Source: Candidatus Aldehydirespirator sp. (GTDB taxonomy: Bacteria > Actinomycetota > Acidimicrobiia > Acidimicrobiales > Aldehydirespiratoraceae). Taken from it: 64,000 bases of DNA. The position numbers and the translations under genes were made by a program. This document shows, in pieces, positions 1-64,000 of the stretch. Each line of letters opens with the position of its first letter. The first letter of the stretch is position 1. The notes beneath the pieces are model-generated. The model was not told the DNA's origin. It did not search any database and was given only the letters and a program-made list of their open reading frames with translations. The stretch is taken from positions 1,289,992 through 1,353,991 of the forward strand of contig OZ244866.1 of the NCBI GenBank assembly GCA_965221185.1, in the 5' to 3' direction.

Positions 1-765
1 GTCGAGCACGGTTGTGGGCCGGGGTTCGGGGTGGTCTGAGAAGAAGCCGGACAGCTCGCGCCCGACCATATGGGCGATGAGAGTGTCGAGGCCCAGTTGC
101 TCGGTGGGCCAAGTACCAACGTGGTGGCCGTCGCGTAGGACCGAGACGCGATCCGTCACGGTCAGTACCTCCTCTAGGCGATGGCTGACGTATGCGACCG
201 CCAGGCCGCGCTGACTGAGCAGGCGCATTGCCGCGAACAAACGATCCGCATCTTCGCTGTCCAGGGCCGCCGTCGGCTCGTCGAGGAGAATCACGGAAGC
301 AGCGCCATAGATGGCGCGGCCGATCTCTACGAACTTCCGTTGAGTTGGTTTCAGCGCTCGCATCGGCAAGCGGACGTCGAGGTCCACGCCGAGCTCCGCG
401 AACACCGCCTCGGCCTGCTTGTGCGCGTCTCGCCAATTGACAAGGCCCTTACTGACCGGCGGCGACCCGAGGAGGACATTCTCGGTCACAGACAGGCCGA
501 GAGCCGACTGGAAGTGCTGGTGAACAACCGCGATCCCGCGTGCTCGGGCCTCCGAGGGCTCTGAGAACGTCACAACAGAGCCGTCTAAGACCATCTCTCC
601 CCGCTCCGGTGTAATCGCGCCGCCGACGATCCCGACGAGGGTCGACTTCCCGGCTCCGTTCTCCCCAACGACGCCGTGAATCTCGCCGTCGCGAAGCTCG
701 ATCGAGATGCCGTCAAGGGCCCGGACACCCGGATAGGCCTTGGAGATGTTCCTGAGGCTAAGCAT
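1..765 (-). CDS. sugar ABC transporter ATP-binding protein (partial, runs off window at position 1)
   Basis: Not in the ORF track because there is no in-window stop. My minus-strand translation from ATG 765..763 reads MLSLRNISKAYPGVRALDGISIELRDGEIHGVVGENGAGKSTLVGIVGG...VILLDEPTAALDSEDADRLF...AVAYVSHRLEEV. It has Walker A GENGAGKST, Walker B LLDEPT and H-loop VSHRL. The linker after the first ABC domain suggests a two-domain RbsA/MglA-type ATPase. Confidence 0.85.
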   Translation of the reverse strand, partial: MLSLRNISKAYPGVRALDGISIELRDGEIHGVVGENGAGKSTLVGIVGGAITPERGEMVLDGSVVTFSEPSEARARGIAVVHQHFQSALGLSVTENVLLGSPPVSKGLVNWRDAHKQAEAVFAELGVDLDVRLPMRALKPTQRKFVEIGRAIYGAASVILLDEPTAALDSEDADRLFAAMRLLSQRGLAVAYVSHRLEEVLTVTDRVSVLRDGHHVGTWPTEQLGLDTLIAHMVGRELSGFFSDHPEPRPTTVLD

Positions 766-980
766 CGCTAGCGACCGTAGATGGTGGCATGCTCGGGCGA
801 GGAACCGGGGTTACAGGCTCGATCGGCGTGTCGTCGCGGACGAAGTCCGAACACAACTTGGGGTGCATAATTCCAATGCACTATGGTCTTCGTCTAGACC
901 GACTGGTTGGCCAGCAGGACCGAAGGGTCCGGGCAATGCGCTGGCAGATGGACGCCAATGGCAGTGTCCTAGGAGGGGTT

Positions 981-2171
981 ATGAGGAAGTACCTGGCAGT
1001 CATGGCGGTATTCGCCGTAATGGCGGCGGCGTGTGGGGACGATGATGCGTCTACCCCTGAGCCCGCGGAAGCGCCTGCCGTTGAGGAGGCTCCCGCTGAG
1101 GAGGCTGCCGCTGAGGAACCTGCCGCTGAGGAACCCGCGGCTGAGGAGGCTCCCGCTGAGGAACCCGCCGCTGAGGAGGCTCCCGCTGGTCTGGTGGTGA
1201 CTGCGCCCGCTGCGACGGACAAGGCTCCCGAAGACCTGGTGTTCCGGTTCATGAACCAAATCGACGGTGTCCCCTTTTACCAGCGAGTGAACGAAGGAAT
1301 CGTCGCCGCGGGCGAGGACCTGGGCATTGGAGATGTGCTGATGACCGGCCCGGCCGGAGTCGATTCGGCGCTTCAGGTCGGAACGGTAGAGACCTGGATC
1401 ACGCAGGGCTTCGACGTGATCGCGGTGTCCAGCACGGACCCGTCCGCAATGACACCCACGATCAACAAGGCGGTCGATGATGGAATCGTGGTCGTGTCCT
1501 GGGATGTCGATGCTCCGGATTCGCAAAGGAGCATCTACGTCAACTACTGGGATCCAGTGGAAGGGCCCCGAGTGCTCTGGGACACGTTCATGGAGCTGCT
1601 CGGTGATACACGCGGTGAATACGCATTCATCACCACCGCCCTGACCTCCACGACGCACGCAGGCTGGCTCGACGCCATGGAGGAATACCAGCTAGAGGCA
1701 TTCCCAGAGATGACCCTGATCGCAACTGAATCGGCCGAGGGCAATCAGACCATCGGAAACGAGAAGGCTAAGGCGATCATTCAGGCCAATCCCGACATCG
1801 TCGGCCTAGTGTCGGTCGACGCAGGCGGCACCGTAGGAATCGCGCAAGCTACCGAAGAGCTCGACCTCGTGGGCGAGGTTGTGACGACCGGCCTATCGAC
1901 TCCGAGCCAGATGGTTCAATTCGTCGAGTCGGGCACGGTGCCCAAGTTCGTGCTCTGGGACCCCGCCGAGACCGGCTATCTCACCGTGGCGATCGCTTTC
2001 GAGCTCGTAAACGGGCGCGATCTCGTCGATGGTCAGGAGTTGGGGGTGGCACGAGGTGTGACTCGATCGATCCCGATCAAGGAGATCGCGGGCAAGCCGG
2101 GTTCTTACGAAGCGATTCAGGGACCGGCGCTCGTATTCGACATCAACAACGTCAACGACTTCGGATTCTGA
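981..2171 (+). CDS. sugar ABC transporter substrate-binding lipoprotein (Peripla_BP_4-like)
   Basis: Track ORF 789..2171. The likely start is ATG 981, preceded by AGGAGG (971-976). Signal/lipobox is MRKYLAVMAVFAVMAAAC, followed by a P/A/E linker and then a periplasmic sugar-binding fold (VSSTDPSAMTPTINKAVDDGIVVVSWD). It is divergent from the ABC ATPase. Confidence 0.8.
   Translation: MRKYLAVMAVFAVMAAACGDDDASTPEPAEAPAVEEAPAEEAAAEEPAAEEPAAEEAPAEEPAAEEAPAGLVVTAPAATDKAPEDLVFRFMNQIDGVPFYQRVNEGIVAAGEDLGIGDVLMTGPAGVDSALQVGTVETWITQGFDVIAVSSTDPSAMTPTINKAVDDGIVVVSWDVDAPDSQRSIYVNYWDPVEGPRVLWDTFMELLGDTRGEYAFITTALTSTTHAGWLDAMEEYQLEAFPEMTLIATESAEGNQTIGNEKAKAIIQANPDIVGLVSVDAGGTVGIAQATEELDLVGEVVTTGLSTPSQMVQFVESGTVPKFVLWDPAETGYLTVAIAFELVNGRDLVDGQELGVARGVTRSIPIKEIAGKPGSYEAIQGPALVFDINNVNDFGF
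1082..1187 (+). repeat. 15-nt periodic coding repeat (GCTGAGGAGGCTCCC-like) encoding a (P)AEE(A) linker
   Basis: Seen directly: gaggaggctcccgctgaggaggctgccgctgaggaacctgccgctgaggaacccgcggctgaggaggctcccgctgaggaacccgccgctgaggaggctcccgct. It translates to EEAPAEEAAAEEPAAEEPAAEEAPAEEPAAEEAPA. Confidence 0.9.
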
Positions 2172-2371
2172 TCCGCGCGCTGAGGCCCATGACACGGCCG
2201 CCGAGCCGCATCACGCGAGCTTGACGGTTCGTGTCATGGACCGGGTGCTCTATGTAACCGGACGCTCTATGTAGTTGTGAGCGTCGTCTCAGGAATCAGC
2301 GCTCGCATGCTCACGTATCCGACGATGAATTCGTGACGACGTTCGAGGTGCTGCAACGTTCGCCCTTATCG

Positions 2372-2992
2372 TTACATCGGTGCCATGGCGTCGCCCGGAA
2401 GTGGGCCGTCGGGGAACAGCGCATCTTGGAAACGCCGCCTGCCGTTGAGCCAGCGATCGATATCGGTGGCTTTCAGGCGGGCGTACTTCCCGACCTCTTG
2501 GTGGGGCAATACCCAGAAACGTTCCTCGTCGATGGCGTCCAGGCACGCCTGAGCGACGTCAGCAGCTTCGAGCACTCCGTCGCCGCTCGCCAGATTGCTC
2601 TCCCAATCTTCGCTCCCATCACCGACGGCATCGGGGCTGTTGGCCAAGATGTTGGTGCGTACGGCCTGCGGGCAAAGCACAGAGACCCGAATGCCCTGGT
2701 GGTGATGGGCTATGGCCAGAAACTCTGCGAGCGACACTGCGGCACTTTTGGTCACCGAGTATGCGAGTGAGCCGATCTGGGTCAGCAGGCCGGCCGCGCT
2801 GGCCGTGTTGAGCAGATAGCCGCCTTCGTTGGCGATCATCTGCGGCAAGACGCTGACCCGACCGATGGACATGCGTTCGGACGCATAGGCAGCGAAGGGC
2901 ACGATCCACCACGGCGGATCGTCCAGCACACAGGCCAGGTTCTGCGGTCTGCGGTTCACCGTCGGGGCCTTCGTCTTGCTCGACCTCTCCAA
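2372..2992 (-). pseudogene. SDR-family oxidoreductase, N-terminal Rossmann part missing
   Basis: Track ORF 206 aa. It contains the SDR catalytic region NTASAAGLLTQIGSLAYSVTKSAAVSLAEFLA...GIRVSVLCPQAVRTNI (S...YxxxK). No TGxxxGxG glycine-rich N-terminus is present, and homology fades near 2900-2990 next to an IS256 remnant. Confidence 0.65.
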
Positions 2993-3038
2993 TGATCTGG
3001 TCTCCGTCGATGTCGACGCCGAGAAGTTCTTCGAAGTA

Positions 3039-3209
3039 CTACATGGTCACCGTCGGGCCACACGGATCTGGCATAGCGGTCTCCATGGAGTCTTCGGAGA
3101 GGTAGCGGCGTGCGGTGGCCTGCCAATCGTCGCGGAGGTCGGTGAGGATGGCTCTGACCAACCGGATGGCTGAGGCCTCGTTGGGGGAGATCCCCACCAC
3201 GCGCGATCG
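3039..3209 (-). mobile_element. IS256-family (mutator-type) transposase C-terminal remnant
   Basis: Track ORF 3039..3275 contains RSRVVGISPNEASAIRLVRAILTDLRDDWQATARRYLSEDSM. This matches the conserved C-terminal VVGIFPN...RLVGAVL...EW...RRYL tail of IS256 transposases. Only about 55 aa are present. Confidence 0.6.
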
Positions 3210-3252
3210 GCCCCAGCGCGTGTGGTGGCCGAGCGATGATGGTTGAGTCGGT

Positions 3253-4575
3253 CTACCGGCGAATGTTGGAGTCAACCTCGTTGAGCCAGTTGCGCATCTC
3301 TTCGGGTATTTCGGGTGGGCGCAGTTGGCGAGCGAGGTTCTTGGTCGACACGGTCGTATGACCGGCTTGCTGCAGGGTCCTGTTCAGCGCGTTCAGTATC
3401 CTCTTGGCCGGATACTGGTGGAGGCGCCATTCGGGGTCCTCGGCTTGTGGCCTGAGTTCTCTGCTCGTATCACTGAAGGTGCGAGCCAGGTTCTTGCTGC
3501 CGGGTGGGCTGGAGAAATGGCGCTTCTCGGCGAACTGGCCCAGGATGTCGTCGGTCATGTTGTCTGTGATCGATGCCAGATGGGACGAGATGTAGGTCGG
3601 CGTTGTGTTTGACGCACGGGCTAGTGCCTCCGGGTCAAGCAGATAGTTCTCAAGCTCCTTCCGCTTCCAGATGTGGGCGTGGATGGCGATTGCTTCGAGA
3701 GTCGAGCGCACCTTGACGACTTCCTCATCGGGTCGATAGTCGCGATCGAGTAGCACAAATACCTCAACGGAGCCATCGAGGAAGTTTGAGACGAACCACT
3801 TGAAGGGTTCGACTTGGACCCAGTTGCTGAAGCCCTTGATCTCGATGACGGCGCAGTTGCGCTCGCCAGCTAGGTGATCGGCTCCGATGGTCTTCGCCAA
3901 TTCTCGGATGATGGACATGTCGTCGCCTTCTACAAAGACCACGGTTCGGGCACGGAGGGCCGTTGCGAGCCGCAGGTTGAAGCTTGAGCCGATCTGGGTC
4001 GAGAGATCCTCGAGCGATGCGGGCTTGGGTCGGCGAATGGCTCTGCTGCGGGTCTTGTCGACCCACACAACCGACTCTGAAGATGCCTCCGCGAGCATCT
4101 CGGATGAGTGGGTTGCGGTGATCGTCTGTGCTGCGGTTGAGTCGAGCAGTCTCACTAGACGTCGTTGGAGGTCAGCGTGTAGATATGGGGGCTGGCGCCG
4201 TGTTCGTCGCTGCGGGGCCGGTCTCACTAGACGTCGTTGGAGGTCAGCGTGTAGATAGAGGTCGGGCTCATCGAGGATCACTACATCTGCGGGCCGAAGG
4301 CGCCAGAGATGGGTCAGGATCTGTACGAAGATCTGTACGCCGTCGCCAACCCAGAAGAGCTCCTTCGGCGTCCTGTCGCCACGCTCTTGCACGAGCACGT
4401 CAAGTTCTAAATCGGCGAGCTCTCGACGCGTCGTGACCGAGAGTTTCTCGACTTCCGGGAGCCAGAAGGTCACGAACTCGTTGAATTCGTCGAACTCCCC
4501 GTCGCGTCTGATCAAGAGAAGCTGGTTGCGAGCATGCTGGCTGGACCTTCTGCCCTGGGAATTCTGTCGAACGTA
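3253..4575 (-). pseudogene. OLD/DUF4435-like ATPase-TOPRIM protein, N-terminal (Walker A) part missing
   Basis: This is the lower part of the chimeric 573-aa track ORF. It has Walker B VVILDEPDLYLH, an ATHS H-loop-like motif, then VVFVEGDDMSIIREL...VFVLLDRDYRPDEE (TOPRIM/DUF4435-like acidic motifs). The protein-like sequence stops at about 4575, at the ISL3 inverted repeat. No P-loop was found. Confidence 0.55.
4149..4257. repeat. 37-bp direct repeat pair spaced 72 bp apart (in-frame duplication inside the ATPase remnant)
   Basis: gtctcactagacgtcgttggaggtcagcgtgtagata occurs at 4149-4185 and again at 4221-4257, separated by a 35-bp spacer. The result is YLHADLQRRLVR-PAPQRRTRRQPP-YLHADLQRRLVR in the protein. 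Confidence 0.9.
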
Positions 4576-4595
4576 CTGTGGCGGCTCTTCGGATT

Positions 4596-4727
4596 TCAGG
4601 GTGGAGTGAGGGTGTCGAGGAGGGCCCAGTTGGGTTTGCCGGCGTAGAGCAGGGCCCGGATGCGGTAGTTGTCGAAGTTGGTGAATCCGAAGGCGGCGCG
4701 TTTGACGCGTTTGATCAGGTTGTTGGC
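4596..4727 (-). pseudogene. ISL3 transposase, 3' piece (last 43 codons)
   Basis: My translation is ANNLIKRVKRAAFGFTNFDNYRIRALLYAGKPNWALLDTLTPP*. This is the canonical ISL3 C-terminal tail. Confidence 0.8.
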
Positions 4728-4729
4728 TG

Positions 4730-5170
4730 TTATCTGGGGGGCTGGACGCTGTGGTGGTTCGGAGCTTGGGTTTCATGTGGGAGACATGTCGCTGACGGGG
4801 CGGGGATGCGGCTTTGGCGCCGGTGGCCGAGGTGCTGGGCGAGGTGTTCTCGGAGTTGGTGGTTGTCGGCCTTGAGCCTGGTGATCTCGTCGAGGGCGGC
4901 CTCGAGGCGTTGTCGCAGCGATTCGGCTGATCCTCGTTCAGGTGATGGAACGGGGACAGCCTGGGCTGTGGCAACTCGGCGGAGCCGGTCGATGTCGGCT
5001 CGCAGATCGGGCTGGCGGTAGAGCCAGGACCGGGACACGCCTGCTGTGCGGGCGACGTGTGCGAACGTGATCGGTTGCGCGGTGGCGTGGAGGCGCTGTA
5101 GCGCTTCGGTGGCGCGTTGGCGGGTCTGGTCGGAGCGTTGTCGGGCGGCAGCGGCGAGGGCGGCGGTCAC
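4730..5170 (-). CDS. small TnpC-like / DUF6262-like protein
   Basis: GTG 5170 overlaps the stop of the upstream recombinase (GTGA). The product is VTAALAAAARQRSDQTRQRATEALQRLHATAQPITFAHVARTAGVSRSWLYRQPDLRADIDRLR...LEAALDEITRLKADNHQLREHL, an HTH followed by a coiled coil. This is typical of third genes in two-recombinase transposons. Confidence 0.55.
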   Translation of the reverse strand: MTAALAAAARQRSDQTRQRATEALQRLHATAQPITFAHVARTAGVSRSWLYRQPDLRADIDRLRRVATAQAVPVPSPERGSAESLRQRLEAALDEITRLKADNHQLREHLAQHLGHRRQSRIPAPSATCLPHETQAPNHHSVQPPR

Positions 5171-7119
5171 GGGGTGGTGTCTCCAATGTCTTCGAGCGCG
5201 GCGATGAGCCGGTCGAGGTTGTCGTGGACTTGGCGATGGTTGTCGGCGAGCCGGAACCGGCCGTCGGCTTCGGCGGTGGCGACGAGCAGCCGGGTCTCGT
5301 CGCGTTGGCGGCGGTGGATGTCGAGGAACGCCGGGGTTGTCTGGAAGTCGGGGCAGGTGAGGCAGGCGTTGGGGTGGGGGCAGTCCTGTTGTGGTGGGCG
5401 TCCGCAGTAGCCGTTGGGCAGGCTGGCCTGGACGCGGGCCATGTTGTGCTTGGTCCACTCGGCTTCGGCGGTGAGTGCGCCGGGGTCGTGGGCGATGCGT
5501 TCTCCGGCGAGGTTGACCCGCTGCTGGCAGTAGTCGTCGAAGGCTGCGCGGACGGTGGTGTCATGGAGCGCGGCGTAGCGGGCGGTCATCTGGGGGCTGG
5601 CATGGCCGAGGAGCCGCTGGATGACGTGTTGGGGGACGCCCGTGTTGATCAGCCGGGTGCCGAAGGTGTGGCGAAACTGGTGGGCGGTGACCCGCACGGG
5701 CCGCCCGGTGTCGTCGCGCAGGTCGATGTCGTGTTGCCAGCGGGCCAGACGCCCCCGCAGCGTGGCGTAGCTGAACGGCCGGGTCGCGTCGGGGTTGGAT
5801 CGCGGGGCGGGGAACAGCACCGGCGAGGCGCCGGGCCAGCGGTGGAGTAGATGCGTCTGTTGGGCGCGGATGGCTTCGGCGGCGGCGGCGCTGAGGGGCA
5901 CGAGCTGCTCGGCGGCCATCTTGGTGTTGAAGTAGCGAAGGCAGGGCCACCCGGCGCTGTCTTCGATGATCGGGTTGAACGGCAGCGAGCAGGCGTCGTT
6001 GGCCCGCAGGCCGGTCTCCATGATCACGATGACCAGCGCCCGGGTCGTGGCGTCGGGCAGCATTGCGAGGCGTTCGGGGTCTTCGAGCTGGGCCATGACG
6101 AACTCGGGGATGAACCGGGGCAGGGGCCGGGGTCGGCTGGGCAGGTCGTCGTGATAGATCGCTGCCGTCGCGGGCAGTCGCGGCAGCCAGCCGTGGCGTC
6201 GGCAGGCATCGAGAAAGACCCGTAGACACGTGATGTAGGTGCTGGAGGTGTGAGCAGCGAGATGTGAGGCGGCGACCCACACCAGATAGGACTCCAGCGC
6301 GTCGCGGGTGACGACAGCCTCGTCGCAGGCCCGGGGATCGCGTCGGGCGAGGAACCGGCTGAACCACAGCATCGCCCGCACATCGACATGCACGCTGCCG
6401 AAGGTCTTGCCCGACCCCAGCCGAAGCCTCGCCCAGCGCTTCACCGCGGCGCGCAGCCACGGCTGGTCGATGGTGTCAAAACGGGTCTGAGCCGGCGACC
6501 GGGTCATCTTGATCCCCAGCCGCGAGGCGACCCAGACGTCCGACGCGTACTCGGCTTCGATGTCGATGCCGCCGAGGTCGCTGAGGCACCGGTAGGCGTA
6601 GCGGATGAGCCCAATCACAGGGCTCGGGTCCCTGCGGCCCCGGGACCTCACCTCATCTAGCCAGTCCTCCAGCGGCCGGTCCAGCAGCGAGCCGGCGCCG
6701 CTGTCGGCCACCAGAGCGACCAAATGCCTCACCGTCGAGGGCGGCACCCTCACAGTGCGGTCGTCGTGGCGGCACTGCAGCACGTACGCGACCTCCAAGC
6801 GGGCCCCGACGGCCAACGCCGACAGATCGAAGCCATCCACGTTCTCTGAGCCGGCCCGGACCGCGACCGCAGCGGCGCCCGCCTTGAACTCCCCGAGGTC
6901 GGGCTTGCCGTGGCTGGCCCACCGTTGGTGGTGAGCCCCGCACAGATCCCGCGCCCAGGCGCTGCGCCCGCATCCCGCCACCCCGCAGCGGCCCCGACCG
7001 AACACCGGGTCCTCGGGCGACACCCGGATCACCTCGCCGCAGAACTCCGGGCGCACAGCCGCCACGAGCCCGCCCAAATGGTCGCCGCGGCCGCTGCGGG
7101 CGGCGACGGCGCTCAGCAT
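5167..7119 (-). CDS. tyrosine recombinase, TnpB-like (650 aa)
   Basis: The C-terminal catalytic region is HQFRHTFGTRLINTGVPQHVIQRLLGHASPQMTARYAAL (HxxR...H...Y). There is an N-terminal Cys-rich region. The start overlaps the stop of the upstream recombinase. Confidence 0.8.
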   Translation of the reverse strand: MLSAVAARSGRGDHLGGLVAAVRPEFCGEVIRVSPEDPVFGRGRCGVAGCGRSAWARDLCGAHHQRWASHGKPDLGEFKAGAAAVAVRAGSENVDGFDLSALAVGARLEVAYVLQCRHDDRTVRVPPSTVRHLVALVADSGAGSLLDRPLEDWLDEVRSRGRRDPSPVIGLIRYAYRCLSDLGGIDIEAEYASDVWVASRLGIKMTRSPAQTRFDTIDQPWLRAAVKRWARLRLGSGKTFGSVHVDVRAMLWFSRFLARRDPRACDEAVVTRDALESYLVWVAASHLAAHTSSTYITCLRVFLDACRRHGWLPRLPATAAIYHDDLPSRPRPLPRFIPEFVMAQLEDPERLAMLPDATTRALVIVIMETGLRANDACSLPFNPIIEDSAGWPCLRYFNTKMAAEQLVPLSAAAAEAIRAQQTHLLHRWPGASPVLFPAPRSNPDATRPFSYATLRGRLARWQHDIDLRDDTGRPVRVTAHQFRHTFGTRLINTGVPQHVIQRLLGHASPQMTARYAALHDTTVRAAFDDYCQQRVNLAGERIAHDPGALTAEAEWTKHNMARVQASLPNGYCGRPPQQDCPHPNACLTCPDFQTTPAFLDIHRRQRDETRLLVATAEADGRFRLADNHRQVHDNLDRLIAALEDIGDTTP

Positions 7120-8183
7120 GAGACGCCGTCCCAGGCGCCCGCACGCACCAGCTCGGACCGCAGGTCCTCGACATCGAGGTGCACATACGCTTCGCTGGTC
7201 GTGGTCACCGACCGGTGCGTCAACAGCTTGGACACGACCTCGATCGGCACACCGGCGCGGATCAGCTCGGTGGCGCGGCTGTGGCGCAGCGTGTGCGGGG
7301 TGAACTCGATGCCCGTGCGGGCTCGCAGCCGCCGCACCAGCTTCGCGACCGTGTCATAGCGCAGCGGCCTGCCCACCGGCGCCGACCACAGGTTCACGAA
7401 CACGTAGTCAGAGTCCAGCTCGCCGTACTCGGTGTGCATGTAATCGCTGTAGAGCCGCACCAGCGGCGCCGACACCGGCACCGTCGCCGGCGACGAGCAC
7501 TTGGCCCGGGCCCCATTCGCGTTGTCGGCCCGGGCCACGATGCGCACCTGCCGCCGGCGGCTCACGAAGTCCTCGTGTCGCAAACCAAGCGCCTGGCCGA
7601 CCCGCATGCCCGTCTCGGCCAACAAGGCGAACAAGAACCGGTCCCGCAGCCGGGTGCACGCCGCCAAGATCACAGCGACCTCCTCGACGCCGAGCACAGC
7701 CGGCAGCCGCCGCGGCACACGCAGCCCCACCGGCCGCGTGCGAACCGGCCCGTCACTCGCGATGCCGTGCAAGAACGGCTTGTAGGAACCCCGAGACCCG
7801 CGCCGCCACGCCACCAACTCCGCCGCCACGCCCACGCCGCCGCTGCGAGCGTGGAAGTCGTAGAACCCAAACAGCGCGGCCAGGTGACGGTTCACCGTCG
7901 CCGCGCTGCGAACCGCCGCCGTGTCATCGAACACGATCACGTTGTCGGCCGGAGCCCGCAGCCATGCCACGAACCGCGAGACATCCTCGATCCCAACGCT
8001 GTCCCAGACCAGGCGACGGGCCCCGAGGAACTCAAACCAAAGCCGCAGACCGTGCGCGTAGGCCCTCACCGTGTTCGGTGAACGCTCGATGCCTGCCAGG
8101 TGCGCCAGGTAGCGCTCCACCGGCTCCACCAGAGCCCATTCGTCGTCGACGACCGTCCAAGACTCGGCGCCGGTCACCGGCAT
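7113..8183 (-). CDS. tyrosine recombinase, TnpA-like (357 aa)
   Basis: The start was chosen at ATG 8183 (MPVTGAESWTVVDDEW...), because upstream track-ORF residues lie in ISL3 DNA. It has a SAM-like N-domain (RSPNTVRAYAHGLRLWFEFL) and catalytic HTLRHSRATELIRAGVPIEVVSKLLTHRSVTTTSEAYVHL. Confidence 0.8.
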   Translation of the reverse strand: MPVTGAESWTVVDDEWALVEPVERYLAHLAGIERSPNTVRAYAHGLRLWFEFLGARRLVWDSVGIEDVSRFVAWLRAPADNVIVFDDTAAVRSAATVNRHLAALFGFYDFHARSGGVGVAAELVAWRRGSRGSYKPFLHGIASDGPVRTRPVGLRVPRRLPAVLGVEEVAVILAACTRLRDRFLFALLAETGMRVGQALGLRHEDFVSRRRQVRIVARADNANGARAKCSSPATVPVSAPLVRLYSDYMHTEYGELDSDYVFVNLWSAPVGRPLRYDTVAKLVRRLRARTGIEFTPHTLRHSRATELIRAGVPIEVVSKLLTHRSVTTTSEAYVHLDVEDLRSELVRAGAWDGVSC

Positions 8184-8382
8184 CACCACACGCTGAACCC
8201 TCACAGGCCACCTCCACCGCATCTCGACCGGCGACCGCAGGCCGAAGGAAGCGCTGTCTAGCTCACGCCGCCAGCAACATCGCGGACTCCAACGACACGA
8301 TCCAGAGAACGCGTCCACCACCGCCCGCCACATGCCCATCAGCGACATCGACGACACCCCCCGACACGCTCCAGAGAATGGT

Positions 8383-9570
8383 GGCCTCGGTGGCTGCGTT
8401 GGTGACCCTGGCGGCGTGCCAGTTGGCGATCTGGTGTCTCCAGTTCGAGATGGTGCGTCCCAGCCTGTTGATCTCGGGGGGCATGGCGGGGTCTTGGAGG
8501 TCTTGGGCGAGTTGGTTGACGGTGGCGGCGCCCAGGTCGGCGTCATCGATGTCATAGATGCCGCGCAGGGTCTCTTTGGCGTGCCATGCGTCTTTGACCT
8601 CGCCGTAGGGGTCTCCGGCTGCGAGCAGGCCGCGCAGGCGGGTGTCGCCTGATTCGGTGACGCGTTCGTGCGCGGCGACGAGCAGCTTGCGGGCGCGGTA
8701 CAGCGGGTCGTGCTTGTGACCGCGATGGCCCAGGGTCTGGTTCTGGACTCGGCGGCGGACCTCGTCGAGGGCGTCGTTGCCCAATCTCACGACGTGGAAC
8801 GGGTCCGCGACCTGCTTCGCGGCGGGCAGCGCGGTGTCGAACGCGGCCCGATACGGGCCCGAGAGGTCCAACACCGCCCAGCGCACCGCTGCCAGCCAGC
8901 TCTGTGGTCGCCGCAGCAGCCAGCGCGCAGGCCCATCAGCGGTGCGGCCTGGGACCACGTCGAGAAGCTGGCCCCGCGCGACGTCGACGATGCTGGTGCT
9001 CCAGGCCCGCTGAGCGAAGCGGCCCCGGCGACAGAACAGGGTCTCATCGAGGCCCAGCGCCACCACCGCGGCGATCCTGTCGGCATCCGCGTCCAATAGG
9101 GCCTGACCCCAGCGCCTCACCGACGCGTTGACGGTGTGCCAGTCACAGCCCAGCACCGCCGCGGTGTCCGCTATCGCTTCGCCACGACCGGCGCGGCGAG
9201 TCGCCCAACGGCCAGCGCGGGCAGTCAACAGCGCCCGCTGCGGCGCGATGGCAGGGTCCTGCTCACTGAACGAGCCCGCCGCGCACCCCGAGCGCGGGCA
9301 TCGCCAGCGGCGCTTGTGCCACACCAGCCGCACCGGCCGCCCGAACGCCGGCAGGTCTACCATTTCGACGCCGCGTTCGCCCTTGGACCACACCGGCCCG
9401 CCACAGCCCCCACAGCACGGCCGACGCTGTCGACACCGGATGTGCACCCGCAACGGCCCTCCAGCGGCATCATCGACGCCGAGCACCTCCACGTCGCCTA
9501 GTCCCACCAGCAACTCGCAGACGCGCGTAGGGTCACACTCCACAGGGATCCTCCCGATTCGGCTGTCCAA
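8383..9570 (-). pseudogene. ISL3 transposase, 5' piece (396 codons)
   Basis: The track ORF 8263..9570 reads like an ISL3 transposase: a zinc-ribbon region (CGGCGGPVWSKGE...WRCPRSGC), then DETLF..., ...DPFHVVRL, ...NWHAARVTNAATEA. After codon 8385-8383 the sequence becomes unrelated (TILWSVSGG...). Confidence 0.8.
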
Positions 9571-10129
9571 GCAGCGCCGATTCTGGGGGATCCCTCGCGT
9601 TCAGCCGCGGACCCTCACACCCCCTACTGCCCCCTCATTTCCGAAGAGCCACTTTGGTTTCGTATCGGATGAGGTCCGGGCGGCGTCGGGGCCATTTGCA
9701 TGCCCGATGCAGAGGCACTGGGAGCACAAGGATCCCGAGTTAGTGGCCGATTGTGTGCAGGAATCGGTTTGCGTCGCGTTCCGAAACGAGACGAACGGAG
9801 GAATCACTTGTGTCGCAACTGGTTCCTAGGCGACGAGCCCATCCACCGACGACGCTCAATCGCATCTTGGGCCCAGTCATTGTGGCGGGAGGAGGCCCTC
9901 CACGATTGCCCATCGGATGAGTGGGCGACGGCCATCCCATAGGGTGCCCTTCGCCCGTCGGTGGCTGAGTGTCGAGGAGACGAAGTGTGGACTGCAACAG
10001 GGAGCGGATCCGGCCGGAGGGCAACCCGGATCGTGCTCAGGGAAGTCGGGCACTGGCACAGCTCAACTCGCCGACCTCAGCCAAACGATGGTAAGCCGGG
10101 TCGTCTGTCATTCCTAGTCGCCCCAATTC

Positions 10130-10783
10130 CTAGCTGATTGCCCTGACCTCGCTCTTGAGGCGCTTCACAGCTACAGGGGAGACGCCCAGATTGTGAACGA
10201 GCGTGGCCGCCGCGCCGCCGCCATAGAGTGCAACTGCGAGGGCTACGACGCACGATGGAGCGCTGCTGGCGTCGAGTGGGATTGCTGGCGTACTGCTTGG
10301 CAGCCACGCAGGGGTGGATGGGTGCTGTTGTCCTCCGTTCTGCTCGAAACTCGACGCGAGTTGCACGTGCCAGTAGTCGTGCCTTCCGCCCTCGCCCTCC
10401 GGAGACTCGAAGCGAAATCCAACGGATCTCAGTGGCTCATTCCGTTCTTCTTCTACAAAGACCAGCAGCAAGAGTCGAAATACTTCGAGAGTCTCGTTAG
10501 CTACAACCGAGAGATAGGGCAAGATGGGGTTTCCCTTAACAGCAGGCTTGAGTGGGATGAATGTGCTGGCGTTGTTCTCCTCAAAGAGATTCACGGGTGA
10601 CTTTCCGAATCTATCTTGGAGCTTTTGTCTCTTGGCGTCGTAGGGAATGGGAGTCCAGCCGTCCTTCTCCAAACGGGCTCGGAGCCGGGTGCGGACGGTT
10701 AACTCCTTTTGTGTCCCGTCCTTCTCGCCGTCTTCGGCAAGTTTGAGTAGGAGTTGCCCGATCAGGTGTCCATCGGACGACAT
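10130..10783 (-). CDS. hypothetical protein (217 aa), third gene of the GHKL-kinase/REC operon
   Basis: Clean ORF. ATG 10783 lies 3 nt after the TAG of the upstream gene. I recognise no motif (MSSDGHLIGQLLLKLAEDGEKDG...GGRHDYWHVQLASSF...). The DNA is visibly more A/T-rich than the window average. Confidence 0.6.
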   Translation of the reverse strand: MSSDGHLIGQLLLKLAEDGEKDGTQKELTVRTRLRARLEKDGWTPIPYDAKRQKLQDRFGKSPVNLFEENNASTFIPLKPAVKGNPILPYLSVVANETLEVFRLLLLVFVEEERNEPLRSVGFRFESPEGEGGRHDYWHVQLASSFEQNGGQQHPSTPAWLPSSTPAIPLDASSAPSCVVALAVALYGGGAAATLVHNLGVSPVAVKRLKSEVRAIS

Positions 10784-10786
10784 CGA

Positions 10787-11776
10787 CTATTCGGCCAACA
10801 GGGTTCTCGGAGACCGTACGACGCGAGTGGGATCACACGGTTCCCATTCCACGCCGTTAGCCTCAGCGCGTTCTCTCTCATCCCGAAGCAGGCTCGTGAC
10901 TGGTGGCTCTTCGGTTGCAAGCACGAATCTGACGTCCTGCATGGACGGAACTTGGGATGCGAATGCTAGGGCCGCGTCTCTCTCGATGAATCGAGAGAGA
11001 TCCTCAAGGAACACCACTGGCGGAGGGTCGTGCCCCCAAGGGTCACTCACCTCCGGGATGCCTGGGTTCTTGCTGACACTTGACCACGACCAGAGGGCAC
11101 GGTCGCTCCAGGGACCCAAGTCAATCATCGAGTCGGAAACGCGTGTGAAGTCGAGGCCGATCTCGGTGAGTTCAGACGTGAGCTTGGCCGTCCTATTCCA
11201 GCCTGCAATGTCATTCTCTCTCGTTACCAGGCTTGAGAAACGCGAAACGAGATGAGGCGCATCGATGAAGGGCTCTTGTGCAGGAAGCACAAGACTCTTC
11301 AGCCATCGGCTGATGCGGGCCGCACCCACTCGAGGAATCTGCGAGTCATCGAGAGAGTCCTTTGGCCGTATCCCTAAGGTACTCCCAGACGTGACAGCCT
11401 CACGAAACGTAACTGCTTGCAGTTTCTCCAGAGAGCCCTTGTTCACGAGGGCCTCAACCGCTCGCTGTGAGAGCCAATCGCCAAGGTCGTTGAGTTTGAG
11501 AGTCTCAAGCACCGGCTCGTCTAGGCGCTCTCTGACAATCTCAACCCGAGCATGGAAGGATGCGACCTCGCGCGGCAAGATGGGCCATGCCCAAGGCCGG
11601 TACCCGATGAAGTTGTCGCTCCACAAACCAGGGTTACCGAGGTGCGTCGACGATATTCGTAGATCCGCAAAGTGGTCTATAGGTGTTTCCAAGCGAAGTT
11701 CGAAGGTGGGACTCCCGACGACTTCCCCTTCATTCATGACCACAATCAGCCCACACGGTGAGTAGCAGCGGACTAG
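10787..11776 (-). pseudogene. REC-effector gene, 3' part (rest of the receiver domain plus unknown ~300-aa domain), separated from its 5' part by an IS
   Basis: This is the lower part of the chimeric 592-aa track ORF. It reads L-VRCYSPCGLIVVMNEGEVVGSPTFELRLE... through to ...SPRTLLAE*. It shares its frame with 13675..13974 once 1898 bp are removed (see findings). Confidence 0.7.
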
Positions 11777-11812
11777 GAGACTGTTGAGTAATTCGGTCCG
11801 GGGTGCTCGCGT

Positions 11813-13501
11813 TTGTGGTGGTGGGGTGGGAGAATGGGGGTCATGCAGGGAACTGAGGGACCGGATCGGGTGCTGTTGGACGCGTTGGGCCTGTGTGGGG
11901 GTCTGGTGCGTGAGGGGTCGCTGTATCGGTTCTTGGCCGAGAACCGGCTGCGGCTGTTCCCTGATGAGATGTTCGCGGATCTCTTCGGGCCTCGGGGCCG
12001 GCCGTCGGTGCCGGGTTCGGTGGTGGCGACGGTGATGGTCCTGCAGGCCTTGGAGGGGTGCTCTGACCGTGAGGCGGCCGAGCGGCTGCGGTGTGATCTG
12101 CGCTGGAAGGCCGCGGCGGGTCTGGCCGTGGACGATGAGGGGTTCCACTACAGCGTGCTGGCGCTGTGGCGCCAGCGGCTGCGCGCGAGCGGGCGCCCGG
12201 AGCGGGTCTTCGACGCGGTGCGCGAGCTGGCCGCGGCCTGCGGGGCGCTGTCGAAGAGCCGCCGCCGGGCGCTTGACTCCACGGTGCTGTTTGACGCGGT
12301 GGCGACCCAGGACACCTACACGATGATCGCGGCTGCGATCAGGCGCTGCCGCCGACTCATCGGCGAGGCCGCTGATCTGGAGCTGATGCGCGACTACCGC
12401 GTTGGGGCCAAGCCGTCGTGTGTGTGGTCTGATCGCGATGAGCGGGCCTGGCTCGTCGACGAGTTGGTCACCGACGCCCAGGCGGTTCTCAAAGCAGTGG
12501 AGGGCCTCGAGCTCACAGGCGAACAAGCCGACGCGGCGGCGCTCTTGGCCGCGGTGGCCGGCCAAGACGTCGAGCCGGACCCGAAGGTGCCGGGACGCTG
12601 GCGCATCGCGCGCCGCGTCGCTGAGGGCCGCATCATCTCAACAGCAGACCCCGAGGCCCGCCACGCCCGCAAGACCCGCTCTGTGCGCCGCGACGGCTAC
12701 AAGGCCCACATCGTCGCAGAGCCCGAAACCGGCATCATCACCGCCGCAGAACTCACCCCAGCAGACGCCTCAGACGCCAAAGTCGGCGCCCGGCTCCTCA
12801 CCACCGACACCACCGCCACCACCGCCACCGACGACACCGCCACCGACGACACCGACGACGACACCGACACCGACGACGACACCGACACCACCGACACCGA
12901 CACCGACGACACCGACACCACCGACACCGACGACGGCGCCGAGCCTGGGGGCAGGCTGGTGCTGGCGGACTCCGCGTACGCGTCGGGCGAGGCGCTCGAG
13001 GCCTTCACCGGCGCCGGATGGGACACCGCGATCAAGCCCATCGAACCCACCGCGCGCATCGCCGGGGGCTTGACCCGAGACGACTTCGACATCGACGCCG
13101 GCGCACAGACCGTGACCTGCCCCGCAGGACACACCAGGCCCGTCACCTCGGGCGCGGCGCGCTTCGGCAAGCTGTGCGCGGCGTGCCCGCTGCGGGCGCG
13201 CTGCACCACCTCTGAGCGGGGTCGCAGCGTCACCGTCGACGCCCACCACGCCCACCGCGAGGCCAACAGGGGCCGCTGGAGGCGCGCCGGCACCCAGGCC
13301 GCGTACCGCCGGCACCGGCCCATGGCCGAGCGAAGCATCGCCTGGCTCACCCGAGGCAAAGCCAGACGCGTCCCCTACCGCGGCGTCGCCGCCAACAACC
13401 TCTGGCTCACCACCAGAGCCGCCGCAGTCAACCTCGCGCGTCTCACCAACCTCGGCCTCACCCACAACGGAACCGGATTCGCCCTGCCAACCCCCGCCTG
13501 A
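11813..13501 (+). CDS. IS1182-family DDE transposase
   Basis: Track ORF 562 aa with an InsH-like N-terminus (LYRFLAENRLRLFPDEMFADLF...PSVPGSVVATVMVLQALEGCSDREAAERLRCDLRWK). It also has ALDSTVLFDAV, DGYKAHIV, LADSAYASGEA and a C-terminal Cys cluster (CPAGH...CAACPLRARC). It contains an unusual T/D-rich insert. Confidence 0.85.
   Translation: MWWWGGRMGVMQGTEGPDRVLLDALGLCGGLVREGSLYRFLAENRLRLFPDEMFADLFGPRGRPSVPGSVVATVMVLQALEGCSDREAAERLRCDLRWKAAAGLAVDDEGFHYSVLALWRQRLRASGRPERVFDAVRELAAACGALSKSRRRALDSTVLFDAVATQDTYTMIAAAIRRCRRLIGEAADLELMRDYRVGAKPSCVWSDRDERAWLVDELVTDAQAVLKAVEGLELTGEQADAAALLAAVAGQDVEPDPKVPGRWRIARRVAEGRIISTADPEARHARKTRSVRRDGYKAHIVAEPETGIITAAELTPADASDAKVGARLLTTDTTATTATDDTATDDTDDDTDTDDDTDTTDTDTDDTDTTDTDDGAEPGGRLVLADSAYASGEALEAFTGAGWDTAIKPIEPTARIAGGLTRDDFDIDAGAQTVTCPAGHTRPVTSGAARFGKLCAACPLRARCTTSERGRSVTVDAHHAHREANRGRWRRAGTQAAYRRHRPMAERSIAWLTRGKARRVPYRGVAANNLWLTTRAAAVNLARLTNLGLTHNGTGFALPTPA
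12799..12933 (+). repeat. imperfect ACC/GAC hexanucleotide-type microsatellite inside the transposase gene
   Basis: caccaccgacaccaccgccaccaccgccaccgacgacaccgccaccgacgacaccgacgacgacaccgacaccgacgacgacaccgacaccaccgacaccgacaccgacgacaccgacaccaccgacaccgacgac encodes TTDTTATTATDDTATDDTDDDTDTDDDTDTTDTDTDDTDTTDTDD. Confidence 0.9.
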
Positions 13502-13674
13502 CACCCCCACCGGAGCCCGACTCGCCCCGCCAACCCCCGCCTGACACCCCCACCGCAACCCGACCCTGCCCAACGCGCACACCCCGCACCAAAAGGAACC
13601 CGGCAGCCAACACCGCGCAGCCACACGACCGCCACACCGCGGCCGGCAACCCCACTTGCTCAACAGTCTCCTAG

Positions 13675-13974
13675 GTAGGCAAGTTCCTGTCCCGTGGTGT
13701 AGCTGTTCGTAGCCACGTCGAGCAAGTCGTAGTCGAGAAAGACGATGTCGGCTTCGTCGAAGAAGATGGAGCGATCATCCATCGAAGGCGTGCCCGGCTC
13801 TCGTAGGGTTCGTTGCCTCCGGGTGAGCACCTCCAGCGCGGTGCTCAGTTCAGCTGGCGACGGTGCCTTTACCTCGGCGTCTTCTCCGAGGAGGTCTCTA
13901 ATGACGCTTGCCCACTCGGAAGCTGCGTCGATGTCGTCGTCGCAGACGACGATCTTGAGTTTCTCCTGGCTCAC
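13675..13974 (-). pseudogene. REC-effector gene, 5' part (first ~100 codons of a receiver-like domain)
   Basis: GTG 13974 overlaps the kinase stop (GTGA) and has AAGGAG 5 nt upstream. The product is VSQEKLKIVVCDDDIDAASEWASVIRDLLG...ADIVFLDYDLLDVATNSYTTGQELAY. It has an acidic DDD after beta1 and an LDYD phospho-acceptor-like Asp. The track ORF then ends 3 codons into the IS inverted repeat (L-GDC*). Confidence 0.7.
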
Positions 13975-16241
13975 AAACTCTCCTTCCATTGCAGTTTCAC
14001 GGCAGTGGCAAACGGTGGGTCGGGTTCGGCGAACCGAACATCCGCGTTGGCGTCGTTGGCAATCATCCTGACGATCGTGAGGCCTAGCCCTGTCCCGCCT
14101 GCAGCGAGGGCACGACGCGATGCAGGAATCTCAAGATGCCTCGTGAAGGGTTCGAACAGGGACTCAGCCTTTGCAAAATCGACGCCGACTCCCGTGTCCT
14201 GAATGCGGACGACGCTTCGGTTACCATGAGCGGAATAGTCCACCGCGATGCGCCCCGGTTCGCCCTTTGCGATGATGGCATTTGCGGCGTTCACGAAGAG
14301 ATTCTGAAAGAGTGCAATCCAGCCGGCGTACATGCCCCGAGGGAGACGAGCCACGTCAGGAATGGCTGAGAACTCCAACGGGATGCCGCGTGTCAGATAG
14401 CGGGCTCCCTCACCGGCATCGCGCAAGACACTCACAAGCTTGTACCGCGACGTTTCGCCGTGTGGTTCCGCCTCCGAGAGGTGCCTCACCAGTGAACGGA
14501 TTCCACGCGCACGGATGACCCACTGGTCGATGTCGGCGGCGATCTGTTCTAGCTCGGCCGAGGCTTGCGGAGACTCTGTTGCTATTCGGCGGAGCCTCTT
14601 GGCAATACGCTCCACCCCGGCAATCTGTTTCGATACCTCATGGTCATATACAAGCGTCACGCTCCCGGCGGACGCGAAGGCTGCAAGCTGACTAGCAAGA
14701 TCCTGCTGCAGTTGCGCTTGCCGCCGCGCATCCTGGACCGCGCCACCAATGGCCACCTCTAGTTCTGAGTAGGCCTCCGGCGGTATTTCAGCTTCGTAGT
14801 GCGCCAAAATCTCAAGTGCCGAATCGACGGCTTCGCTTGGCGACTGGACATCCCGTAATCGCGATATGTCTTCGAAGCGATGCCTTGCCTGCTCGGTTGC
14901 GTAGTGCTCAAGTGCCCGGACGACGACGTATCGCAGTTGCTCGAACGCTCGGTTCCGCACGAGGCGATCACGCGAGACCTGCAGTTGGAGGTGGTCCGAG
15001 TATTCAGCGGCACCGACAGACGGATCCGAGCGGCGCGCGGCCCTTCTTTCTCTGGACGTGTCAACGTGCACAGCGCCGAAGACCCGAGAGTTGGTCGGTA
15101 GATACGTCGCAGCCGCGCTCACACGCAGCGCGGGGGGAAGCCACCTAGTAGTGTCGAGACGATGTGAGTGAGCAATCTCCAGTCCCAGCCAGTCGGCCTC
15201 CGGGCCGGAGAATGGAATGCGAAAGCCCCCGTCATACACGTGGACTCCCCCATGTTCTTGGAGGTAGTCGCGAGCTTCCTTAACCTTGATGCCGAAGCGC
15301 TGTTTGTTTCTCAGGTCGAAGATACGGATCTCGAACTGGCAACCGTCTATGAGAGACTCGCTTCCCAAGTCAATACCCGTCTCGCCGGAGAGTCGGCTCG
15401 CCTCTTCGGTGCTGGGAGGCAGGTCGTACTCCTCTCTGGATGTCCGACTGCCCTGGAACTCGATCACAAGACGGGTCAAACTGCGTCGAGGTTCTTCGCC
15501 AACAGTCGTCACCACGCCCTGAATTCGAGCCATCCAGAGGTCAAGAACACGTCGAAGCTGAGTCTCGAAGGCCTCTTGGGCTGGTCGGTCGGCTTCCAAG
15601 CGCACGTCGAACGAATCCTCGGGCTTGGCTTGTCGGACCAATGCGTCTGAGAAGGGTGGCCGAAGAAACCAGATCTCGCGTGCGAGCTTCTCGAAGTCAG
15701 TGCGCTCCCATGTCTGATTCAGGCCTTCAATCGAGATGGTGGTTCCCGAAGGCGACCCGCCGGGATAGCTAGCTGTGGGTGCCCCCATCTCGTAGAGCGC
15801 GGTTGCACTTGTCAGATCGCCGGCCTGAACCGCGTCCCTCCAGTCGACCGTTGCGGTGAGTTGCTCCAGAGGCTTGCTCGCCGAAGTAGTGCGCATCTCA
15901 AGTCGATTCCCAAGGAACTGGACTGCAAGACGCCCTACGCCCTTCGACCCCGTGAGGGGGCGTCGCAGGCCGCGAGAGAACTCCTCTCCGGCCTTGTGCT
16001 GCGAGCCGACGCGCATCCAGCGGTCCCGGAATTCCCCGTAGTCCATACCGTGACCGTCGTCTAAGACGTCGATCCGGTCCTCCTCGAACTTGATGTCGAC
16101 ATGGCTCGCGTCGGCGTCGTAACTGTTCTTTATGAGCTCTGCCAAGGCGATGTACGGAGCTCCTACTAACCTCTCACCGAGCTCCTGGAGCAGCGCCGAG
16201 TCGACACTGAAGCGCTCGCGATACTTACTAGCCACGGTCAT
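13971..16241 (-). CDS. hybrid ATPase: N-terminal MORC/HSP90-type GHKL domain plus C-terminal histidine-kinase core (DHp H-box and HATPase_c)
   Basis: The start was chosen at ATG 16241 (MTVASKYRERFSVDS...). The N-terminal Bergerat motifs are LAELIKNSYDADA, VLDDGHGM and TGSKGVGRLA. The H-box-like motif is LVYDHEVSKQIAGVERI. The C-terminal kinase ATPase motifs are LFQNLFVNAANAI (N box), IQDTGVGV (G1), FEPF (F) and GGTGLGLTIV (G2). Confidence 0.75.
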   Translation of the reverse strand: MTVASKYRERFSVDSALLQELGERLVGAPYIALAELIKNSYDADASHVDIKFEEDRIDVLDDGHGMDYGEFRDRWMRVGSQHKAGEEFSRGLRRPLTGSKGVGRLAVQFLGNRLEMRTTSASKPLEQLTATVDWRDAVQAGDLTSATALYEMGAPTASYPGGSPSGTTISIEGLNQTWERTDFEKLAREIWFLRPPFSDALVRQAKPEDSFDVRLEADRPAQEAFETQLRRVLDLWMARIQGVVTTVGEEPRRSLTRLVIEFQGSRTSREEYDLPPSTEEASRLSGETGIDLGSESLIDGCQFEIRIFDLRNKQRFGIKVKEARDYLQEHGGVHVYDGGFRIPFSGPEADWLGLEIAHSHRLDTTRWLPPALRVSAAATYLPTNSRVFGAVHVDTSRERRAARRSDPSVGAAEYSDHLQLQVSRDRLVRNRAFEQLRYVVVRALEHYATEQARHRFEDISRLRDVQSPSEAVDSALEILAHYEAEIPPEAYSELEVAIGGAVQDARRQAQLQQDLASQLAAFASAGSVTLVYDHEVSKQIAGVERIAKRLRRIATESPQASAELEQIAADIDQWVIRARGIRSLVRHLSEAEPHGETSRYKLVSVLRDAGEGARYLTRGIPLEFSAIPDVARLPRGMYAGWIALFQNLFVNAANAIIAKGEPGRIAVDYSAHGNRSVVRIQDTGVGVDFAKAESLFEPFTRHLEIPASRRALAAGGTGLGLTIVRMIANDANADVRFAEPDPPFATAVKLQWKESL

Positions 16242-16401
16242 CACCTCGTGCCGCTCCGCCTCTTCGCAACGGCGGTAGTTCCAGCATCGCGAGTCGACTC
16301 GGCAAACGCGCGGTCCGTGAGCCGGGGTTCCCACCCACGAGCGTTCCCGATTCCTGTGACAAGATAGCGAATCCTATCCAGACGAGACACATGCCAAGGG
16401 C

Positions 16402-17169
16402 TCAGATCAGCCTCGGCAAGGACGTCGAAGTTCCGATCTCGCGATAGATGTCTAGAACTTGCTCCACCACCTGGATACCGGGACCGCGAACCAGGACGCC
16501 GAGTTCGAGATTGTGTCCGGCGAGGCCCGCTCGTGTGATGTTCGCGCTGCCGATGTAGGCGACCGACGCGTCGGCCGTCAGGACCTTCAGGTGTGCCCAC
16601 GGTGCATCAGAACGGAATCGCGACATCCGGAGATGATCGATGGATCCGTCACGGATGATCGCTTTCTCAAGATCGTCAAGTGCGTCGTTGGCATCAGGGG
16701 AGCGAGTAGGCAGCAAGATCTCAAGTATCACCCCTCGCGCAGTTGCCGTCGCAAGGGGTTCGCAGAGAAACGATAGCCCTGGGCGGTTGATGAACGGGGT
16801 GGCGAGCCTCAGAGTTGTTGTGGCCTCAACGACGAGTTGGACCATGGTCTCGCCGGTTGTTCGGTTGAGGCCAGAGGGCAGGTCCGTTCCCGCGGGCAGG
16901 GACGCGACCAGGTCCCATGGTTCTTGCGCAGTTACGGATCTTCGTCCGAGGACCCATGCCGCTCCCTGTTGACACGCGGTGACGACTCGGTCCGGGTCGT
17001 CGCCGAGGCGGGCACACAGAACCTCTACTAGTTCGGGGGCTAAGCCGGCTTGAGCAGCTGCGCCGGGATCGGGTCGGGGCGCGAGTAGCAGGCCGGTTAG
17101 TTGGTCCGCAGCGTCGCGGGGGTCGGGTGCGGCGTCGAGGACTCCGCCGACTAGCTCGGCGTCGTCCAT
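16402..17169 (-). CDS. drmC: phospholipase-D/Nuc-family nuclease, DrmC-like
   Basis: It has a single HKD motif, HLKVLTADASVAYIGSANITRAGL. The start is ATG 17169, 1 nt after the DrmB-like stop. The symbol is tentative. Confidence 0.7.
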   Translation of the reverse strand: MDDAELVGGVLDAAPDPRDAADQLTGLLLAPRPDPGAAAQAGLAPELVEVLCARLGDDPDRVVTACQQGAAWVLGRRSVTAQEPWDLVASLPAGTDLPSGLNRTTGETMVQLVVEATTTLRLATPFINRPGLSFLCEPLATATARGVILEILLPTRSPDANDALDDLEKAIIRDGSIDHLRMSRFRSDAPWAHLKVLTADASVAYIGSANITRAGLAGHNLELGVLVRGPGIQVVEQVLDIYREIGTSTSLPRLI

Positions 17170-17170
17170 A

Positions 17171-18874
17171 TCAGGTGTGCTCCTTGAGGAATCCCTGTGG
17201 CCCGAAGATTTCTGAGCGGTCAAGAAAGCGGTTGAACCAGCGGCAGGACGGTTCGCCGAGGTGGAGGCAAGCCATGCATGCGCCGCCGCCGCTTCTGCAC
17301 CCCGGATCGAGTGCGCATCGCGACTCGCCCTCGACTAGGTCTTGGAGGAACCGATGCAGGTTTGTCTCGAAGACTGCTTGAAGGCCGCCGAGCACGAAGT
17401 TGCCGCGCGATGCTGCGTAGATGACGAAGGCGAGATGGTGGGGGAGGAGGTACTCAGCTAGTCCATCTCGTTCGATTCCGGCGAATGATGCCAAGCGGCG
17501 GACGGTTCGGTGTGCATAGGAGTGGACGAGCGTTAGCAGATCACCGCCGAGCGCTTGGGGGTCCTCCTGGGCGGGATGGGGGATTCCGATGCGCTCGAGC
17601 AGCGCCAGTCGCGCGCCCTGCTGGTCGTCTACCTCTGGCAGTCGGTGCCCTGCTTGCTTGAGGTGTTGGTAGACGTGCAGGGGGTCAAGACGGAAGAGCA
17701 GTGCCTCTGTGCGCGTCAGCGATCCGTAGGCGCGGAGTCCGCCGCGCTCACGGAACGGGACAAGCCGCGCCGCGCCCGGCGCTAGATCACCACGGGTGTA
17801 GGCGAAGGCGAGGGTCGCGACGGGGAAGTTGTCGAGCAACTCCACGTCCGCAAGGTGTGCACGGCGCATTGCGTCGTGGTAGGCCCCCTCATACAGGGTG
17901 CGCAGCGGCGGTGTCGTCCCGTCCACCATGTCGCTGACGCGTGTGCGGCCGCCACGCACTGCTGAGGCGAGACTCAAGGCCTCCTCGTGCGCCTTCTCGC
18001 GAACGGAGTCGGGGAGTCCCATGTCGGCGGTGCCGTCTCCGGCTTCTGCCTCGCCCTTGTCGACCGCGGTTTGAGCGAGGTCGCGTGCGGCTGGGTCGGA
18101 CAGGCCTGACCGTCGAAGGGTGTCCATGAGGCCCGCGAACGTCTGTCTTCCTGACGCCGGGTCGTCGGCATCCATCCCGTTGAGTATCCACTCAAGGGCT
18201 CGCGCTCCTCCTCCAGCGGCGCGCAGATGGGCGGCATCGGAAGGATCGGGCGGGTTGACGAGCACTGCGAAGCGGGGAGAGAAGACAACCGCTGCCCGAT
18301 GCACCGTCAGGTTCTTCCCGCCGTTGCCGCAGGAGCATGGCTGGAACGGGAATCCTCCCGATGTCAAGCTTGTCCGGCATTGAGGGCAGAAGAAGCGAAG
18401 CTCTCGTGCAGTCGCTGTGCCGGGCAGCCGGACGGCGACAGCGTTGTGCGTGCGGCAGCGCGGCAGCATCGGAGCCCCCGATGCGCCGCAGTCGTGATAG
18501 GTGACGAACTGCATCTGGGCTCGAGAGCGTCCATCGCAGGAGCATCGCTCTTCGCGCTTGGAGGCGATGCTTCCACACTTCTTGCAGCGCCACTGCTGGG
18601 GGAACGGCTCCACGAGGACACCGCGGTCCATGTTGAGGCTGACGACCTCCACGGTCGCACGGGCATGCAGATTGCGTCCTAGCTCATCGTCCTGCCCCGT
18701 CGCTATCCACGGCGCGATGGCGTGCAGTAGAGCGGCGCGCACCGCATCTTGGTCGAGTGGAATAGGCACCGGGTCGAGCCAGCGCATGACCCTCCAGATG
18801 CGGCCTTCGAGATCAGCGGTCTGACCGGGAAGCATGCCGAAGAGGACCTGCGAGGCTCCGCGCTCGACTCTCAC
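17171..18874 (-). CDS. drmB: DUF1998 (MrfA-type zinc-ribbon) protein, DrmB-like
   Basis: GTG 18874 shares one nt with the TAG of the helicase gene. There are internal Cys clusters (WRCKKCGS...CSCDG, FFCPQCRT...CSCGNGG). The terminal DUF1998-like motif is CRSGGGACMACLHLGEPSCRWFNRFLDRS. The symbol is tentative. Confidence 0.7.
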   Translation of the reverse strand: MRVERGASQVLFGMLPGQTADLEGRIWRVMRWLDPVPIPLDQDAVRAALLHAIAPWIATGQDDELGRNLHARATVEVVSLNMDRGVLVEPFPQQWRCKKCGSIASKREERCSCDGRSRAQMQFVTYHDCGASGAPMLPRCRTHNAVAVRLPGTATARELRFFCPQCRTSLTSGGFPFQPCSCGNGGKNLTVHRAAVVFSPRFAVLVNPPDPSDAAHLRAAGGGARALEWILNGMDADDPASGRQTFAGLMDTLRRSGLSDPAARDLAQTAVDKGEAEAGDGTADMGLPDSVREKAHEEALSLASAVRGGRTRVSDMVDGTTPPLRTLYEGAYHDAMRRAHLADVELLDNFPVATLAFAYTRGDLAPGAARLVPFRERGGLRAYGSLTRTEALLFRLDPLHVYQHLKQAGHRLPEVDDQQGARLALLERIGIPHPAQEDPQALGGDLLTLVHSYAHRTVRRLASFAGIERDGLAEYLLPHHLAFVIYAASRGNFVLGGLQAVFETNLHRFLQDLVEGESRCALDPGCRSGGGACMACLHLGEPSCRWFNRFLDRSEIFGPQGFLKEHT

Positions 18875-21800
18875 TACCTGCTTCCCCTTGTGATCACCGG
18901 TGCTTGCTCTTCGACGTCTCGCAGCGAGCGCATCGGCGTGCCGGTTGAGAACAACTCGCTGACCCAAGTTGCGGTGCTGGCCGGGTCGTTGAGCGCCCGG
19001 TAGAACTCTCGCAGATACGCGGTGATGTCGTTGCGCAGATTCTCGTCGAGCGGTCCGTCGAAGCCGAGCATATCGATCAAGGCCTCAAGCTCTCTGGATT
19101 CGTGCACTGGCAGCTTCGCGAAGGCGCGCTTGACCGTCGCGGGCGTCGTCAGTTGGGTCAGTTCAGCTGCGAGTGCGGCTGGTTCGTGGATGCCGTATAA
19201 GCGGGCCTGAACTAGACCCGCGAAGGTCAACTCGAGGACGCGGCGGCTCTTTGCGGTGATGGGCACGGGGTCGATGAGGCGATCGGCGTGGGCGACGAAG
19301 GACGGGAAGGTTCGGTACACGGCCGCATCGCGCTCTCGCCCGATCTTGTGCAGCACGATGACAAGGCCCGGGTGGGATCGCCCGACCCGCGAGGTCGTCT
19401 GGATGAACTCCGCGGTCGCGAGGGGCAGACCGAGCATGACGAGCACGTTGAGGCGGGTCACGTCGACGCCGTGCGACAGCATCGAGGAGGCCGCGACGAG
19501 ATGGATGCGCTCGTAGAAGTCCTGCTCGGGGTCGACTAGGCGAGCCAGGGTCGTGCGTACCTCGTCCAGCGGGGTGCGGCCAGTGAGGGTCGCGGCGTTG
19601 ACCGGCTGGTCCAGCTGGATCTGTGAGTCGAAGGACCTTGCGACGGCTTCGACGTCCTTGAGGTTGGAGCCGTAGACGACATCGACGCCGTAGTTGAGCA
19701 CCAGTTCGGGGAGGGCTGCGACGTCGATGCCAATGTCGTCTGCCACTGTCGCGGGGTCTTCGACAGCTCGCCGGATCACGCGTTGGAGCGACTCGGTCAA
19801 CTGGTCGGTGGCGTATTCCAGAGTCACACCACGTGGCGCTAGTCCCGCGAACCGGCGGGCCAGAGCCTCCGTGTCTTGTGACCAGAAGGACCTGCCCGCC
19901 TGCGGTCCGGGACGGGGGAATGTTCGGCCCTCGCGTTGGTAGAGGGCGGCGACCTGCTCGTCGTGTCCTGCCAGTGTCGCCGACGACGCGATGATCTTTG
20001 GCGCCGAGCCGTAGTGGTACTGCAAAGTGTCGAGGAGTGCTTCGTAGTGGGAGTCGACGGCGCCGAGGCTGTCACGCAAGAGGTGGAGTTCGTCTTGCAT
20101 GCGGATCGTGGGCGCGTACAGGTGGGAGTCCTGGTTAAGGGGCGCCGACTCCGCTCGGCAGCCGGGGAAGAGGCAGCCTCCGGGCGACGCGTGGCGGGGG
20201 GCGTAGGTGAAGCCGTGCCTTCGGACCGAGCAGCGACCAGAGGGCGTGCCGTAGAGGCCGCGCATCGCTGCCTGCATTGAGACGCTTGCAGCCTTGTCGA
20301 TGGTCCCGAGGACGACGGTCGGCAGTGAGCGATAGATCTCATCGTCGACGATGCGGAACGGGAGCTGAACCCCTTCCTGCGGGCAGTTCTGATCAGTGCA
20401 GACGTGATCTAGAGCCCAGCGCTCCTGGTCAAAACGCATCTGGAGATCATCGTTGCCGCAGAAGGGGCAGCGCAGCAGCACTTTGTAGCGCTCCGGCATG
20501 TGGGGATCGCTGGGGTCGGGGTCGCCTGGGCGTTGGTCCGTCCCTCGCCTGATCTTGTTGGGCGTACCGGCGGACCCCACGAGGAATCCCAGGGAGAACT
20601 CGCGTCCAGGGATCTCCTCATCGCGGCGTGTGAGCTCCGCGGCGGCGAGGACATCGGCGAAGCGCTGGGTCTGTTGCAGCGAGAGCATGCGGAGCGGGAA
20701 CCGCCCCCAGGACGTGACGCCCTCTCGCTTGCCCCGCAGCCGATCGAAGAAGGCGGCTGTGAGGACGTACAGCAGATAGGTCTCGGTCTTTCCGCCTCCG
20801 GTTGCGAACCACAAGGTGTCGACGATGCCGCGATCTCCGTCAGAGGTGTCATCGAGCAGGGATGCGACGTTGGCGAGCAGGAAGCCGAGTTGGAACGGCC
20901 GCCATTGAGCGTGCGACATGAGGGGTGACCGAGCGAAGGCTCTGTTGGCCAGCTTGAAACTGCGGCGAAGGCTCTCGTTGGCCTCTAGAAGGTTCAATCC
21001 GCGTTGAAGCCGCGCAAGTTCCTCGTAGAACTTCGCTGCCTCGGCGCAAGCCTCGCTCCGCATGCCGTCGTCCCAGTCCTCCTCGTCGCCGCGGCGAGTG
21101 AGGACTACCGGTGCCCAGTGATCAGCCCCCCACCTCTCGCAAGCGGTGACAAGGTCGCGAAGAGTGGGGATGGGGTCTGCCGCGAGGTTGGTGAAGGTGA
21201 TGTCGGGAGGAGGACCGAGGTCGTCGTCCCAGTATGTGGGCCTGGGTTGGTCGCATACGGCGACATCAGTGGTGCAGAAGGTCGTCTCGTTGACCTGCTC
21301 GACGCTGCCGTTCACTCCGTAGGCGCTGACCCTGCGGTCGTAGCGGAACGAGTCCGGAAGGTTGTCAAGCGTGAAGGGCAGCGTCTCGCCGGCGTCGACG
21401 ACGAGGCTTGCCTCGTAGACGTTCGTGTCCCATCGCGGTAGCTCCTCCGGGGAGAGGTTCACCAGCGTGACGACGAGTTCGTGGCCGTCCTTGCCGGTCT
21501 CAAGTTCGGCGTGGAATTCACAGATAATGCCGTCGGCGCCGACAGCTCCTAGCGCGTCAGCGAAGTCGTCGCGACCTGCGGACTCGATGGCGCCTGTGGA
21601 GCGGGGCGTTGGGAGATCGGCCGCCACCTCGATGGGGCCGCGCTTGCGCCGCTTCGGCGAGTCTGCTTCGCCGTTGCTGTCGATCTCATGCCAAACGACG
21701 AAGCGGGCAGTGCATCGCACTGTGCGGCCGTCGAACTCGCTCAGACGCAGGCGCAATCCAGTCTCGCATGGCTCAAGGCGTTCGCTGCGTTCCCCGAGGC

Positions 21801-21963
21801 GGCTCTGTTGTACGACGATTTCGGGAGCGAGGCGACCCAGCCACAGCCTTCCAGCCGGCGCCACTGCCAGCTCGTGCACGCGGTCGCCGCGTGCGTCAGC
21901 GACGACCTCCTCGAGCATCCAAGCGACGAAGGCCTCCGCATCGGCGGAACGGAGTGGGGCCAC
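18874..21963 (-). CDS. drmA: superfamily-2 DExH helicase, DrmA-like (1029 aa)
   Basis: Motif I is WFATGGGKTETYLL, motif II is MQDELHLL, and motif VI-like is IQTTSRVGRSHPG. There is a long N-terminal region of unknown function. GTG 21963 lies 2 nt after the MTase stop. The symbol is tentative. Confidence 0.75.
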   Translation of the reverse strand: MAPLRSADAEAFVAWMLEEVVADARGDRVHELAVAPAGRLWLGRLAPEIVVQQSRLGERSERLEPCETGLRLRLSEFDGRTVRCTARFVVWHEIDSNGEADSPKRRKRGPIEVAADLPTPRSTGAIESAGRDDFADALGAVGADGIICEFHAELETGKDGHELVVTLVNLSPEELPRWDTNVYEASLVVDAGETLPFTLDNLPDSFRYDRRVSAYGVNGSVEQVNETTFCTTDVAVCDQPRPTYWDDDLGPPPDITFTNLAADPIPTLRDLVTACERWGADHWAPVVLTRRGDEEDWDDGMRSEACAEAAKFYEELARLQRGLNLLEANESLRRSFKLANRAFARSPLMSHAQWRPFQLGFLLANVASLLDDTSDGDRGIVDTLWFATGGGKTETYLLYVLTAAFFDRLRGKREGVTSWGRFPLRMLSLQQTQRFADVLAAAELTRRDEEIPGREFSLGFLVGSAGTPNKIRRGTDQRPGDPDPSDPHMPERYKVLLRCPFCGNDDLQMRFDQERWALDHVCTDQNCPQEGVQLPFRIVDDEIYRSLPTVVLGTIDKAASVSMQAAMRGLYGTPSGRCSVRRHGFTYAPRHASPGGCLFPGCRAESAPLNQDSHLYAPTIRMQDELHLLRDSLGAVDSHYEALLDTLQYHYGSAPKIIASSATLAGHDEQVAALYQREGRTFPRPGPQAGRSFWSQDTEALARRFAGLAPRGVTLEYATDQLTESLQRVIRRAVEDPATVADDIGIDVAALPELVLNYGVDVVYGSNLKDVEAVARSFDSQIQLDQPVNAATLTGRTPLDEVRTTLARLVDPEQDFYERIHLVAASSMLSHGVDVTRLNVLVMLGLPLATAEFIQTTSRVGRSHPGLVIVLHKIGRERDAAVYRTFPSFVAHADRLIDPVPITAKSRRVLELTFAGLVQARLYGIHEPAALAAELTQLTTPATVKRAFAKLPVHESRELEALIDMLGFDGPLDENLRNDITAYLREFYRALNDPASTATWVSELFSTGTPMRSLRDVEEQAPVITRGSR

Positions 21964-21965
21964 CG

Positions 21966-23291
21966 TTAACTCGCCGAATCGCCGATGAGCGCGAGCGGCG
22001 CTACAGACTCGCGCGCCGTCAAATCAACCAGTCGGGTCTCTTCGACAGCACAGTCGGGAAGCGCGCCGAGCAGCGGCGCCAGCAGATGCACGACGAAAAG
22101 AGGCGGCACTGCGTTGCCGATCACTCTTGCCCAAACGCCTCGACCCTTGCGAGTGTCGAGGTCGAAGAAATCAGGCAGCGTCTGCAGGCGTGCAGCCTCA
22201 TGGGGCGTAAGCGTGCGAGGGTGCTCCGGATGCACGAACCTGCCCTGGCCCATGCACCCGAACCCGGTCGTGATCGTCTGTGCGGGCGCATCCCACGCCA
22301 GCCGCCCGTACATCGAGTTGTAGCTGTGCGAGCCGTGATGGCACTCGGGGCGCCTCTCGTTCGGAAGGTCGTACTTGTCCTGACCGATGAGCCACTGCAT
22401 CCGCTTAAGGTTGACGGGCGTCGATCTTGAGGCAGAGTCGGGCCCCGTCTTCGCTGTCTGATCGACGAGATCCTCGATTGCCCAACGCACGGACCGTTCG
22501 GCGTGGTCATCACACGCCGAACCTAAGCATCCCATGACGGACGGGTCGATTCGGTCTTCGATCGCCGCCAGAAGGATGTGGCGTCGGCGCCTCTGAGGCA
22601 CACCGAACTTCACAAGGTGAAGCACGTCGCTAGCGACCGAGTACCCGGCGGCCTTGAGGGCTTGAGTCGAGCGGTCCACGACACCGCCCCTGTCATGTCG
22701 CACTGTGGGGACGTTCTCGATGACTACGAGAACTGGCCGGAACACCTCTGCGGCGCGCACCGCCCGCAAGTACAGAGCGTTGCGGGGGTCCTGTCGCCGG
22801 GTGCGGTTGTTGAGGTCCGAATGCCCCTGACATGGTGGCCCAGCCACAAGAACGTCGACCTCACCTACCGCACGGGCAATGCTCCTCTCCGACGCTGTGC
22901 CCGGGGTTCCCAACTCACCGTCGAACAATGCCTCGACGCTGGCGCGCACCAGGTTCGCATGCGGGAAGTTGAGCCCGTAGACATCTGCAGCATGACCGTC
23001 GTTCTCGATTGCGAGAGCGACCTCCGTTCCACGTCCCAGCCGATGCGCTGCTTCCGCGACCCCAACCGTGAGACCACCGCCGCCAGCAAAGAGGTCAACT
23101 AGCTGGAATGGACTTGGCGAGCCCTCATAGTCGGGGCGATTCTTCGAAACCAGGAATTCGCGATCGACATCGCACCGATCACAGGACCTCGGATGCTCGG
23201 CCGCAGCGCTTCGTGGCTGTCCCCGGTGGGAGTTGCGGGAGACGGCGGACACGTCAGACGCTCGTTCGCGCAGGTTGGCCGGAGAGATCAC
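21966..23291 (-). CDS. DNA (cytosine-5)-methyltransferase, DrmMII-like
   Basis: All the classic C5-MTase motifs are present: DLFAGGGG (I), AGPPCQGHS (IV), VIENV (VI), QRRRR (VIII) and GNAVPP (X). The ~60-aa N-terminal extension means the start codon is uncertain. Confidence 0.85.
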   Translation of the reverse strand: MISPANLRERASDVSAVSRNSHRGQPRSAAAEHPRSCDRCDVDREFLVSKNRPDYEGSPSPFQLVDLFAGGGGLTVGVAEAAHRLGRGTEVALAIENDGHAADVYGLNFPHANLVRASVEALFDGELGTPGTASERSIARAVGEVDVLVAGPPCQGHSDLNNRTRRQDPRNALYLRAVRAAEVFRPVLVVIENVPTVRHDRGGVVDRSTQALKAAGYSVASDVLHLVKFGVPQRRRRHILLAAIEDRIDPSVMGCLGSACDDHAERSVRWAIEDLVDQTAKTGPDSASRSTPVNLKRMQWLIGQDKYDLPNERRPECHHGSHSYNSMYGRLAWDAPAQTITTGFGCMGQGRFVHPEHPRTLTPHEAARLQTLPDFFDLDTRKGRGVWARVIGNAVPPLFVVHLLAPLLGALPDCAVEETRLVDLTARESVAPLALIGDSAS

Positions 23292-23765
23292 TCGGGTGTT
23301 GTCCGGCCAACTCGCTAGTCAGCGGAGCAGCGGCTCGTACGATTGCGGAGCAGGTAGGCATCAATATCGGCTGCGCTCAGTCTCACCGCGCCCGTAAGTC
23401 GGCGCACACAGACGCATTTGCATCGGAATCCACCTTGTCACGCTACCCGCGCCGACGCCCATGGTCGGCGGGCTCCGGGACCCGCTGCATCATTGTGAGT
23501 GCCGGATGGCTGCATGCTGTTCCAGGTGACGTCGCCGGTGGCGGCGCAGATCCGTAGCGGTGCTTCGCTAGTGACTGCTGGCTCGTTAGGAGCCGGAATC
23601 GCCCGAGTTGAGGCAGCGAGTCGACGGGAAGCTGCCGTACGTCGCGACCGACCTTGTTGGGCGCCAGGTCTTCCGAGTGGTCCTTCGTCGACGCCGGGCC
23701 CGCGACGCCCCTTGCCTTGGTGGTGTTCGTGGCTTCGGCGTCGACCAGATGGGTAGGATCGTGGT

Positions 23766-24104
23766 GTGGTGACGCTGAGGTCCGATGGCCGGGTGACGAT
23801 TCCCAAGAACATCAGACGCCAGGCGCGCCTTAGCGAGGGCGACGAGTTGGATGCCGAGATGACCAGCGACGGCATTCTTCTTCGTCCGTGCTCTCAACGA
23901 GACCAGGACCAGTCGTGGTACTGGACCGACGAGTGGCAGGCTGGCGAGCAGCAGATCGTAGAGGACCGAGCCGCGGGCAAACGCGGCCCGGTGTTCGCCT
24001 CCGGGGATGAGTTCCTGGCTGCGCTGCGTGAGGCGGCCGTTGCCGACTACTGGGATGTGCGGCGCTCGCAGGCGGACGAGTCACAGGGCGTTGCCTGTGG
24101 ATAA
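23766..24104 (+). CDS. AbrB/MazE/SpoVT-family DNA-binding (antitoxin-like) protein
   Basis: VTLRSDGRVTIPKNIRRQARLSEGDELDAEMTSDGILLRP is the looped-hinge-helix signature. The C-terminal SWYWTDEWQAGE...DEFLAAL extension is common in actinobacterial members. No obvious toxin partner is adjacent. Confidence 0.65.
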   Translation: MVTLRSDGRVTIPKNIRRQARLSEGDELDAEMTSDGILLRPCSQRDQDQSWYWTDEWQAGEQQIVEDRAAGKRGPVFASGDEFLAALREAAVADYWDVRRSQADESQGVACG

Positions 24105-24180
24105 CTGCCGATTCACAGATGCGGGCAACGTGATGAGCTTGATCTTTCGGACACTGACCTGAGGCGCTGAGTTCGGGTCC

Positions 24181-25104
24181 ATGGCTAGCTCCTTCGAGGC
24201 CTTCGTGGCTGAGCGATTCCCCCAGAGTCGAGTCGTTCCGCTCAGTAGAACGAACAACGACGTCTACCGCGTCACCGACAGTGATGGCTTAGTTGTTGTG
24301 AAGCTGGTCACCGACGGCGACATCCCACTCGACTATCTCGTCGAGGTGAATCGGGTCGTCGCCCGGCGACTCCCGACGCAAGCGGTGCGCGAGATCCACG
24401 AGGCCTGCGATGCGGAGCCGTTCGCTGTGGTCGTCGCCGAGTACATCGACGGTGTCGATCTGGCCGCGGTGCTGGGTGGCGATGCTGCGTGCTCATTTGA
24501 TCGAGCGGCCATTGCCTCGTTCCTGGCCGACTTCCTCGAGGTCATGCTGGACGTGCCGCCGCTGCGTCCCGGATTCGGGCTCTACAAGCGCAAGGCGCAG
24601 ACATTCGCGACCCAACGGGAGTTCATCGAGCACTACGCCCGCCGCTACTGGAACCGATCACGGCCATTCTTCGACGATCGTGTCCAGCGCACGGTCGCCC
24701 GGTGGATCGACGGCGGGTTCGCCGCTGCGACGGTCGACGATCAGGCCTTCGGTGTGGTGGCAATCGATGCGAACCTGAAGAACTTCATCGTGACCACCGA
24801 CGGATCCTTCGTGGTTCTGAACGTCCCGATCGCCGGTCTGTCCTCGATCGCGCACGCCGTTGGTGCGCTCAGCGTCAATCTTCGCCATCACCCCGAGCGA
24901 GACCTGTTCTTCAACGAGGTCGCCCGCCGCATACCCGAGGCTCGACTCGATCTCGTTCCTCACTACGAGCTGTGGAACATGCTCGGCATTCTCTCCTTCT
25001 ACGCAGACCGCCATCCGGACCGTCCCAAGAGCTGGCGGAACTTCGGGTCGCCTCGGCCGCTCCGCGACGACTTCGAAGCCCATCTCGAGCAGCATTTCCA
25101 CTGA
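24181..25104 (+). CDS. phosphotransferase (APH/choline-kinase-like) family protein
   Basis: 307 aa with an N-lobe-like VYRVTDSDGLVVVKL and a catalytic-loop-like AIDANLKNFIV. The assignment rests on motifs only. Confidence 0.5.
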   Translation: MASSFEAFVAERFPQSRVVPLSRTNNDVYRVTDSDGLVVVKLVTDGDIPLDYLVEVNRVVARRLPTQAVREIHEACDAEPFAVVVAEYIDGVDLAAVLGGDAACSFDRAAIASFLADFLEVMLDVPPLRPGFGLYKRKAQTFATQREFIEHYARRYWNRSRPFFDDRVQRTVARWIDGGFAAATVDDQAFGVVAIDANLKNFIVTTDGSFVVLNVPIAGLSSIAHAVGALSVNLRHHPERDLFFNEVARRIPEARLDLVPHYELWNMLGILSFYADRHPDRPKSWRNFGSPRPLRDDFEAHLEQHFH

Positions 25105-25191
25105 GGAGGGAACCGTGATCTGTCGCATGTCGGCCGACCCGAGCGGCGCACGCTGGCATCAGCGTGTCCGACGATCGATCGGTCGGCGCGG

Positions 25192-25422
25192 TCAGCTCTC
25201 GCCGAAGAGCCAGTCGGCGTGATCGAGCCAGAAGACGATCTCACTCGGTCTGTTCTTGCGAATGGCCCAATCCAGAAAGCGCAAGATCATGTTGGCGACA
25301 TAGGCGAGGCGACGGACCTGGTCCAAGCCAGTCAGTACTGTTCGGATATGCCCATGGATCCTGGGAACTGATCCGTGCCCTGTGTCGTCATAACCTTCCG
25401 ACTGCACTAGGAGGGTTGCCAA
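25192..25422 (-). CDS. hypothetical small protein or gene remnant
   Basis: Track ORF of 76 aa. The C-terminal half looks protein-like (RRLAYVANMILRFLDWAIRKNRPSEIVFWLDHADWLFGES) and lies in lower-GC DNA. It has a weak TTG start and no recognisable motif. Confidence 0.3.
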   Translation of the reverse strand: MATLLVQSEGYDDTGHGSVPRIHGHIRTVLTGLDQVRRLAYVANMILRFLDWAIRKNRPSEIVFWLDHADWLFGES

Positions 25423-25425
25423 TCC

Positions 25426-28400
25426 ATGCCGGAACAGTTGAGGCGTTGCCTAATCGTAGGAATCGTTGTTGTGCTGCTGGCCAGCGCTTGCTCAGGCGAT
25501 GGCGATCCTGACGCGGGCGCGGGCGACCGGTCCGGCGACGCTCCCACACTTGCTCCTGGCGGCGAGGGCGGCGAGGGCGACGGCAATGCTCCCGCACCTG
25601 CTCCTGGCGGCGAGGGCGACCGGTCCGGCAATGCTCCGACGCTTGCTCCCATAGCTTCGGCCCGCGGTTTGGGCGGTTCGGGGCGGGGAACATTGTTGAC
25701 CGTTCGGCTGAGCGAGGGCGATGCAATCGGCGGTCTGAGTTCGCCCGCCGTGAGCCGAGTGGACGGCCGTCCGCTCGATGCTGCGGAAATCCGCTCGGTG
25801 ACCGACCGGCTGCCGCCATGGGACGACGACGAGAGCGACGCAGCCGACTTCAACCGCCCGCCCGAGACGCTGCCGCCGCCCCGCACCGGCGAGACCATTG
25901 ATCGGCCGTTCCCGGCCGGGCCGGACATCGACGCACCCGATGTCGATCCCGGACCCCTGGCGGTGCTGCGGGTGCAGCCCGAGGGTGATGTGGGGATCGC
26001 TCCCTTCGTCAGCATCACCTTCAACCAGCTGATGGTGCCGCTCGCCACCATCAGCCAACTCGACGATCTCGACATTCCAGCCACGATCACCCCGTCGCTG
26101 CCGGGGCGCTGGCAATGGATCGGCACTCGCACACTCCGCTTCGAACACGACCCGGAGATATTCGACCGCTTGCCGATGGCGACCTCCTATGTGGTCGAGG
26201 TCCCCGCACCGACGACGTCGCAGTCCGGCGGCGAGCTGGCCGAGGCCGTTCGCTTCGAGTTCGAGACCCCGACGCCCAACATGGTGTGGCTCGTCCCCCA
26301 GCACGACTCGCTCGATCTCCAACCGGTCTTCCTCGTCGCCTTCGATCAACGGATCGAGCCTGCCGCCGCCCTCGAGGCCATCACGTTCTCCGCCGGTGGC
26401 GACCAGCATCAGATCCGCCTCGCCAGTGATGCCGAGATCGAAGCCGACGAGTACCTCAGCTCCCTGCTCGGGTATGCACTCGACGACACATGGGTCGCCT
26501 TCCGCCCGGCGGCACCGCTCGAGCCCGACTCATCGATCAGGATCGAGGTCGGCCCGCATGTGCCGTCGGCCGAGGGCCCGAACACCAGCGGCAACTCTTC
26601 TGTTGTGGAGGCCCGCACCTACGCGCCGCTGCGGGTGGAGCACACAGGTTGCTCATATCAGGGGTGCCGGCCGGGGCGTGCGCTCACCGTCTGGTTCAAC
26701 AACACGCTGGATGCGGAGACGCTCGATGCGGCCGACGTCTCCATAGCGCCAGAGCTCCCCGGCGCCACTGTCTCGGTACACGGCAGCACCATCACCATCG
26801 CCGGGCCCACCGCCGGCGGCACCACCTATGAGGTGGTGATCCCCGGAGGGCTGGGCGACGTGTTCGGTCAGACCTTGGGAGAGCCCGAGACCGTCGAGTT
26901 CAGCATCGACGAAGCGCTCCCTCACCTCAGCTTCATGGGAGGGCGACTCGCCACCGTTGATCCGCTCGGCGCGCAGCAGACGATTCCTGTCCTGGTGCGC
27001 CAATGGGAGCAGCTACGTGTGCGCCTCCATCCAGTGGAGCCGAGCGACTACGGGTCGTTCCTGGATTTTGCGTCTCGCTGGCGACGGAGCCGGAACAGGA
27101 GTGCGGTGGCTGTGCCGTGGCCTGCGGCCATCGACGAGGTAATCGACACCGGTATCGACCATGACGCCCTCACCGAGGTTCCCATAGATCTCTCCGGCGT
27201 CCTCAACGGCGAGCACGGTCATGTCGTCATGATCGTCGACGGGGCCGGCCGGCTCGCCGAGACCGAGACCGGCCACTCGACGATGGCCTGGGTGCAGGAC
27301 ACCGACATCGGCGTCGACATGATCACCGACTATCGCGATGTGGCGGTGTGGACCACCGACCTGCGCTCCGGCGATCCGCTGTCCGGCGTGGAGATCGAGT
27401 TGGAGGGCCGGGACTCGACGCTCACCACCGATGACGACGGCCTCGCCCGCGCCTCGCTCGATTTCGGCGGACATGGGTGGGTTGTCGCCTCGCTCGGCGC
27501 CGACCGGGCCCTCCTGCCTGTGAGCGTCGCGGCGTGGCCGCAGGACGACCAGACCATCTGGTACACCGCGGATGATCGCGGCATATACCGCCCCGGCGAG
27601 ACGCTGCACCTGAAGGGCTGGGTTCGAAACCTCGATCTGAGCGGCGATGGCGACCTCGAGTTCCTTCCCCGCGGAGAACTCGTCACCTACACCGTCTCCG
27701 GCCCGTTCGGCAACGATCTCGGCAAGGGTGAGGTCCGTCTGGACGACCACGGCGGCTTTGATCTCACCGTCGAATTGCCGGAAGGGGCAAACCTCGGCTG
27801 GAGCAGCATCCTGTTCCAGCGTCCGGGCAGCCCCGGGGATGGCTGGCACTATCACTCGTTCCAGGTCCAGGAGTTCCGCCGCCCCGAGTTCGAAGTGGAG
27901 ACACGCCTCGAATCAGCCGGTCCCCATCTGGTCGACGAGCCGGCGGTGGCCGCGGTCGACGCGGCGTACTTCTCCGGCGGCCCCCTCCCCGACGCTGAGG
28001 TCACCTGGACGGTCACCACCCGGCAGGGCTCGTACTCCCCGCCCAACTGGAGCGAGTTCACGTTCGGCGTATGGCGCCCATGGTGGTACTTCGGTGACTT
28101 CGACGAGCCGTGGTCCGAGCCGCAGCGCAAGACCTTCTCGGGCCAGACCGACTCCAGCGGCAGCCATTACCTGCGCATGGACTTCGAGGGCGATGGCGAC
28201 CATCTCCCCTCCACGGTGACCGCTGAAGCTCGAGTGCTCGACGTGAACCGCCAGCAATGGGCATCGGCAACCGACATCCTGGTCCATTCCGCCGGCCTCT
28301 ATGTCGGTGTTCGCTCCGCCCGTATTTTCGTGAGGGCCGGAGACGGGCTCGACATCGGCGCCGTGGTGACCGACATCGACGGCAACCCGGTTCCTGGCCG

Positions 28401-31400
28401 ATCCTTCGAGATCACCGCAGCCCGCATCGTCAACCAGTATGTCGACGGCCAGTGGACTGAGGTCCCGATGGACGCACAGACCTGCGAGGCCGTTTCGGAG
28501 CAGACGCCGCTCGAATGCGAGTTCGCGGCCGACATCGGAGGCCGCTACCGCATTTCTGCGAACGTCGTCGATGATGCGGGGCGGACCAGCCGCAGCGAGT
28601 TGACCCGCTGGGTCGCCGGCGCGAGAAGCGGCCCGCCGAGCCGCAGGATCGATCTCGAAGCCGCCAACGTGATTCCCGATGCCGAGAGCTACGCCGCGGG
28701 AGACACCGCGGAGATTCTCGTCGACTCGCCCTTCGTGTCGGCGACCGGCCTCCTGACGATCGCCCACAATCAGATCATCGAGCTCCGCACTTTCGAGATC
28801 GCTAACCATGCCGCCGTTCTCGAAGTGCCGATCACCGACGATCATGTTCCCGAGCTCGCGGTGCAGGTCGAGCTTGTCTCCACCACCGAGCGAACCGCCG
28901 ATGACGGAACCAGCTTGGAAGGTGCGCCCCATCGTCCCGCCTATGCGTCCGGGCAGGCCCTGCTGCGGGTCCCGCCGTTGCTGCGGACTCTCGACGTCAC
29001 CGCCGAGCCCGCGTCGACCGTGGTCAAGCCGGGCGCGGCCACGAGCATCGCGGTGGAGGTCAACGACGCCGGCGGTGCTGCGGTCGAGGGGGCCAACGTG
29101 CTTCTCATCGTTGTGGACGAGGCGGTGCTGGCCGTGTCGGGCTACCAGTTGAGAGATCCCATCGATGTCTTCTACCGCCCCTGGACGGCGCGCCTGCACA
29201 CCGCGCGAGGCAGGGGCACCATCCTGCTCGAGAGCCCGCAGGAGCTCCTGCGCCTGATCGAGGAGGACTTCGCGGAACCCATGGCCGAGGAAGAGGCCGT
29301 GGCGGAGGCGGCTGCGGATTCCGACGGGGGCGGCCGGTCTGGCTCGGCGGGACTCCAGGTTGATGTCCGCGAGAACCTCGACGCTCTGGCACTGTTCGAC
29401 CCCGAGGCAGCCACCGATGCCGCGGGCCGGATCACGGTCGGGTTCGATCTGCCCGACAACCTCACCCGCTACCGGGTGATGGCGGTCGCGGTCGACGGCG
29501 CCGAGCGCTTCGGTACGGCCGAGTCTGCCATCACCGCGCGACTGCCCCTCCAGGTCCGGCCCTCGGCCCCCCGGTTCCTGAACTATGGCGACGAGTTCGA
29601 GCTGCCGATCGTCGTCCAGAACCAGACCAACTCCGACATGGAGGTGGACCTGGTCGTGCAGACCTCCAACCTCGAGCTGGTCGGGTCGCCGGGACGGCGG
29701 GTGACGGTGCCCGCCAACGATCGGGTCGAGGTTCGGTTCCCGGCGCGAACGAACTCACCGGGCACAGCCCGCTTCCGGGCGGTGGCGGTGTCGGGCGACC
29801 ACGCCGACGCCCAGATCGTAGCGCTGCCTGTGTACACCCCGGCCACCAGCGAGGCATTCGCCACCTACGGGGTGGTCGACGAGGGCGCGGTCGTCCAGTC
29901 GATAGCCGCGCTGCGAGACGTGATTCCTCAGTTCGGCGGGCTCGAGATCAACACCTCATCGACCGCGCTCCAGGCCCTGACCGACGCCGTGCTGTACCTC
30001 TCCGACTACCGGTACGCCAGCTCCGATGCCTACGCCAGCCGCATCCTGGCCATCTCCGCACTGCGCGACGTGCTCGGGGCCTTCGAGGCCGAGGGTCTCG
30101 CCAGCCCCGGCGAACTCGACGCCACCGTGCGCCGCGACATCGCCGAACTGTCGGCCCTCCAGAACAGCGACGGCGGCTTCGGGTGGTGGTCGCGCAACCG
30201 TCCTTCGAGCCCATACCAGTCGATTCAGGCGATGCATGCTCTGACAGTTGCCCAGAACGAGGGCTTCACCGTGTCCGACGGCGTCATGTCCAGCGGGCAC
30301 TGGTATCTGCAGAGCATCGAAGACCGGATCCCGGCCCACTACAGCCAGCGAAGCAGGGACATGCTGTTGGCCTACGCGCTTCATGTCCGATCGCTGGGCG
30401 GAGATCGAGACGGCCGCGCCGCCCTCGCCCTTTGGGAACGCCGGGGCACGGATCTGGAGTCGGATGCCCTCGCCTGGATTTGGCCGGTGGTAGACGACGA
30501 CGCCGTCGAAGCCAGTATCGAGCGGGTCTTTAACAACCGGGTAGTGGAGACCGCTGGGGCAGCCGCATTCGTCACGGACTACGGCGAAGACGCCTATCTG
30601 CTGCTGCATTCCAGCCGCCGCACCGACGCCATCGTGCTCGATGCTCTGATCACGATGGCTCCCGAGTCGGATCTCGTTGCCAAGGTCGTGGCTGGACTGT
30701 TGGCCAACCGGGTCAGGGGACGCTGGAACAACGTCCAGGAGAACTCGTTCATCCTGCTGGCCCTGAACCGTTACTTCGCCGCCTTCGAGGCGACCGATCC
30801 CGACTTTGTCGCCCGGGTGTGGCTCGGCGACCTCTACGCCGCGCAGCACCAGTTCTCCGGGCGCAGCACCGATCGCGCCCTGACGCTGGTCCCGATGGCG
30901 GAGCTGCTGGCAGCGGGCGACTCCGATCTCATCGTCGAGAAGGACGGAGAGGGCCGCCTCTACTACCGCCTAGGTCTTCGCTACGCCCCCGACGACCTCA
31001 ACCTGGATCCTCTGGACCGAGGCTTCGTGGTGCAGCGCAGCTACGAGGCAGTCGACGATCCCGGCGATGTGTGGCTCGACGACGACGGTGTCTGGCATGT
31101 GCTGGCCGGGGCCCAGGTGCGGGTCAACGTGACCATGGTCAACGACAGCCGACGCACCAACATGGCGCTGGTCGATCCCATGCCCGCAGGCTTCGAGTCG
31201 CTCAACCCGGCACTGGCGGTGACCGGCGAGATCGACGCCCGCCGCGGCGGGGCCACCGATTCATGGTGGTGGTGGACTTGGTACGAGCACCAGAACCTCC
31301 GCGACGACCGTGCCGAGGCCTTCTCGTCGTACCTGCGGGCCGGCACCCACGAATACAGCTACGTCGTCCGGGCCACCACCCCGGGCACCTTCGTCGTGCC

Positions 31401-31485
31401 CCCAGCCAAAGCCGAAGAAATCTACGCCCCCGAAGTATTCGGCCGCTCCCGCACCGACACAGTCATCGTGCAAGACCAGCGGTGA
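25426..31485 (+). CDS. alpha-2-macroglobulin-family lipoprotein (2019 aa), thioester-less type
   Basis: AGGAGG sits about 20 nt upstream of the ATG. The signal/lipobox is GIVVVLLASAC. The protein has a long run of MG-type beta domains and a C-terminal TED-like alpha/alpha region (LQNSDGGFGWWS...). Where the thioester CxEQ is expected the sequence reads YRYASSDAYASRI (about 30004-30045), so there is no Cys. Confidence 0.8.
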   Translation: MPEQLRRCLIVGIVVVLLASACSGDGDPDAGAGDRSGDAPTLAPGGEGGEGDGNAPAPAPGGEGDRSGNAPTLAPIASARGLGGSGRGTLLTVRLSEGDAIGGLSSPAVSRVDGRPLDAAEIRSVTDRLPPWDDDESDAADFNRPPETLPPPRTGETIDRPFPAGPDIDAPDVDPGPLAVLRVQPEGDVGIAPFVSITFNQLMVPLATISQLDDLDIPATITPSLPGRWQWIGTRTLRFEHDPEIFDRLPMATSYVVEVPAPTTSQSGGELAEAVRFEFETPTPNMVWLVPQHDSLDLQPVFLVAFDQRIEPAAALEAITFSAGGDQHQIRLASDAEIEADEYLSSLLGYALDDTWVAFRPAAPLEPDSSIRIEVGPHVPSAEGPNTSGNSSVVEARTYAPLRVEHTGCSYQGCRPGRALTVWFNNTLDAETLDAADVSIAPELPGATVSVHGSTITIAGPTAGGTTYEVVIPGGLGDVFGQTLGEPETVEFSIDEALPHLSFMGGRLATVDPLGAQQTIPVLVRQWEQLRVRLHPVEPSDYGSFLDFASRWRRSRNRSAVAVPWPAAIDEVIDTGIDHDALTEVPIDLSGVLNGEHGHVVMIVDGAGRLAETETGHSTMAWVQDTDIGVDMITDYRDVAVWTTDLRSGDPLSGVEIELEGRDSTLTTDDDGLARASLDFGGHGWVVASLGADRALLPVSVAAWPQDDQTIWYTADDRGIYRPGETLHLKGWVRNLDLSGDGDLEFLPRGELVTYTVSGPFGNDLGKGEVRLDDHGGFDLTVELPEGANLGWSSILFQRPGSPGDGWHYHSFQVQEFRRPEFEVETRLESAGPHLVDEPAVAAVDAAYFSGGPLPDAEVTWTVTTRQGSYSPPNWSEFTFGVWRPWWYFGDFDEPWSEPQRKTFSGQTDSSGSHYLRMDFEGDGDHLPSTVTAEARVLDVNRQQWASATDILVHSAGLYVGVRSARIFVRAGDGLDIGAVVTDIDGNPVPGRSFEITAARIVNQYVDGQWTEVPMDAQTCEAVSEQTPLECEFAADIGGRYRISANVVDDAGRTSRSELTRWVAGARSGPPSRRIDLEAANVIPDAESYAAGDTAEILVDSPFVSATGLLTIAHNQIIELRTFEIANHAAVLEVPITDDHVPELAVQVELVSTTERTADDGTSLEGAPHRPAYASGQALLRVPPLLRTLDVTAEPASTVVKPGAATSIAVEVNDAGGAAVEGANVLLIVVDEAVLAVSGYQLRDPIDVFYRPWTARLHTARGRGTILLESPQELLRLIEEDFAEPMAEEEAVAEAAADSDGGGRSGSAGLQVDVRENLDALALFDPEAATDAAGRITVGFDLPDNLTRYRVMAVAVDGAERFGTAESAITARLPLQVRPSAPRFLNYGDEFELPIVVQNQTNSDMEVDLVVQTSNLELVGSPGRRVTVPANDRVEVRFPARTNSPGTARFRAVAVSGDHADAQIVALPVYTPATSEAFATYGVVDEGAVVQSIAALRDVIPQFGGLEINTSSTALQALTDAVLYLSDYRYASSDAYASRILAISALRDVLGAFEAEGLASPGELDATVRRDIAELSALQNSDGGFGWWSRNRPSSPYQSIQAMHALTVAQNEGFTVSDGVMSSGHWYLQSIEDRIPAHYSQRSRDMLLAYALHVRSLGGDRDGRAALALWERRGTDLESDALAWIWPVVDDDAVEASIERVFNNRVVETAGAAAFVTDYGEDAYLLLHSSRRTDAIVLDALITMAPESDLVAKVVAGLLANRVRGRWNNVQENSFILLALNRYFAAFEATDPDFVARVWLGDLYAAQHQFSGRSTDRALTLVPMAELLAAGDSDLIVEKDGEGRLYYRLGLRYAPDDLNLDPLDRGFVVQRSYEAVDDPGDVWLDDDGVWHVLAGAQVRVNVTMVNDSRRTNMALVDPMPAGFESLNPALAVTGEIDARRGGATDSWWWWTWYEHQNLRDDRAEAFSSYLRAGTHEYSYVVRATTPGTFVVPPAKAEEIYAPEVFGRSRTDTVIVQDQR

Positions 31486-31578
31486 GCCTAACCGCCCAGC
31501 GCGCAGGCCACCGAGTGGACGCGTTTGCTGTCGAATCTGTCGTGCTGCTGGGGCGTCAGACTCTCGCAGTCACGCAGG
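30385..31578 (+). repeat. 1194-bp direct repeat, copy A (3' end of the A2M gene plus 93 bp downstream)
   Basis: It is colinear with 39268-40461 at a constant offset of 8883 bp. I see only about seven substitutions by eye (examples: gtggta/gtagtc, ttt/ctt, gacgacggt/gacggcgat, gtggac/gtagac) and no indels. Confidence 0.9.
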
Positions 31579-32080
31579 AATGCTCCAGTCGACAGCGTCG
31601 AGACCGGTGTCGGCGACAGGCACATTGCGCCACGCTGACGAAGTTCTCAGCGGGCCCGCGGGCAAGTTCGCCCGCCGAGAACGGCCATAGATCGATGATG
31701 GCCAGCCGCCCGGCCAGCGATTCCGACACCGTGGGCACGGTCAGAAAGTTCGTCGAACCCGTGATGACGAACCGACCCGGTGACGGATCGCGGTCGACGG
31801 CCATCTTGATTGCGGCCACCAGCGGATCGCCGGCCCGCTGGATCTCGTCGACCACCAGCGGTCCCGGCTGCTCGACGAATCCGACCGGGTCGCCTCGGGC
31901 CGCCTCCAGCAGAGCCGGATCGTCGAGCGTGGCGAATGTGCCTCCCAATCGGTCGCATATCTGCCGGGCGAGCGTGGTCTTGCCCGTCTGCCGGGCGCCG
32001 TGAATCAGAATCACCCGTGCTCCGCCCAGCGCGGCGTCGATCTCGCCCGAGACGTGCCGAGGAAGCACTGATGCAGACAT
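31556..32080 (-). pseudogene. AAA_14/DUF4143-type ATPase, C-terminal ~60% missing
   Basis: MSASVLPRHVSGEIDAALGGARVILIHGARQTGKTTLARQI...LVVDEIQRAGD...SLAGRLAIIDLWPFSAGEL. After that point the sequence turns to junk (VAQCACRRHRSRR...) near the end of the 1194-bp repeat. Confidence 0.6.
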
Positions 32081-32357
32081 CCGCCCTATGCAGTACAAGA
32101 ATTTCATCTGTGCTAATGCAATATTTTGCCACCAACTGCCGCGAGATTCGTCCTCTGGGCGCCGGCACGAGCGCTACTAGCACGAGACTGGACAGCCCGC
32201 GAACGGGGTCCGCTCATGTCGGTCCGGCGTTTCCTGGCTCGTCCGGCCACTGACATCGGCTTTAGGCCGGCTGCCGGACGCGTGGGCTGGCTGGCCAAGC
32301 TGATCTGTGACGACTCGTCGGGTTGACATTCTTCATCAATGCTGTATTATTTCATGT

Positions 32358-32573
32358 ATGGCGACGGTCGGAGGGGCTCGAAGCGCGGCACACAACGGCC
32401 AGCGCGTTCGAAGCCCCGCGCCCGCACGCCGCAGTGAGCTTCTGAACGAGACAGACTGCTATCTTGCCGAACTGATCGAGGAAGTCGGCGAGCCGTCACC
32501 GGAGGAGGTGGCCGAGGCCGAAGCCTGGTGCGACCGCATCGAGCGCCACCTCAAGAAGGCGCCCGGCACCTGA
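32358..32573 (+). CDS. putative antitoxin (VapB-like) of the downstream PIN toxin
   Basis: It is 71 aa, and its stop overlaps the toxin ATG (TGATG). It has an acidic C-terminus (EEVGEPSPEEVAEAEAWCDRIE). Confidence 0.5.
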   Translation: MATVGGARSAAHNGQRVRSPAPARRSELLNETDCYLAELIEEVGEPSPEEVAEAEAWCDRIERHLKKAPGT

Positions 32574-32968
32574 TGAGAGCGGTCGTTCTCGACTCGGGGG
32601 CGGTCACCCGACTCGCGAGCCGAGATCGCCTCTCGGCGGCTCGCATCGAATGGTTGAAGCGCCGAGGCATCTGGCCGCCGGTGGTGCCCTCCGTCGTACT
32701 CTCGGAATGCCTGACGGGACGCCAGAGCATCGATGCCGTCACGAACCGTTTCCTCAAGGGCTGCGACATCGAAGAGCAACTGCCCGAGCAGATCGCGAGG
32801 AACGCCGGCAGGCTCCGGGACCGCACAGGCCGAGCCTCAGAGATCTCGGCAGTGGACGCCGTTGTCATCGCCATGGCTGAGCCCGATGGCATAGTGCTGA
32901 GCACCGACCCCGAGGATCTCGGCGCGCTCGCAGCCCACGCGCTAGGCGTCGCCGTGGAGCGGCCCTGA
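32573..32968 (+). CDS. vapC: PIN-domain ribonuclease toxin (VapC-like)
   Basis: MRAVVLDSGAVTRLA... carries the first acidic Asp. Later come ...EISAVDAVVIAMA... and ...IVLSTDPEDL, matching the PIN acidic quartet pattern. The gene is coupled to a small upstream ORF. Confidence 0.65.
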   Translation: MRAVVLDSGAVTRLASRDRLSAARIEWLKRRGIWPPVVPSVVLSECLTGRQSIDAVTNRFLKGCDIEEQLPEQIARNAGRLRDRTGRASEISAVDAVVIAMAEPDGIVLSTDPEDLGALAAHALGVAVERP

Positions 32969-33389
32969 GGCCTCCATCCCACAGCCAGTCCAGGTAGGCG
33001 AAGGCGAGATCTTCGCCAAAGTGGTCGATCGTGGCACAGGCGTTGAGGGTGAGGCAGGCCTGCACCGACTCTGGCCTCGGATGAAGCACGGCGGTATCAC
33101 ACGGGACGCGTACCCTGCTGTCTGATTGAATCGCTGCTTCGGTGGCCGGGATTGGTGCTGCGCGGCGATGTGGCACGTTCCTGGCTGCGCTGCGTGAGGC
33201 GGCTGCCACCGGCGGGGCCGGCGACAGCACGTCGCGCTGATTGCCGCTCGCACCGTCGACGGTCACCATCGTGCCGACCTACGAATGGGAGCGCGTGTTC
33301 GGAAGGGAATTCGCTGCGCCCGACAGCGACTCGTTGTCGCCGAGACCGGTGACCGGATCGTGGGTTTGGGGCACAGCTAGTGTCTTGGT

Positions 33390-34382
33390 GTGGAGGACTT
33401 CGTTGTTGCCCGCAACCCTGACGGTGCGTCGTCGTTGCCGTTCTTGGTGCGGCTGCCGTTGCGGTCCGGGCCGGTCGTGCTGAAAGTGCGCGAGACCTGG
33501 CCCCGGACCTCGAAGGTGTACTGTCATCCCTCACAGGACTGGCCGGCTGATCCCTCGATCATCGAGCGGGTGCCGGTGCGGTCCTGTGTGCGCAGGGGCG
33601 CGACCATCGATCTGGTGCTTGATCGGGGAAGGGAGAACCGTTCCCAGTTCGTGTTCGCCACGGCCAGGAACCGCCAGGTGGTGTTCTGGCAGTCGGCGCG
33701 CACCCGCAGCCAGGCCCGTCCCAACGTGTCGCTGCCGACCGCTCGGGCTTCGGGCGTGGAGGGCCTGGAGATCATCGTCGACAGCCACGAGCGGTACGCC
33801 TGGAAGTTCTCCCACCAGCAGGCCACCACCGTGCGGCGCGCCCTGCATGCCGGTGACTACGCCGTCGAGCACGACGGCCGGATTCTCGCCGGGGTGGAAC
33901 GCAAGAGTCTCGCCGACCTGGTGGCCACCGTCACCGGGGGGAAGCTCTGGTATCTGCTGGCCGGTCTGGCCTCGCTGGAGCGGGCCGCGGTCGTCGTGGA
34001 GGACCGGTACTCGAAGTTGTTCAAACTCGACCGGGTCCGCCCATCCGTCATTGCCGACACTCTCGGCGAGGCCGCGGTGCGCTATCCGGGCGTGCCGGTC
34101 GCGTTCTGCGAGACCCGCTCGCTGGCCCAGGAGTGGACCTACCGGTTCTTGGGCGCCGCGGTGGCCGAGCACCGCCGCACCGCCGGCGCCGACGCGTTCG
34201 CCGATCGATTTCCGGCGCCGGGCCACGAATTCCCCGAGTTGGAACCGACCACGGCCGAGGTTCGAGCCTGGGCCCGCGCCGGCGGGCTCGACGCGCCCCA
34301 GCGGGGGCGACTCCGTCCCGAGGTCTGGACCGCGTACCACCGAGCCCACGCCGCCGACGCCGCACAGCGGCCGCCGCCGTGA
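33390..34382 (+). CDS. ERCC4-type nuclease domain protein with C-terminal Lsr2-like DNA-binding domain
   Basis: The ERCC4 motifs are AGDYAVE...GVERKSLADLVATV...AAVVVEDRY. The C-terminal TTAEVRAWARAGGLDAPQRGRLRPEVWTAYHRAH matches the Lsr2 C-terminal AT-hook-like domain pattern (VRAWA...G..V..RGRI...V..AY). Confidence 0.7.
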   Translation: MEDFVVARNPDGASSLPFLVRLPLRSGPVVLKVRETWPRTSKVYCHPSQDWPADPSIIERVPVRSCVRRGATIDLVLDRGRENRSQFVFATARNRQVVFWQSARTRSQARPNVSLPTARASGVEGLEIIVDSHERYAWKFSHQQATTVRRALHAGDYAVEHDGRILAGVERKSLADLVATVTGGKLWYLLAGLASLERAAVVVEDRYSKLFKLDRVRPSVIADTLGEAAVRYPGVPVAFCETRSLAQEWTYRFLGAAVAEHRRTAGADAFADRFPAPGHEFPELEPTTAEVRAWARAGGLDAPQRGRLRPEVWTAYHRAHAADAAQRPPP

Positions 34383-34603
34383 TTGTCACGCGGTCTGGAG
34401 CGATTTGAGCGGTTGATATGCTGTCCCGGTACATGTTTGACGCGTTGGCTCCGGTGGGTGTGTTACACCTTTGGGACGCGGTTCCGGTAGCTGGGCGAGA
34501 CTGGCTCTGGTAGCTGTGTTATACGGGATGGTCCGCGTTTGGCGGTGCTGAGCCCTCTTCAGTGTGTGGCGGCCTGGTCGTCACCTGTTGGGAGGGGGTC
34601 GTC

Positions 34604-35590
34604 GTGTTGGTGGAGCTCGGTGTGGTGGAGCAGCGGCATGGGGCGGTGTTGGAGGTGTTGCGCGACGGCGTTGCGGTTCGGGGTGACGCGCCAGACGGTG
34701 CATCGGTGGCTCAGGCGGTATGCGTCGAGGGGTCTGGCGGGGTTGGCGGATCAGTCGCCGCGCCCTGATGGGTGTCCGCATCAGATGCCAGCTGAGGTGG
34801 AGGCTTTGGTGGTTCAGCTGCGGCGGGAGAATCCGGGGTGGGGGCCGCGCACGCTGTTGTTCGGGCTCGAGGCCCGGGGTGTTCAGCCGTTGCCGGGGCG
34901 GTCCTCGGTGTATCGCTGCCTGGTGCGTCACGGGCTGATCCAGCCTGAGGCGAGGAGGCGGAAGAGATCCGATTACAAGCGCTGGGAGCGCAGCAGGGCG
35001 ATGGAGCTGTGGCAGATGGACGTGGTCGGCGGGGTGATGCTGGTTGGCGGCTCCAAGGCGTCGATCGTGAGGGGATCGACGACCATTCGCGGTTCGGAGT
35101 GTCGGCTCATGTGGTGGAGCGGGCGACGTCGCGCCCGACGTGTGACGCGCTGAGCAAGGCGATGCGGGCGTGGGGAGTGCCTGATCAGGTCCTCACTGAC
35201 AATGCGAAGGTGTTCACGGGCCGGTTCGGGCCCAGCGCGGGCGGTGAGGTGCTGTTTGATCGGATCTGTCGAGAGAACGGGATCTTCGAACGCCGTCACC
35301 AGGGGATCGGCGACGTCGTGCCGTGGGAGAGGTTCCGCCTGGCCATCGAGGACCGTCCCGCTGAGTCCAAACAGACCCCCACGCAGGCGGCGACGACACG
35401 CAAGGTCTCCGCGGTAGGCAAGATCAGCTTCGCAGCCCAGCCGTATCCCGTTGGTGTGTGGCTCACGGGTGAGACCGTGGAGGTGTCTGTGGATGCCGGG
35501 CTGGTCACGATCAGCCACCGCGGTCCGATCGTGGATCAGCGGCTGTCTCAGGGCTGTCTCATGTTGAGACACAGGGCCGCCGCGAGGTGA
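34604..35590 (+). pseudogene. IS481-family transposase, frameshifted and internally deleted
   Basis: Pieces lie in three frames. They include VELGVVEQRHGAVLEVL.DG, then FGVTRQTVHRWLRRYASRGLAGLADQSPRP...LRRENPGWGPRTL...WQMDV. Further pieces are GIDDHSRFGVSAHVV...VLTDNAKVFTGRF...ICRENGI and then directly ERRHQGIGDVVPWERF. The GKVERFH block is missing. Confidence 0.7.
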
Positions 35591-35602
35591 TGTACCCTTG
35601 AC

Positions 35603-36862
35603 GTGGTGCTCGAACCTCTGGGGAGCGTTCGGGCGGCTCGACATCGGTTTCGGTACACCGGGGGAGGTGCGGTCGGGGTGAAGACAGCCACGACGACAGT
35701 CGGGTTGATCGCCAATCCTGCCTCGGCACGCGATATCCGCCGCCTCGTCGCCCACGGAGGCGCGGTGACCACCCACGACAAGCTGAACCGGCTCCAGCGA
35801 GTGCTGGCCGGTCTCGCCGCTACCGGTGTGGAACGGGTCATCTCGATGGCCGACCAGGCTGGCATCATGGACGGCCTCGGTCGTCTCGCCGAACGGGCAT
35901 CCGCCGGGGGTTGGCCTGCGCTGGAGTTCGTCGACCAGGACATCGCCCAGACCAGTGCCGATACCACCGCCGCCACGAGAGCCATCGTCGACGCGGGAGT
36001 CGGCTCGATCGTCGTCCTCGGGGGCGACGGAACCAACCGGGTCGTGGCGGCCGCATCGGCGGACGTCCCGCTGGTCTCGATCTCGACCGGAACCAACAAC
36101 GCCTTCCCGCGACCTGTGGAACCGACCGTCGCCGGGCTGGCGGCGGGGCTCGTCGCCACCAACCCGCACAGCCGTCAGGCTGGCACCTACCGAGCGAAGA
36201 AGCTCATCGTCCACTGCGGCGATCGTGTCGAAGAAGCCCTGGTCGACGTCGCCATCACCGACACCGACGGTGTCGGCGCCGGTGCGCTGTGGGATGCGAC
36301 GTCGATCTCGGAGCTGTTCGTGTGTTTCGCTGAGCCCGACGCCATCGGACTGTCGGCGATCGGCGGCCACGTGCAACCGACACCGCGCCGTTCCGCGACG
36401 GGGTTGGCGCTCGTCCTCGGAGAGCCGGTCGCCACCATCGTGCGAGCACCGATCGCGCCGGGACTCGTCGAGCCCGTCGGCGTCAGCTCTGTCTCAGTTC
36501 TCGAGCCCGACTCGACCGTCGTCGCGCGGGCCGCTGGCGGTGTCGTCGCCATCGATGGTGAACGCATGTTCCGCTTCGGACCGGCCAATCGTCCGGCGAT
36601 CACGCTGCGTGCGGACGGCCCCGTCGTCGTCGATGTGACCACAACCCTCGAACACGCCGCCACCCACGGTTACCTGGCGGCAGCTGGCGTCGTCGGCCGC
36701 GGAATTCGCCCCGGTGACGAGGCGCCCCCGACGCCCGAAGGCGCAACCAAGCCGAACCCAAGGAGGTATCAACGTGAAAACACTGAACCGACTCGACCTC
36801 TACACCGAGATGGTCCGCGTCAGGCAATACGAGTCCCGAATCCTGCAGGAGTACCACGCTGA
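35603..36862 (+). CDS. ATP-NAD kinase-like protein (AcoX-like)
   Basis: VGLIANPASARDIRRLV...IVVLGGDGTNRVVAAA...VSISTGTNNAFP is the diacylglycerol/NAD-kinase fold GGDGT motif. The start is uncertain (GTG near 35678 is possible). The last ~30 codons overlap the next gene and look non-native. Confidence 0.6.
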   Translation: MVLEPLGSVRAARHRFRYTGGGAVGVKTATTTVGLIANPASARDIRRLVAHGGAVTTHDKLNRLQRVLAGLAATGVERVISMADQAGIMDGLGRLAERASAGGWPALEFVDQDIAQTSADTTAATRAIVDAGVGSIVVLGGDGTNRVVAAASADVPLVSISTGTNNAFPRPVEPTVAGLAAGLVATNPHSRQAGTYRAKKLIVHCGDRVEEALVDVAITDTDGVGAGALWDATSISELFVCFAEPDAIGLSAIGGHVQPTPRRSATGLALVLGEPVATIVRAPIAPGLVEPVGVSSVSVLEPDSTVVARAAGGVVAIDGERMFRFGPANRPAITLRADGPVVVDVTTTLEHAATHGYLAAAGVVGRGIRPGDEAPPTPEGATKPNPRRYQRENTEPTRPLHRDGPRQAIRVPNPAGVPR

Positions 36863-37751
36863 CAAGGCGCCGGCCTGGGACATCGGGGCCGGTCTGATCC
36901 CGGGGGAAATGCATCTCTCGGCTGGCCAGGAACCGGCCGCCGTCGGCGTTTGCGCTCACTTGAAGAAGGGGGACGCCATCACCGCGCCGCACCGGCCTCA
37001 CCACTTCGCGCTGGCTCACGGCGTCGACATGAATGCCATGACGGCTGAGATCTACGGCCGCACCACCGGCCTGTGCAAGGGCAAGGGCGGTCACATGCAC
37101 CTGTTTGATCCGGAGAACCACTTCTCCTGCTCAGGGATCATCGCCCAGGGCTACCCCGTGGCCTGTGGCCAAGCGCTCGCCATGAAGCGAAACGGCACCG
37201 ACAATGTCGCCGTCGCCGTCGCCGGCGAAGGGGCGGCCAACCAGGGAGCGTTCCACGAGTCGCTCAACCTTGCTGCGGTTTGGAACCTGCCGGTCATCTT
37301 CGTCATCGAGGACAACGACTGGGCGATCTCGGTTCCCCGCGCCGCGTCGACCGCCATCAACTCCAACGCCGATCGGGCGGCGGGCTATGGCATCCCCGGC
37401 GTGCGGGTCGAGGACAACGATGTCGAAGCAGTCTTCGAGGCCGCCGGTGCCGCCATCGACCGGGCCCGGGCCGGAGAGGGTCCGAGCTTGATCGAGATCC
37501 ACACCCTGCGGCTCTGGGGGCACTTCGAGGGCGACGCGCAGGCCTACCGAGGAGCCGATCTCGACACCGTCGACGAACGCGACCCCATTCCCCGCTACGC
37601 CGCCGCACTCGTCGAGTCGGGCGACCTGGCCGAGGCGCAGATCGACGACATCAAAGGAGCCGCCGACGCCGACGCCGACGCCGCGATCCAATTCGCGGTC
37701 GCCAGCCCCATTCCCGCCCCCGAAGACGCCCTGCTGCACGTCTTCGCCTGA
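36774..37751 (+). CDS. acoA: thiamine-diphosphate-dependent dehydrogenase E1 alpha subunit (acetoin/pyruvate dehydrogenase type)
   Basis: The GTG start has AGGAGG 7 nt upstream. The TPP-binding motif is GEGAANQGAFHESLNLAAVWNLPVIFVIEDN. It is followed by the E1 beta gene. The symbol is tentative. Confidence 0.8.
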   Translation: MKTLNRLDLYTEMVRVRQYESRILQEYHADKAPAWDIGAGLIPGEMHLSAGQEPAAVGVCAHLKKGDAITAPHRPHHFALAHGVDMNAMTAEIYGRTTGLCKGKGGHMHLFDPENHFSCSGIIAQGYPVACGQALAMKRNGTDNVAVAVAGEGAANQGAFHESLNLAAVWNLPVIFVIEDNDWAISVPRAASTAINSNADRAAGYGIPGVRVEDNDVEAVFEAAGAAIDRARAGEGPSLIEIHTLRLWGHFEGDAQAYRGADLDTVDERDPIPRYAAALVESGDLAEAQIDDIKGAADADADAAIQFAVASPIPAPEDALLHVFA

Positions 37752-37779
37752 GCAACCAGACCGACAGGAGAACAACGCA

Positions 37780-38802
37780 ATGACCACGACTGAGACACCC
37801 ACCCGCCGGATCACCACGGCCAAGGCAATGGCGGAAGCCATCGGTCTCGAGATGCGTGCCGACCCCGACGTGTTCGTCATGGGCGAAGACGTCGGCGCCT
37901 ATGGCGGGATCTTCGGATCCACCACCGACCTGTTCGGCGAATTCGGACCCGAGCGGGTGATGGACACCCCGATCTCGGAGACCGGCTTCATCGGTGCCGG
38001 CATCGGCGCCGCAGTGGAAGGGCTCCGCCCCGTCGTCGAGCTCATGTTCGTCGACTTCTACGGCGTCTGCATGGACCAGATCAGCAACCACATGGCGAAG
38101 ATCCACTACGAGTCCGGTGGCGCAGTGAACGTGCCGATGGTGCTCATGTCCGCCACGGGCGCCGGCTACTCCGACGCCGCGCAACACTCCCAGTGCCTCT
38201 GGGGGATGTTCGCCCATCTCCCGGGGATGAAGGTGGTCGTGCCTTCCAATCCCTACGACGCCAAGGGTCTGATGACCTCGGCCATCCGCGACGACAACCC
38301 GGTCGTCTACCTCTTCCACAAGGGCGCTCAGGGCCTGGTGTGGATGGAGAAGAACCCGCGCTCGGTCGCCCACGTCCCCGAAGAAGCGTTCACCGTCCCG
38401 ATCGGTGAGGCCGCCATCGCACGCGAAGGCAGCGATGTCACCCTCGTCACGATCTCGCTGTCGGTGCAGCACAGCCTCGACGTTGCCGAGGAGCTCGAAG
38501 GCGAGGGCATCAGCCTGGAGGTCGTCGATCTGCGAAGCCTCGTACCTCTCGATCGCCAGACCGTGTTGGAATCGGTGGCGAAGACCGGCAAGTTGCTAGT
38601 CGTCGACGAGGACTACAAGAGCTTCGGGCTTACGGGCGAGATCGCAGCCATCGTGGCCGAGACCGACCCGACGATGCTGACCAAGCCGGTGTCCCGTCTT
38701 GCCGTGCCCGATGTCCCCATTCCGTATGCTCGCTCGCTCGAGTACGGGATCCTGCCCACGCGCGAAAGGATCGCCGCTGCGGTCAAGGACCTGATGTCGT
38801 GA
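37780..38802 (+). CDS. acoB: E1 beta subunit (transketolase-like pyrimidine-binding and C-terminal domains)
   Basis: AMAEAIGLEMRADPDVFVMGEDVGAYGGIFG...RVMDTPISETGFIGAGIGAA...DLRSLVPLD is the typical E1-beta signature. The symbol is tentative. Confidence 0.85.
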   Translation: MTTTETPTRRITTAKAMAEAIGLEMRADPDVFVMGEDVGAYGGIFGSTTDLFGEFGPERVMDTPISETGFIGAGIGAAVEGLRPVVELMFVDFYGVCMDQISNHMAKIHYESGGAVNVPMVLMSATGAGYSDAAQHSQCLWGMFAHLPGMKVVVPSNPYDAKGLMTSAIRDDNPVVYLFHKGAQGLVWMEKNPRSVAHVPEEAFTVPIGEAAIAREGSDVTLVTISLSVQHSLDVAEELEGEGISLEVVDLRSLVPLDRQTVLESVAKTGKLLVVDEDYKSFGLTGEIAAIVAETDPTMLTKPVSRLAVPDVPIPYARSLEYGILPTRERIAAAVKDLMS

Positions 38803-39038
38803 TCACCGAGGTCCCGTTCCCGATCATGTCGGAACAGGACCCCACCGCCGAAGGCGTCGTCGGAACCTGGTTCGTCAACCATGGCGAGCAGGTGGTCGCC
38901 GGCCAGGTCATCGCCGAAGTCCAGGTCGACAAAGCATCCCAAGACGTCGAAGCCCCGGTAGCGGGCGTCATGTACCAGTTCGTACCCGAGGGTGTCCCCA
39001 TTACCCAAGGCGACTCGCTGGCCCGCATCGACTCCTGA
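38799..39038 (+). CDS. stand-alone lipoyl/biotinyl-attachment domain protein (79 aa)
   Basis: GTG overlaps the E1-beta stop (GTGA). The lipoyl-lysine context is VIAEVQVDKASQDVEAPVAGV. No E2 catalytic domain follows. Confidence 0.7.
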   Translation: MITEVPFPIMSEQDPTAEGVVGTWFVNHGEQVVAGQVIAEVQVDKASQDVEAPVAGVMYQFVPEGVPITQGDSLARIDS

Positions 39039-39057
39039 AGGGGAGGATCCGGCACTT

Positions 39058-39198
39058 CGGATCATCCTCGAGTGGCCCTCCAAAGAGGCCGCGCTCGCGT
39101 TCATGAACGATCCCGCCTATGCGCCCCACCCCAAAGCCCGCCAGGCTGGTTCGATCAGCCACCACGTTCTGATCGACGGCATCGACGACTTCGCCTAA
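39058..39198 (+). pseudogene. DUF1330-like protein, C-terminal half only
   Basis: RIILEWPSKEAALAFMNDPAYAPHPKARQAGSISHHVLIDGIDDFA* matches the second half of ~95-aa DUF1330 proteins. The first half is absent. Confidence 0.5.
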
Positions 39199-39222
39199 CG
39201 GCCAAGAGACATCGCCAGGGGA

Positions 39223-39268
39223 GGAACGCAAGAGTCTCGCCGATCTGGTCGCCACCATCATCGGGGGG
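39223..39268 (+). repeat. 46-bp patch copied from the ERCC4 nuclease gene (33896-33941)
   Basis: ggaacgcaagagtctcgccgatctggtcgccaccatcatcgggggg here compares with ggaacgcaagagtctcgccgacctggtggccaccgtcaccgggggg in the gene (41/46 identical). It encodes ERKSLADLVAT-like residues and abuts the A2M repeat copy directly. Confidence 0.85.
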
Positions 39269-40461
39269 TCCGATCGCTGGGCGGAGATCGAGACGGCCGC
39301 GCCGCCCTCGCCCTTTGGGAACGCCGGGGCACGGATCTGGAGTCGGATGCCCTCGCCTGGATTTGGCCGGTAGTCGACGACGACGCCGTCGAAGCCAGTA
39401 TCGAGCGGGTCCTTAACAACCGGGTAGTGGAGACCGCTGGGGCAGCCGCATTCGTCACGGACTACGGCGAAGACGCCTATCTGCTGCTGCATTCCAGCCG
39501 CCGCACCGACGCCATCGTGCTCGATGCTCTGATCACGATGGCTCCCGAGTCGGATCTCGTTGCCAAGGTCGTGGCTGGACTGTTGGCCAACCGGGTCAGG
39601 GGACGCTGGAACAACGTCCAGGAGAACTCGTTCATCCTGCTGGCCCTGAACCGTTACTTCGCCGCCTTCGAGGCGACCGATCCCGACTTTGTCGCCCGGG
39701 TGTGGCTCGGCGACCTCTACGCCGCGCAGCACCAGTTCTCCGGGCGCAGCACCGATCGCGCCCTGACGCTGGTCCCGATGGCGGAGCTGCTGGCAGCGGG
39801 CGACTCCGATCTCATCGTCGAGAAGGACGGAGAGGGCCGCCTCTACTACCGCCTAGGTCTTCGCTACGCCCCCGACGACCTCAACCTGGATCCTCTGGAC
39901 CGAGGCTTCGTGGTGCAGCGCAGCTACGAGGCAGTCGACGATCCCGGCGATGTGTGGCTCGACGACGGCGATGTCTGGCATGTGCTGGCCGGGGCCCAGG
40001 TGCGGGTCAACGTGACCATGGTCAACGACAGCCGACGCACCAACATGGCGCTGGTCGATCCCATGCCCGCAGGCTTCGAGTCGCTCAACCCGGCACTGGC
40101 GGTGACCGGCGAGATCGACGCCCGCCGCGGCGGGGCCACCGATTCATGGTGGTGGTGGACTTGGTACGAGCACCAGAACCTCCGCGACGACCGTGCCGAG
40201 GCCTTCTCGTCGTACCTGCGGGCCGGCACCCACGAATACAGCTACGTCGTCCGGGCCACCACCCCGGGCACCTTCGTCGTGCCCCCAGCCAAAGCCGAAG
40301 AAATCTACGCCCCCGAAGTATTCGGCCGCTCCCGCACCGACACAGTCATCGTGCAAGACCAGCGGTGAGCCTAACCGCCCAGCGCGCAGGCCACCGAGTA
40401 GACGCGTTTGCTGTCGAATCTGTCGTGCTGCTGGGGCGTCAGACTCTCGCAGTCACGCAGG
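39268..40461 (+). pseudogene. 1194-bp direct repeat, copy B: orphan 3' fragment of the A2M gene
   Basis: See copy A. The track ORF 39427..40368 (METAGAAAFVTDYGEDAYLLLHSS...) is identical to the A2M C-terminus apart from DDGV to DGDV. No credible start or RBS is present. Confidence 0.85.
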
Positions 40462-40538
40462 GCCTTCTGATTTGGCCTGCTCAACGTCTGAGTTCCCGCT
40501 GACCCCACCGGCAGTTGAGGTTCAATCGCTCAGGTCCT

Positions 40539-43223
40539 CTATTCTGCGGTGGGTGGAAAGGAGTTGTTTCCCGGTCCCCAGGCCCGGGGTCGGGCGGCTA
40601 CTCCGTTTATGAAGGCTGCTGCTTCGGCGCGGGTGGCGTTGCGGTCGGGGCAGAAGAGATCGGTGTCGCATCCGGCGGCGATTTCCAAGTCGTGTATCCA
40701 GGCCACGCTGTTTGCGTGGTCGCTGTCGGGTGCCACGTCCGTGTAGGGAGCAGTTTGTCCGATGTAGTCGGCTTCTACGTGTCGGTATAGCAGGGTGGCC
40801 AGGTGCCCTCGGGTCACCGGTTGCTGGGGGCAGAAGTTCCAGTCTTGGTCGCCGAGTGTGCCTGGTGTGCATCCTTCGATCACTTCTCCGGAGATGGCCC
40901 ATCCGATCGCTTCGTCCGAGTAGACACCTTGGTGAACATCGGCGAAGGCTTCCGAGCCCAAGTGGGTGGCGGGGGGTTCGCCAGCTGCTCTCCACAGGAA
41001 GGTGACGAATTGTTGGCGGGTTAGGTCCCGGTCCGGGCAGAACTGTCGCACGGCGCAGCCTTTGGTGATGTTGTGATTGGCCATCCAAGTGACTGCGGGC
41101 TCGTACCATGCCTCGGGAGGAACGTCATCGAACAGATGAGAGGCACGCTGCGACTCAGGGGTGCCTCCGACGACAAATGCGTTGTCATCGATCTCATTGT
41201 CAATGGGGCTGTTCCGGCGGATGATATTCGCTAGGGCCGTACCGCGTACCTGGTCCAGAAGCACAGGGTTGGCCAGGAAATAGGGGTCGTTCTCGAACCA
41301 GTAGCGGTCGCCGTCGCGGAGGCGGCGGAACTGGTCGGAGATTATGGCCTGGAGGGTTTCGCCGACCGCCACTCCGAGCACATGGTCTTCTGCCAGGCCA
41401 GCCGGCCAGAGGTCCAAGTTGTCGACGTTTCCGTAAGCGAGTTCCAGAGCCAGCTGAACGCTCGGCTTGGATGATATGTCGGCGAAGCTCTCCACCGGTG
41501 GCAAGCCGTAGGCACTGCGCACGGTGTTGTAATCCCCCACACCGTGATCGCGGGCCCGCTGAATGTTGAGGGCCGCCAGATCGAAGGTGGGTCCGTGCGG
41601 TTCTCGCAGGAGAAGGTTCCGGACTTCGTTGATTACCAACGAGTCAACGTCTTGGGCCTGTTGAGCGGCTAGGCCCCGTAGGACTACGGAGATGCCATGA
41701 TCCGCGACAAACGAAGGATTGAAGAACGCTTGTGCAAGGCTTATCTGGCTGGTCTCTCCATCGGCGCCGAGGAGGAGGAGTTTGGGGGAGAGCAGGGTGT
41801 GGCCGACCCGATAGGCCGCCGCTGAGAACTCGCTTGCGATGGTCGGGTCAACGCTTGGGTCGTAGCCGGAATACGGGCCTATTGCGTCGGGACCCAACAG
41901 CAAGGGCAAGAATTCGTTGAACGTGATCGCTTGTATCTGAGCACCGACGACTTTGCGGGCCAGTTGGTAGATCTCATCGCCGCTCAGCCCAGGATTCAGG
42001 TCGGCTATGATCTCCGCGAGGCGGTTGTGCTCGCGAACGAACAGAGTATGCATGGAGGTGAGTCCGATCTGTTCGTTGACTCGGACATCGCCCGCCACGA
42101 ACAGATTCCGGAGGTTGCTGCCCCCTTCGTTCTCGAGTCCTTGCTCGTTGTAGGGCAAGAATCGTCCCTGGTGTGAGGTCTTGAGCCTTCCCGTATCGTC
42201 GTTGGCGCGAAGAGCGTGGGCTCGGGTCCTCTCTGAGCCATACACCTGTGAGGCATCAATGAACGCGGTGACAACGTTGATCTGCCTGCGAGGGTTGTGT
42301 ATATCTGTCCCAGTGTCAGGGTCGAATGCCGAACGATTGACATGGATGGTGGCTTGGCCGGTCCCGCGAGGATCAAAAACCGGATCCCATCGAGGAACGG
42401 GGACTGGAAACGGCTCATCCAGGTTGTCTGGGCTAAGAGTTATGTCGTGATCTATGAACTGGCCCCACTGCCATGTTATGTCGCTCGCCTGTGAGGAGTT
42501 TGGCACCGATTCGTCCTGGGAGAACACGAGGTTGCTGACGGTGCGCGGGTTTGGTCTCGAGTTCGTAGGTGCTGATACGCCGTCCGTGTAAGAAAGAGGA
42601 GCCTTCCTGAGAAGGCTTGTGCCCGCCATGCCCCATGTGAGATGGTCGAGGTTGTTTGTTCGACCATCTATTGACCGAGGCTCAAGATGCTGAGGAAACT
42701 CATTGAGGCTCATAGAAATCGGCTCGTTGATATTCCAATCAAGATCGACATGGTGCCATATGAAATGCCCATTGTCACCACTTCCGTCCGCAAGATTCAG
42801 CCCTAACCCCTCAACCACTAGCCGCAGACGACTGGACTCATCCGGGAGTTCGGGCACAAAATCAATGCTGACAGTTGTTGACTCCGGGTCCGACTCCGGA
42901 TGGATGAAGAAGATGTCTCTTACTGTGTAGTCCGTCCCTCGCCATGTAAATTCGTTGTCGGTGATCGAGCCATCAAGAGGATCGCCATTCTCCAGGAAGC
43001 CTCCATTGCTTCCTACCGTCATGGATGCTTCCCACACCAGATCGCCTTGGATTGCTAGCCATTCCGTGTGAATCAGGGCGACCGAGTCGTGAATCGCCGC
43101 AGTTGGTGAGGCCGCCGGGGACTCGTCGCCGCTCTGGGCGAGGATGGGTTGGGACAGTATTAGAAATACGACGCTTACCGCAACCGACAGAAATAGAACG
43201 CGTGAATATATGTTGACACGCAA
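40539..43223 (-). CDS. secreted animal-type haem peroxidase with three C-terminal SLH domains
   Basis: The TTG start has AAGGAGG 8 nt upstream. The signal peptide is MRVNIYSRVLFLSVAVSVVFLILSQPILAQS. The distal-His motif is WQWGQFIDHDITL and the proximal-His region is RVNEQIGLTSMHTLFVREHNRLA. SLH-like repeats are FDDVPPEAWYEPAVTWM..., FADVHQGVYSDEAIGWA... and YTDVAPDSDHANSVAWI.... The DNA is visibly lower in GC. Confidence 0.8.
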   Translation of the reverse strand: MRVNIYSRVLFLSVAVSVVFLILSQPILAQSGDESPAASPTAAIHDSVALIHTEWLAIQGDLVWEASMTVGSNGGFLENGDPLDGSITDNEFTWRGTDYTVRDIFFIHPESDPESTTVSIDFVPELPDESSRLRLVVEGLGLNLADGSGDNGHFIWHHVDLDWNINEPISMSLNEFPQHLEPRSIDGRTNNLDHLTWGMAGTSLLRKAPLSYTDGVSAPTNSRPNPRTVSNLVFSQDESVPNSSQASDITWQWGQFIDHDITLSPDNLDEPFPVPVPRWDPVFDPRGTGQATIHVNRSAFDPDTGTDIHNPRRQINVVTAFIDASQVYGSERTRAHALRANDDTGRLKTSHQGRFLPYNEQGLENEGGSNLRNLFVAGDVRVNEQIGLTSMHTLFVREHNRLAEIIADLNPGLSGDEIYQLARKVVGAQIQAITFNEFLPLLLGPDAIGPYSGYDPSVDPTIASEFSAAAYRVGHTLLSPKLLLLGADGETSQISLAQAFFNPSFVADHGISVVLRGLAAQQAQDVDSLVINEVRNLLLREPHGPTFDLAALNIQRARDHGVGDYNTVRSAYGLPPVESFADISSKPSVQLALELAYGNVDNLDLWPAGLAEDHVLGVAVGETLQAIISDQFRRLRDGDRYWFENDPYFLANPVLLDQVRGTALANIIRRNSPIDNEIDDNAFVVGGTPESQRASHLFDDVPPEAWYEPAVTWMANHNITKGCAVRQFCPDRDLTRQQFVTFLWRAAGEPPATHLGSEAFADVHQGVYSDEAIGWAISGEVIEGCTPGTLGDQDWNFCPQQPVTRGHLATLLYRHVEADYIGQTAPYTDVAPDSDHANSVAWIHDLEIAAGCDTDLFCPDRNATRAEAAAFINGVAARPRAWGPGNNSFPPTAE

Positions 43224-43623
43224 CGCTAAACGACCTCCTTGTTTGGGCCATCCCTAGACTGATGGCAACTGGAAAATTAGACCAGACAACATAGCACTTT
43301 GATCGCCCGCTGAGCAAACAGCCAGAGAGATGCCGTGACAGCATCAGGTTATGTAGATTCCTGGTAGTCGAGCGTGTCGACCTTCCGTGACTGCGTGGAG
43401 GGTCGAAGTCGCCGGCTTCAGCCGCGGCCCGGTTGCTGTGCGCCGCGGGCGGGTGGTGGTTCGTGCCGGGTTGGATCTTGGGTGAGTTCGAACTCGTGGC
43501 GGCTGGTGCTAGGCGGTCGTCAAGTGTTCGCGAGTATCCATCCAGAGCGGTGTACACCGGCTAGGACCCGGAGACCCGCACAGGAACGATCTCCGCCCCC
43601 GTCATCGGTTGCGAGAGCGAGGG

Positions 43624-44703
43624 TCAGGTTGCGGTCACCGGTGGGTGGGTGCGCAGGAAGTCCAAGGCTTCGGCGGCGGTGTCGACCACGCCGATCATGG
43701 CCGCGTAGCGGCGGTCGCCTGCGAGCCGGCGCAGCAGTGGGACCGCGGGCAGCGTCTCGGTGAAGTACCTGCGGCCCAGGAAGACCATCGGGCTCACCGC
43801 GCCGAACACCTCGTAGTGATTCTGGGTGGCGTCCAGGAAGACCTCGCCGACGGTTCCGGCCGAACCGGGTGTGAACACCACACCGCGGGTGGCGATGGCG
43901 AGCAGGCCGTCCTCGCGTATCGAGTTGGCGAAGTACTTGGCGATATGGCTGGCGAACTGGTTGGTCGGCTCATGGCCGTAGAACCAGGTGGGAACGGCCA
44001 GTGACTCCCCGCCCTCGCCGAAGGCGTCCAGCACGGCCTGTCCTGCGGCCCGGTAGGGCTCGCTGCGGCGGTAGTCGGGGGCGCGGGCGAGCAGGGCGAT
44101 AGCGGTGTCGGCGGCGTCGTCGGTGTAAGGGGACAGCCACGCACCGAGGTTGGCTGCCTCCATGGCTCCGGGCCCGCCGCCGGTGGTCACGTGCCAACCC
44201 GCCCGGGCCAGTTCCCGTCCCAGCGCCGCTACCGAGCGGTAACCGGCGTCCCAGCGCTCCAGGGTGTGGCCGCCCATCACGGCAACCACCTCGCGAGCCG
44301 CGAGGTGGCCGTGCAGGGCGTCGTCGATGGCGTGGTCGTGCAGGCGCCGGGCCAGGGCGTCCATGACGGGCAGGTGCGACCCCCGCGGATGGCGGCTGGC
44401 CCACCGGTAGATGGCGAGGTCGATCTCAGCAGTCAGCTCCGCCTGGGAGTAGAGCCGAGGCCGGTAGGGGTTGAAGGGCAGGTCTCGCAAGGGTGGAAGC
44501 ACCACCGCGCCGCTCGCGAGCACGTGGCGGAGCGTCTCGTCGCCCATCGCCGCGCCGAGGAAGGCAGCGCCGGCGCAGGCCGCCGCCCGGAGCTCGTCGG
44601 CGCGACCGCGCAGGTCGATCCCCTGCACCACCGCATCGGCGAGGGTGCCGTGGCGGCGCAGGTGGGCGTCGAACTCGGCCAGCGAGTGGATGTGGCGCAT
44701 CAC
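43624..44703 (-). CDS. LOG/TIGR00730-like Rossmann-fold nucleotide-binding protein (long form)
   Basis: TTGGGPGAMEAANLGA and VVFTPGSAGTVGE correspond to the GGGxGxM and PGGxGTxxE motifs. Confidence 0.65.
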   Translation of the reverse strand: MMRHIHSLAEFDAHLRRHGTLADAVVQGIDLRGRADELRAAACAGAAFLGAAMGDETLRHVLASGAVVLPPLRDLPFNPYRPRLYSQAELTAEIDLAIYRWASRHPRGSHLPVMDALARRLHDHAIDDALHGHLAAREVVAVMGGHTLERWDAGYRSVAALGRELARAGWHVTTGGGPGAMEAANLGAWLSPYTDDAADTAIALLARAPDYRRSEPYRAAGQAVLDAFGEGGESLAVPTWFYGHEPTNQFASHIAKYFANSIREDGLLAIATRGVVFTPGSAGTVGEVFLDATQNHYEVFGAVSPMVFLGRRYFTETLPAVPLLRRLAGDRRYAAMIGVVDTAAEALDFLRTHPPVTAT

Positions 44704-44815
44704 GTCAGTACTCGCCGCGGCTCTCCATGATGCCAGCCAACTCGTCGGGGGCTTCTAGCAGGCCGGCCCTGGTGAACTCGGCGCCAGTTCAGAAGCGGAG
44801 TCCTCTCGGGGGTGA

Positions 44816-45583
44816 TCACATTGGGATCAGTTCGAAGGCGACTGCGAACTGGACGCCCAGCGTCTGGCCGACCTGCTGGCAGCTGTCGCGCAGGAACGAG
44901 TCGGGGTTGAAGTCCGGGTCGCCGAGGCTGTCGATGTAGATGCGGTGACAGTCCAACGAGGCCACACCCCGCGCGAGGTGGTCGGTCACGTCCACTGCGT
45001 GGGTGGGTGCCGGCGAGGATGCGTAGGCGATCCAGCGCACGCCGCTCCACGGCTCGCCCGCGCCGGTGAACAGCCAGCGGTTGGCGGCGTCGCGCACGGC
45101 ATCGGGCAGGGCCCGGCCCACCTCCCGGTGATCGACGTGGTTCCAGGGCCCCGAGTCACCCCACCGGTCGCGGTAGTTCGACCCGATGATCACCTCGGGC
45201 CGGTGACGGCGGATGGCCGCGGCCAGATCCCTCCGCAGTTCGATGCCGTTGACGACCAGCCCGTCGGCGTGATCGAGGAACTCGACCACTGAGACACCCA
45301 CCGCGGCCGCGGCAGCCACCTGCTCGTCCGAGCGCAGCGGACCGGCGCGGTCAGGAGCCATGGAGTCGATGCCGGCCTCGCCCCGGGTGGCCAGCACGTA
45401 GCGGACGTCCTTGCCCATTGCAGTCCAGCGGGCCACGGCCGCCGACGCGCCGTACTCGAGGTCATCGGGATGGGCCACCACCGCCAGGCCCCGGCCCCAG
45501 TCCTCCGGCAGCCTGTCCAGAACGGGACCCGCCTGTTCAGGATGCTGCCGCCCGGCCGGGTCGGTGCCGCTCATCGGGCTCAA
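44816..45583 (-). CDS. PIG-L/LmbE-family deacetylase (MshB-like)
   Basis: Motifs are VVAHPDDLEYG and WNHVDHREV. The start overlaps the stop of the upstream hydrolase gene. Confidence 0.75.
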   Translation of the reverse strand: MSPMSGTDPAGRQHPEQAGPVLDRLPEDWGRGLAVVAHPDDLEYGASAAVARWTAMGKDVRYVLATRGEAGIDSMAPDRAGPLRSDEQVAAAAAVGVSVVEFLDHADGLVVNGIELRRDLAAAIRRHRPEVIIGSNYRDRWGDSGPWNHVDHREVGRALPDAVRDAANRWLFTGAGEPWSGVRWIAYASSPAPTHAVDVTDHLARGVASLDCHRIYIDSLGDPDFNPDSFLRDSCQQVGQTLGVQFAVAFELIPM

Positions 45584-46641
45584 GCTAACGGCTCCGGATC
45601 CCTGGCCGGGCCGGAACCCGATACCTGTTTCGCGGTCGCCACCATGACTTCGGTCCAGAACGTGTTCATGTCGTCGTAGAAGAGCGGCACGAGATCGGGG
45701 TTGCCGGAGATGTGGGCGCCGCGGACTCCGAAGCCGGCCTCGATGGAGTAGAGGAAGCCGTCGAGGTCGATCAGCTCCGGGTCTGGCTCATCGGAGGTAG
45801 GCAGGATGAAGCCGCCGTCATCTGCGATGTAGAAGGTGGGCGCGCCGGGCGTCACGGAGGCCTCGGGTATGTGCTCCAGGGGGGTCGTACGGTCGAAGCT
45901 GTGGTTTGCGCCCGGCACGATCCGCAGGGTCGCATCGCCGCCCGCGATCCGCATGGCGTGGATGTGGGCTTGGACCTGCACCGGTGGGCACCAGTCGTCG
46001 CGATCGCCGATGATCGCCCGGATACGGGTGCTGCCGACGGCGGGGTCTAGGAACTGCTGGCCCGACCAGGGGTAGGCGGCGTACACCCCGACGAGTTTCG
46101 GGGCGTTGGAGGCTGCCGCGAGATGTACCGACGCGGCGTTCAGCACCGCCGAGCCGCCCCGGCTGTGGCCTTGGGCGCCGATGCGTGCCGGGTCGATGTC
46201 GGGGCGGGCCGCGAGGGCCTCGGCGGTGGCGAGAACGTCCCAGGCGCTGGCCGCGAAGGAGAACTGGACCTGATTGGCCACTGTGCTGACGACGCTGCGC
46301 GTGCCGAACGGATCGATGGCGCATGCCGCGATGGCGGCGTCGGTGATCGCCGCCGCGATTTCGCAGTGGTGCTGTTGGAGTCCGAGGCTTCCCGGGGCGA
46401 TGATCACGACCGGGAACGGTCCGGGCCCGTCGGGCAGGAAGAGCTTGCCCCAAAGGTCCTGGCGCGGCATCGCATCGGTGTCAGAGATCGCCTGATGGAA
46501 GTTCTTGGGATTCGCCGACGGAATCGTCAGCGCTTCGCCCCCCAGACCGTTGCCCAAACAGAAGCCGTCGTCGTAGAAGGCGTCGTCATTGATCACCGCG
46601 CCTCCTCCCCCTGCGCCCGGGGCGCCTGCCGGAACGGTCAT
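45580..46641 (-). CDS. alpha/beta hydrolase (dienelactone-hydrolase-like)
   Basis: The start was chosen at ATG 46641, overlapping the Rieske stop (ATGA). The nucleophile elbow is GAQGHSRGGSA. The upstream part of the track ORF is antisense-type junk. Confidence 0.65.
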   Translation of the reverse strand: MTVPAGAPGAGGGGAVINDDAFYDDGFCLGNGLGGEALTIPSANPKNFHQAISDTDAMPRQDLWGKLFLPDGPGPFPVVIIAPGSLGLQQHHCEIAAAITDAAIAACAIDPFGTRSVVSTVANQVQFSFAASAWDVLATAEALAARPDIDPARIGAQGHSRGGSAVLNAASVHLAAASNAPKLVGVYAAYPWSGQQFLDPAVGSTRIRAIIGDRDDWCPPVQVQAHIHAMRIAGGDATLRIVPGANHSFDRTTPLEHIPEASVTPGAPTFYIADDGGFILPTSDEPDPELIDLDGFLYSIEAGFGVRGAHISGNPDLVPLFYDDMNTFWTEVMVATAKQVSGSGPARDPEPLA

Positions 46642-47708
46642 TGCCCGGCTGCTTGGCGGGCGGCGTCGCGGCCCCTGGCGATCTCGCGCAGCCAGCGCCG
46701 GTATTCGATGGCGACTCGGTCGACGCCTGCGATCTGCAGCTCGGCGCTGAGGTCGACGGGCAGCTCCTCGGGGCGCTGGGACTCGACGAACTTGAGGTCC
46801 TGGCCGATGACGAGCGCGTTGAAGTCCAGCATCTGCTTGTCGGTGGACTCGTCGAAGGAGTAGTCGCGGCCCATGAACGTGAAGCACCGGCAGGTCTTGC
46901 GGCCGGTGGGGCAGACGCTGAAGAACAGCAGGTAGCGCTGGTCGACGGATTCGATGTACTGGTCCAACAAGATGGTGTTGGGCATGAACAGCCGGTAGTC
47001 GAGCTTGACTTCGACGGCTCCTTCGATTTCGAGGCTCTTGTTCTTGCCCGAGTCGGGGGGCTCGGCCATGTGGGGGTGCTCGAAGCGCAGCTCGTTGCGG
47101 TGGCGGCCGATGGAGTGGTCGGGCACCTCGGGATGCGCCGAGTCGCCCAGCACCCCGTCATGGACCCAGGCGAAATGGCCGAAGTCGACGTAGTTCTCGA
47201 TGCGGCGGGGGAGCGCGCAGTTCCAGTTGTACGGCTCGACCTCGATGAGCCGGAACGACTCGTCGCCGAAGTAGGGATTCTCCGGCAGCGGGTAGACGGG
47301 TTCGCCGCTGAGGCACACCCAGATCAGTCCCAGGTGCTCAGCGGCGGGATAGGCGGTGAGACGGGCCCGCGACGGGATCTTGAGATCGGGCCGTGCGGGG
47401 ATCTTGGTGCAGCGGCCCTCGCCGTCGTAGCACCATCCGTGATAGCCGCAGCGCAGCCCGTATTCGCCGACAGAGCCCAGCGACAGTGCGGTGCCCCGGT
47501 GCACGCAGATGTCGCGGAAGGCCGACACCTGGCCGTCGATGCGAGCCAAGACCAGGGGCTCGTCCAGCAGCGTCACCGCGAGCGGCCCGCCGTCGATGAG
47601 CTCGGACACGTAGGCCACCGGGTGCCAGTACCCCCGCAGCGCCTCATACAGGTCGTCGTCGGTGAGCGACTCTCGCGTGGGCCTCGCCTGCGTCTCCTCA
47701 GCCATCAT
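46638..47708 (-). CDS. Rieske [2Fe-2S] non-haem iron oxygenase alpha subunit
   Basis: The Rieske motif is CVHRGTALS...RCGYHGWCY. A downstream Fe-binding-like motif is DFGHFAWVHDG. Confidence 0.8.
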   Translation of the reverse strand: MMAEETQARPTRESLTDDDLYEALRGYWHPVAYVSELIDGGPLAVTLLDEPLVLARIDGQVSAFRDICVHRGTALSLGSVGEYGLRCGYHGWCYDGEGRCTKIPARPDLKIPSRARLTAYPAAEHLGLIWVCLSGEPVYPLPENPYFGDESFRLIEVEPYNWNCALPRRIENYVDFGHFAWVHDGVLGDSAHPEVPDHSIGRHRNELRFEHPHMAEPPDSGKNKSLEIEGAVEVKLDYRLFMPNTILLDQYIESVDQRYLLFFSVCPTGRKTCRCFTFMGRDYSFDESTDKQMLDFNALVIGQDLKFVESQRPEELPVDLSAELQIAGVDRVAIEYRRWLREIARGRDAARQAAGQ

Positions 47709-47778
47709 CCCCTCAAGTATTATGGTTCGACCGGGATCTCAACGCCCGCAGATCGGTGTCGGTGGTTCGGGCCTCGTG

Positions 47779-47998
47779 CTGAACGGTGGCCCGGGCGGCG
47801 TGGGTGGCGTCTTCGTGCACGAGCGCCACGTCGGTGACCGTTCGCTTCCCAAGCTGCTGGGATGGTGGGGCAGCGCCCCGACGTCCGCTTCGAGATGGGC
47901 ACTGTCCGCGATCCCATCGGTACCGCCGAGTCGTGGCAGGTCTCGAACCCGCCCATCCTTTCCATGGCGGCGCTGCGGGCGTCGCTCGACGTGTTTGA
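47779..47998 (+). pseudogene. kynureninase internal fragment with one frameshift
   Basis: LNGGPGGVGGVFVHERHVGDRSLPKLLGWWG, then after a frame change DVRFEMGTVRDPIGTAESWQVSNPPILSMAALRASLDVFD. These match conserved kynureninase blocks (FVHERH, GWWGH, SNPPIL). Confidence 0.6.
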
Positions 47999-48009
47999 TC
48001 GACGTCTGC

Positions 48010-48115
48010 GATCTGGCCGAAGGCGTCGAGGCAGATGCGTCCGGCCTGGTCGATTGCGACCAGGTTGAGGGTGCCCCGCAGCTGGTCGCAGCCCATCGTG
48101 AAGATCGGGCGCGCC
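48010..48115 (-). pseudogene. 3' fragment of a thioredoxin-fold redoxin gene, paralogous to 49155..49655
   Basis: QLRGTLNLVAIDQAGRICLDAFGQI here compares with QLRGTPSLVVIDRAGRIRLNAFGQI in the intact gene. At the DNA level about 100 bp align with 49226-49320. Confidence 0.65.
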
Positions 48116-48188
48116 GGTTCGGCGTCGGCACGGCGTACACTCGCATTTCATGCCGGTCACCAGGTCCGGTCAGTAAGAGAGAGAATCA

Positions 48189-48386
48189 ATGCGAGGAACT
48201 GTCAAGTTTTTTAATAGCGAGAAGGGCTTCGGCTTCATCTCGCGCGATGGCGGGGACGACGTGTTCGTTCACTACTCCAACATCGTCGGCGAAAATCACA
48301 GATCCCTTGACGAGGGGCAGATAGTCGAATTCGACATCGGGCCCGGTCGCAAGGGAGACGAAGCTAGGAACGTCAAGCCGGCCTGA
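48189..48386 (+). CDS. csp: cold-shock protein (CspA family)
   Basis: [32 protein letters not shown] carries the RNP1 (KGFGFI) and RNP2 (VFVHY) motifs. The protein is 65 aa. Confidence 0.95.
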
Positions 48387-48403
48387 TCCCACAGGTTCGC
48401 TGT

Positions 48404-48432
48404 GCGCCGCCGGCTAGATTGACCGGCGGCGC
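48404..48432 (+). terminator. hairpin terminator candidate downstream of csp
   Basis: A perfect 10-bp stem, GCGCCGCCGG (48404-48413) pairing with CCGGCGGCGC (48423-48432), encloses a 9-nt loop. A short T-run (cgacgTTTcg) follows. It lies 18 nt after the csp stop. Confidence 0.6.
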
Positions 48433-48533
48433 TCGACGTTTCGCGCATCACTGCGCGAGCGTAGGGCGAACCGAGAACCAGAACGGCTCCCGGAATACTG
48501 GGGGATGAAGCCTTCGCGGCCACCCGTTGTGGA

Positions 48534-49097
48534 TCAGTCGGGGATCCAAGGTTCGGTCTCGATGCCGAGACCGTCGGCGACCCGGTTCGCGTACGCGTAG
48601 TAGCCGACAACCTCGACTATGTCGAGGATGTCGCGGTCAGAGAAGCCGGCCGATCGCAGGGAGTCGACATCGGCGTCGTTCATCGCGCCCGGCGTCGTGG
48701 TCAGCTTGGTCACGAATCTCAGCATCGCCACCCGGTTCGGCGACAGCGCTGCAGTTGTCCAGTCTTGTTCGATCGCCGCGACCAGTTCGTCGTCGTTGAT
48801 CAACCGGCGCAGACCGCGCCGGTGGTGGACGACTCAATAGTGACAGCCGTTCTCGAGGCTGACGACCAGGCCGATGAGCTCGCGCTCCACCTTGCGCAGC
48901 GTCGCGGTGCCGGCCATGGCCGATTCGTACAGACCCTGGTGTGCCGCCATGGAGCGCGGGTTGAGCGAGTGCACGGCGAGGATGTTGTCGACCCGGCCGT
49001 ATGTGCGATCGACTACTTGGGGATGGAGCTCACCGAGCGCGCCGTCCCAGGAGTCGTCGGGGATGACCTTGATGCGTGCCATGGTGCAGCGTTTCAC
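48534..49097 (-). CDS. AhpD/carboxymuconolactone-decarboxylase-like peroxidase-related protein with in-frame TGA (candidate selenocysteine; otherwise a pseudogene)
   Basis: Track ORFs 48834..49097 and 48534..48803 share a frame and are separated by a single TGA (48836-48834). The joined sequence reads ...LIGLVVSLENGCHY-TGA-VVHHRRGLRRLINDDELV.... That places the TGA at the second Cys of the family CxxC motif. A SECIS-like hairpin follows. Confidence 0.65.
48803..48823 (-). promoter_or_regulatory. candidate bacterial SECIS hairpin
   Basis: The mRNA reads UGA-GUCGUCCACC-ACCGGCGC-GGUCU-GCGCCGGU. The 8-bp perfect stem begins 11 nt after the UGA, and the apical GGUCU occupies nt 19-23. Confidence 0.55.
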
Positions 49098-49154
49098 ACC
49101 AGTCGGCGACTCGGCGAATCTGCGATTCTGAGAGTGCCGCCCACCGCCACGGCG

Positions 49155-49655
49155 TCAATTCTCCGGCTGGGGGCGGGGTTCGTCGATGAGGCGGGCGAGG
49201 GTGGCGCCCACGGTTGGGTCGTCTATCTGGCCGAACGCGTTGAGGCGGATGCGCCCGGCGCGGTCGATGACGACCAGGCTGGGGGTGCCCCGCAGCTGGT
49301 AGCGGCCCATGGTGATGGGCAGGCCGACGCCGGGGTCGTGGGCGTCGACGCCGACGGGGAAGGTGATGCGGTACTCATACAGGAAGGCTTCGAGCGAGGT
49401 TGGAGTCATGGCGTCGTGGTGCTCGAACACGGTGTGCAGCCCCAGCACGGTGACCGCGTCGCCGAAGGCGTGCTGGATGCGCTGGGCCTGGGGCAGCCCG
49501 TGGGAGACGCAGCCCGGGCACAGCATCTGGAACGCCTCGATCACCACCACCTCGCCCTGTAGATCGGCCAGGGTCGGGGTGGCGGCGGTGTTGAACCAGC
49601 GGGCGGTCGCCAGCTCAGGAGCAGCCGGGTACGTCGATTGCATGCTCGAGGCCAT
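49155..49655 (-). CDS. thioredoxin-fold redoxin (TlpA/AhpC-TSA-like)
   Basis: The active site is CPGC (FQMLCPGCVSHG). It has a TlpA-like C-terminus (LRGTPSLVVIDRAGRI). Confidence 0.75.
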   Translation of the reverse strand: MASSMQSTYPAAPELATARWFNTAATPTLADLQGEVVVIEAFQMLCPGCVSHGLPQAQRIQHAFGDAVTVLGLHTVFEHHDAMTPTSLEAFLYEYRITFPVGVDAHDPGVGLPITMGRYQLRGTPSLVVIDRAGRIRLNAFGQIDDPTVGATLARLIDEPRPQPEN

Positions 49656-49807
49656 GTCACTCCCGGTAGTGCAGTTCCTCTACTACGGTCGCCGTCGGCG
49701 GCGCCCAAGCATTCGGATTCATCCCCGCGAATTAGATCACACATCGAGACCCTGCATTTCACCCGCAGCCGCCTAGTTCAAACGCGTACGAGCAGGGGAG
49801 CGATGCT

Positions 49808-49925
49808 GTGACCGAGCACGAAGAGTCCGACACTGGTGGTGACGGGCCGGCGGTGGTGTTGCTGCACGGGGTGCTGATGAACGGCACCTTGTGGGACGGC
49901 CTCGTCGACAGTCTGCGGGCCGCTA
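49808..49925 (+). pseudogene. N-terminal ~40-codon fragment of an alpha/beta hydrolase, paralogous to 56565..57416
   Basis: DTGGDGPAVVLLHGVLMNGTLWDGLVDSLRA here compares with DTGGDGPVVVFLHGVLMNGTLWDDVVDRLRG in the intact gene. DNA 49826-49925 aligns with 56604-56703. The fragment stops where the convergent DUF2784 gene ends. Confidence 0.75.
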
Positions 49926-50318
49926 TCGACGCGTTCCGAGCGGCAGCTCTTCGCGTCCTGAACCCTTGCCGACGGCGGCGTACAGCAGCCACGACAGGCA
50001 CCAGACCACCACGACGACCAGCAGCACGTTGCCGCCGCCGGGGCTCAGACCGGGAGCGTAGAACGGCTTCACGAAGTACTGGGAGATGAAGCCTCCCCGG
50101 TACGGCGTCTCGCCCGCGAGGCGCCAGAAGTGCTTCTCCCAGACCGTCAGCGGGCACGGCAGCCTGGGCAGGTTCACCGCCGCGACCGGCACCAGCATGG
50201 CTAGGTACCACTTCATCAACCGGGGCTTGAGTGCGGCCATTGGAGCGCCCACGATGATGAACACCGCCAGCAGCCCGTGCGCGAGCGCTATCGCGATTGC
50301 CAGCAACCACGCACCCAC
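49923..50318 (-). CDS. small membrane protein (DUF2784-like)
   Basis: 131 aa with hydrophobic segments. The central LPCPLTVWEKHFWRLAGE resembles the CPLT..E motif I associate with DUF2784. Confidence 0.5.
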   Translation of the reverse strand: MGAWLLAIAIALAHGLLAVFIIVGAPMAALKPRLMKWYLAMLVPVAAVNLPRLPCPLTVWEKHFWRLAGETPYRGGFISQYFVKPFYAPGLSPGGGNVLLVVVVVWCLSWLLYAAVGKGSGREELPLGTRR

Positions 50319-50536
50319 AGTTTCACACTACTGCCACGTCTCAGGGCGGTGATGGCTCGCTCGTGGCGAGACGTCGGCGACGGGCTGCGAGTCCGCGGGA
50401 CATTCGCTGCCGGCAGTCGACCTGCTGGTCGCGGCCCGGACGTCACACCTGACACCAGCCCGCACGGCACTACGGTGCGAGCCGTGAGGTCAGAGGTTGC
50501 GAGCCGTGTGAATTTCGGGAAGGGACGGTTCCGGAC

Positions 50537-51097
50537 ATGAGTGCATCTGGTAGAGACGATCGGCCGATGGCGAACAGCTACTGGGTTGATCCGGGCCGTT
50601 TCGCGGCGGGCGAGTATCCGGGCGCGAGGCGTCGGAAGGAAGCCGCCACCAGGTTGCGAACCCTGCTGGGGGCCGGCATCGACTGCTTCATCGACCTGAC
50701 CCAGCCGCACGAGGGGTTGGCACCCTATGCCGGGATCGCGGCGCAGGAAGCCGGCCGGCTCGGCACGGAGTGCGTGCATGAGCGGCATTCCATCGTCGAT
50801 ATGGACGTGCCTCGCAGTCAACAGCAGACAGCCCGCATCCTCGACGCCATCGACAAGGCGTTGGACGACGGCAAGAACGTCTACGTGCACTGTTGGGGCG
50901 GCATCGGCAGGACCGGCACCGTGGTCGGCTGCTGGCTCGTGCGCCACGGCATGACCGGAGACGAGGCTCTGGCCCAGATCGCGCAGTGGTGGCAGGGAAT
51001 GGAAAAGAGGTACCGCCACCCCCGCTCGCCACAAACACCACAGCAGCGTAGGTACGTCCGGAGCTGGACCGAACCGTCTCCGGGGGCCGCCGCGTGA
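50537..51097 (+). CDS. dual-specificity/tyrosine protein phosphatase (CX5R)
   Basis: The active site is [13 protein letters not shown] (HCxxGxxRT). The stop overlaps the GTG of the next reading frame (GTGA). Confidence 0.75.
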
Positions 51098-51290
51098 GCG
51101 CAGCCGCCAACCGGGACCGGTTCCGGGGCTGCCTGCTGGGACTGGCGGCGGGCGATGCGCTGGGCACCACGCTGGAGTTCAAGCCGCCCGGCTCGTTCGA
51201 GCCGATCGACGACATGGTCGGCGGCGGGCCGCATCGGCTGCAGCCGGGCCAGTGGACCGACGACACCTCGATGGCCCTGTGCCTGGCCGC
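51094..51290 (+). pseudogene. ADP-ribosylglycohydrolase, N-terminal ~65 codons only
   Basis: [58 protein letters not shown] is the conserved ARH N-terminus. Homology ends where the convergent MFS gene terminates. Confidence 0.7.
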
Positions 51291-51294
51291 TGGT

Positions 51295-52524
51295 TCAATC
51301 GGCCTTGGTGCTCCCGGTGGGCCGGTGCCACATGAGGGTGGCTGCAAGCGCTGAGAACAGCGCTACCGGGGCCCACACCGCCAGCCAGCCGAGCTTCTCG
51401 GCTGCCCATCCGGCCGCGACCGGGCTCACCAGCGCGGCCACCGCGAACATGGTCGACACGACCCCAGTGATCATCCCCGTGGACCGCTCGCGCCCGACAG
51501 TTATGTGGGCGAAGAGCAGCGGCGTCCACCCCCAGCCGGCCACGTACCCCACCGGAATGCCGACGAACATCACCGCCGTGGCGCCCGTGGCCATCGCCGC
51601 ATAGCCGGCAACCGCCACCGCGGCCATGGCCGCGATGGTCCTGGGAGCGTCCAGATCCCGGCGGGTCACCGCGTGAGCGCAGCCGATCCGCATGAGCACG
51701 CTTCCCCCCGCCGAGGCCGCCACCAGAGCCGCCGCAGTGTCGGCACTGGCTCCGGCGTCCACGAACGACAGCGACGCGAAGGCGTTGAACACCACCAGGT
51801 TGATGAACAGCAGCGCGGCGCCGCCAAGAAAGCCCAACCCCAGAGAGGCCACATCATCGCGGGCGCTCCGGGGCGGCCCGGCTGTGACCGGTGCCGCAGG
51901 ACCGGACCGTGCTCCCACCGGCAGCGACTGTCTCCGGGGCCGTGCCGGTCCCATCAGCAGCGCCAAGCCCGTCAACGCGAACACCGAGCACGCGGCGAAC
52001 ACGGTGCGCCAACCCAGCCGGTCGCCGAACACCGGCAGCACCGCGGTGGACACCAGCACCAGCAGCGGCATCGCCGCCTCACGAATGCCGAAAGCGAGAA
52101 CCCGCGGCGTGCGAGCCAAGAAGTCCACCAGGATCCTCGAAGAGCTCGGCTCAGACAGCACCCGCAGGATCCCGGCTGCGGCCAGCAACGCCACGAACCA
52201 CGCCGTGCTGGGCGCCTGCGACAGCGCCACCATGAACAAGCAGCCACCGACGCAGGTGAGCCGGCCCACGTTGATGCCGCCGACGCGGTCGGTCACCCGT
52301 CCGAGCCACACTGCCAGCACGACCGCGGGAACGGCTGACAGTGACAAGCCCAGCCCCAACTCGGACGAGCTGATCCCCAAGTCGAGCCGCAGGTAGGGCG
52401 CCAGCGGACCCGAGATGATCTGCGGCGTGGCCCCCGCGGCCAGCAACGCGCTGGCTGCGGCCACCGCGGCCGCGTCGGAGCGAATGGTGCTACCACGGCG
52501 ATGCCGGGTCACGGCAGGATGCAC
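51295..52524 (-). CDS. MFS transporter
   Basis: 409 aa with about 12 hydrophobic segments. It has MFS-like loop motifs ([17 protein letters not shown]). Confidence 0.7.
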
Positions 52525-52639
52525 CTTGCGGAACCCTCAGTCACACGATGGAGAGATCCTGATGATCGTGCGTCGCCCCGGCGAGGACGAGCGCGAGGTG
52601 CTCGACGAGGGTGTCATCGACACTGTGCTACCCGGGGTT

Positions 52640-53020
52640 TCAGACGGGAACTACGTCGACGCGCCGATTGGTGGCGGCGGCGAGGACGGCGATGTCGCCG
52701 GGATCTGACGTGATGATCTGGTCGCCGTGGTCGGCTAGGGCGACCAGTGCCGCATCGATTGCGTCGGCGAGGCCGCAGCGGGCGAGCAGGACCCCGGCGC
52801 GTCGTCCGAGAGCGGCGTCGAGGGGCACGATCTCGACGGCCTGCAGCGCCGCGGCGAGGCGCGCTTGGCGGCCTGTTCCACCCCGCCATACCTGGGCGAC
52901 CACGCCCCCGTGGGTCCTCGGCGGGCTCTGGGCCTGAAGGGAGCCCTTGAAGCGCCGCCACATCCGGCGGTCGTCGCCCTCGAGCGCGATGAGCGCGCCC
53001 GAGTCCAAGATCTCGGTCAT
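52640..53020 (-). CDS. vapC: PIN-domain toxin (VapC-like)
   Basis: MTEILDSGALIALEGDD..., then ...DAIDAALVALADHGDQIITSDPGDI. The start overlaps the antitoxin stop (ATGA). Confidence 0.7.
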   Translation of the reverse strand: MTEILDSGALIALEGDDRRMWRRFKGSLQAQSPPRTHGGVVAQVWRGGTGRQARLAAALQAVEIVPLDAALGRRAGVLLARCGLADAIDAALVALADHGDQIITSDPGDIAVLAAATNRRVDVVPV

Positions 53021-53295
53021 CCGGCTCGCCGGGCAGCGGCTCTGAGCGACGCGGCCGTGTCGCGATCCTGATGGGCTTGCTCGGCGATCTCGTCATCGGT
53101 GATGAAGCCGTGCTCGGCTTCATAGTCGGCGACAAGCCGGCTGAGCACCGCAAGCCTTAGGTCTCTGTCGTGTCGTTGGGTCATCGCCTCACCGATCCAC
53201 TCGCTGACCGATCGGGCGCGTCCCTCGCTCACCGCAGCGTTGGCCGCGTCTAGCAGTGCCTCGTCCACGGTGACCGTCACCCGCTGCTTGTGCAT
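53017..53295 (-). CDS. ribbon-helix-helix antitoxin
   Basis: The start was chosen at ATG 53295: MHKQRVTVTVDEALLDAANAAVSEGRARSVSEWIGEAM, the RHH pattern. Confidence 0.65.
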   Translation of the reverse strand: MHKQRVTVTVDEALLDAANAAVSEGRARSVSEWIGEAMTQRHDRDLRLAVLSRLVADYEAEHGFITDDEIAEQAHQDRDTAASLRAAARRAG

Positions 53296-53365
53296 ACCTT
53301 CATCATACGCATGGATGCACTCTTGCGTACAGACCGGAGCTGGCCTGTCCTCGGATCCGACTCCA

Positions 53366-53830
53366 ATGCGAGGAACCGTCAAGTTCTTCAACAGCCAAAA
53401 GGGCTTCGGCTTCTTGGTGGGGCCTGCTACAGTTCGTGCACTGCTCCCCGCCTTCCCGGTATCGCCGGGAATGGCGGCGCAAGCCGGATCCGCCCGACAG
53501 TTCGCTGCCTGGAAGTCTCAGTCGCTCGTGACGGTTAGAAGCCGGCCGCTGCGCTACCAGCCGACGGCATGGTCGATGGGCCGGCCTGCGGCGTGGCGCG
53601 CCGAGGAGAAGGGCATCGACGTCATGATGGCCCTCGACATCGCGATCGGTGCCCGCGACGACGCCTACGACGTGGCCGTGGTGGTGTCTGCCGACACCGA
53701 CCTTGCCCCAGCGATTGAGGTTGCGCTAGACGCCGGCAAGCGGGTCGAGACGGCGATGTGGTGGAGTCCGGAGCACCCGCACCGCCGGATGAAGGTCCGG
53801 GTCGGCGTCTGTGGAATCACGCTCTCGATG
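53366..53830 (+). pseudogene. chimera: 17-codon csp 5' fragment fused to the C-terminal half of a NYN-domain protein
   Basis: [17 protein letters not shown] corresponds to 53366-53416 and aligns with 48189-48239. About 40 non-homologous codons follow. Then comes RSRPLRY...WRAEEKGIDVMMALDIAIGARDDAYDVAVVVSADTDLAPAIEVALDAGKRV, a NYN/LabA-like core. The first NYN Asp region is missing. Confidence 0.6.
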
Positions 53831-54004
53831 CCAGCCGGCTTGGAGCTTGGGGATCGTCTCCCGGGCGGATCAGCGGGAACCCGTTGGAGCGGCGTCTTGG
53901 GTGCTGAATCGGTTGGAGGTTGGCCCGTTCGGCATCCGCGGCGATGTCGGTCCGGAACCGAATGTCGGTGTCGATCGTGGCCTCGACAGTTCGCGATTTG
54001 GCCG

Positions 54005-54832
54005 CTACGCCGGATGCGTTGCTGATCGCTCGTGTGCAGTAGTTCCCGATTCGTTTCCTTCTGCCGCCGTGGCCGTAGCACTGGCGCGTAGAGACGGCGT
54101 GTGGCCGCAATTTGGGCACGACCGACTCGCGCCAAGGAGTTCTGCCATTTGCTCGTAAGCCAGGAGCGCATCGTTCTTGAGGAACCTCGCTGACACGTTC
54201 GCTGTCAGCAGGCCAAACAACGAGACCCCGCAGACCATGAGGACCACCGCGGCCGCACGCGCCGCGGTTGTGCCGGGACTGAGATCTCCGTAGCCGACGG
54301 TCGTGACCGTTGCGGCTGCCCACCACAGCGTGTCCTCCAGGGAGTCGATGCTGCCGCCGGCAGCGTGCTCTGCCTCATACACCGCTAGCACCGCCACCGC
54401 GGATAGTGCTGCGCACGACACTATGAGTGCCTTGCCGTGCAGACTCTTCCAGGCCCGCGTCATGGTTGTGGCTGCCTTGTGGGCGGCGATGAATGCACGC
54501 ACACCGCGCAGCAACTGAAGGGCTCGCAGCGCTCTGAGGGGACGTGCGACCGGCAACACGGACAGCACGACGATAGCTACGTCGTACCAGTGGCGAACCA
54601 AGTAGCTGCGCCTTGATCCGTCCACCAGAACAACACGGGTGATGAGGTCAGCAAAGAACACCGCCACCACGACCCATCCCGCCGCAGCGGCCAGCCAATG
54701 CCGATGCTCCAACAAGAACAGCGGCACGCTGGCTATCGCCAGCACCAGCATCACCGGCTCTGCCCGCCTCGAGTAGCTTCCCAGACGCCCCGGGTCCGAG
54801 CCCCGCCCCGGCGGCGACGATTCACTTGCCAT
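54005..54832 (-). CDS. voltage-gated-type potassium channel subunit
   Basis: The start at ATG 54832 has GGAGGA 7 nt upstream. The selectivity filter is TVTTVGYGD. An S4-like segment is RPLRALRALQLLRGVR. Confidence 0.8.
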   Translation of the reverse strand: MASESSPPGRGSDPGRLGSYSRRAEPVMLVLAIASVPLFLLEHRHWLAAAAGWVVVAVFFADLITRVVLVDGSRRSYLVRHWYDVAIVVLSVLPVARPLRALRALQLLRGVRAFIAAHKAATTMTRAWKSLHGKALIVSCAALSAVAVLAVYEAEHAAGGSIDSLEDTLWWAAATVTTVGYGDLSPGTTAARAAAVVLMVCGVSLFGLLTANVSARFLKNDALLAYEQMAELLGASRSCPNCGHTPSLRASATATAAEGNESGTTAHERSATHPA

Positions 54833-55008
54833 GCCACTTCCTCCTTCCTGCTGTATCTCCAGACGCTGAAGCAACAGCGCGGCACAGTACTGCGAGGCAC
54901 AACCCAGGTTCGACGCAGACGTGTAGTGGTTCTGGGATCGTGTCCGGTTTGGGGTCGCTGATTACGCAACATCGGGGTGCGAGCATGGCGCTGTGAGAGG
55001 AGCGTCAG

Positions 55009-55353
55009 ATGACCGATCCGTCGAAGTCCCGGGAGCGCAGCGGCCGCCGCAGGAGGCGGTTGTTGTCGCCTCAGCAGAAGTATGAGGCGTTCGTGCAGGT
55101 GCTCACCGGTGAGATGACAGTGGCCGAGTGCGCGGACCACTGGGGGGTGAACCGCTCCACGATCATGCGGGCCCGCGAGGTCGCCAAGCGCGGCGCGCTG
55201 GACGCGTTGGCGTCGTCTCGGCCCGGGGTGCGAGCCGACGGGGTGGATCCCGAGTTGGTGATGGCCCGAGACGAGGCGGCCCGGCTGGGCGAGGCGCTCA
55301 AGGAGATGGCTGTCAAGGTGACCTTGTTGGAGGGAAAAGAGCGTTGGGGGTGA
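55009..55353 (+). CDS. IS3 orfA (HTH transposase N-terminal protein)
   Basis: QQKYEAFVQVLTGEMTVAECADHWGVNRSTIMRAREV is the HTH. The leucine-zipper-like end is LGEALKEMAVKVTLLEGK. Confidence 0.8.
   Translation: MTDPSKSRERSGRRRRRLLSPQQKYEAFVQVLTGEMTVAECADHWGVNRSTIMRAREVAKRGALDALASSRPGVRADGVDPELVMARDEAARLGEALKEMAVKVTLLEGKERWG
55332..55338 (+). promoter_or_regulatory. -1 programmed ribosomal frameshift heptamer G GGA AAA
   Basis: The heptamer has the X XXY YYZ form in the orfA frame (GAG GGA AAA GAG), and orfB continues in the -1 frame (GGG AAA AGA). A downstream GGGGG...CCCCC hairpin is possible (about 55346-55370). Confidence 0.6.
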
Positions 55354-56387
55354 CCGCCTGTGTGCCCCCGCGTGTCGAAGCCGGCGTCAAAGCCGGCCTG
55401 TTGGAGCTCGTCGATCACGCCGTGGGGGCGGGATGGACGACGGCTCGGGCCTGTTCGGTGCTGGAGCTCGACGGCCGCCGGTGCCGCCGCTGGCGGCGCC
55501 GCCGCGAGGCCGGCCGCCTCGATGACGCCGCGGCGGGCGGCGTCGTGGTGCATGCCATCACCCCGTCGGAGAGACACGCGATCCTGGAGCTCTTCGAGCG
55601 CTGGGGCGAAATCGACGGCGGCTACCGCAAGCTCGCTCACCGCGGGTCCTATGAGGGGCTGGTGTGGGTGTCACCGTCGACGCTGTATCGCGTTCTCGCA
55701 GCCCAGGGGCTAGTTCTGCCCGCCCGGCCCCAGCGCTCACCGGCTGTGGCGCGGCCCATGCCCGACTGGGTGAGCTGGGAGCGCCACCAGATCTGGATCT
55801 ATGACATCACCCACTTCCCCAGAGCCGGACGCGTCGCCTACGCCATCCTCGATGTCGTAACCCGAAAATGGCTCGCCACCCTCGTCACCGCCGAGGAGAC
55901 CGCCACCCAAGTAGAGGTCGTGTTCTGCGACGCCCTCGACGCCGAGGGCCTGTGGCCCGCCGTCGAGGCCCGCCAAGCCGACGACGGCGACGAAGAACCG
56001 ATCCTGTTGGCCCTGTCAGACAACGGCCCCCAGATGAGAGCAGGCACCACCAGAGAGTTCCTGGCCCTCTGCTCCATCGCGTCCCGCTTCGGCCGGCCCG
56101 GCACCCCGACTGACCAGGCCTGGATCGAGACCCTCTTCGGGCACGTCAAGACCGAGTGGCCCCACCTCGAGAAGATCACCGACCCCGGCGAGCTGCGAGC
56201 CGAGCTGGAAGTAGCCCGAGACGACTACAACACCCGCCGCCTGCACGCCTCCCTCGGCTACGTAACCCCCGACGACGAGCACCAAGGACGAGGAGAGCGC
56301 ATCCGCCAGGCCCGACGAGACGGACTCAACCAGGCCCGCCTCGACCGCATCGCCTACCATCGCAACAACAACCAAAACCAGCCATGA
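55332..56387 (+). CDS. IS3 orfB (DDE integrase-core domain, expressed as an OrfAB fusion)
   Basis: The rve-type motifs are IWIYDITHF (D), LSDNGPQM (D) and the DQAWIETLFGHVKTEW (E) region. Confidence 0.8.
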   Translation, partial: GKRALGVTACVPPRVEAGVKAGLLELVDHAVGAGWTTARACSVLELDGRRCRRWRRRREAGRLDDAAAGGVVVHAITPSERHAILELFERWGEIDGGYRKLAHRGSYEGLVWVSPSTLYRVLAAQGLVLPARPQRSPAVARPMPDWVSWERHQIWIYDITHFPRAGRVAYAILDVVTRKWLATLVTAEETATQVEVVFCDALDAEGLWPAVEARQADDGDEEPILLALSDNGPQMRAGTTREFLALCSIASRFGRPGTPTDQAWIETLFGHVKTEWPHLEKITDPGELRAELEVARDDYNTRRLHASLGYVTPDDEHQGRGERIRQARRDGLNQARLDRIAYHRNNNQNQP

Positions 56388-56564
56388 ACCCGCCCGCCCA
56401 ATGCGGCGTAATCAAACCCCCAAAAGCGGACATTTACTCAGAAGCACCTCAGACGGGACAGACAGGTGAGCAAGGGGTCTTGGCCGCGGCTGCACGGGAA
56501 GGGAGTGCAATGCAGATTGGGGCTGTTTGAATGACGGGGCACCAGACGGGGGGCGATCTTCTCG

Positions 56565-57416
56565 ATGCGAGCAATGGAAACGTCGTCTTCTGGCTTCGTG
56601 TACTCCGACACCGGCGGTGACGGGCCTGTCGTGGTCTTCCTGCACGGGGTGCTGATGAACGGCACCTTGTGGGACGACGTCGTCGACAGGCTGCGCGGCC
56701 GCTACCGCTGCATCGTGCCTGAGCTTCCCTTCGGCGCGCACCGCACGCCGATGCCTGCCGACGCGGATCTGACGCTCCAATCGATCGCCAAGATGATCGC
56801 CGGCTTTGTCGCCGAGCTCGATCTCCACGACGTCACGCTCGTGTGCAACGACTGGGGCGGCGCCCAGCTTGTGATCAGCCCGGGCGGCTCGGATCGCGTC
56901 GCCAACCTCGTTCTCGTGTCCTGCGAGGCGTTCGACAACTATCCGCCCGGCCTGCCCGGGCGGCTGCTGTGCCTCAACGCGTCGTTGCCGGGCGGCACCT
57001 TCATGACGTCGCAGCTCTTGCGTCCGCGCCTGCTGCGGCACCTGCCGATCACCTTCGGCGGCCTGTCGAAGAAGCGGGTGCCGAACGAGCAGTTCATGAG
57101 CTGGATCGAGCCGCTGCGCCACGATCCGAGGGCACGCCGGGATCTCGACAAGTACCTCTGCAACGTGCCGAAGAAGACACAGTTGCTCGAATGGGCCGAG
57201 CAGCAGCGCGCCTTCACGGGATCCGTCCTGGTGGTGTGGGCCCGCGAGGACAAGCTGATGCCACCCGAGCACGCTGAGCGTCTAGCCGCGCACTTCGAGA
57301 ATGCCGAGCTCATCTGGATCGACGACAGCGGCACGCTCATCCCGATCGACCAGCCCGAAACTCTCGTCGGCCACCTCGAACGCTTCCTCGCACGCGCCAC
57401 AGCAGCCGAACGGTGA
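56565..57416 (+). CDS. alpha/beta hydrolase (haloalkane-dehalogenase-like)
   Basis: Motifs are VVFLHGVLMNGTLW, a nucleophile region VCNDWGGAQ, and C-terminal WIDDSGTLIPIDQPE. Confidence 0.75.
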   Translation: MRAMETSSSGFVYSDTGGDGPVVVFLHGVLMNGTLWDDVVDRLRGRYRCIVPELPFGAHRTPMPADADLTLQSIAKMIAGFVAELDLHDVTLVCNDWGGAQLVISPGGSDRVANLVLVSCEAFDNYPPGLPGRLLCLNASLPGGTFMTSQLLRPRLLRHLPITFGGLSKKRVPNEQFMSWIEPLRHDPRARRDLDKYLCNVPKKTQLLEWAEQQRAFTGSVLVVWAREDKLMPPEHAERLAAHFENAELIWIDDSGTLIPIDQPETLVGHLERFLARATAAER

Positions 57417-57544
57417 CCGCGTGGACGCCACCAGCTTCGAGATCATGCGCCGTGAACGCATCACCGAGACCCTCGCGTTCGACGGCGACTTCAGTACGAC
57501 CCTGATCGGTGACCTGACCTCGGAATGGTCGCTGCGAACTCGAG

Positions 57545-58195
57545 TCAGGGCGACTCGAACTTGTCCACAAGCGACTTCAGGCGCCGTGCCGCGCCGGTAG
57601 CCGCGGACTTGGAGACCTTCGCTGCTGCCGTAGCGGCCGGGCCCACCGCCCGTGCCGCGCCGGTGGCCGCGGACTTGGAGACCTTCGCTGCCGTCGTAGC
57701 GGCCGGGCCCACCGCCCGTGCCGCGCCGGTGGCCGCGGACTTGGAGACCTTCGCTGCCGTCGTAGCAGCCGGGCCCACCGCCCGTGCCGCGCCGGTGGCC
57801 GCGGACTTGGAGACCTTGGCTGCCGTCGTAGCGGCCGGGCCCACCGCCCGTGCCGCGGTAACGGCAGCGCGGCTGGCTCCGTGCGCGGCCTGGTCAACGG
57901 GAACTCCAAGACGACGGGCCACAGTGACCCCACCCACGGCGATGAGACCGCCAGCCGCCACAGCTCCAGCGAGGGGCAGGGCGACCGCTGCACCGGCAGC
58001 TGCAATGCCTGCGCTACCCCAGCCCAGGAGCGAGCCCGCAACCACGCCGCCCACGGTTCCCGCAGCCGCCTCGGTGACCAGAGAGCCGCGACCAGGCGCG
58101 CCCCCGTCGGAATCGGGCGGTACGCCGTCGTGTCCGCCCTCACCCAGACCGGTGTTGGCCATCGGGGACTCGATGTCGTGATCCGGCTGTTCCAT
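57545..58195 (-). CDS. Gly/Ala-rich membrane-associated protein with four 22-aa tandem repeats
   Basis: The start at ATG 58195 has GAGGAGA about 10 nt upstream. A glycine-zipper-like hydrophobic core is GTVGGVVAGSLLGWGSAGIAAAGAAVALPLAGAVAAGGLIAVGG. It is followed by 4 copies of GAARAVGPAATTAAKVSKSAAT. Confidence 0.6.
   Translation of the reverse strand: MEQPDHDIESPMANTGLGEGGHDGVPPDSDGGAPGRGSLVTEAAAGTVGGVVAGSLLGWGSAGIAAAGAAVALPLAGAVAAGGLIAVGGVTVARRLGVPVDQAAHGASRAAVTAARAVGPAATTAAKVSKSAATGAARAVGPAATTAAKVSKSAATGAARAVGPAATTAAKVSKSAATGAARAVGPAATAAAKVSKSAATGAARRLKSLVDKFESP
57586..57849. repeat. 4 x 66-bp tandem repeat (coding)
   Basis: Units start at 57586, 57652, 57718 and 57784: gtgccgcgccggtRgccgcggacttggagaccttSgctgcYgYcgtagcRgccgggcccaccgccc. 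A partial fifth unit starts at 57850. Confidence 0.9.
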
Positions 58196-58356
58196 GTCTG
58201 CTGCTCTCCTCAACCATCGACCAACGTTGCGGGCGGGATGCTAACGGCCTCCCACTGATCCGAAACAGGAGTGATGCTGACTGTTTCGGCTGGCAACGAA
58301 ATAGCCGACGCATGGTACTAGCAGAGCCGGCGGCTACAGGTCGTGCGTGACGTGGT

Positions 58357-58593
58357 TCAGGACTGCTCGGCCTGGAGAGTGCGGTCGACGGCTCGGCGAA
58401 TCCAGGACGAAACGGAGCGGTCGTCGGCGTCAGCGGCCGCCTTGACCCGATCGAGCATCTCGGGTGGGAAACGCACGGGCACGGGATCGGTCATGCGCTG
58501 CTTCCGGCGCCGCGCCGGTCCCTGGGGCACCTGATTCTCGGGCTTGCCGTTGAACTCGTACTCCTCTTCGGGGGTCATGTCTCCGACGTTCAT
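58357..58593 (-). CDS. ribbon-helix-helix antitoxin-like protein (BrnA-like arrangement)
   Basis: ATG 58593 overlaps the upstream stop (ATGA). The C-terminal RHH is VPVRFPPEMLDRVKAAADADDRSVSSWIRRAVDRTL. Confidence 0.55.
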   Translation of the reverse strand: MNVGDMTPEEEYEFNGKPENQVPQGPARRRKQRMTDPVPVRFPPEMLDRVKAAADADDRSVSSWIRRAVDRTLQAEQS

Positions 58594-58901
58594 CGGTCCT
58601 CCCGGTAGCGGGCGGCTAGGTGCCCCGAGGCGACGAAACAGCCGATTGGGCGGCACTTGCTCGGGTCACCGGACCGGCCCGGCGCGAGGGGGACCACCAG
58701 CACTAGTCCGCCGACCTGCGAAACCATCAGCCAGTGGGCTGGCGGCCTTGAGGGGTAGAAGAGCGTACCGCTGTGCCCCACATCGAAGATGTCGGCAATC
58801 CCGAGCGGACCGTGCTTGAAGAGATGCGGAGCCTGGCCGGTGATCTCAAATGGGTCATGGTCATCAAGGAGGTCTGTGTCGAACGGAGTCGTTGCCATCA
58901 T
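58590..58901 (-). CDS. toxin-like protein upstream of the RHH gene (BrnT/RelE-superfamily-like, tentative)
   Basis: 103 aa, with toxin-first gene order and ATGA coupling. APHLFKHGPLGIADIFDV...HWLMVSQVGGLVLVVPLAP loosely resembles the BrnT pattern. Confidence 0.4.
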   Translation of the reverse strand: MMATTPFDTDLLDDHDPFEITGQAPHLFKHGPLGIADIFDVGHSGTLFYPSRPPAHWLMVSQVGGLVLVVPLAPGRSGDPSKCRPIGCFVASGHLAARYREDR

Positions 58902-59096
58902 AGTGTATTACGAACGACTACACACAGCGCCGGGTGGAACGTTGCCAAGCCCGTGGTCTGCGCACCGCTGTCTGGACTCAAATCAGGGCCCGCGTCGTCG
59001 CTGCGCCGCCGCATTGAGTTTCAGAAGGTAGATTGTTTCGCTAGTATTGAAACAGTATGGTTTCCGAATCATAGATATGGATCGTGGGGTTCATCA

Positions 59097-60173
59097 GTGT
59101 CAAGCAACCTTCCGCCTCGTGAGATCCTCATCGTTCGCCGCGTCGAACGGTTCCTAGCCGAGCGTCTGCCCGCGGGCTGGTCGCTGCGCGCCGAGCACGA
59201 TGTGCGCGTTGGACGCTCCCGGCTCGACCTGCTTGCGGGCATCACTTCCCCGAGCGGCGAGAACGCCGTTCTCGCGGTGGAAGTCAAGCGTAAGATGGAG
59301 CCCCGCAATGTGGGCCGGGCTGCCCAGCAGGTCTTGGCAATGGCCAGCCAGAGAGCACCGGCTGCGGTCCCGGTGGTGGCTTCGTCCTATCTGTCGCCCC
59401 GCTCACGGGAGCTGTTGGAGAGTCTCGGCGTCGGGTACATGGACATCACTGGCAACGCTCGGATCGAGGTGTCCGAACCCGGGCTCTTCATCTCCACGTC
59501 GGGCGCCGACCGGGACCCGTGGCCCCAGGACGACGAGCTGCAGTCGCTTCGAGGCCGGGGGGCAGCGCGCGCCGTCAGAGCGATCATCGACAGCGCGCCA
59601 CCGTTCGGGGTTCGAGACCTCGCTACGGCCACGGGCACTTCCGCGGCGACGCTCTCGCGTGTGCTGGAGCTGCTGGAGCGAGAGGACATCATTGCCCGTG
59701 AGAGGCGGGGCCCGGTGCTGGGCGTGGACTGGCAGGCCGCGATCCGAAGATGGGCCCAGGACTACGACCAGACAGCCTCCAACACCGCGACGACCTACCT
59801 TGAACCCCGCGGAATGCCTGCGCTTGAGAAGGCGCTCGCGGGGACCGGGCTCCGCTATGCCGCGACGGGGGCGTTCGCGGCGCAGCGCTTCGATCCGATC
59901 GCGCCAGCCAGAGCCGCCGCCCTCTACGTGGACGATGCCTACGAGGCCGCCGACCGGCTCGGGCTCCGTGAGGCCGACGCCGGCGCCAACGTCGTGCTGC
60001 TGGAGCCGTTCGACCCTGTCGTGTTTGACCGGACCGTCACCCGCGGTGGGCTTCGATGCGTCGCCCCCAGCCAGCTTGCTGTGGATCTGCTCACGGGACC
60101 GGGACGCGAACCGCCACAAGGCGAGGAACTGCTCCGCTGGATGCAGGACAACGAGAATGCCTGGCGAGCCTGA
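59097..60173 (+). CDS. wHTH regulator with N-terminal PD-(D/E)xK-like region (AbiEi-like antitoxin candidate)
   Basis: GTG 59097 follows an A/T-rich stretch. Features are SRLDLLAG...AVLAVEVKRK and a wHTH FGVRDLATATGTSAATLSRVLELLEREDII. The stop overlaps the start of an NTase-fold gene. Confidence 0.45.
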   Translation: MSSNLPPREILIVRRVERFLAERLPAGWSLRAEHDVRVGRSRLDLLAGITSPSGENAVLAVEVKRKMEPRNVGRAAQQVLAMASQRAPAAVPVVASSYLSPRSRELLESLGVGYMDITGNARIEVSEPGLFISTSGADRDPWPQDDELQSLRGRGAARAVRAIIDSAPPFGVRDLATATGTSAATLSRVLELLEREDIIARERRGPVLGVDWQAAIRRWAQDYDQTASNTATTYLEPRGMPALEKALAGTGLRYAATGAFAAQRFDPIAPARAAALYVDDAYEAADRLGLREADAGANVVLLEPFDPVVFDRTVTRGGLRCVAPSQLAVDLLTGPGREPPQGEELLRWMQDNENAWRA

Positions 60174-60591
60174 CCCTCAGTACGTCCGCGCTCGTCGCGT
60201 CTTGCTGGATGCGGCCGACGCCCTTGCCGCACATCTCGACTCAGTCGTGCTCGTCGGCGCCCAAGCGGTCTACCTCCACACCGGCGAGGCCGAGCTGTTC
60301 GATGCCGCAGCCCCCTATGCCACCGACGCCGACCTCGCCATCGGACCAGCCGATCTCGCAGACTCGCCTCTGCTGGACGAACTGCTGATCCGACGCGGCT
60401 TCACACTGCGTGAGTCCCCCGGCAGATGGGTCAGTCCCGACGGCATCTACGTCGATCTCATGGTGCCCGAAGCCCTGGCGGGTCCGCGCCGCAGGGCCCA
60501 ACGCCGCTCCGGACACGATCGCAGCATCGCTCACTGCTTTGGTGTCGGACCTGCTCTCAGCGCTCTGACGCCCGCAAACTTCCTGGCCTGA
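60157..60591 (+). pseudogene. nucleotidyltransferase-fold toxin-like gene (AbiEii/GSU2403-like), 3' half replaced
   Basis: VLVGAQAVYLHTG...YATDADLAI is the NTase G[SA]...DxD motif, followed by VDLMVPEALAG. Homology then degrades and the frame runs into the 127-bp repeat at 60571. Confidence 0.5.
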
Positions 60592-60697
60592 CGCTCCAGG
60601 TCAGGCTGCCGAAGGCTCAAAGGACGACACGACGAACCAGGCCCGCCGAGCGATCTCGCTGGAGAAGCTCCCAGCCTTGGCCTGCTCCTGAAGTTCC
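60571..60697. repeat. 127-bp repeat, copy 1 (orphan copy of the junction between genes 62702..62908 and 62047..62721)
   Basis: It aligns with 62672-62798 at a constant offset of 2101, with about 5 mismatches by eye. Confidence 0.9.
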
Positions 60698-60750
60698 AAC
60701 GGCACGTTCGAGTATCAGGCCAACCACTGGGCAGCTGACGGACAGCGTTG

Positions 60751-61056
60751 TCAGTGTGCGGGAGCGAGGTCGATGGTGAGTTCGAGGCCCAGCGCGGCAG
60801 CGGCCTTTTGCAGCGTCGTGAGTGTGGCGCTGGTGCCGCCGGCCTCGAGGCGAGCCACCGCTGCTTGGCTGGTGGACATTCGCACAGCTAGCTCTCGTTG
60901 GCTGAGTCCGGCCGCCTCGCGGGCTTCTCGGACCTTCTCGCCGACGTCGATGGCCAGGCGGGCCGTGGTGAGCGCCTCGTCGAATTCGGCCCGCTCGGCG
61001 CTGGTCATGGCGTTGACCCGCCGGTTGCGCAGTTCCTCGATAGTCGTGCGACCCAT
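60751..61056 (-). CDS. higA: XRE-family HTH antitoxin (HigA-like)
   Basis: The HTH is AREAAGLSQRELAVRMSTSQAAVARLEAG. The ATG overlaps the toxin stop (TAATG). The symbol is tentative. Confidence 0.7.
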   Translation of the reverse strand: MGRTTIEELRNRRVNAMTSAERAEFDEALTTARLAIDVGEKVREAREAAGLSQRELAVRMSTSQAAVARLEAGGTSATLTTLQKAAAALGLELTIDLAPAH

Positions 61057-61409
61057 TAGTCGTCCTCCTCGGCCGTGTGTCCTTCAGCGATGCAGCGCCG
61101 CATGGCTTGGCGAGCGCGCCGGATCTCGACCCGCTCGGTCTGTCGTTGTTTGCGGGACGCGGTCAGCAGCACGACTCGGCGGCCGTCCGCGAAGTAGTAG
61201 GTGATGCGCCGCTGTGTTCGGCCGACATCGATGCGTAGTTCGAAGAGGCCCTCGCCCAGCGACCGCGACGCTGGCACCCGCAGTTGGCTGCCGCGTTCTG
61301 AGAGCCGCTCGACGGCTGCGAGCACGGTCGCGAACTCCTTCACCGGCAGGGAATCGATCCATTTCTCAACTTCCGACTCTACCTCCACCGACCACATGAC
61401 ATCAAACAT
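61056..61409 (-). CDS. higB: RelE/HigB-type toxin (phage Gp49-like, DUF891-like)
   Basis: The start is at ATG 61409: MFDVMWSVEVESEVEKWIDSLP...LGEGLFELRIDVGRTQRRITYYFADGRRVVLLT. The symbol is tentative. Confidence 0.65.
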   Translation of the reverse strand: MFDVMWSVEVESEVEKWIDSLPVKEFATVLAAVERLSERGSQLRVPASRSLGEGLFELRIDVGRTQRRITYYFADGRRVVLLTASRKQRQTERVEIRRARQAMRRCIAEGHTAEEDD

Positions 61410-61653
61410 GATATCGCGGCGGCTTGGATCCACCGGACTCGGCGAGCCAGCAAGGACGCCGCGCTGACACCATCTACGGGCCGGCCGCGACCAGGTTGTT
61501 GAGGTCTGAGGACAGGTCACTCGCCAACAGGGCCTGCGCCGCTGCCATCACCTGCGCCGTGCGCTCCGCCGTCGCGTCCAGCGCCGTCCGGCCGCCCGCG
61601 CTCAGCTTCTCAGCGACCACCGCACCAGGTTTGATCTCGGCCGCCCGTCGGAG

Positions 61654-61970
61654 AGGCCCTGGCGGAGATCGTGGAGCGGTGGCAGGGAACGGAAAAGCGG
61701 TACCGACACCCCCGCTCGCCACAGACAGCAAAGCAGCGGGCCTACGTCCGCGACTGGGCCGAACCGTCACCGGGAGGCGCCGTGTGAGCGAAGCCGCTCA
61801 GCGGGACCGGTTCCGGGGCTGCCTGCTGGGACTGGCCGCGGGCGATGCGCTCGGCACCACGCTCGAGTTCAAGCGGCCCGGGTCGTTCGAGCTGATCGAC
61901 GACATGGTCGGCGGTGGCTCGTTCCGCCTTCAGCCCAGCCAGTTGACTGACGACACGTCAACGGCACTGC
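61654..61970 (+). pseudogene. second, more truncated copy of the phosphatase 3' end plus the ARH 5' fragment
   Basis: It aligns with 50964-51280 at offset 10690 and is clearly similar but diverged. It encodes ...[35 protein letters not shown] followed by [45 protein letters not shown]. Confidence 0.75.
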
Positions 61971-62046
61971 CCCACCTCGCCCCCGGAACCCAACGCGAAT
62001 CTTGGTTAGCGCAGAACGCGAGTCTCGATGAGCGCTGACGCGCCGT

Positions 62047-62721
62047 TCAGGCGGCTGGCTCGGTCACGTGCCAGCCGTCGCGCTTGAGTGCGTCGGCGGC
62101 TGCTTCGGGGTTGCGGTGCACCGCTGCCCGGAGCTGCAAGTGAAGGTATTCGTCTCTGGACTTGTTCAGCGCTTGCTTCCATCCGTCGCGCGGAGTGACG
62201 AGGCGTTCCAGGATGCAGAACTCGATGATGTCCTCCAGGCACGGCCGGAACCGCCGACCCCCGACGGGCAGGTGGAGGTCGGCCGGTTTGCTCTTGTCGC
62301 GCCCGCTGGCATGCAGCATCCTGGAGAGGACGTCGGATTCGCCGTGGATGTGGATGTGCGCCTCGGGGAACTTGTTGGGCGGCTCCCTCACAAAGTCGTA
62401 GGTGAGGATCGAAGTCGTGTCGTCATGCTCCTGGAGCGTGTAGCTGCTCTTGCTGGTGGTCAGGAAGGCGCCGGAATCGTCGAGTTCGAGCGTGTGCAGG
62501 ACACTGACGTAGAGGCGCGCCGACGCCTGCGAGACAGTCAGGGGGACGCAGTCGCCAACTGGGTTGGCCTCGCTCACTTTGTAGCCGACCACGGCGCGCC
62601 CGCGGCGGTCCATGTACGACCGCATGCGGACGCCATGGGTGACGGTGCCATTGAGAAGCTCTGTGAGGTCGCCCGCGAACTTCCTGGCCTGACGCTCGAG
62701 GTCAGGCTGTCGAAGGCTCAA
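62047..62721 (-). CDS. hypothetical protein (224 aa)
   Basis: Clean ORF: MSLRQPDLERQARKFAGDLTELLNG...PEAHIHIHGESDVLSRML.... I recognise no family. The start overlaps the upstream small gene by 20 nt. Confidence 0.55.
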   Translation of the reverse strand: MSLRQPDLERQARKFAGDLTELLNGTVTHGVRMRSYMDRRGRAVVGYKVSEANPVGDCVPLTVSQASARLYVSVLHTLELDDSGAFLTTSKSSYTLQEHDDTTSILTYDFVREPPNKFPEAHIHIHGESDVLSRMLHASGRDKSKPADLHLPVGGRRFRPCLEDIIEFCILERLVTPRDGWKQALNKSRDEYLHLQLRAAVHRNPEAAADALKRDGWHVTEPAA

Positions 62722-62798
62722 AGGACGACACGACGAACCAGGCCCGCCGAGCGATCTCGCTGGAGAAGCTTCCAGCCTTGGCCTGCTCCTGAAGCTCC
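62672..62798. repeat. 127-bp repeat, copy 2 (in its native gene context)
   Basis: See copy 1. Confidence 0.9.
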
Positions 62799-62908
62799 TC
62801 CCAGGTGCATCCTGCCCGGGCGAGGGCGTTGTCGATGACAGCGCGGACGCCCGCGTCGTCCAATACGTCGACCTCGATGTCCGCGTAGCGGTCCTCGTCG
62901 CTGGTCAT
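62702..62908 (-). CDS. hypothetical small acidic protein (68 aa), antitoxin-like position
   Basis: MTSDEDRYADIEVDVLDDAGVRAVIDNALARAGCTWEELQEQAKAGSFSSEIARRAWFVVSSFE. It overlaps the downstream 224-aa gene. Confidence 0.5.
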   Translation of the reverse strand: MTSDEDRYADIEVDVLDDAGVRAVIDNALARAGCTWEELQEQAKAGSFSSEIARRAWFVVSSFEPSTA

Positions 62909-63158
62909 TGTGACCCCTTGTGTCCACCCGGGAGCCATGGCTCGGCCGCGGTGCCCTGTTCGTTGCAGATGCTGTCACACATGATGCTACGAGGGTGTGA
63001 CAGTCATGATGTGATCGCCCTGAGTATGGGCTTCGAGTGCCCGATCCGGAGTCTTGTGCCAGTTGCAGCGGCTCTTGCACACATGTAGTTTCACCCTTGT
63101 AAGTCGATCGGGTTGCCGGGGCCGCCCGGCTACCCATTTCAAGCCAAGGGAGGGCCGC

Positions 63159-63470
63159 ATGGGCCAGCTGTTCGATCCGGACTCGACACCGTCGCCGACC
63201 GAGTGGCAGCCGGGCACACGCTTCGAGCGGGCCGCAGCGCTGATCGAGCGATTCGAGTTTGTCCCCGCGAAGGGAGGGGCGAGAGTCTGGTCGGACCTGT
63301 ACACCGTCCTTGGAGCCCATGCCGAGCACTATCGAAACATCGGGATCGACCACTCTGCCGAGATGCTTGAGTTGCTGGCGGCTAGGGCCCGCGGAGCGGT
63401 CCAGAGGCACCAATTCCACGGGCCGCCTCTGCCAGATACGTTGCACCACCCGCGAGAGGTGTTGTGGTGA
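63159..63470 (+). CDS. hypothetical protein (103 aa), possibly a degraded SAM-methyltransferase-like remnant
   Basis: GGGAGGG lies upstream of ATG 63159. GARVWSDLYTVLGAHAEHYRNIGIDHSAEMLELLAARA faintly recalls the class-I MTase motif I/II spacing, but the GxGxG is missing. Confidence 0.35.
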   Translation: MGQLFDPDSTPSPTEWQPGTRFERAAALIERFEFVPAKGGARVWSDLYTVLGAHAEHYRNIGIDHSAEMLELLAARARGAVQRHQFHGPPLPDTLHHPREVLW

Positions 63471-63537
63471 GGCGCATGGACCACAGACCAGGCTCAGCCA
63501 GCGGACGTGTAATCGCTAGCCCCGAGGGGAAAGACTG

Positions 63538-64000
63538 GTGAGCGCAACTTCAATACCGGCGTCGGATCAGACCCCGAATTGTTCGAAGTGTGAGCGCCCC
63601 ATGGTGAGGCGCACCGCACGGCGCGGACCGAACGCGGGCACCGAGTTCTGGGGGTGCTCTGAGTTCCCTCGATGTCGCGGCATCGTTCGGGACCTGCCGG
63701 GTGCGGAGGTTCCAGCGGAGGAGGAATCCCCGGTTGTCACTCTTGCCGATGGGACTCAGGACGCATCCGGGGAGGCCACAGACTCAGACGCCGACGGCAA
63801 GCCCGACGGGTTCCTCAGGAAAGTTGCTCGGACCATTGACAAAGGCCATCGCTGGTATCTGGAACGAGACGAGCCTGATGCCGCCGGCCGCTGGGACGAC
63901 GATCATCGGCGCAGCATGCTCCGCTACGTCTATGACCGCGACGGCGGGCGTTGCGGGCTCTGCACGGCGGAGATGAAGATCAAGGGCGCCCAGATCGAGC
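63538..64000 (+). CDS. topoisomerase-type zinc-finger plus HNH-like endonuclease protein (partial, runs off the window)
   Basis: Not in the ORF track because there is no stop. From GTG 63538 my translation is VSATSIPASDQTPNCSKCERPMVRRTARRGPNAGTEFWGCSEFPRCRG, a zf-C4_Topoisom pattern. Later comes YVYDRDGGRCGLCTAEMKIKGAQIE, which looks like the start of an HNH motif. Confidence 0.6.
   Translation, partial: MSATSIPASDQTPNCSKCERPMVRRTARRGPNAGTEFWGCSEFPRCRGIVRDLPGAEVPAEEESPVVTLADGTQDASGEATDSDADGKPDGFLRKVARTIDKGHRWYLERDEPDAAGRWDDDHRRSMLRYVYDRDGGRCGLCTAEMKIKGAQIE

Follow-up and report, generated by a model that had tools for sequence, protein, structure and literature searches.

In the 64,000-nucleotide stretch of Candidatus Aldehydirespirator sp. 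DNA that we analysed (the window), three genes, here called G1, G2 and G3, lie in a row on the minus strand, downstream of DISARM-like genes and a cytosine methylase gene. G1 (13971-16241, minus strand) runs from an ATG at 16241 to a TGA at 13971. Matches in Pfam, NCBIfam and PDB profiles identify its 756-aa product as a paraMORC/MutL-type GHKL ATPase joined to a histidine-kinase core (a DHp domain with His534 and a CA domain). Pfam detects both HATPase_c_3 (residues 31–137, E 6.5e-21) and HATPase_c (residues 644–738, E 1.4e-18), and these domains, like the conserved motifs, agree with the initial annotation of two ATPase modules, a MORC-type Bergerat fold and a histidine-kinase core. The NCBIfam model for the N-terminus of the BbrUII/HgiDII restriction enzymes also matches (E 3.6e-23). 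A profile of the G1 family matches the N-termini of MutL and PMS2 with its own N-terminus (E 4e-8 to 4e-6); against the DHp+CA cores of kinases with solved structures it scores E 3e-17 to 1e-10. His534 of the H-box (YDHEVSKQ) and both sets of Bergerat motifs are at least 98% conserved in a 121-sequence alignment. His534 is invariant when 41 sequences, distant plasmid homologues among them, are aligned, and it remains so, together with the N, G1 and G2 boxes of the kinase, even among plasmid homologues of 22–25% identity. No TM-like segment was found in the protein, indicating that it is soluble. Database records label proteins of this type 'signal transduction histidine kinase'.

G2 and G3

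As first read, the GTG start of G2 (13974) and the G1 stop overlap in the sequence GTGA, and AAGGAG lies upstream; the equivalent MSQEKL is the start of G2 homologues. The gene is interrupted at codon 107, within its receiver domain, by an IS1182/IS5-type insertion sequence of 1,894 bp (11777-13670, plus strand), recognised by its inverted repeats, a CTAG duplication and Pfam matches to DDE_Tnp_1, DUF772 and DDE_Tnp_1_6. The element has inverted ends of ~20 nt (repeats at 11773-11796 and 13651-13674), is flanked by CTAG at 11773-11776 and 13671-13674, encodes a 562-aa DDE transposase (11813-13501) and is present as one copy in the window. Sequence and reconstruction assign to the 5' fragment of G2 (13671-13974, minus strand) receiver elements β1 to α3, with D17, D18 and the putative phospho-acceptor D86. 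Reconstruction, AlphaFold2 modelling and conservation assign to the 3' fragment (10787-11776, minus strand) the rest of the receiver, with invariant R108 and N120, and a C-terminal domain of ~300 residues. Excision of the element and one CTAG gives a 434-aa frame reading ...GQELAYLVRCYSPCGLIVVMNEG... across the junction. The element ends, the target duplication and the restored frame confirm the interruption noticed earlier, and the cassette in the window is knocked out. Uninterrupted alleles, which the initial annotation proposed to look for, were found (425–433 aa, 72–85% identity). A separate, second insertion-sequence knock-out lies in G1 of another locus (L044).

The AlphaFold2 model of the repaired 434-aa G2 (pLDDT 91.8, pTM 0.91) shows a receiver fold followed by the ~300-residue domain. 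Foldseek searches with this model, against the PDB and a viral structure library, returned almost exclusively receiver domains at weak E-values (7.5e-4 to 4e-2). No HMM library matched a receiver domain in G2, and with hhalign only β1 aligned to CheY. It is because of the model and the Foldseek matches that we assign the N-terminus, which models confidently, to an atypical receiver-like domain. Asn occupies the β4 Thr/Ser position and the β5 Lys is absent, which bears out the earlier reading. The suggestion drawn from it, a pseudo-receiver, is unlikely, since the kinase His is conserved and so, at 95–98%, are D17, D18 and D86. Among 155 diverse members of a G2 family of 733 representatives, the receiver pocket retains D17 in 96%, D18 in 95%, D86 in 98% and N120 in 96%.

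In the C-terminal domain, conservation over the same 155 sequences is 99% for D277, 98% for H280, 100% for E363, 98% for D364 and 99% for R388. Together with S366 these near-invariant residues form a set that looks typical of a catalytic site, and the domain is probably a metal-dependent hydrolase or nuclease. The structural comparison suggested for G2 thus succeeded for the receiver half only: the C-terminal ~300 residues had no structural match in the PDB or BFVD. Residues 172–271 are mostly helical in the model, and neither Pfam, NCBIfam nor Foldseek detected an HTH or wHTH in G2. Structure and profile searches assigned no nuclease or other enzymatic fold to this domain or to G3.

G3 (10130-10783, minus strand) begins 3 nt past the G2 stop and encodes 217 aa, as annotated. 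It appears to be an obligate partner, as it follows G2 wherever a locus extends far enough to show it. The conserved core reads G-F-R-F-E-x-P-E ... H-D-x-x-H-x-Q ... P-x-x-P, and R124, E126, H135, H139, Q141, P166 and G188 are invariant in an alignment of 32 diverse members. The protein has a conserved hydrophobic helix (KD 2.02), no Pfam or PDB match and a low-confidence AlphaFold2 model (pLDDT 38.6).

Genomic setting and distribution

Upstream of G1, PADLOC and Pfam identify four defence-related genes, all on the minus strand: a 441-aa C5 cytosine DNA methyltransferase (21966-23291; Pfam DNA_methylase E 2.9e-42), a 1029-aa DrmA-like helicase (18874-21963; PADLOC DrmA E 2.6e-105, Pfam Helicase_C), a 598-aa DrmB-like protein (17171-18967; PADLOC DrmB E 8.1e-25) and a 273-aa DrmC-like PLD-family protein (16402-17223; PADLOC DrmC E 6.2e-17, Pfam PLDc_2 E 7.6e-11). 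The genes scanned gave no match to DrmE or DrmD. The operon layout, the defence-island setting, the shared strand, the 160 nt between the DrmC-like stop (16402) and the G1 start, and the lower GC content were all as described. The trio has a GC of 0.58–0.60 and a GC3 of 0.63–0.67, below the GC3 of DrmA and DrmB; flanking host genes have a GC3 of 0.83–0.88. An OLD/GajA/AriA-like ATPase, two integrases and an ISL3 transposase are also neighbours. The best PADLOC matches of the methylase are DruM2 (2e-101) and MTase_II, with DrmMII models lower (6.5e-33), and it is 45–50% identical to methylases directly upstream of G1 at other loci. It is likely the self-marking partner of the cassette, of the DrmABC core or of both.

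We compared ~60 loci, from 54 species genomes (GTDB), four viral contigs (IMG/VR) and several plasmids (among them plasmids of Mycolicibacterium and Rubrivirga). G1, G2 and G3 are colinear throughout, in all 54 GTDB loci and likewise on the viral contigs and plasmids, and the hosts, bacteria and archaea, are scattered patchily across phyla. A C5 cytosine methylase is nearby in ~84% of loci, most commonly directly upstream and co-oriented (33 loci) and otherwise within 8 kb (~9 more). In one sub-lineage methylase and G1 have diverged comparably (45–50% vs. 42–44% identity). Another ~9 loci, most of them from Poribacteria, have flanks long enough to judge and yet show no C5 methylase within 8 kb, so self-protection by methylation cannot be a general rule. 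DrmABC accompanies the trio in only 3 of the ~60 loci, namely the window and the close Acidimicrobiia relatives L001/L005 and L006 (G1 identity 86–88%), where DrmABC, methylase and trio occur in colinear and convergent arrangements. The DISARM link is thus clade-specific, and 'appended to a DISARM core' fails as a general description. At more than 50 loci, plasmids and viral contigs included, the trio has the methylase only or stands alone. Other loci have type I and type ISP restriction-modification (R-M) genes, HEPN, AAA_15/21 ATPases, an AspBHI-like Mrr or AbiE as neighbours. The trio is a mobile cassette whose usual, recurrent companion is a C5 cytosine methylase, not DISARM.

Relation to known systems

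The initial annotation called the module undescribed, but its kinase/receiver/methylase architecture is known. A computational survey found 644 loci in which a kinase-like protein of HATPase_c_3, DHp and HATPase_c is encoded next to a receiver-like gene, with a C5 methylase upstream, recorded methylase/Vsr linkage of this paraMORC kinase architecture, and proposed that the pairs regulate R-M (Bellieny-Rabelo, Pretorius & Moleleki 2021, PMC8011034). G1 is likewise soluble, has the same three domains, including a DHp whose conserved His precedes an acidic residue, and shows full-length homology to the proteobacterial and Campylobacter plasmid versions; a receiver-like gene follows directly and overlaps, and a C5 methylase is linked (Vsr in relatives). 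Unlike the published family, G2 has Asn for the conserved Thr and lacks the reported Lys, and G3 is specific to the window's family. The Pfam families of the published pair (HEF_HK PF19191, Response_reg_2 PF19192) matched neither the window proteins nor 49 G2 relatives, a negative that says little because four plasmid-borne pairs of the published architecture were also unmatched. The G2 family has no detectable homology to the Enterobacter, Agrobacterium or Burkholderia partner proteins. The novelty, judged by such comparisons, lies in the kinase's partners: the families of G2 and G3 are uncharacterised and show no detectable homology to proteobacterial partners.

Ambrosia, a phage-validated system of methylase, HATPase kinase, REC and HNH, is induced on infection and needs the receiver Asp for defence; its methylase leaves phage DNA unprotected, and its two-component pair works on transcription (2025 preprint, bioRxiv 10.1101/2025.09.30.679545). 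Like Ambrosia, the window has its DNA methylase, HATPase-type sensor kinase and receiver protein encoded in one cluster. In Ambrosia, as described, the methylase is of the N6-adenine type, the receiver has a wHTH output, an XRE regulator is present, and a type IV HNH nuclease is a component of its own. The methylase in the window is a C5 enzyme, the ~300-aa output domain is novel, G3 is added, and there is no XRE, no HNH and no detectable HTH. Detocs comprises the kinase DtcA, the receiver buffer DtcB and the receiver-PNP effector DtcC, and is a precedent for abortive signalling from kinase through receiver to effector. The cassette would follow the same logic, in which a kinase hands its signal to an effector-bearing receiver as part of defence, but has a GHKL/MORC sensor, a different effector domain, a methylase link and no stand-alone receiver; PADLOC matched no Dtc model, in keeping with the earlier statement that this is not Detocs. 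MORC/paraMORC ATPases occur in R-M operons (Iyer et al. 2008, PMC2292703), and VcSduA is a validated GHKL-controlled nuclease defence (PMC12137116). G1 shares with these an N-terminal Bergerat ATPase with motifs I–III intact, and with the MORC/paraMORC systems an association with cytosine methylases, Vsr, SFII helicases and HKD/PLD nucleases; in place of a fused nuclease, however, it carries a second GHKL domain as part of a true histidine-kinase core. Class 2 DISARM (DrmA, DrmB, DrmC, DrmE, DrmMII) is matched by the DrmA, DrmB and DrmC homologues and the upstream C5 methylase on the same strand, but DrmE was not found, and the trio lies outside DISARM in all other lineages examined.

A possible mechanism and its alternatives

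The explanation that we favour, at about an even chance, is that the trio forms the core of a horizontally mobile, phosphorelay-gated, R-M-like anti-phage cassette with the C5 methylase as its usual fourth member; in this Acidimicrobiia lineage a DrmA-DrmB-DrmC core lies between methylase and G1. The methylase would mark host DNA. The MutL/MORC-type GHKL of G1 would act as an ATP-driven sensor or clamp for foreign or unmarked DNA or for an infection cue, coupled to autophosphorylation of His534 in the kinase core. The phosphoryl group would pass to Asp86 of the atypical G2 receiver, releasing the activity of the conserved C-terminal domain, with G3 as an obligate co-factor that either regulates the system or serves as its target or specificity subunit.

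It is unlikely, though worth weighing, that G1 and G2 are instead a regulatory pair of the Ambrosia type, sensing infection and switching on nearby restriction genes (in the window the methylase, DrmABC and G3) without being effectors. Infection-induced expression and the receiver Asp requirement in Ambrosia fit such a role, as does the R-M regulation proposed by Bellieny-Rabelo et al., and the helical stretch of G2 (172–271) could conceal a DNA-binding element. Against this, the searches detected no HTH or wHTH, the near-invariant D/H/E/D/S/R residues look catalytic, and most loci, with methylase and trio alone, offer no nuclease to control apart from G3. An abortive-infection or toxin module, in which G1, on sensing infection, activates G2 or G3 to damage host nucleic acids, nucleotides or membrane instead of selectively restricting foreign DNA, and the methylase is incidental or has another role, would suit the methylase-free loci, the Detocs precedent, the hydrophobic G3 helix and the two independent insertional knock-outs, which would be consistent with a costly or toxic system. 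We think it improbable given the frequent methylase linkage, the comparable divergence of methylase and G1 in one sub-lineage, and the kinship of the G1 N-terminus to MutL and type II restriction-enzyme N-termini.

Quite improbable, too, is the view of the initial annotation that the trio is an accessory to DISARM, or replaces a missing component such as DrmE or DrmD, acting through DrmABC: the three related loci keep DrmABC and methylase with the trio in two arrangements, DrmE and DrmD went unmatched, and MORC genes of R-M operons are known to be associated with SFII helicases and HKD nucleases, but the trio does without DrmABC at more than 50 loci and its GC3 is lower than that of DrmA and DrmB. 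We disfavour most strongly, as very improbable, an ordinary cytoplasmic two-component system with a housekeeping role. The complete kinase core and the wording of the database records would suit one; against it, the homologues are patchy across phyla and domains, reside partly on plasmids and viral contigs, have R-M and defence genes as neighbours and are tightly linked to a DNA methylase, and they lack a DNA-binding or other standard output domain.

Counting against the phosphorelay-gated cassette are the failure to assign an enzymatic fold, nuclease or other, to the G2 C-terminal domain or G3, the ~9 methylase-free loci, the missing canonical Thr/Ser and Lys switch residues of the G2 receiver, with its lack of an HMM match, and the behaviour of Ambrosia, whose methylase gave phage DNA no protection and whose two-component pair acts on transcription.

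Domain architecture of the three proteins

G1, the paraMORC-kinase of the trio (minus strand, ATG at 16241 to TGA at 13971, 756 aa), has two ATPase domains in Pfam, HATPase_c_3 at residues 31–137 (E 6.5e-21) and HATPase_c at residues 644–738 (E 1.4e-18). In NCBIfam, the first ~180 residues align to the N-terminus of restriction enzymes of the BbrUII/HgiDII family (E 3.6e-23), and many sensor kinases align to the last ~220 residues. Upstream of the CA domain, the sequence YDHEVSKQ holds an H-box, H534-E535 (His then Glu/Asp). A 121-sequence alignment of the G1 family shows at least 98% conservation at His534 and in the two sets of Bergerat motifs. A 41-sequence alignment (A5), which includes plasmid homologues at 22–25% identity, has invariant residues in the N-terminal Bergerat motifs I–III (E35, N39, D61, G63, G65, G98, K100, G101 and G103) and in the kinase part (H534, N647, N651, D682, G684, G686, G716, G718 and G720). 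Motifs I–III are thus intact at the G1 N-terminus, as in the MORC/paraMORC GHKL ATPases reported from R-M operons, where they accompany SFII helicases, cytosine methylases, Vsr and HKD nucleases (Iyer et al. 2008, PMC2292703). The A5 profile matched solved DHp+CA cores of kinases (FixL fusions, ZraS, CpxA, HK853 and EnvZ) at E 3e-17 to 1e-10, and MutL/PMS2 N-termini at E 4e-8 to 4e-6. No transmembrane-like segment was found in G1, nor any Pfam S5 match that would mark an S5-fold transducer domain, and PADLOC returned nothing for the trio except REase_II at the G1 N-terminus. The architecture is common: 2,848 matches were obtained at E ≤ 0.001, and one or both HATPase domains are present in all of the best 120.

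G2, the receiver-like protein, starts at a GTG at 13974 that overlaps the G1 stop as GTGA, with AAGGAG just upstream. It has no match in Pfam, PADLOC or NCBIfam; 49 relatives compared with Pfam at E ≤ 10 gave scattered chance matches only, and a PDB sequence search with the G2 profile gave nothing credible. An AlphaFold2 model of G2 (49-sequence alignment) had a pLDDT of 91.8 and a pTM of 0.91. When this model was compared with the PDB using Foldseek, receiver domains were returned almost exclusively (DesR, NarL, Spo0A, MtrA, CheB and PorX), over ~110–120 columns with an rmsd of 3.7–4.5 Å and E 7.5e-4 to 4e-2, and the viral structure library BFVD gave the same picture. D17/D18 follow beta1, D86 ends beta3 and N120 ends beta4. 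Among 155 family representatives, D17 (96%), D18 (95%), D86 (98%), D88 (91%), R108 (99%) and N120 (96%) are conserved. As modeled, the G2 N-terminus folds as a receiver and keeps the conserved Asp that would accept the phosphoryl group as well as the acidic pair at beta1. The initial annotation had raised the possibility of a pseudo-receiver, which is unlikely since the acidic pocket D17/D18/D86 is kept in 95–98% of the family. It had also pointed to an unusual switch, and on this it was right: the canonical Thr/Lys pair is replaced, with Asn (N120) at the beta4 Thr position and no conserved Lys after beta5. In hhalign of the G2 profile against CheY, beta1 alone aligned. We also considered a TOPRIM-like N-terminus (DxD, D86-Y-D88) and rejected it, as the listed structural matches were almost all receivers and none was TOPRIM. 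In a set of 1.84 billion cluster representatives, 733 belong to the G2 family at E ≤ 0.001.

The C-terminal ~300 residues of G2 (G2-C) had no significant structural match in the PDB or BFVD with Foldseek. In the same 155 representatives, R259 (97%), D277 (99%), H280 (98%), E363 (100%), D364 (98%), S366 (98%) and R388 (99%) form a set of near-invariant polar residues that looks like an active site. G3 (10130–10783, minus strand, 217 aa) starts 3 nt past the G2 stop. It has no profile match in Pfam, PADLOC or NCBIfam, a PDB search with its profile gave nothing credible, and 32 relatives compared with Pfam at E ≤ 10 gave scattered chance matches only. Its AlphaFold2 model, built from 14 close homologues, was low-scoring (pLDDT 38.6). 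Seven residues, R124, E126, H135, H139, Q141, P166 and G188, are invariant in an alignment of 32 diverse members. Both G2-C and G3 are conserved, and each probably has a catalytic or essential role. Because G2-C has no structural relative in the PDB or among viral structures, and both proteins lack profile matches, each may represent a new effector or reader fold. Residues 178–196 of G3 form a conserved hydrophobic helix (CVVALAVALYGGGAAATLV, Kyte-Doolittle 2.02) with a near-invariant Y-G at its end, which is too short for a clear transmembrane call.

Methylase linkage, mobility and inactivation

Using tblastn mapping in 54 species-representative genomes, we found G1, G2 and G3 colinear and tightly packed in all 54. 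A C5 cytosine methylase lies directly upstream and co-oriented in 33/54 loci and elsewhere within 8 kb in ~9 more, giving ~42/50 loci with adequate flanks. The ~9 adequately flanked loci with no C5 methylase within 8 kb are mostly from Poribacteria, and several methylase-less loci adjoin other R-M or defence genes. Sponge and marine symbionts, among them Poribacteria, Dehalococcoidia and Acidimicrobiia, are rich in the cassette (the trio, usually with a methylase). It is also present on the Mycolicibacterium arabiense plasmid pJCM18538 (dcm, G1, G2 and G3), on a Rubrivirga plasmid, in Cellulomonas persica, in a few archaeal MAGs, and on four IMG/VR viral contigs, each with a methylase.

In a Ca. 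Aldehydirespirator locus (L001), a Vsr-like very-short-patch repair endonuclease ORF (12189–12677, plus strand) lies between the trio and a convergent DrmC; it is apparently degraded at its C-terminus and fits the C5-methylase association. In a Victivallales MAG, a protein with AspBHI-N and Mrr_cat domains (9126–10352 of locus L051, plus strand) is encoded directly downstream of G3, with no C5 methylase nearby. AspBHI, the namesake of the first domain, is a 5mC-dependent type IV restriction enzyme.

G2 in the window is split by an insertion sequence (IS) of 1,894 bp (11777–13670), which cuts inside codon 107. The element is bounded by inverted ends of ~20 nt, its target duplication is CTAG, and it encodes a 562-aa DDE transposase; excising it together with one CTAG restores a 434-aa G2 frame. 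The transposase carries the Pfam domains DDE_Tnp_1, DUF772 and DDE_Tnp_1_6, and the element is therefore IS1182/IS5-like. Judged by its sequence, the cassette copy in the window is inactivated by the IS. Between its N-terminal DUF772 and its DDE domain, the transposase has a long Thr/Asp-rich low-complexity insert (…TTDTTATTATDDTATDDTDDDTDTDDDTDTTDTDTDDTDTTDTDD…), encoded by 9-nt-periodic repeats at 12775–12951. In a Poribacteria MAG (locus L044, 4520–8016), the G1 homologue is split by a gene for a 384-aa DDE transposase on the opposite strand (5777–6931); this transposase differs from that of the window and represents a second, independent knock-out of the cassette.

Relation to described systems

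The initial annotation had called the module undescribed. Its kind has in fact been described computationally (PMC8011034), and a relative, Ambrosia, has been validated experimentally. Bellieny-Rabelo et al. 2021 (PMC8011034) reported kinase-like proteins composed of HATPase_c_3, a DHp-like "HEF_HK" domain and HATPase_c, with 91.6% linkage to a gene for a receiver-like "Response_reg_2" protein in 644 loci, C5 methylases upstream and frequent Vsr, and proposed a two-component-like system connected with R-M and paraMORCs. G1 agrees with the published kinases in its HATPase_c_3, DHp-like His followed by an acidic residue, and HATPase_c, and the trio loci share the common C5 methylase linkage and, in L001, a Vsr remnant. 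The published receiver-like family has a conserved beta4 Thr and beta5 Lys, whereas the G2 family has N120 and no Lys. HEF_HK (PF19191) had no match in G1 at E ≤ 1, and Response_reg_2 (PF19192) none in G2 or its 49 relatives at E ≤ 10. Since PF19191 and PF19192 likewise missed four plasmid homologues whose architecture and context are as published, these negatives are weakly informative and not decisive.

An Enterobacter plasmid version is a full-length homologue of G1 (23% identity, E 8e-30), and in A5 those from Agrobacterium, Burkholderia and Campylobacter plasmids can be aligned with G1 from end to end at 22–25% identity. Three of the loci from these four plasmids adjoin C5 methylases, two of the three with Vsr. 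In hhalign, the G2 profile was not similar to the partners encoded on the Enterobacter, Agrobacterium and Burkholderia plasmids, and the same three loci have no G3. The kinase scaffold is therefore shared but the partner set is distinct, and what is new here is the families of the receiver-effector, G2, and of its partner, G3.

Ambrosia (bioRxiv 10.1101/2025.09.30.679545) consists of a methylase, an HATPase kinase, REC-wHTH, HNH and XRE proteins and was validated in P. aeruginosa, where defence depends on the receiver Asp and infection induces expression. Its methylase is an N6 enzyme, unlike the C5 methylase of the window cassette. Neither G2 nor G3 gave a match to HTH or HNH, the domains found in the REC-wHTH protein and the endonuclease of Ambrosia, and no XRE gene stood out, on a general look, in the ORFs on either side of the window operon. 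Detocs, which has DtcA, DtcB and DtcC with a stand-alone receiver buffer and a PNP effector, had already been set apart from the trio in the initial annotation; we agree, as PADLOC gave no Dtc matches in the trio, there is no stand-alone REC gene, and the architecture differs. Among other GHKL systems, VcSduA (PMC12137116) is a validated GHKL-nuclease defence, and DefensePredictor lists an HATPase + REC system that is predicted and unvalidated.

Proposed mechanism and the window neighbourhood

What is observed of the cassette is the identity of its domains, the conservation of its catalytic and relay residues, its translational coupling and strict synteny, its link to a methylase, its mobility and its disruption by an IS. 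In the mechanism that we propose, the methylase would mark self DNA, and the MutL/MORC-type module of G1 would depend on ATP to sense either foreign DNA or a cue of infection. The fused kinase core would then phosphorylate His534 and, in turn, Asp86 of G2, and the C-terminal enzyme of G2 would perform restriction or growth arrest together with G3. The His-to-Asp relay between G1 and G2 is predicted from the conservation of H534 and D86 and from translational coupling. We put forward only tentatively, and with more doubt than confidence, that a MutL/MORC DNA clamp joined to a kinase turns the state of DNA (unmethylated or foreign) into a His-to-Asp signal that switches on G2-C with G3. This would be restriction gated by a phosphorelay, in contrast to the gating by transcription in Ambrosia, and a module that could be plugged into cores such as DrmABC, the DISARM-like genes. 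As part of the same joint reading, and just as speculatively, G2-C would be an effector enzyme of a previously unseen fold.

The main alternative is transcriptional control by G1 and G2 of the kind that infection-induced expression in Ambrosia exemplifies; it is disfavoured because no DNA-binding output was found in G2 and most loci have no other effector to regulate. A functional tie of the trio to DrmABC is possible in the Acidimicrobiia clade, because the DISARM core of the window is without DrmE and DrmD, but such a tie cannot account for the trio in general. Among the mapped loci, DrmABC lies beside the trio only in the window, in Ca. Aldehydirespirator (L001/L005), where it is convergent, and in Acidimicrobiaceae SB0675_bin_25 (L006), which has the gene order of the window; the G1 proteins of these loci are 86–88% identical to that of the window. 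The defence-module interpretation of the initial annotation held in part; its placing of the trio with a DISARM core does not extend beyond this clade, and its claim of novelty did not hold. Its sequence-level observations were borne out in every detail.

If the proposed mechanism is correct, the cassette would be a second, post-translational coupling of two-component signalling to restriction-type immunity, and it would provide a concrete output for the widespread, unexplained bacterial paraMORC ATPases. Cultured actinobacterial carriers (the Mycolicibacterium plasmid and Cellulomonas persica) make it experimentally accessible, and the clade in which DrmABC is embedded in the cassette offers a natural experiment in how DISARM and R-M-like systems exchange modules. 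For the window itself the message is modest: a known kind of module, dead here.

Upstream of the trio, on the same strand, are DrmC-, DrmB- and DrmA-like genes (PADLOC E 6.2e-17, 8.1e-25 and 2.6e-105, respectively) and the C5 methylase, with a gap of 160 nt between DrmC and G1. DrmA, DrmB, DrmC and a C5 methylase are shared with class 2 DISARM, but PADLOC gave no DrmE match among G1, G2, G3 and their neighbours. The methylase matches DrmMII at 6.5e-33, but scores better on the DruM and MTase_II models of PADLOC. In cassettes with a G1 42–44% identical to that of the window, the methylases are 45–50% identical to the window methylase, and these comparisons would fit a methylase that belongs to the cassette itself, with DrmABC lying in between. 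GC3 is 0.63–0.67 in the trio (the lowest in the region), 0.66–0.79 in DrmABC, 0.71 in the methylase and 0.83–0.88 in host genes.

Downstream of the trio are an ISL3 transposase, two tyrosine recombinases and an OLD/GajA/AriA-like ATPase. The tandem recombinases (650 and 480 aa) and the ISL3 transposase occupy 5167–9570 on the minus strand, directly after G3, and suggest that the whole block of methylase, DrmABC and trio is on an integrative element. No tRNA marking an island boundary or att site was found in the window, and a promoter and terminator scan of the operon was uninformative in high-GC DNA. The OLD-family/ABC-type ATPase (3253–4974, minus strand) matches the PADLOC AriAB (2.5e-17), AriA and GajA models and is a candidate defence gene, PARIS- or Gabija-like, at the island edge.

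Elsewhere in the window, a 2,019-aa bacterial alpha-2-macroglobulin with MG2, bait region, A2M and bMG10 domains is encoded at 25426–31485 (plus strand). At 40539–43223 (minus strand), where GC falls to its lowest in the window (0.55), an 894-aa protein combines an animal haem peroxidase domain (E 9.6e-155) with an SLH domain at its C-terminus; it is an enzyme of eukaryote-like type with a cell-surface anchor. At 43624–44703 (minus strand), a 359-aa protein carries a SLOG cluster4 (LDcluster4) domain; this family is frequently associated with the sensing of nucleotide signals in conflict systems.

Follow-up and report, generated by a model that had tools for sequence, protein, structure and literature searches.

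AhpD-like proteins carrying a selenocysteine (Sec) in a CxxU motif (COG2128) were described from a survey of the Sargasso Sea, in which 27 sequences were found (Zhang, Fomenko and Gladyshev, 2005). In the GOS survey (2008), the family 'AhpD-like 1' came fourth in abundance, being represented by 299 Sec sequences and 902 Cys homologues, and AhpD-like CxxU proteins rank among the most abundant selenoprotein families in both surveys. More recently, the profile TIGR01926 was entered under the selenoprotein family 'AhpD-like protein, CxxU' in a review (AEM, 2026, PMC13188914). The gene considered here lies in a 64-kb stretch of DNA (the window, by which we mean the whole stretch that was analysed), and its product shares with this family the TIGR01926 profile, a single Sec at the second Cys (predicted in our case) and widespread Cys homologues, while its mRNA shares the hairpin immediately downstream with a G in the apical loop. 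Since the window protein matches both the TIGR01926 HMM and the CxxU motif, it is, by this HMM and motif, of a kind that is already known. It represents neither a new mechanism nor a new protein family, AhpD-like CxxU selenoproteins having been described in 2005. Peculiar to the window gene are the lineage, the retention of the UGA form in every orthologue recovered, and the consistently split annotation. The members reported in 2005 and 2008 came from ocean-surface reads of unknown origin, whereas the orthologues of the window gene come from mostly sponge-associated Acidimicrobiia (Actinomycetota), and in the literature library that we searched no paper was found that mentions an AhpD-like selenoprotein for these taxa.

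Two further groups of proteins are close enough to be compared. The NF041238 family ('hypothetical protein 1' of the Sargasso Sea) likewise has C-x-Y-U in an AhpD-type domain, and its profile is 357 positions long, of which the window protein matches only the C-terminal domain; with 36.6 bits, the window protein falls far short of the NF041238 (AhpD_rel_CFYUT (seleno)protein) cutoff of 175 and is not a member. The Cys-type proteins of known structure, i.e., 3c1l (Mlr4105), 2pfx, 6k40 (annotated AhpD), PA0269 (2o4d) and Mycobacterium tuberculosis AhpD, share with the window protein the all-helical CMD fold family and the pattern E-x11-C-x-[YH]-C-x3-H (phmmer E-values 1e-27 to 1e-6), but they have Cys where the window gene has UGA.

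At the RNA level, the closest described system is the SECIS of Escherichia coli fdhF, in which the Sec codon is TGA140. The resemblance, pointed out in the earlier note, was confirmed on E. coli K-12 DNA, where GGTCTGC starts at nt 22 (T of TGA = 1) exactly as in the window gene. Both mRNAs therefore have GGUCUGC at nt 22–28, with a G-rich apical loop and a GC-rich upper stem located within the coding sequence. The two elements differ in that the loop of the window gene has 5 nt (GGUCU, closed by C-G), whereas that of fdhF has 4 nt (GGUC, closed by A-U), and the window hairpin is without the bulged U in the upper stem and has a different lower stem; binding of SelB is in its case a prediction.

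Reading frame, protein family and active site

The minus-strand frame is continuous from the start codon to the terminator, and its sole break is one in-frame TGA (Table 1). The earlier note had read the two open reading frames on either side as one frame separated just by this TGA, and translation bears this out: the joined product reads ...RKVERELIGLVVSLENGCHY*VVHHRRGLRRL... around the TGA, in the context ENGCHY-TGA-VVHH. The length given before, 187 residues, has to be revised to 182 residues with the predicted Sec at position 83, since the real start is almost certainly the ATG (MARIK...) and not the GTG at 49097, to judge from the orthologues, which begin with MARI or MAWI.

Table 1. Coordinates of the gene, its parts and its upstream neighbour within the window.
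Feature	Position	Strand	Details and basis
Complete CDS of the AhpD-like (TIGR01926 / CMD-fold) predicted selenoprotein	48534..49082	-	182 codons + terminal TGA; ATG 49082-49080
Open reading frame upstream of the in-frame TGA	48834..49097	-	Same frame as the next
Open reading frame downstream of the in-frame TGA	48534..48803	-	Same frame as the preceding
In-frame UGA, codon 83, predicted Sec in motif C80-H-Y-U83	48834..48836	-	Conserved TGA; Cys in PDB and distant homologues
SECIS-like hairpin ACCGGCGC-GGUCU-GCGCCGGU	48803..48823	-	Stem 48823-48816 with 48810-48803; fold and conservation
Apical loop of the hairpin	48815-48811	-	5 nt
Conserved core of the stem	48816-48821 with 48805-48810	-	6 bp
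Active-site segment	48822..48881	-	Glu68 48881-48879, Cys80 48845-48843, Tyr82, Sec83 (predicted), His87 48824-48822
True terminator, also TGA	48534..48536	-	Translation
CPGC thioredoxin-fold redoxin (upstream gene)	49655-49155		

With Cys substituted at the UGA, the product scores 135.7 bits against TIGR01926 'peroxidase-related enzyme' (cutoff 81.8), the match covering residues 25–177 and profile positions 23–176 of 178, and Pfam CMD is also matched, in agreement with the AhpD-type, peroxidase-related family to which the protein had been assigned in the earlier note. AhpD sensu stricto (TIGR00777, the AhpC-reducing adaptor of M. tuberculosis) was tried and rejected, with 20.3 bits against a cutoff of 191.95 and profile positions offset by 50 from the query, and no ahpC is conserved next to the gene. 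The closest solved structures are 3c1l, 2pfx, 6k40, 2oyo and 2prr (E-values 1e-27 to 1e-17), and in the alignments with the first three of these the UGA column falls on the second Cys of C-x-Y-C. The spacing of Glu68, Cys80, Tyr82, residue 83 and His87, E-x11-C-x-Y-C/U-x3-H, is that of the proton-relay residues in PA0269 from Pseudomonas aeruginosa (Glu36/Cys48/Tyr50/Cys51/His55) and in M. tuberculosis AhpD (Glu118/Cys130/His132/Cys133/His137; PMC3141380).

Conservation of the in-frame TGA and of the hairpin

A scan of one genome per species gave a set of 65 orthologous loci with 62–95% amino acid identity, whose hosts are Ca. Aldehydirespirator (the closest, 95%), Ca. Poriferisodalis, Ca. Spongiisocius and other Acidimicrobiia, mostly sponge-associated. 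According to the labels of these species-level genomes, the TGA orthologues span three named families (Aldehydirespiratoraceae, Spongiisociaceae and Microthrixaceae) as well as the genus Ca. Poriferisodalis and numerous unclassified Acidimicrobiia; some genomes carry the gene in two copies. The column of codon 83 is TGA in all 66 sequences (the window plus 65 genome orthologues), and never TGC, TGT, TAA or TAG. The same TGA together with the hairpin was found in 14 additional metagenome loci, and TGA occurs in 17 metagenome-derived loci overall, including L106, L141 and L142; in L106, which is 43% identical (...CRY*IEHHGAALRQ), the TGA is kept and a different hairpin stands in the same place (ACGGAGC-GGC-GCUCCGU). 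Homologues of 22–54% identity (L079, L082, L067-L076, L107-L133) have TGC or TGT, i.e., Cys, at this position, and the U/C column that the earlier note had proposed to check is thus confirmed. In two relatives the hairpin is retained and the TGA is replaced by a sense codon, namely TGG in L084 and TTA in L083.

Several features of the orthologues bear on how the internal TGA is read. Relative to the window sequence, dN/dS is 0.14 upstream of the TGA and 0.23 downstream, which indicates that both halves of the gene are under purifying selection. Of 62 orthologues, 55 have TGA as their terminal stop as well; UGA thus serves as a normal stop codon in these genomes, and the internal UGA must be a case of local recoding. 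The codon following the internal TGA varies among GTG, GTC, GTT, GTA, ATC, ATA and ACC, and is GTC in the window. The conserved TGA, the dN/dS values, the TGA terminators and the variable next codon, taken together, leave no room for a nonsense mutation, for a reassigned code or for a conserved restart codon.

In the mRNA, the stop is followed by a potential hairpin, UGA-GUCGUCCACC-ACCGGCGC-GGUCU-GCGCCGGU, the perfect 8-bp stem of which begins 11 nt past the UGA. It has the placement of a bacterial SECIS, with a stem of 6–8 bp and a small G-containing loop, GGUCU, at nt 22–26 from the UGA. Alone, the 21-nt hairpin has a folding energy of -15.7 kcal/mol, and the z-score for the fold of a 66-nt stretch is unremarkable (-1.74). 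Perfect 8-bp hairpins with loops of 3–7 nt number 24 in the 64-kb window versus ~10 expected, and the chance that one lies at the proper distance from a particular TGA is ~0.004. An Rfam gathering scan of the whole window gave no match, Rfam being without a suitable bacterial SECIS family. The fold of the single sequence is suggestive, not conclusive, and it is conservation that we regard as the decisive evidence. The perfect 8-bp stem noted earlier holds for the window sequence and not across relatives, where just 6 bp (CGGCGC/GCGCCG) are essentially invariant, the 7th pair being present in ~60% and the 8th in ~8%.

The hairpin lies over the codons of the conserved peptide HHRRGLRR, and its conservation is in part a consequence of coding. 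The synonymous sites are informative in this respect: codons R89 (CGC), G90 (GGT) and L91 (CTG) have zero synonymous entropy in 62 of 62 distinct sequences, compared with an average of ~1 bit for conserved Arg, Gly and Leu codons in the rest of the gene. Further, a Cys homologue with the identical peptide HHRRGLRR (P0004, codons cat cgt cgg ggc ctg cgc cga) is without the GGUCU hairpin, and so is a second one with a similar peptide (P0010, HHSRGLSR). Covariation is thin, as four of the eight pairs are without any variation and double changes occur in one pair only, with three cells changed on both sides, and for this reason the argument at the RNA level rests on the invariance of synonymous sites and on the control provided by the Cys homologues. 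The pair in question, 18-30, joins the third positions of R88 and R92 and is GC in 40, GU in 8, CG in 2 and UA in 1 sequences, never being broken. These data point to an RNA-level constraint on the hairpin beyond what the peptide requires, with only one pair covarying, and the hairpin sought in orthologues by the earlier note is indeed there, compensatory changes included. Two observations on the codons may be added: GGT at G90 is an unusual Gly codon for the G+C content here, and the R88/R92 third-position pair is the only freely variable pair of the stem.

Probable selenocysteine insertion and its alternatives

Based on these analyses, the locus is very probably a single gene for a 182-residue AhpD-like thiol/selenol oxidoreductase of the carboxymuconolactone-decarboxylase (CMD) fold in which UGA83 is read as Sec. 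Judged by analogy with E. coli fdhF, the ribosome would reach the UGA at codon 83 while the hairpin 13–33 nt downstream acts as a bacterial SECIS (core CGGCGC-GGUCU-GCGCCG, loop at nt 22–26) and recruits SelB-GTP-Sec-tRNA(Sec), so that selenocysteine would be inserted instead of termination and translation would continue to the real UGA stop. Sec83 would then stand in for the second Cys in the CxxC centre of AhpD and form a selenenylsulfide/selenol-thiol couple with Cys80, and Glu68, Tyr82 and His87 would serve as the proton relay described for AhpD proteins. An antioxidant role is likely, and the substrate may be a peroxiredoxin-type partner that is kept reduced or hydroperoxides; no conserved partner gene is evident.

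The UGA might alternatively be read through at a low level by a near-cognate tRNA (for Trp, Cys or Arg) independently of any SECIS, in which case the hairpin would merely slow the ribosome; this would apply especially if the source genome had lost the Sec machinery. That machinery is the weak point of the case for the source organism. ARAGORN found no tRNA-Sec in the 64-kb window or in 76 loci (~1.5 Mb of orthologous flanks), where ordinary tRNAs only were detected, and no tRNA of any kind in the window itself, and a tblastn search of the window and all loci, with SelA, SelB and SelD from E. coli as queries, returned only two weak GTPase-domain matches; sel genes are thus not found in the window or in the orthologous flanks. 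The genuine TGG (Trp) codon of L084, with its hairpin intact, also fits a read-through. However, the family has its catalytic Cys at position 83, so that redox chemistry would be lost with Trp or Arg there, and TGA has been kept in all 66 sequences rather than undergoing a one-step change to TGC or TGT. The sequence of the loop and its distance from the UGA match a proven SelB-binding SECIS, and a second redox gene of the lineage has this loop too, behind its in-frame TGA (see below). In addition, the other 'W' entries in the databases are artefacts of translation with code 4, and both SelA and SelB are on record for one of the genomes with an orthologue. On balance, we consider such a read-through unlikely, and the uncertainty that remains in our preferred reading of UGA83 as Sec concerns the Sec machinery in the source genome and the presence of Sec or another residue at position 83.

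Sec use in the lineage can be approached from published data as well. SelA and SelB are enriched in sponge-symbiont bins (Slaby et al., 2017, PMC5649159), and Table S4 of that study gives two COG1921 (SelA) and one COG3276 (SelB) for bin76 (MPNA00000000), which is the source genome of one of our orthologues (L064, contig MPNA01000010.1). Moreover, selA, selB, selC and selD have been reported in all Actinomarinales, another order of Acidimicrobiia (2026 preprint). With the enrichment known since 2017 and the machinery described in another order in 2026, Sec use is less notable for this lineage than had been supposed at first. The orthologous flanks contain two further thioredoxin-fold genes with a conserved in-frame TGA at the position of a redox Cys: one encodes an AhpC/TSA-domain protein (L012, L017) with WSSW-U-GC, followed by a hairpin CCUGCC-GGUCU-GGCAGG, and the other an SLH plus thioredoxin-like protein (L014, L024) with WAEW-U-PTC. 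Together with SelA and SelB in bin76, these two genes provide independent evidence for Sec use in the lineage.

It is also conceivable, if very unlikely, that translation stops at UGA83 and restarts just past it, giving pieces of 82 and ~100 amino acids that assemble into one protein. The abutting 85-aa and 101-aa open reading frames in public gene calls have this appearance, and many of the C-terminal halves called there begin at a GTG immediately behind the TGA. However, the codon after the TGA is no conserved start, and the break would fall inside the helix of the CxxC active site, removing exactly the residue that is Cys in homologues and leaving the invariant GGUCU hairpin without a reason.

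A plain nonsense mutation, i.e., a pseudogene or a sequencing error at the TGA in the source genome, is extremely improbable. It is true that a lone in-frame stop in an otherwise intact gene resembles a fresh mutation, and degraded second copies do exist in relatives, some of them frameshifted among transposases (L065, L085 and L086) and others with internal deletions (P0007 and P0009), but the same TGA recurs in independently assembled genomes over the whole range of orthologue identities, the downstream half is constrained, and the hairpin is conserved at synonymous sites. Hardly more credible is a lineage-wide change of the code by which UGA means Trp or Gly, suggested by the W at the codon-83 column in the database translations P0003 and P0005, since both are TGA in the DNA and were translated with code 4 (P0003 even runs past its true stop), the gene mostly ends in TGA, and the window holds only one credible TGA-interrupted frame. 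Reading of the TGA as Trp was likewise discarded, for two of the three W proteins are such code-4 translations of TGA and one is the genuine TGG. In the window-wide scan for TGA-interrupted coding frames there was no other credible case; a candidate at +8650 was rejected, GC1 exceeding GC3 there in a way that suggests the antisense frame of a real gene.

With UGA83 taken as a Sec codon, it is possible that the AhpD-like protein is a core selenoprotein kept across mostly sponge-associated Acidimicrobiia and is among the unnamed targets behind the enrichment of SelA and SelB, a suggestion that we make only tentatively. If so, the GGUCU loop, which at least one further candidate selenoprotein gene has as well, would suggest that SelB–SECIS recognition in Acidimicrobiia follows a rule like that of E. 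coli. The gene provides a concrete predicted selenoprotein target where the enrichment of SelA and SelB had none named, and its predicted SECIS is compact and highly conserved, and thereby suited to direct assay in E. coli.

Database records and genomic neighbourhood

Automated annotation had been expected to split or discard the gene, and splitting is what the databases contain. A protein search returned few full-length relatives and more than 100 half-proteins, mostly from Acidimicrobiia MAGs, which are either C-terminal pieces of ~100 aa starting right past the UGA or N-terminal pieces of ~110 aa ending in ...CHY; the abutting 85-aa and 101-aa pair mentioned above is an example from public gene calls. 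In the window and in well over 100 public records, the gene thus takes the form of a pair of hypothetical fragments or of a 'peroxidase-related enzyme' that is truncated, and because the standard annotation is wrong in this respect, the antioxidant capacity and the selenium dependence of uncultured, mostly sponge-associated Acidimicrobiia would be under-counted.

The adjacent redoxin that the earlier note had pointed out does adjoin the gene in the window, where it scores 25.3 bits on AhpC-TSA, under the cutoff of 26, but it is not a conserved partner: among the 65 loci, it stands next to the gene only in the closest relative (L001). When neighbours within 4 kb on each side were compared across the 65 loci, no cluster was common to more than 11 of them, and an operon of the redoxin and the AhpD-like gene was dropped on this ground. 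A promoter and terminator scan of 48100-50000 gave nothing useful. Besides the redoxin, the gene is surrounded in the window by a convergent cold-shock gene, a Rieske/VanA-type oxygenase, a DUF2784 membrane protein, a DSP-type phosphatase and an MFS transporter. Since no neighbour is common to more than 11 of the 65 loci, the gene behaves as a stand-alone unit in variable surroundings.

Residues at the Sec column and extent of the Sec form

Relatives of the AhpD-like gene for which an ordinary amino acid is read at the Sec column, the alignment position of its in-frame TGA, fall into different cases. Two database proteins, P0003 and P0005, have W at this position, while the DNA of the short contigs encoding them (L141 and L142, respectively) has TGA; the source pipeline translated these contigs using a TGA=Trp code, and the translation of P0003 also runs past its own true stop. 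The W in these two entries is an annotation artefact that conceals selenoproteins. By contrast, a true TGG (Trp) was found once, at L084 701–703 (P0001, from a hydrothermal-vent metagenome), where the GGUCU hairpin is wholly intact; either a recent A-to-G mutation or an error in sequencing could account for this TGG. At L083 3247–3255 (P0002, GCA_024275815.1), TTA CTC (Leu-Leu) stands at the column where TGA GTA or TGA GTG would be expected, and the hairpin is kept with a compensatory U-A pair. The site has the look of a 7-nt inversion, or else of an artefact of assembly, since TGAGTAA reverse-complemented gives TTACTCA.

A 43%-identical family member, L106 (WNFJ01200195.1), reads ...ANGCRY-TGA-IEHHGAALRQ and has a 7-bp hairpin (ACGGAGC-GGC-GCUCCGU), unlike that of the AhpD-like gene in sequence but at equal distance. 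As L106 combines TGA with an equally placed hairpin, its sequence indicates that the Sec form of the family reaches beyond the sponge clade.

Candidate second and third selenoproteins

Two further proteins are candidate selenoproteins of the lineage (see table for TGA positions). The candidate second one is an AhpC/TSA-domain protein, in which both flanks of the TGA are conserved in sequence and the TGA is followed by the hairpin CCUGCC-GGUCU-GGCAGG, with an apical loop identical to that of the AhpD-like gene hairpin. The candidate third one combines an SLH domain with a C-terminal thioredoxin/redoxin domain; two divergent genomes show conservation across the TGA, and the hairpin 3' of it has a sequence of its own.

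The only other TGA between long open frames with high GC3 in the window, at 8650, is disfavoured as a recoding site: because GC1 exceeds GC3 and a redox motif is absent, it probably lies in an antisense frame of a minus-strand gene.

Features of the window and candidate selenoprotein genes of related loci
Feature	Position	Strand	Remark
TGA between long open frames	window 8650	+	high GC3
Redoxin relic, 33 codons	window 48004–48102	-	70% identity to residues 114–146 of window redoxin
csp (cold-shock) gene	window 48189–48386	+	convergent with AhpD-like gene
Perfect 10-bp GC-rich inverted repeat	window 48404–48432		GCGCCGCCGG-N9-CCGGCGGCGC; between AhpD-like and csp genes
CPGC thioredoxin-fold redoxin, 166 aa	window 49155–49655	-	beside AhpD-like gene
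ORF, 86 aa	window 51094–51354	+	stops early; overlaps opposite-strand MFS transporter gene
AhpC/TSA-domain protein, ~345 aa, WSSW-U-GC	TGA at L012 7164, L017 18670	-	candidate
SLH + thioredoxin/redoxin protein, WAEW-U-PTC (UxxC)	TGA at L014 14675, L024 12516	+	candidate

Gene copies and neighborhood

Some genomes hold two copies of the AhpD-like gene. L004 and L006 are two such copies, both intact, which share a contig and are separated by ~12 kb, whereas the second copy of isolate f5b3f634 (L065) lies among transposases and has a frameshift 3' of the hairpin. A frameshift amid transposases is common to L065, L085 and L086. The database entries P0007 and P0009 look like forms with internal deletions.

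The redoxin that the earlier note had reported next to the AhpD-like gene is indeed present. It scores 25.3 bits against AhpC-TSA, marginally below the Pfam cutoff of 26, and the adjacency was seen only in the window and in the closest relative, L001, whose match is restricted to residues 52–166 of the window redoxin. On the far side of the cold-shock gene, the redoxin relic looks like a leftover of a second redoxin copy, and a longer, syntenic relic occurs at L001 10957–11151. The inverted repeat may be a bidirectional terminator, although it lacks a T-run. The 86-aa ORF, the opening of which presumably resembles ADP-ribosylglycohydrolase, may be a truncated gene, given its early stop and overlap with the transporter gene.
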